This document shows, in pieces, positions 1-35,833 of a DNA stretch of 35,833 bases. Source of the DNA: a virus (lineage: Duplodnaviria; Caudoviricetes); IMG/VR virus record IMGVR_UViG_3300048850_000165, positions 1 to 35,833 of that record; one strand, 5' to 3'. Position 1 is the first letter of the stretch. Each line of letters begins with the position of its first letter. The translations under genes were made by a program, and so were the position numbers. The notes beneath the pieces are model-generated. The model saw nothing but the letters and a program-made list of their open reading frames with translations. It did not search any database and was not told the DNA's origin.

Positions 1-252
1 ATGGCCACCGGGATGGCCGACCGCCTGTCGGCGCTGTACGGCCTGGAGCGCCAGGGCGTCATCAACAACGTCACGATCACCGCTCCTGGTGACGGCGCTC
101 GCCGCTTCACCTTCACGGTCGTCGGTGACGGGCGCGAGCGCAGCCTCAAGAGCCACGAGCTGGATCCGTTCCTGTCGGGGATCGAGGTCGGGCTCTCCGC
201 GCCGCGTCCGGAGCCGGCCGAGGAGCCGAAGCCCGCTCGGGCGGCGAAGTGA
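1..252 (+). CDS. hypothetical protein (probably prophage left arm)
   Basis: 83-aa ORF, strong GC3 codon bias, GTGA-coupled to next ORF. Confidence 0.65.
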   Translation: MATGMADRLSALYGLERQGVINNVTITAPGDGARRFTFTVVGDGRERSLKSHELDPFLSGIEVGLSAPRPEPAEEPKPARAAK

Positions 253-515
253 CCCGTCCGGAGATCCTGGACGACTCCTGGGTCAACGCCGAGGCGCGGA
301 CCGTCGAGGCGGGCGACCAGGTCATGTTGGACGGCGATCCGCGAGACGAGTTGGTCAACGACGCGACCGCCACGGTCGCCAAGGTCGAGGTCTTCGCTCG
401 CAAGGGCAAGACCCAGATCCGGATCCACATCACGGACCCGACCGACTTCGCGCCGTACGAGTACCTGGAGGTGAAGCTGACCGACCCGCTGTGGATCAAG
501 CGGGCCACCAGGTAG
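249..515 (+). CDS. hypothetical small beta-rich protein
   Basis: 88-aa ORF, GTG overlaps upstream TGA, followed by a terminator hairpin. Confidence 0.7.
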   Translation: MTRPEILDDSWVNAEARTVEAGDQVMLDGDPRDELVNDATATVAKVEVFARKGKTQIRIHITDPTDFAPYEYLEVKLTDPLWIKRATR

Positions 516-520
516 CACAA

Positions 521-565
521 CAAGGGAGCCCCGCCGCAGACGAAGTGCGGCGGGGCTCTTCTTGT
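521..565 (+). terminator. intrinsic terminator
   Basis: 13-bp stem GAGCCCCGCCGCA(526-538)/TGCGGCGGGGCTC(546-558) followed by TTCTTGT. Confidence 0.8.
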
Positions 566-649
566 CATTGTGCCCGTTAGATTGGGACTTGGAACCTTGC
601 CTGGGGAGGTCGGGGATTCCGGGGTGCCGTGAGGCCCCGCCTGGCGCAG

Positions 650-684
650 TTTGCCGGGCGGGGCCTTTCGCCTACTCTGCGACG
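650..684 (+). promoter_or_regulatory. putative SigA-type leaderless promoter
   Basis: TTGCCG(651-656), TACTCT(673-678), 6 nt, then in-frame GTG at 685. Confidence 0.5.
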
Positions 685-1380
685 GTGTACGCCTCGGCCG
701 CTTCCCCGGACAACCCGTTCTCCAGCCTCTGGTCGGAACTGGCGACGGCGCGTTGGCTGGCGGACGTAGGGCTTCCACTCCTGGCGGCGCTCATCGCGAT
801 TGCCCTCAGCGGCTATTTCGTTCGCTACCAGATCAACTACTCACGCGAATTAGCAAGGGCTGAGAAGCGTGCCACCGCTGCCGGTGCGCTCGGCTACGCG
901 CTCATCGCTCAAGTTGACGTCCTCAATACCACCCGTGGCGATTCCAAGTTCTGGGCGAAGACGCCTTGGCCCGATTTCGGCGCCGTAGTGAGGGCGCAGC
1001 GCCAAGCGAGCCTTGTGCTCGGAGGCGGTCCGGCGCTTGAAGATGTTGTGCTCGTGACTCGGACGCCACTGTGGGCATGGCGGACTTGGCAGGGCGAGTG
1101 GGACGACCTACACGGTCAACACAACGTCGATCTTGTGGACTTCGGGCTGGCCATGGACTCTTTGATTACCCCGTGGAAGTCACTCATCCTTCGATATGCC
1201 GAGTCGCTCATTCAATGGGACGGGCTAGGCGAACTCCCACGCGTCACCCTGGCTGCCAAGTATCACGTTCCGCTCCCTGAGGCCACGCACAAGGAGGAAC
1301 TCCAAACCTGGCGGACCCAACAGCGTCACCTGATTCGTCGGGAAGCGCTGAAGATGCGGGCATTGGGCGATCCTCAATAG
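685..1380 (+). CDS. moron-like hypothetical membrane protein
   Basis: hydrophobic segment VGLPLLAALIAIALSGYFV; atypical codon usage; start moved to GTG 685 from promoter geometry. Confidence 0.65.
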   Translation: MYASAASPDNPFSSLWSELATARWLADVGLPLLAALIAIALSGYFVRYQINYSRELARAEKRATAAGALGYALIAQVDVLNTTRGDSKFWAKTPWPDFGAVVRAQRQASLVLGGGPALEDVVLVTRTPLWAWRTWQGEWDDLHGQHNVDLVDFGLAMDSLITPWKSLILRYAESLIQWDGLGELPRVTLAAKYHVPLPEATHKEELQTWRTQQRHLIRREALKMRALGDPQ

Positions 1381-1472
1381 GGACCAAGCCGCTACTGCGG
1401 CGGCTTCACGAATCGCATGACGTAGCTCCCGACCAAGGCCCCGCACTGCCCCTGACACGGTGACAGGCAACG

Positions 1473-1524
1473 ACGAAGAGCCCCCACCCGACCAGCTGGG
1501 GTGCTGGCGGGCGGGGGCTCTCGT
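1473..1524 (-). terminator. terminator ending the late operon (possibly bidirectional)
   Basis: GC stem AGAGCCCCCACCCG-A-CCAGC / GCTGG-CGGGCGGGGGCTCT with TTCGTCGTT tail on minus strand, between convergent genes. Confidence 0.7.
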
Positions 1525-1701
1525 GTGTCGGTGGCGCTGCGGCGGCCGGCTACCGGACCGAGGTGCGGGGTGACGTAGCCGGGTGGCGGGTGACCTCGCC
1601 GACCGCTTGACAGTGGCAGGTCGGTGGACGGTGACGCGGCAATCTTCCACAGGTGGGTGGCCTGTGCACAGGGTGAGCGTGGAGCGGGAGTCGCCGGCTG
1701 A

Positions 1702-1995
1702 TCAGAGCAGTGTGACGGTGACTGTGTCGTCGACCCGTTCGCCGTCAGTGGTGCGCAGGGAGGCCTGCACCTTGTACGTGTCCGGTGGCAGATCGGCCTC
1801 GAGGACCCCGGCGCCGATCTTCAGGACCACAGGGACGGGCAGGATGACGGCCCCGTCCCGTTCGGTGCGTGCAGTGCCGGTGAGGGTGGCCTGACCCGTG
1901 AGAGCCCGGCCGAGTGGGTCCCGGTACTCCCGGCGCAGGTGAACGGTTCCGGTGATCGGCTGGCCAATAGGGACCGGGAGAGCGTCGGCAGGCAT
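1702..1995 (-). CDS. putative small virion protein (Ig-like beta fold)
   Basis: 97 aa, beta-rich, last gene of late operon, coupled to upstream stop. Confidence 0.6.
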   Translation of the reverse strand: MPADALPVPIGQPITGTVHLRREYRDPLGRALTGQATLTGTARTERDGAVILPVPVVLKIGAGVLEADLPPDTYKVQASLRTTDGERVDDTVTVTLL

Positions 1996-2330
1996 CAGGC
2001 CTCCCCGTCAAGATCGGCCAGTACGTCCACCGTGTGATAGGTCAGCGTGGGAAACGTCTGGGTGATCCCGGGCTCCCAGGTGACCTCCCATTCGGCCTGA
2101 TACTGGCCGGGGGCGTCGGTGTCCCCAGCGGCCCAGTCGTAACGCACCACTCCGCTGGTCGGGACGACGACGACGGCCGCGTCGTTGACCTTGATGGCGC
2201 CACCGCCGGTGAGCCGCATGATGAAGTCGACGGAGTCGGCGCTGGTGAGGTCCACGGGACCGTCGCCGCTGCTGAGGATGGCCTGGATGGACGGTCTGCG
2301 GTCGTGGGCCTTGATGGTGTAGTCCGCCAC
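1995..2330 (-). CDS. BppU-family N-terminal-like virion protein
   Basis: motifs PVDLT, GVVRYDW..GDT..PG.Y.AEWEVT, QTFPT; RBS GGAGG. Confidence 0.7.
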   Translation of the reverse strand: MADYTIKAHDRRPSIQAILSSGDGPVDLTSADSVDFIMRLTGGGAIKVNDAAVVVVPTSGVVRYDWAAGDTDAPGQYQAEWEVTWEPGITQTFPTLTYHTVDVLADLDGEA

Positions 2331-2340
2331 TCGGTGCCTC

Positions 2341-3900
2341 CTACGTGTCGATCGTGGATGCCCCGGGGGGCGGTGTTAGTTGGGCCGCACCCAGAGCGTC
2401 GGTGATGACCGCGAGGCCGGGCGTGGTGAGGGTCAGAACGGCGCGAGCGGGGGCCGTCGCCGTGGTTGCGGCGGACCCGGACGCGTCGAGCAGGGCTGCG
2501 GCAGCCAACCCGGGCGCGCCGAGGGTGACCCTCCCGGCAGAGTCGGCGAGCGCGGCGTAGCCGTAGGTGTGAGGCGGCACGAACTCGGCGGGTCGAACCC
2601 CAGTGCCGGACCCGGACCAGGAGGAGGTGCCGCTGCCGGACCCGACAGGTGTGAGTGTCCCGCCACCGGCACCGATGTAGCTCCAGGTCCCGCTTCCGTA
2701 ACCACCGTGGATGCCGACCGCGGGGGTGCTCCCGGCACCGCTGCCGATCCACGTGGTGCCGCCGGCGCCTGAGCCACGGCGCACGGTCGCGCCAGTCCCG
2801 GTGCCGACGATCGACCAGGAGCCAGTGCCAGTGCCCTTACGCGGGCTGCGGCCAATACCGGCACCAGTCCATGTCGCGGTGCCCGCGCCACCACCCCGGG
2901 ATCGCCGGGTCCCGGTGCCGGTACCGACAAAGGCGGCCGACCCGACCCCCGAACCCCGGGGCTTGCGCTTGCCCGCCCCGTTCCCCGTGAAGGTCCAGGA
3001 GCTGCTTCCGACTCCGCGGCGGTTGCTTCTGCCCGCACCAGCGCCGGCCGACGTCCAGGCCCCGGTGCCGGCGCCCTTGGGGGTCCGCTTGCCGGCACCT
3101 GTGCCGGTGAACGACGCAGTGCCGCCGCCCGAGCTGTTCCGAGTGCTCGTGCCCGAGCCGGTTCCCGTGAGCGTCCACGTGCCCCCGCCGGACCCCTTGG
3201 GCGTCATCGTCCCGGAGCCGGTGCCGACCAACGTGAACGTGCCCGACCCGTCGCCCGCCCCCGGCGGTGACGAGGCGGGCGCGACGACGAACGAGTAGGC
3301 CCGCCAGCCCGTCGAGATGGGGAAGGTTGCGGTGCGGGTGCCGGTCGGCCCTGCTGCGCTCAGCGGCTCGGTGGCCACGGCGAACGTCGTCCAGGATCCC
3401 TGGGTGTCGATCCGCTTGGTCATCGTGCCCGGGGTGGTCACGGCCCGGCTGGTGCCCGAGCTGCTGTCACCTCGCCGGTACCAGCAGCAGACCAGCAGCC
3501 CGCCCGGTACGCCGGTCACGCTGGGCGCGGCCATCGACGTACCGGTGCCGGTCGACGTAGCCGGCGGGGACACCACCAGCGGGGTGGTGGTATCGGCATC
3601 CGAGAGGGTGATGATGCCGGCGGCCTGGTCGACGCTGGCCGCGTAAGAGAACGTGTAGCTGGACGGCTCGGCGACGTCGGCGACGCGCATCCAGTTCTTC
3701 ATGCCCGCCATCCCGGCGACCGTGCCGGTAACGCCCAGCTGCGTCCACGACCCGGAGACGGTGGTCGGGGCGGCGTCGTCGGAGGCGTGGAAGCCGAACA
3801 TGACGTCCCCGGCCACGGTGCCGGCCGGCCGGTTGACGACCTGGGTCGCCGCCGCGGCGTTGGTCTGAGCGCCGTTGCCGGAGCGGAAGGTGACGGCCAA
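2341..3900 (-). CDS. glycine-rich repeat virion/fibre protein with N-terminal lectin-like beta domain
   Basis: 519 aa; N-terminal P.G...GD.M...; about 11 Gly-rich 20-aa repeats. Confidence 0.7.
   Translation of the reverse strand: MAVTFRSGNGAQTNAAAATQVVNRPAGTVAGDVMFGFHASDDAAPTTVSGSWTQLGVTGTVAGMAGMKNWMRVADVAEPSSYTFSYAASVDQAAGIITLSDADTTTPLVVSPPATSTGTGTSMAAPSVTGVPGGLLVCCWYRRGDSSSGTSRAVTTPGTMTKRIDTQGSWTTFAVATEPLSAAGPTGTRTATFPISTGWRAYSFVVAPASSPPGAGDGSGTFTLVGTGSGTMTPKGSGGGTWTLTGTGSGTSTRNSSGGGTASFTGTGAGKRTPKGAGTGAWTSAGAGAGRSNRRGVGSSSWTFTGNGAGKRKPRGSGVGSAAFVGTGTGTRRSRGGGAGTATWTGAGIGRSPRKGTGTGSWSIVGTGTGATVRRGSGAGGTTWIGSGAGSTPAVGIHGGYGSGTWSYIGAGGGTLTPVGSGSGTSSWSGSGTGVRPAEFVPPHTYGYAALADSAGRVTLGAPGLAAAALLDASGSAATTATAPARAVLTLTTPGLAVITDALGAAQLTPPPGASTIDT
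2590..3260 (-). repeat. intragenic ~60-bp (20-aa) degenerate tandem repeats
   Basis: units such as GSGGGTWTLTGTGSGTSTRN, GAGTGAWTSAGAGAGRSNRR, GTGTGSWSIVGTGTGATVRR. Confidence 0.8.
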
Positions 3901-3929
3901 GGGTTACCGCCCCTCCGCGGTCAGAAGGC

Positions 3930-4274
3930 TCAGGTAAAGGTGGACGTCTCGGCGCCGCTGGTCACCGTGTACTCGCCGGCCGCATTGAACGTCTGGTCAC
4001 CGGTGAGCAGGAACCCGCCGTAGTAGGTGCCCCCGGTGGCGGCAGACCAGTAGCCGACGCGGATCGCGGGGCCTCCGCCGGCACCGCCGGTGAAGTTGTA
4101 GGGCCCAGCCCAGGTGATGTCTCCGTCCGCGTCGACGGCGCCATTCACGGCTACCCGGGCCGCGGTGGACTCGTTCGCCGAGGAGGTGACGGCACCGGTC
4201 GTGTGGATGGAGAAGTAGTTGATGGCCGTGTCAATGGCGTTGGCCATCACCACGGAAGCGGCGTCGTTGAGCAT
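3930..4274 (-). CDS. small phage structural/tail-fibre-associated protein
   Basis: motifs SIHT, ANE, GYWSAATGGTYYGG, TFNAAGEYTVT typical of actinophage small virion proteins. Confidence 0.65.
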   Translation of the reverse strand: MLNDAASVVMANAIDTAINYFSIHTTGAVTSSANESTAARVAVNGAVDADGDITWAGPYNFTGGAGGGPAIRVGYWSAATGGTYYGGFLLTGDQTFNAAGEYTVTSGAETSTFT

Positions 4275-4333
4275 CGGTCAGGCTCCTGTCGTGGGCTGGT
4301 TGTCGGCAGTGCCGCGCGGGGTGACGACGCGGG

Positions 4334-4540
4334 TTAGGTGTCGGCTGCGTGGTCGCCGGGGACGTCGAGCGGCTCGTTGGGCACCCGGAAGGTGGCGATC
4401 GCGGTGAGCACCGCGGCCACGGAGGAGACCGCCTGAGCCCAGTCCGGGGGCAGCAGGTTCGCCGTGAGCACGACACCGAGTACGCCCGCGGTGGCAACGA
4501 GAAGCTTGCGGATCTGCGCCGGGGTGTAGCCGAAGATCAT
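4334..4540 (-). CDS. putative holin (2 TM)
   Basis: 68 aa MIFGYTPAQIRKLLVA...LTAIATFRVPN; two hydrophobic helices and VPN motif; coupled to upstream stop. Confidence 0.7.
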   Translation of the reverse strand: MIFGYTPAQIRKLLVATAGVLGVVLTANLLPPDWAQAVSSVAAVLTAIATFRVPNEPLDVPGDHAADT

Positions 4541-4995
4541 CACGGGGCAAGTTCCGGGCTGGCCGTGGTGAAGGGGTTGACCAGGTCGGGATTCGCGCGA
4601 TGCGCCCCGCGCCAGGCGTCCGCCTCGCGCGTGTACGGCTGGTCGGCGACGGCGACCACGGCCCCGTTGGCTGCGACACGGGCCCACGTCCACCCGGCGG
4701 AGTCCTCCCCGGTGACGGTGAGGCGGTCCCCAGCCGCGTCGGTAATCGCGGTACGCCACTGGTCGATCACGTCGATGCGGACAGTGAGCTCGCCGCTGGC
4801 GGCCATGACCCCGTCAAGCAGGTCGAAAAGAAGGTCCGTGAGGAAGTAGGCGTCATCTACGCCGAGCTTGGCGTTGTCGAGGTCACCTACCGCGTCGGCC
4901 AGGTCGTCGATGGCTTGGGCGAGGGGCGCGCGGATCGCCTCATGGCCCTCATCTGGGGACGGCGTGCGAAAGTCAGGTAGGTCAGAGCCCGGCAT
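4540..4995 (-). CDS. hypothetical protein with C-terminal DUF1508/YegP-like motif
   Basis: WTWARVAANGAVVA....YTR..DA.R resembles DUF1508 consensus; start estimated at ATG 4995. Confidence 0.55.
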   Translation of the reverse strand: MPGSDLPDFRTPSPDEGHEAIRAPLAQAIDDLADAVGDLDNAKLGVDDAYFLTDLLFDLLDGVMAASGELTVRIDVIDQWRTAITDAAGDRLTVTGEDSAGWTWARVAANGAVVAVADQPYTREADAWRGAHRANPDLVNPFTTASPELAP

Positions 4996-5182
4996 TGCGC
5001 AGCTCGATGAGTGCGTCGAGGGCATCCTTGGCGTCGTCGATGCGGGCCTGGTCACGTGGTCGGGTGCGCTGTGCGGCGATGTACTCCCTCGAAGCGTCGA
5101 TGATGGCGCGGTCCAGCTCGGTCGATGCGGCGGTTCCCGCAACGACGGGGGTTGCGGTCGTGGTGACGGTGTATTCGGCCAT
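4982..5182 (-). CDS. hypothetical protein
   Basis: 66 aa with GGAGG RBS. Confidence 0.65.
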   Translation of the reverse strand: MAEYTVTTTATPVVAGTAASTELDRAIIDASREYIAAQRTRPRDQARIDDAKDALDALIELRNAGL

Positions 5183-5251
5183 CCGATGCCTCCAGGAGAA
5201 GGGTTTCCGAGCGCGTTGCAGATCAGTTGGGACGCGGGAGAGGGGTCCTGA

Positions 5252-5572
5252 TCAGCGGGTCAGTTCGGCGATCAAGGCGTCCTTCGCGGCTTCACGCGCA
5301 AGGCCGGCTTCCTCACGGCCGCGCGCCGCATCCAGCTGGTCCTCCAGTTGGGTGGCCTTCGCCCTGACCCGCTCAAGCTGGATCTCCAGATCGTGGATCT
5401 GATCGTTGAGAGGCTTGACGAGGGCGACGGCTGCGGCGGTCAGCACAGACGTCGCCTCGGCACCCGCCTTGTCGGTGTCGGCGGCGAGCTTCTTGCGAGC
5501 CACAATCGCGTTGAACGCGGCGAGGAGGATCGCACCGCCACCGCCACCGAGGAGCACGGCGACCAGGTTCAT
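5252..5572 (-). CDS. membrane-anchored coiled-coil lysis-cassette protein
   Basis: MNLVAVLLGGGGGAILLAAF TM then heptad-like LNDQIHDLEIQLERV; ATGA overlap with upstream gene. Confidence 0.7.
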   Translation of the reverse strand: MNLVAVLLGGGGGAILLAAFNAIVARKKLAADTDKAGAEATSVLTAAAVALVKPLNDQIHDLEIQLERVRAKATQLEDQLDAARGREEAGLAREAAKDALIAELTR

Positions 5573-6036
5573 GCGTGCCTCTGCTCGGCGATGGTGGCGC
5601 GCACCCATCGTTGGATGAGCCACGCCCGATACCAGGAGGCCAGCCCAAAACCGCCGACCAGCGCGGCTGGGATCAGGCGCCCCGGGCCACCGTTGTGCAT
5701 GACGCCGACCGCGTAGATGACGGTGCCTACGCCGACTGCCACCAGTCCGACCTGCTCGATGAGCAGGCCCGTGTCGTAGCGGGGATGAAATCCCGGTCGC
5801 CAACGATCTAGCCACCGCCACCAGGTCCACCAGGCGCCGATCAGGGCGACCAGGCAGCCGACGACGAGGACGTATCCCCACACCCGGGACCACAGCGGCC
5901 CCAGAAGCTCGGCGGTGGTGCCGGGGGCGGGGGAGCCAATCAGCAGCGGGGAGCCGACGACCAGGCCCATACCGAGCACGAACAGCTCGAACGGGCCGCG
6001 AGCGCTATCCAGCGTTCGCGCGGTGAGCTGTTCCAC
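5569..6036 (-). CDS. 4-TM membrane protein of the lysis cassette (holin-like)
   Basis: four hydrophobic segments, directly downstream of endolysin. Confidence 0.7.
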   Translation of the reverse strand: MEQLTARTLDSARGPFELFVLGMGLVVGSPLLIGSPAPGTTAELLGPLWSRVWGYVLVVGCLVALIGAWWTWWRWLDRWRPGFHPRYDTGLLIEQVGLVAVGVGTVIYAVGVMHNGGPGRLIPAALVGGFGLASWYRAWLIQRWVRATIAEQRHA

Positions 6037-6059
6037 GACGTCCCCCTCGCCGTGGCCGA

Positions 6060-6887
6060 TCAGACGGTCGTGTCGACGGGCCGGGCAAGCACGGCATGGA
6101 TGACGTCGACAAACCGGGCGTTCTGGTCATAGGTGTCGCCGATGCCGAGCCGCGGAGCGTCGGCATCAGGGTCTCGGTCGTCGTCCAGCAGCCAAACGAA
6201 GCACGCCCACTCCTCCTGGTTGAGGTGGCGCAAGCCGTGGTCTGTAACCAGGTGGACGGCGCCGATGTTGGACTTGTCCCCAGTGCCGTTGTCTCGGATT
6301 AGATACATGTCGCGGGGCCTCCGTCGGGGAGCGGGAAGGGAAGAAGCGGCGGCTGAACTGCCGCCGGTGACAAGTGCGACAGCCGTCTGAGCGCGGACCC
6401 GGCCGATGATGTCCCGAATGTCGATCTTGCGATCTGGCGCCCATTCGGAGTGCGAAGCGACCCAGGAGACGTCCCGGCCCAGCCCGGACAGCAGCGCCGC
6501 GTTCAGTCGCGGGTAGGCGTCGAGCATTTCCGGGGTCCAATCGCCATCACCGCCGGACTCGGCTTCGATGCCGTACGCCGCCGAGTTGCCGATCAGGCCA
6601 CGGAACCCTCCGGCGCCGGCATGGTTGGCGCGCCCTGCCGCTACGACCACGCACACGCCGTCGCGGGCCAGGTAGACGTTGCACAGCGGTCCGTCCAACC
6701 CCGGGCGCCCGTTGGTAACCACCGACAGCGACGGGCGGGTGCGGGTGCCCCGGGGTCCTGCCGTCCAGTGGTCGACCACGCAGCCGGGGGCGAACGCCGA
6801 GGAGCCGCGCGTCTCCCAGCCGGGCACCAACTCCACCTTGAGCCCGAACCGGGCCAAGTCAGAGGGGATGCGTGTCATGTAAGGCAC
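6060..6887 (-). CDS. endolysin, N-acetylmuramoyl-L-alanine amidase (Amidase_2 type)
   Basis: Zn-amidase motifs DHWTA, AGRANHAG, GIEAE, SHSEW, RKID. Confidence 0.9.
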   Translation of the reverse strand: MPYMTRIPSDLARFGLKVELVPGWETRGSSAFAPGCVVDHWTAGPRGTRTRPSLSVVTNGRPGLDGPLCNVYLARDGVCVVVAAGRANHAGAGGFRGLIGNSAAYGIEAESGGDGDWTPEMLDAYPRLNAALLSGLGRDVSWVASHSEWAPDRKIDIRDIIGRVRAQTAVALVTGGSSAAASSLPAPRRRPRDMYLIRDNGTGDKSNIGAVHLVTDHGLRHLNQEEWACFVWLLDDDRDPDADAPRLGIGDTYDQNARFVDVIHAVLARPVDTTV

Positions 6888-6889
6888 GG

Positions 6890-7078
6890 TCAGCGCTTCG
6901 TGAGGAACGGATCGGCGGCAGGGTCGTAGGGCACTGTTGCCGGCGGATCGGCCACCGCGGCGCGCATCAGCCCGTGAACGGATCGGTCCCAGCCGAGTTC
7001 GTCGTCGGCGTCCGCGAGCTGGTCATGAGGCGGCAACTGCTCCGCGGGCCACGGGCCTCGACCGTCGGGAGTGCTCAC
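6890..7078 (-). CDS. hypothetical protein
   Basis: 62 aa, GGAGG RBS before GTG, fills gap in operon. Confidence 0.55.
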   Translation of the reverse strand: MSTPDGRGPWPAEQLPPHDQLADADDELGWDRSVHGLMRAAVADPPATVPYDPAADPFLTKR

Positions 7079-7142
7079 TGCGCCTCCTAGGGCATGGGTC
7101 GAGCCCGGCCACCTGCAGGCGGTCGGCTATGAAATCGGGGGG

Positions 7143-7826
7143 TCAGGCTCCGACGAGGAATACGGACAACATGCGGCGGATCACCAGCCAGTTCCCCGCG
7201 CCCACCGGGCCAGTTCCGGCCACGTAGATTTGGAAACGAACCGTGTCGCCGGCCGCTAGGCGCAGTGCGGTCGAACCGCACGCGCCGTCCTCGCCGAAAC
7301 CGTTCGCTCGAATCGCATCCGAGCGAGATCCAGCGATCAGCAGATCCCAGAAGTGCCTGCCGGTGGGGACGCTCCCTAGCCGCCCGCCCCAGTTGATCGT
7401 GTAGAGCCCGCCACGGTTCGGGGGGATCTTCACGTGGAACTCGGTGCCGGCCTGCAGGTAACCCTCCGGGTCCGAGCCCACCACATCTGCGGTGCCGAAG
7501 GCGGTCGGAGATCCTTGAGACCCGTTCGGCGGGATCTGGACATTAACGATGGTGTCCATTTCGACGCCGTGCCGCTTCAGGTCAGGAATCCAGGCCCCGC
7601 CGAAATACTCCTCGATGTAACCACCGACGGAGCTGAGCATCCCGTTCGTCATGGCGTTACCGAGCGACGCCCACGTGGCGTACGCGGCATCTCGGGCACT
7701 CCGCGTATCAAACCTGGGAATTGTGTTATCCGCTAGGTCGCCGACAGCGTTCTGAATGAACTGGGCGATGTTCGGACTGTCGCTTGACTGCGGATAACGA
7801 GACCCAGTCAGCGGCTCAGTAGGCAT
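7143..7826 (-). CDS. minor tail protein (possible receptor-binding head)
   Basis: N-terminal YPQSSDSPNI..., RFDTRSARDAA; C-terminal beta-sandwich with IP...GLY and LAAGDTV motifs. Confidence 0.7.
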   Translation of the reverse strand: MPTEPLTGSRYPQSSDSPNIAQFIQNAVGDLADNTIPRFDTRSARDAAYATWASLGNAMTNGMLSSVGGYIEEYFGGAWIPDLKRHGVEMDTIVNVQIPPNGSQGSPTAFGTADVVGSDPEGYLQAGTEFHVKIPPNRGGLYTINWGGRLGSVPTGRHFWDLLIAGSRSDAIRANGFGEDGACGSTALRLAAGDTVRFQIYVAGTGPVGAGNWLVIRRMLSVFLVGA

Positions 7827-7837
7827 CCGTCACTCCT

Positions 7838-8116
7838 CTATGGTTGGCCGATGCCGCGGTAAGCAATGCTCACTTGGCCGTCGATGTAGTCGCATTTCAC
7901 GCGGTGCCCCACAACGGGTGTGTATGAGGCGGCGTAGGCGTTGACGGGGAGTTGGGTGCCGCGCCAGGAGACGGTGACGAGCGCGTTACCGTCCGATGCT
8001 GCGCCCGGGGTGACCGACTGAACGGTCGCCCAGAACTGCTGGGTCGGGACGTCCGCCATGCGCGCACTGTTGGCATCCGCGAACTTGCGAGCCGCTGTAG
8101 CCAACTGGTGATTCAC
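7838..8116 (-). CDS. small minor tail protein (OB-fold-like)
   Basis: ATVQSV...SYTP.VG.RV motif, position after tail hub gene. Confidence 0.7.
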   Translation of the reverse strand: MNHQLATAARKFADANSARMADVPTQQFWATVQSVTPGAASDGNALVTVSWRGTQLPVNAYAASYTPVVGHRVKCDYIDGQVSIAYRGIGQP

Positions 8117-9264
8117 GTGTACGAATCCGTACGAGTCGAACGGCCGTCGATCTGGGTGGAGCCACCGACCGTCAGCGGATGAGTGACCGTGTCCGCTACA
8201 TGCCGTTCCAGTACCCGCGGAATGTCGTAGCGCTCTCGGGGCGGCAGGACATCGATTACGTCGAAGGCGTCCAACGCCGGATTGGGCGTTTGACCCAACG
8301 AGACCTGTGATGCGAGGCCGGTGACGCGGGAAAGAATCGTCAGACCTGCATCCTTCGCCGCGTTCTCCGAAGTGAGAACTGCGGTGTCATAGAAGTACGG
8401 AACAATCCCGAACGGGCCGGCGGTTTCCGGATTCAGGATCGGATCAACACCCGCGTAGGTTGGGGAGTTCACGTCCAGATCCCAGACGACCTGTGGCACG
8501 AAGGCGGATTGCGTAGAAGCGGAGGAGGCGACCACGACCACGTTGCAGGTATTGGCTCGGGAGCGCTCTCGGTCCAGGGCGATCAGTACACCCGACGGTG
8601 AGGCATCCACCAACCAGTCGGCCGACGCCCCGATCGTTGGGATGTCTGCGATGGTCGCTACGCCCTTACGGTCGAAGTACACCCACGCCCCGATCGACTG
8701 AGCCAGTTCCTGGATCGTCTTGTCCCGGTCCTTTTCCCAGGTCAGCTGCGGCACGGTGGCTGTCGACGTGGCGGTGACCACCACGTCCTCACCGGGCAGC
8801 GCACCGCGAATTAGGGCGGCGATCTGCGCCGTCACCCGCATGCCGCCCGACGACAGTTGCGGAAGGATGAACCGCGCCCGCTGGATCCGCGCCCACTTGT
8901 CCGGGGCGGTAAGCGACAGACCGCCACCGCCCTCGGAGAGCTTCTCCGAATCCACCTCGAAGACGCCCATGGGAATGCTGACGGTTGATCGGTCCGTGAA
9001 ACGGACGGTCGCTGAGACCTTCAGTTGCGTCCCGATCGGGGACAGTGCATCGAACAGCCCTGGGCTCGGCGCGAGATCCAGATTGAGTACGCGCCGAACA
9101 CCAGGCTTCGTTGTGTCCGTGATACGTCCGCCGGTGGGCACCAATCCGGTAGCGCCGCCTACAGGAGCGCCGTCTAGCAAGGCGTCGACCGTGTAGAACA
9201 AGACATACGAGCTGGCACGGATCGTCTGCACATAGAGGTCGGAAACTGGATAAGCCACGACCAA
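8113..9264 (-). CDS. minor tail/hub protein (DUF5047-like)
   Basis: 383 aa; IPMGVF, D.W.RI..ARF, W...R...I.ELA.S, GPFG.VP.FY, PNPALD..DVI motifs. Confidence 0.8.
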   Translation of the reverse strand: MVVAYPVSDLYVQTIRASSYVLFYTVDALLDGAPVGGATGLVPTGGRITDTTKPGVRRVLNLDLAPSPGLFDALSPIGTQLKVSATVRFTDRSTVSIPMGVFEVDSEKLSEGGGGLSLTAPDKWARIQRARFILPQLSSGGMRVTAQIAALIRGALPGEDVVVTATSTATVPQLTWEKDRDKTIQELAQSIGAWVYFDRKGVATIADIPTIGASADWLVDASPSGVLIALDRERSRANTCNVVVVASSASTQSAFVPQVVWDLDVNSPTYAGVDPILNPETAGPFGIVPYFYDTAVLTSENAAKDAGLTILSRVTGLASQVSLGQTPNPALDAFDVIDVLPPRERYDIPRVLERHVADTVTHPLTVGGSTQIDGRSTRTDSYT

Positions 9265-9271
9265 CCTCCCG

Positions 9272-10063
9272 TTATGGACCGGCCAGCAGCGCCTGGAAGG
9301 TGGGATACGCGGTCATCAGTGATCCCAGGGACGGGTACACGAACAGGTCGGCGAGAGTCCGCTGGGACTGGGAGCCGCCCACCGGGGCGTCGACGACCGT
9401 CACCGGCAGCGACCACATGCGCCCCGGCTCCCCGGCCATGCGCGTGACCGAGGACTCAGCGACATCCCCAACCGACACGTACTCGGTGGGGCGTCCCCAC
9501 CCCTTCGTGGCGGGAACATTGAGCAGTAGGGAGTCGCCACTGTCGAGCAGGTCATTCAGCTTTTCCCGCTCGACCTGACTAGCTGTGTAGACCGAGAGGT
9601 CGTATTCGGCCGACTTGCGCGCGCCGTCGGTCTGCACAACGGGCGTTCCGCGGCCCATCGGGTAGAAGACACCGCGGGTGACTTTGCGGGTGCGCTCTCC
9701 CCAGGCGGCGACCGTAATCGGCATGGACAAGGCGGGGACGCCCGGATGAATCAGCCACACCTGCGACGCGGCCACGGTCACCTGCGCGGAAACGGTGCCG
9801 GCCGAGGCCGTGGTGGAATAGGACACGGAAGCCCCGAAAGGCATCTCGTAGTCGTAGAGCAGACCGACCCGAGTTGATCCTGACGTGGTCAAAGACAGCG
9901 GATTGCCGTCCCCGGTGCGCACCACCGAGGTGGTTCCGTCGGGGTTTAGTCGGGTGACCGTCACACTGAACAGTGCAGGCGTACCCGTATCGGTTACATT
10001 CAGCCGCACCCGGGGTGGCACGTTGCTCGCCTCAACGGTGGGCACAACGGTCACAGTGCTCAC
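9272..10063 (-). CDS. minor tail protein (distal-tail-like)
   Basis: follows tape measure; DYEMPFG.SVSY and WLIHPG.P motifs. Confidence 0.75.
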   Translation of the reverse strand: MSTVTVVPTVEASNVPPRVRLNVTDTGTPALFSVTVTRLNPDGTTSVVRTGDGNPLSLTTSGSTRVGLLYDYEMPFGASVSYSTTASAGTVSAQVTVAASQVWLIHPGVPALSMPITVAAWGERTRKVTRGVFYPMGRGTPVVQTDGARKSAEYDLSVYTASQVEREKLNDLLDSGDSLLLNVPATKGWGRPTEYVSVGDVAESSVTRMAGEPGRMWSLPVTVVDAPVGGSQSQRTLADLFVYPSLGSLMTAYPTFQALLAGP

Positions 10064-10066
10064 GGG

Positions 10067-13000
10067 CTAATACCTTTGCCGGTTGTCGATAGCGGTGATG
10101 ACGCTTACCACGCGACCTTCAAGAAGGTCGGTGACCGCCTCACGGTCCAGCTGCAACATGACCTGCGCCGGCGCTCCGCTCAACGCGGCTTCCTGTTCCG
10201 CAGTTCGAATCCGCTCAGGCTGCCCAGTGCCATTGAAGGCAACTGTGTAACCGGGCTGTAGCCAGCCCCCGTCGTCGAACGTGCCCAGGTGCGCCCGTTC
10301 AGTGAATAGGCCATTGGATGCGGAGCGGGCGCTACCACCGACTCGTACGCCGACGCTGCCCGTGGATTCCACCGGCACGCCCAGCAGGGTGCCGGCCATG
10401 TGCCCGATGCCATCGCCGGCATTCGGCGTCGACCCGATCGTGAACATGCCATTGCCGGCCGAAAAGCCGGACCATGGAAACGAGGCGGTCGAGCCCAGGC
10501 GGGCGTAGGGAGAGTTCCCGCGGATTACGTTGGTGATCGCCGACATGAACCCTGAGCAGTCATATCCTGACGGACCAGCGGAACCCCAAATGTAGGGCTT
10601 GCCGACCTGGGACTTCGCCCACTGCAACGCCCCGATGAACCCCTGTACTGGCTCGTATCGGTCGATTACCTGGCCTGCCAGGGCGTTCATGTTCGCGTTG
10701 TAGGTTCGGGCATCAAGCTCGGCTGCGATGCTCACCGGCGCCCCGACGGCGCCGCCCTCGGCAAATCCGAGCAGCGACTTCCGCCATGCGCGAATCGCGT
10801 CGTGCCCGCCTGCGGCACTCACCTCGCGCGCGGTCAGGACATGCTCGCCGTTGGACAGCAGCGCCGGGATCGAGTCCGACGTGCCTGTACCGGGTCCGGA
10901 CACGGGGCCACCCACCGCGTACGTGCCCATCCGTCCGGATCCTGAGGCCGAGCCGTTCAGGTCGGGCATGATCGCCCGGGCCACGATGTCCACGGTGCGA
11001 CCGCGTAGGCCGTCGATCTGCGCTTGCAGTCCCGTGACCGCCGCCGTGGCCTGCGCAGTGTTTGCCGTGAACTGCGTCGTCCGCTCCGCGGGAACGCCAA
11101 GCACCTGATCGGCCAATGTCTCCGCCGCGACCCCGGTGATGCCCATCTGGGCGGCCGACTCGATGAAGCTGGCGCGCAGCTGGGCGTCCGCAGCGGTGGC
11201 GTCGCTCAAAGTGGCGCCCTGCTGGATCAAGGTCGCGATGTACTGGTTACCTGCGTCGCGGATACCGAACAGCACGTCCTGCGCCTTGCGACCATTCTCG
11301 GAGTGCAGGTCCAGAGCACCAGCAGCGTCGAGGACGCTGCCGCCTTCCTCTGTCAGGGCTGCGGTGGCTGCGTCCGCCGCCGCGTAGAGGCCGGCCTGCG
11401 CCTCGACAAGGCTGATGTGCGCGCCGGTCAGGATGTCCAGGGAGGTCTTGAAGAGATCCGTCTGGGTCCGGGCCTCACCAGCGGCGTCGGCTGTGTCCTG
11501 CAGGTCGGCCGTGAGCTGATCCGCCGCCTGGGCAGCGAGCCCCATGCCGACCGACGACTCGTTGCTCGCCTCGGCAAGCTGGAGCGCGTCGCTGGTAGTT
11601 GTGCCGGTCTGCCCGGCTAGATCGTTGAGAGCGTCGAGAGCACGGTTAGCGGCACGACCTTCGGAGTCGATGGCATCCGCGGCGGCCCGCACACCAGGAC
11701 CTGCGTGAATCGTGTGCTCGTCGACATACGCCTTGAGCCGCTCGCGCACCGCATCTAGCGCAGCACCCTGGTTGGTGATGGCGCTTGTGACCGACGGGAG
11801 TGAGATGCCGATGTCATCTGCCACGTCGAGCAGTCCGGCGTCCTGCGCGGCCTTGGCCGCGGCCTGCCGGACTGACTCGTTGATGACACCGTTGGCGGCG
11901 CGCAGGGCATCCGCGTAGTCCTGCGTTGCTTGGGTCGTCTTCTTCGTCTGCGCATCGGAGTCGCCGAGCACGCTCGACAGCAGCGTGACCCCAACAGTTG
12001 CTCCCGCGAGTGCGATGCCCCACGGTCCGCCGAAAACGCCAGTCAGCCCGCCCAGGCCGGCCTTGGCGACCCCGCCCGCTCCGCCCAGTCCGCCGATCGA
12101 GTCCTTCAACATCAGCGCACGCAGGGCGGCCGTCTCGCCCAAATCGCCAATTGTCTGGAACAGGCTTCCGACTGGACCCTTGAGCGCCGCCGCGGCGACC
12201 AACCCACCGACGAGGGCCTGGACTGGTGTGGGGAGGTCGGTGAAGAAGCCGACGACATCGCCGCCGACATCGACGACGCCCTTGAAGAGGTCCACGACCA
12301 GGCCCAACCCCGGCCCGAGCGTGCCCGCCACCTCGCCGCCAACGTCCTGAACGGCGGGCAGGACATCGTCGATCATGAAGCCGGCGAATCGGTCCACGTA
12401 GGGGATGAGTTCAGCGCCCAGAGACTCCGCCAGGTCACCAAGACGCTGCTGTAGCTGTCCGAAGGGCGTGGCCGCGGCCTCGGCAGCACCGCCGAACTCC
12501 TTGGACAGCTCCGCCAGGATCAGCTTCTGCGCGTCCATCGTCCGGCCGGACTCGACCAGCGTTGTGATCTGTTCCTTCTGCGACGCGGTGAACGACACGC
12601 CGACCCGCTGAAGGGCGGTCACGCCCTTGATCGGGTCGTTGAGCGCCTTGCCCAGCTGCAGCGCGCTGGAGCTGCTGTCCTGGCCCAGGGCCACCGACAT
12701 GTCGGTGATGGTGGCCGTCGCCTGGTCGAAGATGTTGTTGCCCTTGCCGACCTCGTTGCGGACGTTGGTGAACGTCAGCAGCAGGTTCTGGCCGGACTGG
12801 ATCGCCTCGTCATCGACGCCGGTCTTCTTCGCGATCGCCGACGCCAGGTCCCCGACCTGCTTGGCCGACACGCCAGCAGCGCCGCCGGTGGACCGGATGA
12901 CGTTGGTGGTCAGCGCGCCGATCTTCGCCGACTCCGCCGCGGCTTCATACAGGGACTTGAAGCCGGAGATCAGCCCGGCTCCGAGCAGGGCACCCCCGGC

Positions 13001-13144
13001 GAGCTTCATGCCCTTGGCAATCAGGTTGCCGGAGGCCTCACCCTGCTTGCCGGCCCGCTCGGCGGAGTCCCCAACGTCCTTGAACGCGCGGGAAGCGGAA
13101 AGGTCCCGCCCGATCAGGTCGAAGACCAAGCTCAAGTTGGCCAC
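10067..13144 (-). CDS. tape measure protein with C-terminal NlpC/P60-like hydrolase
   Basis: 1025 aa Ala-rich; LGKALNDPIKG..AL.RVG, GGPV.GPGTGTSDSIPA.LSNGE, GKPYIWG...PSGYDCSG. Confidence 0.92.
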   Translation of the reverse strand: MANLSLVFDLIGRDLSASRAFKDVGDSAERAGKQGEASGNLIAKGMKLAGGALLGAGLISGFKSLYEAAAESAKIGALTTNVIRSTGGAAGVSAKQVGDLASAIAKKTGVDDEAIQSGQNLLLTFTNVRNEVGKGNNIFDQATATITDMSVALGQDSSSSALQLGKALNDPIKGVTALQRVGVSFTASQKEQITTLVESGRTMDAQKLILAELSKEFGGAAEAAATPFGQLQQRLGDLAESLGAELIPYVDRFAGFMIDDVLPAVQDVGGEVAGTLGPGLGLVVDLFKGVVDVGGDVVGFFTDLPTPVQALVGGLVAAAALKGPVGSLFQTIGDLGETAALRALMLKDSIGGLGGAGGVAKAGLGGLTGVFGGPWGIALAGATVGVTLLSSVLGDSDAQTKKTTQATQDYADALRAANGVINESVRQAAAKAAQDAGLLDVADDIGISLPSVTSAITNQGAALDAVRERLKAYVDEHTIHAGPGVRAAADAIDSEGRAANRALDALNDLAGQTGTTTSDALQLAEASNESSVGMGLAAQAADQLTADLQDTADAAGEARTQTDLFKTSLDILTGAHISLVEAQAGLYAAADAATAALTEEGGSVLDAAGALDLHSENGRKAQDVLFGIRDAGNQYIATLIQQGATLSDATAADAQLRASFIESAAQMGITGVAAETLADQVLGVPAERTTQFTANTAQATAAVTGLQAQIDGLRGRTVDIVARAIMPDLNGSASGSGRMGTYAVGGPVSGPGTGTSDSIPALLSNGEHVLTAREVSAAGGHDAIRAWRKSLLGFAEGGAVGAPVSIAAELDARTYNANMNALAGQVIDRYEPVQGFIGALQWAKSQVGKPYIWGSAGPSGYDCSGFMSAITNVIRGNSPYARLGSTASFPWSGFSAGNGMFTIGSTPNAGDGIGHMAGTLLGVPVESTGSVGVRVGGSARSASNGLFTERAHLGTFDDGGWLQPGYTVAFNGTGQPERIRTAEQEAALSGAPAQVMLQLDREAVTDLLEGRVVSVITAIDNRQRY

Positions 13145-13147
13145 GAC

Positions 13148-13609
13148 TTAGACCTGCCCGCGGAGCAGTCGACGGGTGAAGCCGTTCATCGCCTCTACGA
13201 CAGCCGCCTGCACCTCGGGGCCGGACTCCTTCAGCGGGTCCTCGAAATAGCCCTTGAGCCGCGGCACGTACTGGATGACGGGAGGCTTCCGGCCGAACAC
13301 CGGGTGCTGAATGCGACCGAGATCGTTGATGCGCGGGTCGACCTTGGTGCCAACGATCCGCACCCCCGCCGTCTTCGCACCCGTCCGGGTCTGAACGCGG
13401 ACCGGCTTCTTCGCCAGGGCCTCGTTCAGGCCACCTTCCTTCGGAGCCCGGTCGCGGGCCGACTGCTTGACCTTCTTGGGCAGCGGCTTAGCGGCGTCTC
13501 GAACTGTCCTGTGGAACTCCTTGCGCAGCCCGGTCTCCCCGGCGTCCTTGAGCGCCTTCGAGACAGTCAGGAAGTCGCGGGCCCCGCGGGTGGTGATGCC
13601 GTTCGCCAT
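13148..13609 (-). CDS. HK97 gp10-like tail completion protein
   Basis: 153 aa basic protein from ATG 13609; G.I.HPVFG and GYF motifs. Confidence 0.7.
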   Translation of the reverse strand: MANGITTRGARDFLTVSKALKDAGETGLRKEFHRTVRDAAKPLPKKVKQSARDRAPKEGGLNEALAKKPVRVQTRTGAKTAGVRIVGTKVDPRINDLGRIQHPVFGRKPPVIQYVPRLKGYFEDPLKESGPEVQAAVVEAMNGFTRRLLRGQV

Positions 13610-14040
13610 CACGCCACCCCCAGGGCTCGTCGTTCCTCTAGTTGCTCGACTTCCTCCACCGACAGCGCAGCGACGTGTGTCGGCTCGGAGATCAGCCATG
13701 CATCGAGCGCTGCCTGCTCCACCGGGAACGACGGCAACTGCGCTGGCTCTACGCGACCAATCAGCGCCTGCCGATCGGTGAGGACCCGGCGCTCCAGCTG
13801 CTCGACCTGCAACAGATAGGCCAGGTCGCAAAGGTCGGTGCCGGTCAGGCCGCGGAACGCGCCTCGTGCGCCTGTAGCACCATCAGCGCCTTGTCCGGGC
13901 GCCCCTCCGCTTCGAGCCGGGTCTTCACCCGCAGCCACTCCTCCGCCTGCTCCGCGACCGGAGAGGAGGAGTCGCCCACGGAGCTCGGCTCGGTGGAGTC
14001 CGGCCCATCCGAGGAGTCGGAGGGCCGCGAAGTAGGGCGG
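13609..14040 (-). CDS. -1 frame extension of tail assembly chaperone (gpGT-like)
   Basis: -1 frame open from CCGCCCTAC to stop at 13609: PYFAALRLLGWAGLHRAELRGRLLLSG...LTGTDLCDLAYLLQVEQLERR; no good independent start or RBS. Confidence 0.6.
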   Translation of the reverse strand, partial: PPYFAALRLLGWAGLHRAELRGRLLLSGRGAGGGVAAGEDPARSGGAPGQGADGATGARGAFRGLTGTDLCDLAYLLQVEQLERRVLTDRQALIGRVEPAQLPSFPVEQAALDAWLISEPTHVAALSVEEVEQLEERRALGVA

Positions 14041-14315
14041 TCTGTCTGCCCGGTGATCACCTTCCGGACCAGCAGCATCAGGTCCTTGTCCGATGCCCGG
14101 GTCTTCTTCGCGTGCCGGCGGAAACGGTCCCAGTCCTCTGGCTCGATGACTGACTCGAGCAGGTCGAACATGGCGGCCAAGCCGGCGAGATCGTTGGAGT
14201 CGACATCGCCCTGCGCGATGGACGCGAACTCCATCAGCGCCATCGGCGGTACCGGGAACGACGCGGCGAACTCTGCGCCCTTGAAGCGGACCACCCGGTC
14301 GTCAGCTTCAGACAC
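13845..14315 (-). CDS. tail assembly chaperone
   Basis: between major tail and TMP; DWDRF and RPTSRPSDSSDG motifs. Confidence 0.8.
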   Translation of the reverse strand: MSEADDRVVRFKGAEFAASFPVPPMALMEFASIAQGDVDSNDLAGLAAMFDLLESVIEPEDWDRFRRHAKKTRASDKDLMLLVRKVITGQTDRPTSRPSDSSDGPDSTEPSSVGDSSSPVAEQAEEWLRVKTRLEAEGRPDKALMVLQAHEARSAA

Positions 14316-14904
14316 GGTTGAGCCCGGCGCCCCAGATCTTGAAGGGCTGCACCCCGGCAGTCATCGGGATCTCCAGGTTGAAGGTGCACGGGATCGCCGC
14401 GATGTTGGGTGCCTTCTGGAAGGCCGAGGAGATCTCTCCACCCTGGATGCACTGACGCATCAAGATGCGAACCGTGGCGTCCGTGGACTCCCACATGATC
14501 ATCGAGCGGACCTCGGACCCGGGGGCCGGCGGTTCGAACGTGGACAGCTCCGTGCCGGTCGTGCCGGTCGGGGTCAGGGCCGCCACGCCGCCGTTTAGCG
14601 CGCGCTTGTAGTTGGACAGTGTCCAGTTCGCCAGGTTGAAGGCCATGCTGCCGCCGCGCTCCGTGGTGGCGTACTTGATGGGGTCGAAGAACTCCGCAAC
14701 CCGAATCGCCTCCACCGTCGTCGAGTAGGCGAACGTCGACCCGTCGGTGGTGGCGCCGAATGGAATCCACGCAGCGGGCAGTGCGTCGGTGAACTTGGAG
14801 CCGGTCACAGACGGGGTTGGCTCAGCGGTCCCGATCGGAGCCACCCACAGGTAGCCAGGGTCGGTGATGACGTTGGGAGCGGCGAAATTGGCCGGAGCAG
14901 GCAT
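14308..14904 (-). CDS. major tail (tube) protein
   Basis: 198 aa; G.LWVAP.GT.EP, W...G.T.DG..F motifs. Confidence 0.85.
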   Translation of the reverse strand: MPAPANFAAPNVITDPGYLWVAPIGTAEPTPSVTGSKFTDALPAAWIPFGATTDGSTFAYSTTVEAIRVAEFFDPIKYATTERGGSMAFNLANWTLSNYKRALNGGVAALTPTGTTGTELSTFEPPAPGSEVRSMIMWESTDATVRILMRQCIQGGEISSAFQKAPNIAAIPCTFNLEIPMTAGVQPFKIWGAGLNRV

Positions 14905-14909
14905 CTAAG

Positions 14910-15146
14910 TCAGCCCTTCGAGGTGTCGGTGGTGATGCCGGCCGCCTCGCGGCCCGCCTTGGTGGTGACCTTCGCTACCTGGTCGGCGCGCACGACGCCC
15001 CCACTCACGTGGGAGACGGGAACGGCGTCGCCTTCGTTGAAGGCGCGCACCCCCTCAATGTCGATCGCGGTCACAGCCACGTAGGTTCCGTACTCGGCCC
15101 GCTGCTGCTCCCGCAGCTCCTGAGCGGTCATTGGGCTGTCAGCCAT
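14910..15146 (-). CDS. small hypothetical virion-morphogenesis protein
   Basis: 78 aa, AAGGAG RBS, GVRAFN.GD.VP.SHV motif. Confidence 0.7.
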   Translation of the reverse strand: MADSPMTAQELREQQRAEYGTYVAVTAIDIEGVRAFNEGDAVPVSHVSGGVVRADQVAKVTTKAGREAAGITTDTSKG

Positions 15147-15218
15147 TCGGGGGCTCCTTCATCGCAGTTCCGGGAGTGGGGCGGTACGTTGCGCATTCGT
15201 TCCAGATTGGGGAATTCA

Positions 15219-15569
15219 GTGAGTAACCGGCTCGCGGTCGCCTGGCTCGCCGCACTGCTGTTCACGGCAGGACTGATCGCGGGACTGGTGCCCGTCCACG
15301 CGAACGAGGTGTCATGCGGTGCCGCGTTCTCGGGCGGCAACTTCGACGCGACCGCGGCGCAATTCGGCGACGACATCGGCGATGCAATGTCGGGCTACGA
15401 CTTCAGCAAGACCGATTACGAGGCCGACTGCGCTGATCGGCGCTCCTCCCAGCGACTGCTGGTGGTTCCGGCGCTGGTCTTGGCTGGTCTTGTCGGCGGA
15501 TTCCTGCTGCTCACCGCGAACTTCGGGGGACCCGTCTCTGCGCCTACACGGACCGAGACAGATAGCTGA
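15219..15569 (+). CDS. antisense moron: 2-TM membrane protein with Cys pair
   Basis: GTG 15219 after GGGGA; TM-CG...C..RR..RR-TM; own -10 TACGTT at 15185-15190. Confidence 0.7.
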   Translation: MSNRLAVAWLAALLFTAGLIAGLVPVHANEVSCGAAFSGGNFDATAAQFGDDIGDAMSGYDFSKTDYEADCADRRSSQRLLVVPALVLAGLVGGFLLLTANFGGPVSAPTRTETDS

Positions 15570-16002
15570 CCGTCACTGCGAGTCGCTGTTCTGAGCCGCT
15601 GGTGGTCTGGGCCGGCTGCACGTCAACCGACAGCGAGACGGTGGACGAGGCGCCGAGAACCCCCAACGTCTCGTCGCGCGAGATCTCGGCCTCCCACGCA
15701 TCCGCCAGAGCGAACGCGCGGTTCCGTACCGCCGGGAGGTCTACGTCTCCGGTAGTGCAGACGATCTCCGAGCGGATGGATCCGTTCTCCTGGAGAGCAC
15801 CCGCCCAGCCACCCTCGGCGTTGCGCGCTTGCTCGTACGTGCCACCGAAGTCTTCGCCGACGACGTAGCCGATCGTGCAGTAGTCGGTGGGGGCTTCTGC
15901 GGTGACTGGCGGACCGTCGTAGACGGCCACATCGGACCAGCCCGGAAGCGTGGGCAACAGTTCAAGCAGCCGCTCGATGAGACGCGGCCACGCCGCACTC
16001 AT
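15544..16002 (-). CDS. tail terminator-like protein
   Basis: VYDGP, D.TLG motifs; position after head-tail connector. Confidence 0.75.
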   Translation of the reverse strand: MSAAWPRLIERLLELLPTLPGWSDVAVYDGPPVTAEAPTDYCTIGYVVGEDFGGTYEQARNAEGGWAGALQENGSIRSEIVCTTGDVDLPAVRNRAFALADAWEAEISRDETLGVLGASSTVSLSVDVQPAQTTSGSEQRLAVTVSYLSRSV

Positions 16003-16523
16003 GCGATCTGCGCCCCGTGCCGGATGAACGGCTCCAGCAGCTCCTTCGCGCGGTTCGGGATCGCGTAGCCGATACCTCCCGCGAACGGGACGTCCATGTC
16101 AGGCCGCTGAAGGGCCAAAGCACTCGGAGACGTGCCCCGCTGGGTCTCCCAGAGGTGACCCGTGATGATCGCTGTCGCCAACGTGACGGCGGCAGGGACG
16201 CCCTCACGGCCGGCGGTGTAGGCGACGGTCATCGACCGGAGCGACGGAGGAAGGTCGTGCAGCAGTCCGGCGGCGCGGTTCACGAGGTAGCCGGTCACCG
16301 CGCCGTCGAGCTGCACGTCACCGACGACCGGCCGATGGGACAGAATCGCCGTCCCGCCGTGTACGGCCACAGTTTCGGTGACGTCGTCGACTCCGAAGGA
16401 GCCGACCAGCGAGCGAACAACGTCGTTGGCCGCCTCCAACATCAGGCCGAGTTCGTCGTCGTTCGCAGTCGAGGTCATGTTGAGGTGCGCCTTGACTGCG
16501 GAGAGCGACGCAAACGCGGCCAC
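15999..16523 (-). CDS. head-tail connector (gp6-like)
   Basis: VKAHLN...DDEL...LEAA, YTAG, LWETQRG, P.RA.ELL motifs. Confidence 0.85.
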   Translation of the reverse strand: MAAFASLSAVKAHLNMTSTANDDELGLMLEAANDVVRSLVGSFGVDDVTETVAVHGGTAILSHRPVVGDVQLDGAVTGYLVNRAAGLLHDLPPSLRSMTVAYTAGREGVPAAVTLATAIITGHLWETQRGTSPSALALQRPDMDVPFAGGIGYAIPNRAKELLEPFIRHGAQIA

Positions 16524-16526
16524 CGC

Positions 16527-16694
16527 TCAGTCCTTCAGCTTCGGATCGATCGACGAGTCCGGACGGGGCTCGACCACGATCGCGTCGAGCGCCTTCCGCT
16601 CGGCCTCACGGATGTCGGCGAGGACCGGGTCGAGGTAGATCTCGTCCTGGCCCTTCGCGTCATCCGAGGGCTGCTCACACTTCCGGCGAGCCAT
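16527..16694 (-). CDS. small hypothetical protein after capsid gene
   Basis: 55 aa MARRKCEQP..., ATG overlaps capsid stop. Confidence 0.6.
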   Translation of the reverse strand: MARRKCEQPSDDAKGQDEIYLDPVLADIREAERKALDAIVVEPRPDSSIDPKLKD

Positions 16695-17626
16695 CAGGAC
16701 GCCGGCGTCGTCTCGGTGTACTTGACGAACGCTGCGGTGTCGTTGATCAGGAAGCCGTACTCGGCCTCTGCCCGGATCGCGACGAGGTTGTTCTCCCACA
16801 GGGAGACCAGCGAACCGTTGATCGTCACCGTGGTCTCGGTGGAGACGTCGTAGGTGATGCCACCGACCGAGCCCCAGACAGCCTGCGACCAGTCGCCGGC
16901 GTAGGCGACGGGGTAGGCGGTGGACGTGGAACCCGGGACCGGTGCCGCGACGCCGGCACCCATGAACGACGGCCGGTTGAGCAGACGGCCGGGGCGGGCC
17001 ACCGCGCTCGAGGTGGCGTCGTAGGGCAGGTCGACGTACAGCGGGCGACCCGTGGTGTCGACGGCGCCCAGGATGGTCGGCTCCACCGTGTCATCGAGAG
17101 CGAAGCCGGTCAGCTTCTTGCCGTCGTTGACCAGCGCCTTGAGGCCGTTCACGAGGTCGGTGTGCACCCCACCGGCGTTGGCTGCGGCGGTACCGAGCTC
17201 GACCGCCTTGGCGGTGTCGTCGATGTCCTGAGCGAACGGCGACGAGGTGCCGTGGAAGGTGGCGGCGTCGAACGCGATCGCGAACGCCTCCGCGATGTCC
17301 TCGCGCAGCACGTTCACGTAGTTGCCGGGGTTGGCGCGGACGACCTCGGCGGAGACCACCGCGATAGCGGCGAGCTTCTTCGGGGTCATCGTCTTGAGCG
17401 TCATCGCGCCCTTGGTGGCCGGCTTCTTGCCACCCTCCGACACCCAGCCCGCGGTGGGCTTGGTGGTGACGACGGGGATCTCGACGCCGTTGATGCCCAG
17501 CGGCACCTGGCGGGCGAGCTGCTGCATGACGGACATGCGGCGGGCCTGCTCGAAGATGGGGCCAGCCTGGTCAGGGCTGAGGAACCCGGAGAAGTCTCCG
17601 GTGACCGTCGCGGCGGTGATCGCCAT
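16694..17626 (-). CDS. major capsid protein (HK97 fold)
   Basis: 310 aa; P.A.WV.EG..KP, KKLAAI..VS.E, GDWSQ..WG.VG.I, SLWENNLVAIRAE.EYG. Confidence 0.93.
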   Translation of the reverse strand: MAITAATVTGDFSGFLSPDQAGPIFEQARRMSVMQQLARQVPLGINGVEIPVVTTKPTAGWVSEGGKKPATKGAMTLKTMTPKKLAAIAVVSAEVVRANPGNYVNVLREDIAEAFAIAFDAATFHGTSSPFAQDIDDTAKAVELGTAAANAGGVHTDLVNGLKALVNDGKKLTGFALDDTVEPTILGAVDTTGRPLYVDLPYDATSSAVARPGRLLNRPSFMGAGVAAPVPGSTSTAYPVAYAGDWSQAVWGSVGGITYDVSTETTVTINGSLVSLWENNLVAIRAEAEYGFLINDTAAFVKYTETTPAS

Positions 17627-17658
17627 GAGATGTCTCCTGGGTCAGAGGCGCCCGGACA

Positions 17659-18183
17659 TCAGCCGATGCCGAGCTTTCGCTTGAGTGCCTGTTCGATCCC
17701 GTCGCCGTTGAGGGCGATGGGCGGGGTGCCGCGCACGCCGAGGTCGGCGTCTCCGACAGGGCGGGGGTTCGTCGCGGGCTCGGGTACGAGTCGCGTGACG
17801 GCGGCGGTGATCGCCTCGATGTCCGGCTCTCCGTCGTCACCGACGAAGCGCGCGAGGTTCAGGTCGTCCATGACCGCCTCCGCGACGAACGCGGGATTGC
17901 GGCGGGCGGCCTCGGCCGCGAAGGACGCACGGACGAGCCGGGTACCGAACTCGGTAGCGGCGGCCGTGCGGCCCCGCTGTTCGGCCTCGGCGATAGCACG
18001 CTCCGCCTCGGTCATGGATGCCTGGCGCTGCTGCTCCAGGTCACGAGCGGCCTTCTGGTGCTCCTTGGACCGCTGCTCCCACTTGCGGGCAGCGGCCTTC
18101 CAGTCGGTCTGGTCGTTCTCCTGCTCGTCCGGCTGTGCAGCCGACGGCTGTTCCTGGGCAGGCTCGGTTGAGGCCTCGGACAT
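17659..18183 (-). CDS. capsid scaffolding protein
   Basis: DWKA.ARKWE.RSK, coiled coil, position between portal and capsid. Confidence 0.85.
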   Translation of the reverse strand: MSEASTEPAQEQPSAAQPDEQENDQTDWKAAARKWEQRSKEHQKAARDLEQQRQASMTEAERAIAEAEQRGRTAAATEFGTRLVRASFAAEAARRNPAFVAEAVMDDLNLARFVGDDGEPDIEAITAAVTRLVPEPATNPRPVGDADLGVRGTPPIALNGDGIEQALKRKLGIG

Positions 18184-18236
18184 TGATGGCTCCCGTGCGG
18201 GAAAGACCCCGGCGCCCGTGCGGGCAGTGGGGTTGG

Positions 18237-19724
18237 TCAGTTGGTGGCGCTGGGCTGGTCGGCCTGGCGCTGCGCGCTGGCGGCCTGAAGCAGCCCGACC
18301 GCGGCCATGGCCGCGTTGAGCGAGAGGCCGTCGCGTTCCTGCAGCTCGCGGGCCAGTTCCATCCGGGCGCGAACGTCCGCAGTCGCGGCGCGGTCGCTGG
18401 CCTCCTGAGCGCGGGCCTTCACGGCGGCGCGCTCGACGGGGCTCATGCCGACCGCCTCCTGGGCGGCCTCGGTGTCGTAGATCCCGGCCTGGACGCCCTT
18501 GACCGCGGCGTCCATGGCCTGCGCGATGGCCGGAGTTGCGGCCTCGCGCCAGGCGACCTGCATGCGGTTGTAGTCCTGCGGCAGATCCGCGAGACGCACG
18601 CCGTCACGGGCAGCGACCGCCAGCCGCATCGCCCGGGCGTATGCCGGACCCCACGCGGTCTGCTTCTCCTGCGCCCGCAGGATCAAGGTCGTCTCGGCCG
18701 CGCGTCGGGCCTCGGCGGAGGCGGGGTTGTTCGTGTGGAGACCCAGATCGTCCGGCGGGAGCCCGCCAATCGCGGCGAGCGCCGACGTGAGCAGGTTGAT
18801 CCCCTGCACGAACCCGTCCAGGGTCGCCTCGGGGAACTGCCCGAACTCGACGCCCGTGCCGGCCAGCCAGGTCTTGCCCTTGGTGGCCTTCTCCCAGTAC
18901 GCCGCGACCTCGGCCTGGAGGCGCTCACGTTCATCCGGCGTACCGGTCGGGATCTGGATGCCCGTCGCGTAGCGGCGCGGGGTCGTGTAGAATTCCGCCG
19001 TCACCAGCAGGTCGGTTGCAAGCTTGTTGATGCCGTCCGCGATCGGAGCGATCGAGGCCAGCTCGGAGCGGCCGGTCCTGTTGAGCAGTCGCCCGCGGTT
19101 GACCAGCGGCACGACCGGAACCGCGCCGAGCGGGTTGACCAGCACCTGGTCGATCTCCCACGCGCCGCCCTTGTGAGCGACGTAGCGGATGACGCGGTCG
19201 CGGGTGTAGAGCGTCGCGAAGGAGTAGTCGCCGTCGTCCCAGCGCTTCAGCGCTGACCGGATCGAACTCCCGAAGGCGTCCCACTCGACGGTGACCTGGT
19301 GCGCGGACTCGACCGAGATGATCGGAGTCAGCGGGTCGTCGGGGTTGCCCCAGACCGCGAGGTAGCTGATCCCGTGGACCAGCGTGTCGATGTGCGCGTA
19401 GTGGCTCTCACCCGTCAGGTCGTTCGCGGTCCAGATCCGCCACAGCTCGTCGTCGGTTCCGCCACCCTGGCCGAGTCGGAAGCCCTCGACGTGTAGGCGG
19501 CGGGCAACCGAGTCGACGATGACCTCGGGCCAGTTGACGACCAGCGGCGTGAGGCGTGCCCCGACCTGCGCCCGAATCTCGGGAGCCATGAAGGAGAGGG
19601 GCTGATCGCCGGAGTAGTAGCGATCAACCCGGTCATAGGTGGTGTTCGCCAGCGCGAGCTGCTCGGCGAGACGCTGAATCTGCGACAGGTTCGGGTCCGT
19701 GGACGTGACAAGGGAGAGCGTCAC
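18237..19724 (-). CDS. portal protein (SPP1 gp6-like)
   Basis: YY.G.Q, NWP..IVD....RL.VEGF, G.VPVVPL.NR, GRSE motifs; GTG 19724 overlaps TerL stop. Confidence 0.92.
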   Translation of the reverse strand: MTLSLVTSTDPNLSQIQRLAEQLALANTTYDRVDRYYSGDQPLSFMAPEIRAQVGARLTPLVVNWPEVIVDSVARRLHVEGFRLGQGGGTDDELWRIWTANDLTGESHYAHIDTLVHGISYLAVWGNPDDPLTPIISVESAHQVTVEWDAFGSSIRSALKRWDDGDYSFATLYTRDRVIRYVAHKGGAWEIDQVLVNPLGAVPVVPLVNRGRLLNRTGRSELASIAPIADGINKLATDLLVTAEFYTTPRRYATGIQIPTGTPDERERLQAEVAAYWEKATKGKTWLAGTGVEFGQFPEATLDGFVQGINLLTSALAAIGGLPPDDLGLHTNNPASAEARRAAETTLILRAQEKQTAWGPAYARAMRLAVAARDGVRLADLPQDYNRMQVAWREAATPAIAQAMDAAVKGVQAGIYDTEAAQEAVGMSPVERAAVKARAQEASDRAATADVRARMELARELQERDGLSLNAAMAAVGLLQAASAQRQADQPSATN

Positions 19725-21121
19725 GGGAGCGCCACCATCCATCCCCCGCTGGTCTCGGTAGCCGCTACGGCTAGTCCGTGGAGTGCGAGCGCGGCGGCGA
19801 CCAGCGGAGAAATGTCCGCAGTCCCCTTCCGGTCGAGCACTCGTGAATCGGTCGTGGAGCGCCAGCGCGATGCGCGGACGCTGGTGTTGAGTGCTGGCTC
19901 GTTCCCGTGCCGGACAGTTCCGGCGGTGACCGCGTCCGAAAGCGCGTTGTGGGCTCGCGCCTGCTCGGCCGGGCCCGGCTCGATCGCGTCGATTACGAGG
20001 CCACGCGAGGCGGTGTCCACCACCGCGCGTCCACCCCAGGTCGCACGCAGATCGGCGGCACGGTCCGTCACCCAGCCGGCCGTCGGCCTGTAGTCGGCCA
20101 ACATCACGTGGGCGTGACCATCGGGTCGGCGCCACGCCACGGCGATTGCGGCCCAGGAGCGGTCAGGAGCCGTTGCGACCCCGAAGGCAGGCGTCCGACC
20201 GCGCTCTGCGTCCGGGTCCGCGAGAGCGGTCCAGGCGGCTCGGTCGATCGCTTCGGTCCCAGCGGCGCGATCCGCCCACAGTCCGAGTCGCTCGCGCGCA
20301 AACTCCTCGGCCGGAAGCGCGGCGCGCTCCGCGGCTACGAAGGACTCCCGGATCTGGAGCCCCATGCTCGGGTTTGCCTGCGCCCAGGCAGTCCGATCGT
20401 CTAGGTCGGCGCCGTCCTCGGCGGACCATTCGAAGTACGCAAGCGAGGGGTCAAAACCCCTCTGCCCACGCTCGCGGACGCGCCGCAGCGCATCCGAGTC
20501 GGCCATGCCGGCGCTGGACGTGTACCAGATCTGCGGGTTGGGTCGAGCCGACAGCGTCGGCAGGATCGCAGCGAGCGACTCGTCCGAGAGGTTGTATGCC
20601 TCGTCGATCACGACCAGGTCGGCGGAGAAGCCGCGGCCACTCTTGCTCGTGCGGGTCACGAACTTGAGGCGGGCGCCGCTGTTCAGCTCGATCGACTCTG
20701 CGCCGGATCCGGTCCGGATGATCCGGACCTGCTTGGCCAGCGTCTGCGAGCCCTCGATGAGGTCCCGCACCCGACGGAACGCCTCGGCGGCAGTCTTGAA
20801 CTCGTGTGCCGAGTGCAGGATCAGCGGAGGCGGCGCGTCCGGGTCGGACAGGAACAGCCAGGCCAGTTCCAGCGCCTCGAGGATCGACCCCTTGCCGTTC
20901 TGGCGAGGGACGATCAGGCCGACCTCGAAGGCAGCCCAGCTCGCGTCCGGGCGCTCGCCCATCGCCTCGCGGAGGACGTACTGCTGCCACGGGTGGAGCT
21001 GAAGACCTGCGAGCGCGGCCAGCTCTATCGCGTCGTCGCCCGCCGTGGAGACGGCGGGCGGAACGCTAGTGAGCCTTGGAAGCTGCGCGCCGACGCTGTC
21101 GCCGCTTGGCGAGGTCGTCAA
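19721..21121 (-). CDS. terminase large subunit
   Basis: LHPWQ, Walker A PRQNGKG, Walker B VVIDEA, ANPS.G, F.RERLG.W. Confidence 0.95.
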   Translation of the reverse strand: MTTSPSGDSVGAQLPRLTSVPPAVSTAGDDAIELAALAGLQLHPWQQYVLREAMGERPDASWAAFEVGLIVPRQNGKGSILEALELAWLFLSDPDAPPPLILHSAHEFKTAAEAFRRVRDLIEGSQTLAKQVRIIRTGSGAESIELNSGARLKFVTRTSKSGRGFSADLVVIDEAYNLSDESLAAILPTLSARPNPQIWYTSSAGMADSDALRRVRERGQRGFDPSLAYFEWSAEDGADLDDRTAWAQANPSMGLQIRESFVAAERAALPAEEFARERLGLWADRAAGTEAIDRAAWTALADPDAERGRTPAFGVATAPDRSWAAIAVAWRRPDGHAHVMLADYRPTAGWVTDRAADLRATWGGRAVVDTASRGLVIDAIEPGPAEQARAHNALSDAVTAGTVRHGNEPALNTSVRASRWRSTTDSRVLDRKGTADISPLVAAALALHGLAVAATETSGGWMVALP

Positions 21122-21326
21122 GCCCGTCCGTCTGGGTGGTCGCGGTCATGGTCGCTAGCTCGGCCAGCACCGACTGATACCGAGCGGCCAGGGGCGCCAG
21201 CTCCCGATTGCCAGCGCCCTCAATTGCGGTCGCCAGTCGGTCCCGGAGCGCCTCAAGCCGCTTGACGTGGTCGGCGCTAGGGGCGGCCGTCTTCGTCGGT
21301 CCCACGGGAGTTGAAGGGCGCGCCAC
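21066..21326 (-). CDS. terminase small subunit
   Basis: LEALRDRLA.AI...LA.L...DDL..RR..R pattern; GGAGG RBS; directly upstream of TerL. Confidence 0.8.
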   Translation of the reverse strand: MARPSTPVGPTKTAAPSADHVKRLEALRDRLATAIEGAGNRELAPLAARYQSVLAELATMTATTQTDGLDDLAKRRQRRRAASKAH

Positions 21327-21438
21327 AGCAACCTCCGGGGAGCAAGATCATTTGGCCTATGAGACCCGTAAAGAGAAATGAATACGGGCGGGTCAGAAAA
21401 GGCGTGACCATCCGGCCTAAGCCCCCGGGCCTTTCGTG

Positions 21439-21708
21439 CTACCAGCGGAGCGACGTGCTACGTGCTCGACGCTGAATGGCATTCGCGCGCTTACCCGCTT
21501 CGCTTAGGTTGCAGGCGCGGTGCCAGAACCCGAGTACCCGCGTTCCTGTCGGATCATGGGCGAGGTGCAACCACGGACCCATCGGTCCTAGTGGTCGTCC
21601 GCACCACCCGCACAGATCAGCGGGGTCATGGACTGCGGCGAGCGCCTGACGCTGCCTGCTGTGTTCGACCCCGTACTTCGCCTGGCGTGCGCTCTTTCCC
21701 CACGCCAT
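21439..21708 (-). CDS. HNH-like packaging-associated endonuclease
   Basis: YG..H...R, C..CG.P, L.H, H..CN; upstream of TerS. Confidence 0.75.
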   Translation of the reverse strand: MAWGKSARQAKYGVEHSRQRQALAAVHDPADLCGWCGRPLGPMGPWLHLAHDPTGTRVLGFWHRACNLSEAGKRANAIQRRARSTSLRW

Positions 21709-21754
21709 CGCTTACCGCGCCGACCTCTTGTCAAGCAGGACGGTCATGCATCGG

Positions 21755-21949
21755 TCAGCCATGCGGCGTGTCATCGTCCGGATTCCAACGAAGCGGGAGA
21801 CCGAAGCCCACATCGGAACGTGATACGTCGACCGGCATCGGCGCGGCATGCAGGCGAGGCGGTACAACCTCACGGGTCTCGTGGCCAGGGTTACCGAGGA
21901 TCTCGATGTCCAGAACATCTTGTCCGAACAGAGCAACGGTCAAACGCAT
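21755..21949 (-). CDS. small hypothetical phage protein
   Basis: 64 aa MRLTVALFG..., first ORF after AT-rich promoter. Confidence 0.5.
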   Translation of the reverse strand: MRLTVALFGQDVLDIEILGNPGHETREVVPPRLHAAPMPVDVSRSDVGFGLPLRWNPDDDTPHG

Positions 21950-21987
21950 AAATGGCGGCCGTCGAGAAGCATGGAGCTACCCAGACA

Positions 21988-22020
21988 AGTAGAATGTATC
22001 ACATTCAACATCATCAAGAT
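21988..22020 (-). promoter_or_regulatory. putative late-operon promoter
   Basis: AT-rich TTGATGATGTTGAATG-TGATACATT with extended -10 (TGnTACATT). Confidence 0.45.
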
Positions 22021-22625
22021 GCCATCTTCTCGGCGAATACTTCACCCATGAAGTCCCCAAGAATGCTGGCATTCCACTGCCACTGATTCCCGGTGGGATC
22101 TACACAGGTGGATTCACTGCAATAGAGGACGCCGACCGAGTACTCGTCACTGGCCCGAAGCCGAAGTGAGGACGGGGCCGTGCTGCAGTGCGGACAGGAG
22201 AGCGCGCGCACCACGGCGTCGGGGCGCACCTCGTCCAGGAGCAGACGCGCCTGTCGGATCCAGCGAGCACACGCCTCCTCGACCTCCTGGCGGGTCTCGA
22301 TCCACACGCGTCCGGTGTCAACCAAGTCGGGGAACTGCGCCAACGCCTCGAACAGGTACGCGCGGCGAGGCCTGCCGAACACCTGCTCGGTCGCCTCTCG
22401 ATACAGCTGCGTCCCATCCCGATGCACGGACACCAGCAGGTTGAGCGGACCCATTCCGAGCGGCGGGCGCGAGCCCGGACCCTTCGAGTACCTACCTGCT
22501 GCGCCCGACCGTAGCCCGAGGCAGTGTTCCTCGACCGCGGGCAGAAGCCCGATCCGGCGACCCGTTGATTGCTCAGTGAAACCGTCGAGCAAAAGGGCGC
22601 TGACATCGTCACGCAGATCTGACAC
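22014..22625 (-). CDS. actinophage Zn-ribbon protein upstream of packaging genes (putative late-gene activator)
   Basis: GSRPPL motif, C-terminal CPHC...C....C...W; activator role inferred from position only. Confidence 0.7.
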   Translation of the reverse strand: MSDLRDDVSALLLDGFTEQSTGRRIGLLPAVEEHCLGLRSGAAGRYSKGPGSRPPLGMGPLNLLVSVHRDGTQLYREATEQVFGRPRRAYLFEALAQFPDLVDTGRVWIETRQEVEEACARWIRQARLLLDEVRPDAVVRALSCPHCSTAPSSLRLRASDEYSVGVLYCSESTCVDPTGNQWQWNASILGDFMGEVFAEKMAS

Positions 22626-22769
22626 GCGTCTCCTATCGCGAATGGAGACAGCCGCTCGCCCGCCTATTCAGCGGACGCGCGGCTGTTAGGCGAATGGTAT
22701 CGCCCGACGCGCGAAAGCTCTGCCACACGAAGGCCCCGGATTCGCTGGCTGATGTCGCCCTTTTCCGAG

Positions 22770-22910
22770 TGCGGCCCGCACATGCTCGCCGTTGTAGTGC
22801 CGCTGATAGCCGAAGTCATCCCGCTATTTAGGTGGCCGACGCTGGAACGGCGGGTCCGCAATGACGTGTCCCTCACCAAGGAACTGACCGACGGGATGGG
22901 TAAGCGATCG
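22770..22910 (+). pseudogene. truncated homolog of the 24122-24787 membrane protein
   Basis: VVVPLIAEVIPLFRWPTLERRVRNDVSLTKELTDGMGKR vs VVVPLLAAAIPLFRWPTLERRTRRHVALIKELPDGMGKR; similarity stops after KR. Confidence 0.8.
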
Positions 22911-23027
22911 GGCGTTGCAAAACGGAAGTTGTGTTCCGATGATCCGGCGCAGCCGCGGACTCACTGATAAGCCTCCGGAACGCCCGTGACCGCGGATCAG
23001 TGACCCGACGGTGAAGTCTGGGAGTGA

Positions 23028-23558
23028 CTACTCCTTAGTCTCGCCCTCTTCGTCGGCTGGATCACGCTCCGTCAGCTCTAGCGTCATGGTGTCCTGAAAG
23101 AAGTCGTCCAGCTTGGCCAGATCCTCCAGGCTAGGCGGCTGAGGTCCGGGTATGTCGTCTCTAACGTTGTCCGTGTAGCGCTTAAGAACGGCCACCTGGT
23201 AGTCGGCAGCAGCCTTGACAACCCGTGACCGATTGGCCCGGTCAAAGAGCCACAGGAGTCCGCTTGCCGCGAAGAATGGCGCGGTGTATGGAGCGACCTC
23301 AAACACGATAGTGAGTGGGCTGGCATAGGAGAGGCGCTTGACTTCCATGTACCCGCCGCCCGAGGCAAGAAGCCACCGATCATCTTGCTCCCCATCCGCC
23401 CAATAGGCCGCTTGTTGGCCGATGTCAAGGGCGTGGCCGAGCCGATCCAGGTAGGAGAGTATGGACCCGAACTCATTGTCACTGTCCGGACTCTCGCGAC
23501 GTTGGACAGTTAGGAATAGATCAACGTCCTGGCGCGTATGGAAGTCGCTGAGGGTCAC
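23028..23558 (-). CDS. accessory hypothetical protein, one hydrophobic segment
   Basis: 176 aa, RLSYASPL motif; leaderless TAGGGT-N6-GTG. Confidence 0.7.
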   Translation of the reverse strand: MTLSDFHTRQDVDLFLTVQRRESPDSDNEFGSILSYLDRLGHALDIGQQAAYWADGEQDDRWLLASGGGYMEVKRLSYASPLTIVFEVAPYTAPFFAASGLLWLFDRANRSRVVKAAADYQVAVLKRYTDNVRDDIPGPQPPSLEDLAKLDDFFQDTMTLELTERDPADEEGETKE

Positions 23559-23849
23559 GCAGGCACCCTAGCGGCGCACAGCGTGAGGCGTAACTGAGCG
23601 ACGCCGCAACCGCCTTCCGCTGGGGCTCTCCGCTCAAGAAGTAGCTAACCCGGGAACCAACCGAGTCGACCATGTCGTCGAGAGGGGCCTTCGGGAACGC
23701 GACGAGCATCACGGATCGGTAACGATCCGGCGATCTGCTTGTCGGAAGGGGCTGCAAGTCGGGAGAAGTCTCATGGACACGCTCATCGACGCCATCGAAG
23801 CCCTCGCAGCCCTCGTCTCAGTCGTCACGCCGTGGTTGCAGAGGCAGGG

Positions 23850-23877
23850 TGTCGGCACCCGCAGAGAGCATGGCCGG
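23850..23877 (+). promoter_or_regulatory. PafBC-type leaderless promoter (variant -10)
   Basis: TGTCGG(23850-55)-N10-GAGCAT-N6-GTG(23878). Confidence 0.6.
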
Positions 23878-24084
23878 GTGCCCGACGACGACCGCCGCCC
23901 GTACACACCTCCGCGAGCGGTGGACGTCGAGCACGATGACGGGACCTGGTACCCGGGTTGGCAGGACGCATGGGTCCGGTGGCCGGATGGGAGCTGGCGC
24001 GCCTCGGTCAGCTACACCATCGCGCCCGGAACGAAGTACCTGCGATCCGTGCCGGCGGAGAAGGTGAGACTGCCCGACCGATGA
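23878..24084 (+). CDS. small Trp-rich SH3/Tudor-like protein
   Basis: 68 aa, DGTWYPG..DAW....DGSWRA.V.Y......VPAE.VR; alternative ATG at 23773. Confidence 0.7.
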   Translation: MPDDDRRPYTPPRAVDVEHDDGTWYPGWQDAWVRWPDGSWRASVSYTIAPGTKYLRSVPAEKVRLPDR

Positions 24085-24093
24085 CCCGGGCGC

Positions 24094-24121
24094 TGTCGGG
24101 CGTCCCATCTAGTCTCCGCGC
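24094..24121 (+). promoter_or_regulatory. PafBC-type leaderless promoter (full consensus)
   Basis: TGTCGG(24094-99)-N10-TAGTCT(24110-15)-N6-GTG(24122). Confidence 0.75.
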
Positions 24122-24787
24122 GTGGTCCTTCAGATCCTCAGCGTGGTCGTGCCCCTCCTCGCTGCGGCGATCCCGCTGTTCCGCTGGCCGACGCTGGAGA
24201 GGCGCACCCGCCGACACGTCGCGCTCATTAAGGAGCTGCCTGACGGCATGGGAAAGCGCTTCCGTGATGCGGTCGAGGATGAGCTGCGGGAGCTCGGCCA
24301 CCGGTCCGAGCAGCGACTCACCCGCAACGTCCGAGCGCTGGAGTTCGCCGTCCGGACCGCGATCGTCCTAGGGCTCTTCACGCTCAGCGCTGTCGCCTAC
24401 CGCCGCGTCACCGAGAGCGACAACGTCCTCATCACGCTCGGCCAGGGACTGTGGATCGCCCTCTCAATGGTCGTCTTCATCGGCCTGCTGTCGATGCTCT
24501 GGAAGGCAGCAGGGTCCCGCTACGAGATGGAGAGGCTCGGCCGTCGCGCGCAGGACGAGGGCAAGAGCCTCATCCTCATGAACGGTGCCTGGCAGGTGCT
24601 CAGCGATGAGGAGTACGAGGAGCGCAAGCGCCGCCGCAACTCCGGCGCCGCTAATCACGAAGAAGCCCCGCCGCAAGCAGCGACGGGGCAACTCGGAGAT
24701 AGCGGGTTCACTCCCCAGACGAACCAGCCAGAGCCAGACGGTGAAGCACCCGGGCATCCCCCTCTCAGTGACTCAGAGCGGAACTGA
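24122..24787 (+). CDS. accessory membrane protein (3 TM)
   Basis: 221 aa, N-terminal plus two internal hydrophobic helices, charged tail. Confidence 0.75.
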   Translation: MVLQILSVVVPLLAAAIPLFRWPTLERRTRRHVALIKELPDGMGKRFRDAVEDELRELGHRSEQRLTRNVRALEFAVRTAIVLGLFTLSAVAYRRVTESDNVLITLGQGLWIALSMVVFIGLLSMLWKAAGSRYEMERLGRRAQDEGKSLILMNGAWQVLSDEEYEERKRRRNSGAANHEEAPPQAATGQLGDSGFTPQTNQPEPDGEAPGHPPLSDSERN

Positions 24788-24988
24788 CGCCTCTCGCTCC
24801 GCGGTGCTCGCGGATCGCCGTGAAGGCGGCAGGCGGTCTTCGGCGGGGATCTGCGAGACAGTGGACGCCGACTCCGTCAACAGCGGAGCCAGCTCCTCGG
24901 CCAGCTGCTCGGGATCGCGCAAGCACGCCGCAGCCGTAGCGTGAACGGCGTCAGCCTGGACGCTGGTCAGCCGATCCCACACGCTCAC
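24773..24988 (-). CDS. small hypothetical phage protein, possibly truncated
   Basis: GTG 24988 overlaps upstream TGA; VSVWDRLTSVQADAV... Confidence 0.4.
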   Translation of the reverse strand: MSVWDRLTSVQADAVHATAAACLRDPEQLAEELAPLLTESASTVSQIPAEDRLPPSRRSASTAEREASVPL

Positions 24989-25452
24989 ACTCCGAAGACC
25001 CGGATCCCGTGTCGACCGCCGGCGCCGCGGGTCGGACCTTTTCGAGTCGGCAGCACCCCCGAAGCCTGCCAGGAAAGAAGGAGGTTGTTTGCCCGTCCGT
25101 AGCTGATGCACAACAGCTTGGATAGCTCCGCGACCGAGAAGCCGTAACCGTCGTCTTCTCGCATGACGGCCGCAACGGGATCGACCGTTCCGGCGTCCCG
25201 GATAGGCGCGACGATCTTGCCCCTTCGCGCAGCGGGCCCTGGCTCGTGCGTAAGTCCCGGGGTGTCGGACGGAACGGTCGTGACCTTCCATCGGGTGTCC
25301 GTCTCGGTGACGTGTCCCCATTCCCGGGCGTGCCTACTTGCCGTCACGAGGCTGTCGTCTCCGGCGCCCGACTGCACACATTCGCGGCACCGCCACGAGT
25401 CCAGCCGGGTCTCGTAGGTCTCCTCAATCGCAAATCCGACCGCACTATTCAT
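24985..25452 (-). CDS. Zn-finger plus winged-HTH phage protein
   Basis: WRCREC...H.....H then FSVAELSKLLCISYGRANNLL. Confidence 0.65.
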   Translation of the reverse strand: MNSAVGFAIEETYETRLDSWRCRECVQSGAGDDSLVTASRHAREWGHVTETDTRWKVTTVPSDTPGLTHEPGPAARRGKIVAPIRDAGTVDPVAAVMREDDGYGFSVAELSKLLCISYGRANNLLLSWQASGVLPTRKGPTRGAGGRHGIRVFGV

Positions 25453-25547
25453 TCAGCAGCTCCAGGCCGGGACACCGAACTTGTGCTTGTACCGCTGACC
25501 CTAAACGCCCATAAGGCCGTAGGACTAGGCGGCCCTACTAAGCGCCA

Positions 25548-26354
25548 TCAGGATCCGCTAGTTGGATCTTCACCTTTCGGTGTTCGACCAGGTCTGCCAT
25601 CTCGGTGAGCACGTGGCACACTATCGGCTTTGTTCTCGTCTTTTGCGAGGATCACGAAACGGCCATTTCCTGTGCGCAGAATTTCCACGCCGGGGCCGAT
25701 CGCCTTTCCGATCCGCTCCATGAAGTCGATGTCGCTGAGGGTCGTGACCACCCGGTCCGGCGCTCGTGAAGGAATAGGGATCCGCGGTCGGTTAACCGTC
25801 TGACTGGTGTTCCGGACCAGCTCGAGGATCTCCTCCAGCAACTCGCGGTCCTTGCGGTGAGGTGCCTCCGGCCGCCCCGGCTCCTGGACGGCCCGCAGCC
25901 GCTCCTGAAGCTGCGGCCAGAGCCCAGTAAAGGCGGCGCTGAGGGCCTGATCCGGCCGGGGACGCTCCAGCGCCCCGTTGAGCGACGTGACGACGTCCCG
26001 CATGCCGGCCTCGTCGGCCGACTTCATGTGGAACTGGCTCAGCGGGGACGTCACGTCCGACGTAGCCAGCCGCCACAGCAGCGGGACGACTCGCGCGGCG
26101 TCCACCGACTTGCTCAGGGCCCCGGCCTCGAACAGCAGCCACGGCGCCGAGAGGTTGGTCGGCGTGAGGCACAGGATCCCGAAGTCGCTGTCCTCCAAGG
26201 CGCCCGAGATCACCGAGCTCCAGCGGACGCCGGCCTCGTTGTCCCGCGCGGACATGTACGGCTCGACGCTCTCGAACATCGTCGGGAGCCAGTCGCGGAC
26301 GGCCTCTGCGATCTGACGGCTCTCCGGACCCGACCAGCTGATGAAGACCTTCAC
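25548..26354 (-). CDS. TIR-domain protein (putative NADase/anti-phage)
   Basis: KVFISWSG, G.RW...I...L..S.FGILCLTP.N, PWLLFEAGAL with catalytic-type Glu; leaderless TAGCCT-N7-GTG 26354. Confidence 0.9.
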   Translation of the reverse strand: MKVFISWSGPESRQIAEAVRDWLPTMFESVEPYMSARDNEAGVRWSSVISGALEDSDFGILCLTPTNLSAPWLLFEAGALSKSVDAARVVPLLWRLATSDVTSPLSQFHMKSADEAGMRDVVTSLNGALERPRPDQALSAAFTGLWPQLQERLRAVQEPGRPEAPHRKDRELLEEILELVRNTSQTVNRPRIPIPSRAPDRVVTTLSDIDFMERIGKAIGPGVEILRTGNGRFVILAKDENKADSVPRAHRDGRPGRTPKGEDPTSGS

Positions 26355-26420
26355 GCAGGTGAGGCTATGAGACCTACACGGCCGGGACATGTCGACGCTC
26401 TCAGCTAGCCTCCTGGCGTG
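26352..26420. promoter_or_regulatory. divergent pseudo-palindromic promoter; PafBC-type on plus strand
   Basis: TGTCGA(26390-95)-N10-TAGCCT-N6-GTG(26418); mirror TAGCCT on minus strand. Confidence 0.7.
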
Positions 26421-27392
26421 CCTCAGCCGGACGCCACTCGCGAGGATGTGCTCAGCGCGATCGCAGAGTTCGACGGTCTCGGCCGAGAGGCGTTCCTCGC
26501 TCGCTATGGCTTTAGACCTGCTCGCGACTACTTCATCAACCACGGTGGCCGCTTCTACGACTCCAAGCCGGTGCTCGCCGCCGCGCACGGCAACCGACAC
26601 GGGACGCCGCTGGCAGCCACAGACTTCTCAGGCGGAGACGTTGGCGCCGCACGCGTGCTCCGCGGACTCGGCTTCGTGGTCACCGAACCCAGCCCGGACT
26701 GGTCCGAGGACGAGATCACGCTCGCCTGCGACCTCGTCGCGCAGAACGACTGGAAGGAACTGCGCCCCAACCGTCCGGAGGTGATCGAGCTGTCCGCACT
26801 CCTGCAGCGGCTGTCCCGTCACCCGCAGGAACTCCGCGGACCACGCTTTCGAAACGCGAATGGGGTCGCTCGGAAGACGTCCGACATCTTCACGCAGCAC
26901 CCGGAGCACACCGGCGCGCGGACCCGAGGCAACAAGCTGGACCGCAGCGTCCTTGAGCGTTTCCTCGCGGACCCCGCCGGCATGGCGCAGCGCGCCGCGG
27001 CGATCCGATCGGCCGCTGAAGCGCCGGAGACCAACGAGCCGGTCCCTGATCTCGACCTGGACGCGACCGCTGACGAGGGCCGCCTACTGGAACGCAACCA
27101 CCTTGTCCGCGAGCGCAATCCCAAGCTGCGCCAGCAGAAGATCACCGCCGTTCTCGCGGCCGGCCTCGCGATCGCGTGTGAAGTTTGCGCCTTCGACTTC
27201 GAGACGATCTACGGCGAACGCGGCCGCCAGTACATCGAAGTCCATCACCGGACCCCACTGCATGCGTCCGGTCGCCAGAGGACTCGACTGACCGACCTGG
27301 CGCTCCTCTGCAGCAACTGCCACCGGATGATCCATCGCTATTCGCCGTGGTTGACGGTTGAGGAGCTGGCGGACCAGGTCCGGTCGACGTAA
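26418..27392 (+). CDS. McrA-like (type IV) HNH restriction endonuclease
   Basis: ScoMcrA-head-like N-terminus (EFD.LG...FL..YGF, YDSK, FSGG, LGF), W..DE..LA middle domain, CEVC.FDF...YG...IEVHH..P...LLCSNCHRMIH. Confidence 0.9.
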   Translation: MPQPDATREDVLSAIAEFDGLGREAFLARYGFRPARDYFINHGGRFYDSKPVLAAAHGNRHGTPLAATDFSGGDVGAARVLRGLGFVVTEPSPDWSEDEITLACDLVAQNDWKELRPNRPEVIELSALLQRLSRHPQELRGPRFRNANGVARKTSDIFTQHPEHTGARTRGNKLDRSVLERFLADPAGMAQRAAAIRSAAEAPETNEPVPDLDLDATADEGRLLERNHLVRERNPKLRQQKITAVLAAGLAIACEVCAFDFETIYGERGRQYIEVHHRTPLHASGRQRTRLTDLALLCSNCHRMIHRYSPWLTVEELADQVRST

Positions 27393-27500
27393 TCAGCCTG
27401 GCGACGTATGCAGGTCACCTCTCAGATCGACGCGCCAACGTCCCTCGGTAAATCCACCCGGCCTCGCCGTTTCCGTGACTCAGAGTCTGTCTGCGTCCGC

Positions 27501-27785
27501 TCACACGGATGGATGGAAGGGGCGGCGCAGGCGCGACTCCAGCCGGTCGGACTTGTCTGGGTCGTTGAAAAGGTTGAGCAGGCAGTGGCTGAAATCTCCG
27601 GACCACAGCTCCCGGCCCATTCGGGTCTCCAGGCAACCAATGCACAGCAGACCCGCCCCGCCGTCCGGGCCGAACTCTTCCCAGATGTGGTTATGGACCA
27701 TGTAGTCCTCGGCGGCGGTGTCCGCGCCACAGTCGGAACACGGTCCCCGACTGAGCAGCCGCTGTCCTCGTCTGCGCCCCGTCAC
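27501..27785 (-). CDS. small Zn-binding phage protein
   Basis: CSDC...YMV...W...LCIGCLE.R.GR.L...DF; GGAGG RBS before GTG 27785. Confidence 0.75.
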   Translation of the reverse strand: MTGRRRGQRLLSRGPCSDCGADTAAEDYMVHNHIWEEFGPDGGAGLLCIGCLETRMGRELWSGDFSHCLLNLFNDPDKSDRLESRLRRPFHPSV

Positions 27786-27820
27786 GCCGCCTCCTGCTCC
27801 GCGATCGTCGACGTTCGGCC

Positions 27821-28711
27821 TCACTCTCGACTTGCGAGTCCGCCGCTGAACCACTGCACGAGGGTCACGGCGAGGGACACCGCGACCGTCGCCTCCTCCA
27901 TCGAGACGTTGCCGGGCGCCGACGGCTGTCCGCCGTGCCGGTCGTGCTGGCCATGCCAGAGCAGCCGCATCATCCCGATGATCACGTCACGGGACGACGC
28001 GTCGTCGTGCTCGCGGGTCATCGGCAGGCGCCAGTTCCCCTGGTTCTCAACGTCTCGCAGGACCGTGCCCAGCGTGGCCTTCTCGTTTCTCGGCGACACC
28101 ACCGGAATCGCCGCGTCCTCCACGGACAAGATCGCCAGCCGGTACGCCTCACTAGGGCTGGGTTCCAGGCCGTAGAGCTCCTCCCACGCCTTGGCGAGCC
28201 GCACGCCGGCCCGGCCGGAGCGCTGCATGACCGAGTCCGCGGCGAGCTGGACCCCGGCCGGAACCCGCCGGACCAGCCCCGGTCGTCCTGCCCTCCGCCC
28301 CACCTCCCAGGCGCTGCGGCTGCGGGTCAGCAGCTCGTCCAGCTCCGCCGCCGAGGCGTGCCCGCCGTGCCCGAGCAGGTAGTCGACGATCTGGAGCGGG
28401 CGCGGGTGCCTGTAGAAGGCGGAGATCGCAGACGTCAGGAGACGGTCGCCCGCGACCGTACTGACCCCAGTTGCCCTCAGCGTCTGCATCGGGATGCGGA
28501 GCGTTTGACTCATGCTCTCGGTGAGAGCGCTGTCGAGCATGGCCGCTGAACCGCTGCGGTCCGGGAACCTCCGGTACTCGGTGAGCCCGCGACGCACCCA
28601 CGCCCAGAGTGCGCTGGCCATCCACTCGGGCACGCCGTCGTGGAGAGCGTCGTACTCCGCGATCTCCTCGTCGGTCTCAACACCGAACGGCCGCCAGGTC
28701 TCCTCGGTCAC
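27821..28711 (-). CDS. abortive-infection-like protein (AbiJ/Abi_C, HEPN-like C-terminus)
   Basis: DGVP.W...LW N-terminus; P..AY..AI..VE, ATLG.V, Q.DRHG, EEA..AV..AVTLVQWF C-terminus; family call is by resemblance only. Confidence 0.6.
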   Translation of the reverse strand: MTEETWRPFGVETDEEIAEYDALHDGVPEWMASALWAWVRRGLTEYRRFPDRSGSAAMLDSALTESMSQTLRIPMQTLRATGVSTVAGDRLLTSAISAFYRHPRPLQIVDYLLGHGGHASAAELDELLTRSRSAWEVGRRAGRPGLVRRVPAGVQLAADSVMQRSGRAGVRLAKAWEELYGLEPSPSEAYRLAILSVEDAAIPVVSPRNEKATLGTVLRDVENQGNWRLPMTREHDDASSRDVIIGMMRLLWHGQHDRHGGQPSAPGNVSMEEATVAVSLAVTLVQWFSGGLASRE

Positions 28712-28739
28712 GCGGCGAGTGTGTCAAACCACACCGACA
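28712..28739 (-). promoter_or_regulatory. PafBC-type leaderless promoter
   Basis: minus strand TGTCGG(28739-34)-N10-CACACT-N6-GTG(28711). Confidence 0.7.
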
Positions 28740-28901
28740 GTTCGCCGGAACCGCAGGCGGTCGGTCCGCGTCTCGGAGCTACTCCCTAGGGAGACCGCGG
28801 CGGGTACCCAAGCCGTCCGCCCGCCGGCTGCACACATCGCTGCATCGGGCGTTGCCTCCGCCGGCCGTGCGCCCGGTGCTCCTTGCCTACTTCCCGCGGC
28901 C

Positions 28902-29822
28902 CTACGAGGACGGTGCCGGCGCGATCGTCGCGGGCGGCAGTGGCGTCGGCGTCAGTGTCGGAGCTGGGCCACCCGGCAGCTCCAGTGGCCGTCCAATCCA
29001 GTCCCAGGCGAGGCCGGACGTGAGCAGTATGGCAATCACCCAACCCATAGCCAGCGGGAACGCAAGCCAGAAGCGAGGCCCGGAGGCCAGGGGCAGGATG
29101 TGCTGGATGAGCCGGCCTCGGATCCAGGTGATTCGACCCGTTAGACGCGCATTCAAGGCGGCAGTGATGCCGGTCAAGATCGTGATGTTGTAGAGGCAAA
29201 GCAGCATGATGACGAGAACACCCAGGGCCTTGTAGGCCAGAAAGAACATGACTGACGAGTCATATCGATGGATCAGCTCCGGCACGGCCTCTAGCCAAGA
29301 ATACTGGGCTACTTCGCCTCTTAGATCACTGATCGTCTGACCCTGGTAGCGGCCAAGCGTGACACCCAGGATGCCGCACAGGCCCACGACCGCTGTGATC
29401 GCACTGAGCACCAGCCACAGGCGCACCTGAGGAATGGGGAGCCTAACTGTTCGACGGTGGGTCAACAGCGCGAATGTAGCCAGACCAACGTCAATTCCGA
29501 TCACAACGTTAACAACCCAGAAGTAGGCACTCAGGAAGGCGGCAGCGGTGATGGCGATCGCCGCCAGCGCACCGAACAGGAACAGCCAGACGTCGTCGTC
29601 GGAGTCTGGACGAGGTTTCGCGCTGGTTGGCGTTCCCTTCGGGACGACTGGAGGCGCGGGAGGAGGCGGCGCTGCGGCCTTCTCAATGAATACGTAGACG
29701 TTCCCGCCGCCGGCCCCTGCGCTCGGAGCCTCCAACCATGGCTTAACGATCAAGTACTCAATGATGAGCACAAGAACGCTGACGATCAGCGCGCCGTACG
29801 GGCCGGTCAGAATGTCCTTCAC
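28902..29822 (-). CDS. accessory multi-pass membrane protein
   Basis: about 6 hydrophobic segments, Pro-rich linker and tail, lower-GC codon usage; start uncertain (GTG 29822 or 29963). Confidence 0.75.
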   Translation of the reverse strand: MKDILTGPYGALIVSVLVLIIEYLIVKPWLEAPSAGAGGGNVYVFIEKAAAPPPPAPPVVPKGTPTSAKPRPDSDDDVWLFLFGALAAIAITAAAFLSAYFWVVNVVIGIDVGLATFALLTHRRTVRLPIPQVRLWLVLSAITAVVGLCGILGVTLGRYQGQTISDLRGEVAQYSWLEAVPELIHRYDSSVMFFLAYKALGVLVIMLLCLYNITILTGITAALNARLTGRITWIRGRLIQHILPLASGPRFWLAFPLAMGWVIAILLTSGLAWDWIGRPLELPGGPAPTLTPTPLPPATIAPAPSS

Positions 29823-29931
29823 GCGAGCTTGATACCCCGACGTCGGGACTTCCGCGCGTTTCTGATCCGGATACGGCGTGTCCCCCGCCAGAGGCCCTCC
29901 CCGGCCAGTTACCCCCAGCTCCCCTCCGCAG

Positions 29932-29980
29932 CGGCTCTCAGGGTCACTCCTGCCGCTCTTCACCCCTTCCGCGCCAGCTC
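29932..29980. repeat. direct repeat copy 1 (47/49 identical to 30812-30860)
   Basis: contains identical 39-mer GGTCACTCCTGCCGCTCTTCACCCCTTCCGCGCCAGCTC. Confidence 0.95.
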
Positions 29981-30217
29981 GACGAGGTACCGGGCGCGCC
30001 CAGTGAGATCCCGAGGCACTCGCGGATCTCGCTGACCCGCACGTCACGTCGCAGCAGCGGCCTCACCCGCGACACCTGCCGGTCCCGCTCCACCCGGTCG
30101 GCAGCCACGGCGTAGGACGCTCGGACGCCGTCACCGATCTGCCGCCGGTGCTCCTCGGTCAGCAGGCGCTTTCCAAGTCCTTCTTCGACTTCTGGCTCGG
30201 GGTGGGGGCGGGGTCAC
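29960..30217 (-). pseudogene. frameshifted small NUMOD3-like/HTH gene, copy 1
   Basis: KRLLTEEHRRQIGDGVRASY...LLRRDVRVSEIRECLGISLG / RARYLVELARKG*; 5' boundary approximate. Confidence 0.65.
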
Positions 30218-30254
30218 TTCCTGGGGACGTTCCCCGCCTCTCACGTCCGCGAGG

Positions 30255-30656
30255 TCAGTACAGGTGCCGGTCCCGGAAGGTGACCGTCAGCGTCTCGTCC
30301 GCGGCGGGAGGGGTGAACAGCACGAGCCGCTGCGGCGCGTCGCCCTTTGGCGCGTACATGATCGTCTGTTCCGGCAGGGAGAAGGCCTGCACGTCCACGG
30401 CGATCTCCCCTTCGGCGTAGCCCTTGTTCAACGGCTCGTAGCGCACGCCCCACTTCTCGTCCCCGACGGCGAACAGCGGCCAGTCCCCATCGACGAACAC
30501 GACCCACGAGCCGTCGAAGTCGTTGGTCAGGAACACCTCAACCAGCTCGTTGGGCGGCACCTGCACCACGACGTCGTCCGCGAACCCTCGCGCGTTACCC
30601 GTGTCACGGATGACGACGATCGAGCCGTCCGACTGGACTCTCGCGATCTTGCCCAT
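30255..30656 (-). CDS. accessory hypothetical beta-rich protein
   Basis: 133 aa from ATG 30656 with GAGGAG RBS; good GC3 bias. Confidence 0.7.
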   Translation of the reverse strand: MGKIARVQSDGSIVVIRDTGNARGFADDVVVQVPPNELVEVFLTNDFDGSWVVFVDGDWPLFAVGDEKWGVRYEPLNKGYAEGEIAVDVQAFSLPEQTIMYAPKGDAPQRLVLFTPPAADETLTVTFRDRHLY

Positions 30657-30811
30657 GCTCTGCTCCTCGGTGCGGAGCCACGCCAGCACCGGGAGGGCAC
30701 GCACGACCACGGCCGGTGTGGTCGTGGCGTGCGGTGGCGACTCGATCGAGCCGACGAGGAGAGCGTAGTCGGTCTCCACAGTCGACGGAGCCGAAGCCGA
30801 AGCCCCCCCCC

Positions 30812-30860
30812 CGGCTCTCCAGGTCACTCCTGCCGCTCTTCACCCCTTCCGCGCCAGCTC
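30812..30860. repeat. direct repeat copy 2
   Basis: 880 bp from copy 1, same orientation. Confidence 0.95.
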
Positions 30861-31088
30861 AGCCAGGTGCCGGCCTCACCCGCTCCCGATCTGCAGCTCC
30901 CCCCGATCTCCCCGACCGGCATGCCGTGCCGCAGCAGTGCGCCCGAACCCGGGCGACCTGCCGGTCCTGTGCCGGCGCGGGGGCGCAGGACCCTCGGACG
31001 CCGTCACCGATCCGTCGCTTCGTCTCCTCCGTCAGCAGGCGTCCGGGATCGGCGGCTGAACCGACGCCCGGTCCTCGACGGCGGTCAC
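30840..31088 (-). pseudogene. multiply frameshifted NUMOD3-like/HTH gene, copy 2
   Basis: GRLLTEETKRRIGDGVRGS...DRQVARVR / LLRHGMPVGEI / ELQIGSG*GRHLAELARKG*; GTG 31088 coupled to upstream TGA. Confidence 0.65.
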
Positions 31089-31582
31089 GCCGCGTCCTCG
31101 TTCACGGCGAGACGGACGGGACCCGACTTGTGAGCACGGACCCCTGCGAACAGCCGGGTCGTGTAGACCTCCAGCGCCTCGGCGACGTCCTCCGGGAAGG
31201 GACCGTCACGCCGGACCTTCATCGCGGTCGCCCGACTCGCCAGCCGCGCCCACATGTCGTGGGCCACGAGCGAGGCGCATCGCTCACAGGCACTCCAGTC
31301 GCCCTCCATGAGGTGGTCCTCGCCCGGCACCATCACGACGGTCACGTAGGTGCCGGTCGGCACGACGAACTGCGGGTCATCGACGCCACAGAAGTCGCAG
31401 CGACCGGTGGCCGTGACGCCTCCCAGCTCCACTAGAACGACCGGGTGGTCCTCCCGGCGGAGTGACCCGTGGACCCACACGGGCTCGGTCACGCCGCGGT
31501 CCTGGACCTTCACGAGGTACTGCCCGCAGACAGCGCAGACCTTGGGCGCTTCGGGGTCGAGTGGCTTCACGCTCAACGACAT
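31085..31582 (-). CDS. Zn-finger phage protein
   Basis: CAVC, CDFC, W.ACERC motifs; AAGGTG RBS before ATG 31582. Confidence 0.75.
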   Translation of the reverse strand: MSLSVKPLDPEAPKVCAVCGQYLVKVQDRGVTEPVWVHGSLRREDHPVVLVELGGVTATGRCDFCGVDDPQFVVPTGTYVTVVMVPGEDHLMEGDWSACERCASLVAHDMWARLASRATAMKVRRDGPFPEDVAEALEVYTTRLFAGVRAHKSGPVRLAVNEDAA

Positions 31583-31599
31583 CACCTTCTTCTGCTCGA

Positions 31600-31815
31600 C
31601 GGGACCTGGTTCCACTTTGGTTCCCTGGTTCCGCTTTTCTCCCTATTCCCTTTTCTACGAGTGAGATGGCATGTTTCGTTTAGGCCGTTTAGGCCTCATC
31701 TCTCAAGACTGATTAATAGGTGGAACCTTGGAACCAGTCAGAACCACGAGATCAGAGGGCAGTTGATCTTGGATCCACTTTGGAACTGTGGGCACTATTT
31801 GTGGAACCAGCAGGC
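31600..31815. other. putative replication origin with iterons
   Basis: TGGTTCC x3 facing (T)GGAACC x3 plus variants, around an AT-rich core, directly after the helicase gene. Confidence 0.7.
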
Positions 31816-31820
31816 TCAGC

Positions 31821-33890
31821 TCAGGCGAGGTCGACCATCCGCGTCATCGCGTAGTCGCTCTCTCGGGAGCCCGGGATCTTGATCTTGGCCCAGGTTCCAC
31901 CTCGTTCGTGCAGCATCCGGCGGGCCGAGAGCACGAAGTTGGAACCCACTTCGCCGGCCGGGTCGCCGAACCCGAGCAGGCGCGCACGCTCCTTGATGAG
32001 CTGCTCAACGCGCGCCTTCCGGACGCCGTCGCCGTTCCGGAGACCACGTGCCTCCCACTCGGTGTCGGACAGGATCGCGATCCAGGCCGATTCCTCGGTG
32101 CCGGTCTCCTCGCCGAGCAGTGCACGCACCACGGTGGCGACCGGGTCGGCGTCCGCAACGAACTGCTCACGCTGCTCCTGCATCGCCTCCGGGAGGTCGC
32201 CGAGCCCGCCCTCTCGGCCGAACGTGGCCAGCCCCGTCAGAACCCACCGCAGGATCGCGGAGCGCTCCTGAGCGGACTCCAACACCCGGATCGCCCAGTT
32301 CTCGTCCGCGCGGTCCTCCGGCTTCGCCGCCGCCCACTCCTTGGGGTTCTTGCTCTGGATCCAGAACCGGTGCTCGAACGGCACGACGTGGATGCGGGCG
32401 GCGAGCGCCGTGTCTCCGGGCGGGAACGTCGGTGGGTGGTTGCTGCTCATGAACAGCGTGGCCGAGAAGTAGTAGCGGATCGGGTTGGCGTACTTGGCGG
32501 TGCCGGACACCGACTCGCCGCCGGTCACCCGCTTCACGATCTCGGCGTCCAGCATCTCCCCGTCCGGCAACTCCGACATGATCACGAACCGCTTGCTGCG
32601 GGCCTGCGCCATGAACAGCTCGCCGGCTCCCGAGCGCTGGCCGTTGCGAGTGAGGGCCTGTGACGACACCACCAGCGAGTAGGGCGCGAACACGCCGCGC
32701 TCGCCGGCGATGCACTCCTGGAGGGTCGACTTCGCGGTATCGCCAGGTCCGTACTGCCAGACCATCGACTTGCCGGCTACTCCGGGCGTTCCGAGGAGGG
32801 CCGCTCCGTAGCGCTTCTGGAGGTACGCCCGCACGTCCGGGTTCGGCAGGATCTTGGCGACCCCGCGCTCCCACTCCGACTCCCCCGCGTTGCGCAGCTG
32901 GTCCCGCCATGCCATGTCCAGGGCGCTGGTCATGTACATGAGCGGCGAGAACGGCTGCAGGTTCACCTCGCCGGTCGCCTTCACGTCCTCCAGGTCCACC
33001 ACGCCGTCCTGGAGGACGAGCCAGCGGGTGAAGGAGTCCCACTTGTCCTCGGACACCGCCAGGCGAGCCCGGAGGTCGCTGCGCATGACCCGGAACTTGC
33101 CCCCGAAGATCGCGTCCACCAGGGCCTTGGCCTCGGTCAGGGGAGTGATCAGCTGGGCGCGCTGACGGAGCGCGTCCTGGTACGCGTCCTTGACCTGCTG
33201 CGGCTCGTTGTTCCCGGGCTTCGGCGGCGCCGGCGTGAGCACGTCCGCCACGCCCCGCATGAAATCCACGGCCCGGTTGAGCGCCATGGTGAAGCGGTCC
33301 ACCATCGCGTCCACCTGGTCCAGGACCGTCACGCCGTGGCTGCCGAACCACTCCCCCTCCTGCACCCACACACCCCGGGAGGGGTCGTAGAGGCGAAACG
33401 GCTTGCCCTTGATCGAGTCCACCGACCGGGCGATGTGACCCACCGCGGCAGCGAGGTGGTCGAGCGCCCGCTTCTCGGTGCGCGGGATGCGGTTGATGAA
33501 GTTCCTCACCTGCTCACTGGGCATCTGGTCCCCGAGCAGCTCTTCCAGGAACCGACCCGCGGCGAACGGGTCCTTGAACACCGGCCGCGTCTCCCAGCGA
33601 CGAGCTGCCTCGGCCAGGCCGGTGTTCCACCACACGGCGACGTCCCAGTCGATCTCGTCGACCGCGTCCACGAGCATCGCGTCGACCATGTGGTTGAGGT
33701 GGACATCGTCGACGTCGGGTGTCTTGTCCGCCCACGAGAACACGTCACGGGGCCACCGCCGACCGGCCTGCGCGGCGTGCAGGTCGTAGTACTCCGACTC
33801 CCGAGCGTCCGGCGGGGGCGGCGGCACCAGGTAGGGCATAGCCGGGGTCTCGTTGCTGTCGGGCATCGCGTTGGTCTCCAGGGCGGTCAC
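31821..33890 (-). CDS. D5/P4-family primase-helicase-type protein (SF3 helicase)
   Basis: Walker A-like GPGDTAKST, Walker B FVIMSE, K..TGG, LFMSSNH.P, RI.VVPF; GTG 33890 with GAGGAGG RBS. Confidence 0.9.
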   Translation of the reverse strand: MTALETNAMPDSNETPAMPYLVPPPPPDARESEYYDLHAAQAGRRWPRDVFSWADKTPDVDDVHLNHMVDAMLVDAVDEIDWDVAVWWNTGLAEAARRWETRPVFKDPFAAGRFLEELLGDQMPSEQVRNFINRIPRTEKRALDHLAAAVGHIARSVDSIKGKPFRLYDPSRGVWVQEGEWFGSHGVTVLDQVDAMVDRFTMALNRAVDFMRGVADVLTPAPPKPGNNEPQQVKDAYQDALRQRAQLITPLTEAKALVDAIFGGKFRVMRSDLRARLAVSEDKWDSFTRWLVLQDGVVDLEDVKATGEVNLQPFSPLMYMTSALDMAWRDQLRNAGESEWERGVAKILPNPDVRAYLQKRYGAALLGTPGVAGKSMVWQYGPGDTAKSTLQECIAGERGVFAPYSLVVSSQALTRNGQRSGAGELFMAQARSKRFVIMSELPDGEMLDAEIVKRVTGGESVSGTAKYANPIRYYFSATLFMSSNHPPTFPPGDTALAARIHVVPFEHRFWIQSKNPKEWAAAKPEDRADENWAIRVLESAQERSAILRWVLTGLATFGREGGLGDLPEAMQEQREQFVADADPVATVVRALLGEETGTEESAWIAILSDTEWEARGLRNGDGVRKARVEQLIKERARLLGFGDPAGEVGSNFVLSARRMLHERGGTWAKIKIPGSRESDYAMTRMVDLA

Positions 33891-34267
33891 GCCGCCTCCT
33901 CGTTCGGACGGGTAACGGGCGGGAAGAGGTCGTCCAGGAGGTCCTTCTTGACCGGGCGGGGGATGTGGGCCTCGGCCCACTCCCGGGTCATGAGGACTCC
34001 GGCGATCCACCACGCCTCCGAGCGGTCCGGGCGGCGGTACTCGCGCTCGATGACCTCGTCCGTTCGGATCGCGCCGAAGTCGAACAGCGCGAGCGAGATC
34101 ACGAGGTCCACGTCCTCCCAGGCGACGCGGTACGCGCGTCCGGGGCGCCCGGGCGCGTGCGGCAGACCCAGCGGGTTCAGGTGCTGGCGCTCACAGGTGT
34201 CCGGGTATCGGATCATCGCGGCGTACAGGTCCAGCCGCTCGATGGAGGGCAGGTCGTCGTCGGTCAC
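33887..34267 (-). CDS. hypothetical early phage protein
   Basis: 126 aa, GTGA-coupled at both ends. Confidence 0.7.
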   Translation of the reverse strand: MTDDDLPSIERLDLYAAMIRYPDTCERQHLNPLGLPHAPGRPGRAYRVAWEDVDLVISLALFDFGAIRTDEVIEREYRRPDRSEAWWIAGVLMTREWAEAHIPRPVKKDLLDDLFPPVTRPNEEAA

Positions 34268-34476
34268 GCCGCACGCTCCAGCCGGACGTGGCCGAACCGC
34301 TCCAGCAGGCCGGCGACGATCTCGCCGACGTGCTGGCGCTCCATCCGCCACACCCCGCTGCCGACGTACACGGGCATCCCCGCCGAGGCGGGCAGCAGGT
34401 CCGCCGGGTGCCCGGAGCCGTCCGGGAGCTCGAACTCGACGTAGCCCCGCAGCTCCGAGGTCTGGACGACGATCAC
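34264..34476 (-). CDS. hypothetical early phage protein
   Basis: 70 aa, GTGA-coupled. Confidence 0.65.
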   Translation of the reverse strand: MIVVQTSELRGYVEFELPDGSGHPADLLPASAGMPVYVGSGVWRMERQHVGEIVAGLLERFGHVRLERAA

Positions 34477-34598
34477 CGGGTCATCCCCACGCGGCCAGCG
34501 AGCGCGATCGCCGTCGCGGCGAAGGCGATCAGCGGCATGAGCGTCCAGCCGGCCATGAGCCCGAGGACGCCTGCGATGACGAGCAGGAGGCCGGTCAC
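34473..34598 (-). CDS. 41-aa hydrophobic peptide (below ORF-track cutoff)
   Basis: VTGLLLVIAGVLGLMAGWTLMPLIAFAATAIALAGRVGMTR; GTGA overlaps at both ends. Confidence 0.65.
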   Translation of the reverse strand: MTGLLLVIAGVLGLMAGWTLMPLIAFAATAIALAGRVGMTR

Positions 34599-34795
34599 AG
34601 CGACTCGCCCTTGCGGGGAGCCGGGATGGCCTGGCCCTGGATGAGGCGCTGCACCGACTCAGCCGTGACGCGGACGGACTTCGCGGTGACCTGGACGCCG
34701 TCCAGGCGACCGTCCGCGACCATGCGCCGGACGGTCAGGAGGGAGACCGAGAGCAGCTCGGCGGTCTCCTTGTACGAGTAGAGGAGAGGTGTCAC
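34595..34795 (-). CDS. xis: excisionase-family HTH DNA-binding protein
   Basis: LYSYKETAELLSVS..TVRRMV.DG.L.......VRV....V (HTH_17/MerR-like). Confidence 0.85.
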   Translation of the reverse strand: MTPLLYSYKETAELLSVSLLTVRRMVADGRLDGVQVTAKSVRVTAESVQRLIQGQAIPAPRKGESL

Positions 34796-34853
34796 GGGAG
34801 ACTCCAGGTGCAGGCGGGAAACGACTGGTCTTCCACCGGAGCCCTAGTCGCCA

Positions 34854-34883
34854 CTAGCTGACGCAGACAGGTGTCTCGTTCAC
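34854..34883 (-). pseudogene. 5' stub of a host gene interrupted by the prophage (MNETP..., ssb-like N-terminus)
   Basis: GAGGAG RBS, GTG AAC GAG ACA CCT GTC TGC GTC AGC TAG; contains the att-like palindrome. Confidence 0.5.
34859..34882. other. candidate prophage attachment junction (serine-integrase-like)
   Basis: TGAcgcAGACA-GG-TGTCTcgtTCA inverted arms around a 2-bp core at the phage/host boundary. Confidence 0.55.
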
Positions 34884-35026
34884 GGTGCTCCTCGGGTGAC
34901 GGCCCGGCGTTCTGCCGGGGTGCGACCACCGTCCAGCGCGGGACCGGGTCCGGCACAGGCCTCCGCCGCGTCTGTGGAGCGGACCCCCGACTGTGGACGA
35001 CGGCCACCACAGTGCGGCCGCGTCCG

Positions 35027-35833
35027 CTACGGCACCCGGCCGCGGACGGTCCATGCCCGGGCGGTCAGGGCGATCGAGCCGTCGTCCCGCGCCGGCAGCG
35101 TGTGGCGGAGCTCGTCCCCGATCCCCGTCCGCACCTCCTCCGCCACGGTCGCGAGGTACGCCGGCGCGTGCCCGGTGCCGCCGAGGAAGGGCTGCCAGTA
35201 GTCGTCGAAGTCCGCGAACACGGTGGGGACGTCGACCGCGCCGGTGACCACCTCCTCGAGCCCGGCGCCGATGAACACCCGGCGGAGGGGCTCGGGCGCG
35301 CAGACCGGGAAGCGGGCGCCCTCGTCGAGCCCGGCACCGTCGGGGTCGATCAGCGCAGCGGCGTCCCAGAAGGCCCGCATCAGCTGCATGCCGCCGGCGT
35401 AGTCCCACACGTAGGCGGCCACGACCGCGCCCGGGACGGCGACCCGGCGCCACTCGGCCACGGCGGCGCTCGGGTCGGGCAGGAAGTTGAGCACCAGGCC
35501 GGAGACGACCGCGTCCGCCGAGCCGTCGGCCAGGGGCAGGGCCGCGGCGTCACCGGCGGAGAACACCGCGCGCGGGTCCGGCACGTGCGCCGCGGCGTGC
35601 CGGACGAACGCCGTCGACCGGTCGATCCCCCGCACGGCCGACGGTTCGGCGAGGTCGAGGACGGTGCGGGTCAGCACCCCCGTGCCGCAGCCCACGTCCA
35701 GCCATCGTCGTCCGGGCGGCACGCCGAGCTCGGCGACGAACCGCCGCGCGACCGGCCGGCTCCACCGGCCGACGTAGGCCTCGTAGCGGTTCCCGTCCGC
35801 CCAGGAACCGATCCCCGCCGTCGTCGCGTCCAT
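35027..35833 (-). CDS. host class I SAM-dependent methyltransferase
   Basis: WLDVGCGTG, GID.S, GDA.ALP, D.VVSGLVLNF; very high GC host-like codon usage. Confidence 0.93.
   Translation of the reverse strand: MDATTAGIGSWADGNRYEAYVGRWSRPVARRFVAELGVPPGRRWLDVGCGTGVLTRTVLDLAEPSAVRGIDRSTAFVRHAAAHVPDPRAVFSAGDAAALPLADGSADAVVSGLVLNFLPDPSAAVAEWRRVAVPGAVVAAYVWDYAGGMQLMRAFWDAAALIDPDGAGLDEGARFPVCAPEPLRRVFIGAGLEEVVTGAVDVPTVFADFDDYWQPFLGGTGHAPAYLATVAEEVRTGIGDELRHTLPARDDGSIALTARAWTVRGRVP

What the first reader, a model, noticed from the sequence alone, without database searches (positions are those of the whole stretch)
23850..28739. Prophage defence-island genes appear wired to the host PafBC DNA-damage activator
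Seen: four genes are preceded by identical geometry ending exactly at a GTG start: TGTCGG-N10-GAGCAT-N6 (23878, SH3-like), TGTCGG-N10-TAGTCT-N6 (24122, membrane), TGTCGA-N10-TAGCCT-N6 (26418, HNH nuclease), TGTCGG-N10-CACACT-N6 (28711 minus, Abi-like). Only one is a perfect consensus match; I saw none before core phage genes. Known: TGTCGG-N10-TA-N3-T is the LexA-independent RecA-NDp promoter activated by the WYL-domain factor PafBC in mycobacteria, and other WYL regulators (BrxR, CapW) control defence operons. Inference: unrelated, possibly toxic cargo genes carry no regulator of their own and borrow the host nucleic-acid/damage sensor, forming an inducible prophage defence regulon. I do not know of this being described.
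Basis: partly seen in the sequence, partly recalled or inferred. Interest (0 to 1): 0.87.

Follow-up and report, generated by a model that had tools for sequence, protein, structure and literature searches.

The report
Prophage cargo under host damage switch
A virus lying dormant in a soil actinobacterium carries four unrelated extra genes, two of them predicted anti-virus nucleases, each behind a sequence matching the promoter read by the host's DNA-damage switch PafBC, so the host's own alarm likely turns them up, although related prophages do not show the same cluster.

Summary
Four unrelated cargo genes of a near-complete actinobacterial prophage (host probably Geodermatophilaceae) start 6 nt behind a site matching all conserved positions of the PafBC promoter, tGTCgg-N10-tA-N3-T. 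The prophage has no WYL gene. A PafC-type domain scores over the cut-off in 154 of 158 family genomes, and in Blastococcus the motif heads repair genes. The cargo includes a ScoMcrA-head/HNH nuclease and a predicted HEPN RNase; the other two genes have no known function. The HEPN family carries the site in 7 of 15 leaderless homologues from distant genera. The wider claim is weak: four other cargo genes, including a TIR gene, lack the leaderless site; five defence families scored 0 of 93; 15 other prophage regions, related phages and a viral-collection scan show no excess. Defence neighbourhoods in the family are about 2.4-fold enriched. Best reading: independently acquired genes that came with, or kept, host PafBC promoters and are likely raised on DNA damage. 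Nothing is tested at the bench. A WYL activator driving defence genes is published (DdaA), and this scan noted PafBC-type promoters on other mobile elements before. New variant of a known kind.

The parts
22630..30240 (.). Cargo (moron) island of about nine genes between the replication genes (primase 31821-34013) and the late module (terminase 19721-21121); limits approximate
   Evidence: PHROGs/Pfam layout; none of its genes found in 92 loci of related phages and prophage terminases except through separate family searches
23850..23871 (+). PafBC-type promoter 1 (TGTCGG-N10-GAGCAT), 6 nt before the GTG
   Evidence: motif definition
23878..24084 (+).
   Evidence: no Pfam, PHROG, PADLOC or NCBIfam match
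24094..24115 (+). PafBC-type promoter 2 (TGTCGG-N10-TAGTCT), perfect consensus
   Evidence: same site before the closest family homologue, L618
24122..24787 (+). 221-aa membrane protein of an unnamed small family; homologues mostly 120-240 aa and begin at the same residue
24665..24689 (-). 10-pair hairpin with a T tract on the minus strand, terminator-like, inside the unconserved tail of the membrane ORF
   Evidence: 4 found, 3.8 expected in shuffles, so weak
25548..26354 (-). TIR-domain protein, divergent from the HNH gene, leaderless -10 but no PafBC element
   Evidence: Pfam TIR_2, PADLOC TIR-TM E 1.7e-63, upstream sequence
26390..26411 (+). PafBC-type promoter 3 (TGTCGA-N10-TAGCCT)
26418..27392 (+). 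324-aa nuclease: ScoMcrA-like N-terminal domain, three-helix middle domain, C-terminal HNH; likely type IV (modification-dependent) restriction enzyme, substrate unknown
   Evidence: PADLOC mREase_IV E 1.6e-14 (13), PDB 5zmm E 1.2e-24 and 6ghc E 8.7e-9 (59), VIA Z 10.8, rmsd 1.6, 69 aligned
27501..27785 (-). 94-aa protein with two CxxC motifs and a ribosome-binding site, just downstream of the HEPN gene; possibly co-transcribed
   Evidence: no Pfam match
27811..27832 (-). Loose fifth site (AGTCGA-N10-GAACGT) overlapping the HEPN stop codon, 25 nt before the CxxC gene; may be chance
   Evidence: 52 loose matches in the window
27821..28711 (-). 296-aa stand-alone protein with a C-terminal HEPN fold and invariant R249/H256 (R-X6-H); predicted abortive-infection RNase
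   Evidence: alignment; model (pLDDT 75.7, pTM 0.48); VIA Z 12.1, rmsd 3.2, 112 aligned to 2hsb; source names 'abortive infection protein-like C-terminal'
28718..28739 (-). PafBC-type promoter 4 (TGTCGG-N10-CACACT), also with an extended -10 TG
   Evidence: same site in 7 of 15 leaderless homologues
23028..23558 (-). 176-aa unknown cargo gene, leaderless -10, no PafBC element
28902..29822 (-). 306-aa membrane cargo gene; GTC at the right distance but the -10 lacks its final T, so not counted
22752..22967 (+). Decayed partial copy of the membrane gene (70% over 128 nt), without an intact promoter match

Best explanation
Four separately acquired cargo genes of this prophage each sit behind a site matching the PafBC promoter, so the host's PafBC likely raises their transcription when single-stranded DNA appears, which would increase a predicted restriction nuclease and a predicted HEPN RNase in the lysogen. 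Steps: (shown) four leaderless sites with the -26 GTC, 10-nt spacer and -10; no WYL gene in the prophage; PafBC and a repair-gene regulon with this motif in the likely host family. (Established, PMC8635444 and PMC11804915) ssDNA-bound PafBC adapts SigA RNA polymerase to such promoters. (Inferred) the host is a Geodermatophilaceae member; transcription starts at or next to the GTG; DNA damage or an invading phage supplies the ssDNA. (Inferred) three promoters lack an extended -10 and would depend on PafBC; the HEPN promoter has the TG extension, as do 14 of 15 leaderless homologues, so it likely has a basal level that PafBC boosts, with the RNase still needing its own trigger. (Inferred) the genes came one by one from the host's accessory pool, where this promoter is about 2.4-fold commoner near defence genes than genome-wide; the result is primed defence for part of the island, not a dedicated phage regulon.
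For: Geometry identical at four sites, all conserved positions met. Blastococcus genome G001: 78 matches against 25 with the spacer lengthened by 3; of 27 motif-led ORFs scanned, 8 have repair or replication domains and 4 are DUF222 proteins. Tandem pafB-pafC in G001 with the recognition-helix residues spaced as the paper lists them; HTH_PafC over the cut-off in 154 of 158 family genomes. Best named homologues are Geodermatophilaceae: 77% Blastococcus, 77% Geodermatophilus, TIR 75% in G042. HEPN family: GTC at the exact place in 7 of 15 leaderless homologues, background 0.024, spacers only 36% alike, at least 3 changes forced on the tree. Closest family homologue of the membrane gene has the site. 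Defence-centred family loci: 19 distinct sites in 463 kb against 1-6 for control spacers and 7.9 expected at the G001 rate, Poisson p 5e-4; they head C5-methylase and Hypoth_Ymh genes among others.
Against: No transcript or binding data. Host not shown directly: terminase is at best 47% identical to family prophages. The closest chromosomal homologues of the HEPN gene (L019, L515) and of the HNH gene (L211, L212) lack the GTC. The site is rare in the HNH family (2 of 43 usable high-GC loci, controls 0-1 for spacers 4-16), in the SH3-like family (2 of 30) and in the membrane family (1 of 9). It is absent at the starts of Mrr (0 of 29), TIR (0 of 9), Abi_C (0 of 13), HNH_2 (0 of 27) and NOV_C (0 of 15); Hypoth_Ymh has 4 of 29 against up to 3 in a control spacer. 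Two of the four genes have no defence evidence. The baseline rests on one genome.
Confidence: 0.6

Rival explanations
1. The promoters are working PafBC promoters but serve the prophage's own induction: DNA damage starts lytic growth and the cargo is expressed then, to suppress co-induced or superinfecting phages or to cut modified host DNA.
For: PafBC responds to the same damage that usually induces prophages (established; PMC8223512 passages). The island lies between the early and late modules.
Against: Three of the four genes face against the phage's minus-strand transcription and have their own promoters, as lysogen-expressed cargo does; homologues with the site are chromosomal and show no hit to this phage's structural genes within 10 kb; no core phage gene has the site (5, 85).
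Confidence: 0.15
2. Passive baggage: each gene brought its promoter from the host accessory pool, nothing selects for joint control here, and four in one island is the tail of a distribution picked out by a scan of very many windows.
For: At the density seen near family defence genes, 0.31 sites are expected in 7.6 kb and four or more has p 3e-4, which a scan of some 250,000 windows will meet. The island shows turnover (decayed copy at 22752-22967). Fifteen other prophage-like regions have 10 sites in 737 kb, no more than the genome rate; viral collection 42 against 49 control.
Against: All four sites keep every conserved position; the closest chromosomal relatives of two genes lack the GTC while the prophage copies have it; the product of the low family frequencies makes four at once unlikely without some filter.
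Confidence: 0.17
3. They are ordinary constitutive leaderless SigA promoters and the upstream hexamer is incidental or read by another factor.
For: Leaderless -10 elements precede other island genes too; the bare motif is not enriched in the window; two of the -10 boxes lack the first T.
Against: GTC at exactly 10 nt in four of about eight cargo starts with a trinucleotide frequency near 0.024; recurrence in the HEPN family; the same geometry marks repair genes in Blastococcus; no WYL gene in the prophage.
Confidence: 0.08

Closest known systems
PafBC-dependent (RecA-NDp) promoters of mycobacteria and other Actinobacteria, 'sigma adaptation' (PMC8635444 passages; PMC8223512 passages)
   Same: tGTCgg-N10-tA-N3-T; -26 element plus SigA -10; the paper's recA alignment includes Blastococcus saxobsidens
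   Different: Here on prophage cargo, before predicted defence and unknown genes rather than repair genes; untested
DdaA of Moraxellaceae (PMC12392091; abstract, passages and sections 29 and 31 read)
   Same: A chromosomal WYL activator of the damage response also drives unlinked defence genes; motif in 27.2% of Acinetobacter RM promoters, i.e. also patchy
   Different: Other regulator, motif about 50 bp upstream, no sigma adaptation, shown by experiment, targets are RM and CRISPR loci rather than prophage cargo
BrxR and CapW WYL repressors of BREX and CBASS (PMC9122601, PMC9122588, PMC11662680; search listing and abstract starts only)
   Same: WYL sensing of nucleic acid coupled to defence expression
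   Different: Repressors encoded beside the system they control; this island encodes no WYL protein
PafBC and mycobacteriophage resistance (Rafique et al. 2025, PMID 41134923; seen only as a citation in PMC12848934)
   Same: Links PafBC to phage resistance in Actinobacteria
   Different: Content not seen; whether it names defence genes or prophage targets is unknown to me
ScoMcrA / EcoKMcrA type IV restriction endonucleases (PDB 5zmm, 6ghc)
   Same: ScoMcrA N-terminal domain (45% identical in the structural match) and a McrA-type HNH domain
   Different: 324 aa against 560; only ScoMcrA residues 5-96 match, and a three-helix domain of unknown role sits in the middle
HEPN-domain abortive-infection and toxin RNases (HEPN rows 2hsb, 1wol, 3o10; also Csm6, RnlA, LsoA, AbiV, HepS lower)
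   Same: C-terminal helical HEPN fold with an invariant R-X6-H
   Different: No Pfam, PADLOC or NCBIfam match; N-terminal domain unassigned; no partner gene identified

Membership tests
PafBC-dependent promoter | GTC triplet of the -26 element | tested here: met
   4 of 4 sites
PafBC-dependent promoter | 10-nt spacer to a SigA -10 with conserved A and final T | tested here: met
   4 of 4; two lack the weakly conserved first T
PafBC-dependent promoter | Host encodes PafB and PafC | tested here: inconclusive
   Host genome not held; likely family has HTH_PafC over the cut-off in 154 of 158 genomes and tandem pafB-pafC in G001
PafBC-dependent promoter | Transcription start about 6 nt behind the -10 | not testable with these tools
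   Only contigs of one RNA run, no start sites; GTG lies at the expected place
PafBC-dependent promoter | PafBC binding and damage induction lost in a pafBC mutant | not testable with these tools
   Needs bench work
Locally WYL-controlled defence island (BrxR/CapW type) | WYL regulator gene in the island | tested here: not met
   No PF13280 match in the provirus record rated 99% complete
   10 sites in 737 kb of 15 prophage-like regions; 3 in 734 kb of 72 high-GC terminase loci against 2-12 in controls; 42 against 49 in the viral collection
   TIR gene lacks it
Type IV McrA-like restriction endonuclease (26418-27392) | McrA-type HNH domain with zinc-binding cysteines | tested here: met
   Pfam HNH; invariant C254, C257, H276, H277, C298, N300, C301, H302 (52); 6ghc match
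Type IV McrA-like restriction endonuclease (26418-27392) | A modification-reading domain and modification-dependent cleavage | tested here: inconclusive
   Only the ScoMcrA N-terminal part matches; reader domain not identified; activity untested
HEPN RNase (27821-28711) | HEPN fold | tested here: met
   VIA Z 12.1, rmsd 3.2, 112 aligned; HEPN-titled entries at ranks 1, 3, 4, 8 (68). Helical bundles can reach such Z by arrangement alone, and Foldseek gave no E below 0.001 (67)
HEPN RNase (27821-28711) | R-X4-6-H catalytic motif (definition recalled) | tested here: met
   R249 and H256 invariant in 27 of 27 aligned sequences
HEPN RNase (27821-28711) | RNase activity and abortive-infection phenotype | not testable with these tools
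   Needs bench work

The most novel reading that the evidence does not exclude
The prophage is under selection to collect cargo whose promoters answer to the host's ssDNA sensor: it holds PafBC-wired versions of the HNH and HEPN genes while their closest chromosomal relatives lack the GTC. The island would be a regulator-free inducible immune module in which unrelated genes converge on one host activator, the two unknown proteins would be new defence factors, and PafBC would act as a general phage-infection alarm for actinobacterial accessory defence genes.
Probability: 0.25. Interest if true: 0.7.

Novelty: new variant of a known kind. Interest (0 to 1): 0.45.

Why it matters
How stand-alone, potentially toxic defence genes on prophages are kept low and raised when needed is mostly unknown. 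If these four promoters depend on PafBC, the actinobacterial damage activator would also tune mobile defence cargo without any local regulator, extending the DdaA principle to a second phylum and a second activation mechanism. The promoter is short and easy to scan for, so it could flag candidate defence genes among unknown actinobacterial ORFs (the HEPN family here is one such). The claim is cheap to test with reporters in a non-pathogenic laboratory strain. If the cluster is only baggage, the finding reduces to a known promoter on new genes.

Tried and rejected
Bulk enrichment in the viral collection: 42 stretches for a 14-base version of the pattern against 49 with the spacer lengthened by 3; most are low-GC chance hits; distinct high-GC hits before an ORF of 60 aa or more were 5 of 32 against 2 of 43, too few to use. 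Homologues of the HEPN and membrane genes in viral contigs: none confirmed. TGTG as a tolerated variant of the -26 element (seen in L211 and L515): 50 matches against 50 in the control spacer over three genomes, rejected. SOS boxes (motif recalled): 17 matches with up to two mismatches against 28 expected, none perfect, rejected. Cassette or insertion-sequence ends as the source of the hexamer: no repeat family links the four sites. Expression: one RNA run of another study has five short pieces in the island region and three 151-nt pieces in 20 kb of core phage DNA; sparse contigs, possibly DNA, no evidence either way. Foldseek on the HEPN model gave nothing at E below 0.001. Atlas search for the 68-aa protein gave only unnamed actinobacterial clusters with a low recognition value; for the membrane protein the Atlas gave no result, so its fold is open. 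The gene-start test misses defence genes that lie downstream in an operon, and 12 of 27 NOV_C and 3 of 30 HNH_2 loci were dropped because their 5' ends lay outside the locus. No complex prediction was run: no binding claim between proteins is made. Paper searches that found no description of PafBC promoters on prophage cargo; the library lacks most subscription papers.
Full report
Setting. The window is a tailed actinobacterial phage genome, 67.7% GC, read almost wholly on the minus strand: primase 31821-34013, terminase 19721-21121, portal, capsid, tape measure, endolysin. The record is classed as a provirus, 99% complete. Between the replication genes and the late module lies a cargo island of about 7.6 kb (about 22630-30240). 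The host is not given. The best named homologues of the cargo are Blastococcus (77%) and Geodermatophilus (77%); the TIR gene is 75% identical to one in family genome G042; the 68-aa protein has matches in 37 of 158 family genomes. The terminase reaches only 47% to family prophages. Geodermatophilaceae is therefore likely, not shown.

Observation. The four sites are as described. The published motif is tGTCgg(N10)tA(N3)T, lower case being at most 50% conserved, with PafB reading the GTC triplet (PMC8635444, passages); all four sites meet every conserved position. The bare motif is not over-represented in the window (5 matches, 2.95 expected). Tied to a start codon 6 nt behind the -10 it occurs four times, all in the island, and 0 of 300 simulations exceeded two; the pattern was chosen after the fact. 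Homologues begin at the same residues, so the GTGs are the likely starts and the transcripts would be leaderless. No WYL domain is encoded in the record.

Is the switch present and does it read this motif in the likely host? In Blastococcus genome G001 a pattern of this geometry has 78 matches against 25 with a 13-nt spacer. Of 53 stricter matches, 30 became loci and 27 ORFs were scanned: 8 carry repair or replication domains (RadA-like ATPase, HhH-GPD glycosylase, YbaB, DEAD helicase, NAD ligase, exonuclease with GIY-YIG, DnaX-type clamp loader, methyladenine glycosylase; gene names are my reading of the domains) and 4 are DUF222 proteins. G001 has tandem pafB-pafC, and its PafB helix has the residue spacing the paper gives for E42, A43, R46, R50, K52, R56. 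HTH_PafC scores over the cut-off in 154 of 158 family genomes (the tally includes unpublished G083, G099 and G100, and the model also rings in unrelated control genomes, but most family hits are near E 1e-40).

What the genes are. 26418-27392 has a ScoMcrA-like N-terminal domain (Z 10.8, rmsd 1.6), a three-helix middle domain with only weak matches, and a McrA-type HNH domain: a likely type IV restriction enzyme with unknown substrate. 27821-28711 has no profile match, but its model (pLDDT 75.7) aligns by its C-terminal half to HEPN domains (Z 12.1) and R249 and H256 are invariant in 27 sequences: a predicted HEPN RNase of abortive-infection type. The 68-aa and the membrane protein belong to small unnamed families; in genomes G078 and G060 members of the two families lie within 2 kb of each other. 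Neither has a defence match. A TIR gene with a strong PADLOC match lies divergent from the HNH gene and lacks the -26 element, as do two other unknown cargo genes; the CxxC gene behind the HEPN gene has only a loose, leadered match.

Does the promoter travel with the genes? HEPN family: 23 loci were fetched from genome contigs. Six were left out of the exact-position test (two cut at the 5' end, four without a placeable start); of the other 17, 15 have a leaderless -10 and 7 of these have GTC at the exact place (one with a CTG start), in Terrabacter, Nocardia, Planctomonas, Janibacter and three less-named Actinobacteria. Background GTC frequency is 0.024; spacers are 36% alike; the tree needs 4 changes, at least 3 forced. 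A frame-based count gave 6 of 19, controls 0-2. Fourteen of the 15 also have an extended -10 TG. Against this, the two closest homologues (L019, L515) lack the GTC. HNH family: 2 of 43 usable high-GC loci, 1 of 105 low-GC loci, and neither of the two full-length family homologues. SH3-like: 2 of 30 (one, L224, is from unpublished G083 and is out of frame with the match), plus one more copy seen in G064. Membrane family: 1 of 9 usable, the closest. So the site is under selection in the HEPN family and sporadic in the other three.

Is it general for defence genes or prophages? At their own starts, Mrr 0 of 29, TIR 0 of 9 (one locus from unpublished G100), Abi_C 0 of 13, HNH_2 0 of 27, NOV_C 0 of 15, Hypoth_Ymh 4 of 29 with up to 3 in a control spacer. 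Counting every site in 145 defence-centred family loci gives 19 in 463 kb, 41 per Mb, against 17 per Mb in G001 (p 5e-4, one baseline genome); these head two C5-methylase genes, three Hypoth_Ymh genes, DUF222 genes and unknowns. Fifteen prophage-like regions in 14 family genomes, host flanks included and some with weak terminase matches, have 10 sites in 737 kb, several before host-type genes. Seventy-two high-GC loci of related phages show 3 against 2-12 in controls (mostly structural genes), and the viral collection shows 42 against 49. The window's four in 7.6 kb is unusual even at the defence-island rate (p 3e-4), but the window was picked from a very large scan.

Mechanism. Most likely (0.6): the genes were acquired singly from the host's accessory pool with PafBC-type promoters; ssDNA from damage or from an invader activates host PafBC, which adapts SigA polymerase to these promoters and raises a restriction nuclease, a HEPN protein and two unknown proteins in the lysogen. 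The first three promoters lack an extended -10 and would be PafBC-dependent; the HEPN promoter would have a basal level. Promoter identity I put near 0.85; the defence outcome is the weaker step. Rivals: use during the prophage's own induction (0.15), unselected baggage (0.17), constitutive promoters (0.08).

Prior work. The promoter class and its mechanism are known (PMC8635444 and PMC8223512, passages; PMC11804915, abstract start and two reference passages). DdaA shows by experiment that a global WYL damage activator drives RM and CRISPR genes, with the motif in 27.2% of RM promoters (PMC12392091, abstract, passages, two sections). PMC12848934 (passages) cites Rafique et al. 2025 for a role of PafBC in phage resistance; I saw only that citation. 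Eight searches found no account of PafBC promoters on prophage cargo; regulon tables of Mueller et al. 2018, which I did not see, may already list defence genes. Earlier notes of this scan report PafBC-type promoters on a giant mobile element and on a Microbacterium plasmid, and PafBC-like pairs on islands of other phyla; they are unchecked leads, not support.

Verdict. Real feature; known promoter class in a new setting; interpretation partly supported. New variant of a known kind, interest 0.45.

Noticed in passing
L320-L326, L329-L331, L335-L339, L343 (metagenome loci), about 45 nt upstream of the HNH gene: A subgroup of the HNH homologues that starts at the middle domain shares a near-perfect palindrome of about 28 bp (core GGCAAC..TTGCC) just before a leaderless -10: probably an operator of another, unknown regulator; no shared neighbouring gene was obvious.
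   Followed up: partly
window 22779-22906 and 24131-24258: A 70%-identical decayed copy of the 5' part of the membrane gene lies 1352 bp upstream, a sign of repeated cargo insertion at this spot.
   Followed up: partly
window 29923-30168 and 30803-31041: Direct repeats about 880 bp apart (79-84% identical in blocks) flank the 30255-30827 gene at the right edge of the island; the public DNA run's contigs break there.
   Followed up: no
L538:2038-3132, L541:2917-3147, L564, L584, L586 (Geodermatophilaceae genomes): PafBC-type promoters head C5-cytosine methylase genes beside HNH_2 nucleases and three Hypoth_Ymh genes, suggesting some chromosomal restriction-modification loci are damage-inducible as in Moraxellaceae.
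   Followed up: partly
L002:5364-6293, L015:9387-9884, L017:11244-12461, L020:13285-14109: Neighbours of HEPN homologues in other genera also carry the promoter; one has a weak PADLOC PD-T7-5 match, the others have no profile match.
   Followed up: partly
L633:4106-4330 and 4444-5409 (G064:C334): A divergent pair, an SH3-like homologue and a 322-aa gene running into an Abi_C match, each with its own PafBC-type promoter: a small chromosomal parallel to the window.
   Followed up: no
window 25548-26354: Stand-alone TIR protein matching the PADLOC TIR-TM profile over its first 203 residues; homologues in 9 of 158 family genomes; no partner identified.
   Followed up: partly
window 1-35833: No integrase or repressor was recognised in the ORFs scanned although the record is classed as a near-complete provirus; an excisionase-type HTH lies at 34595-34795 and a methyltransferase at 35027-35833.
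   Followed up: no
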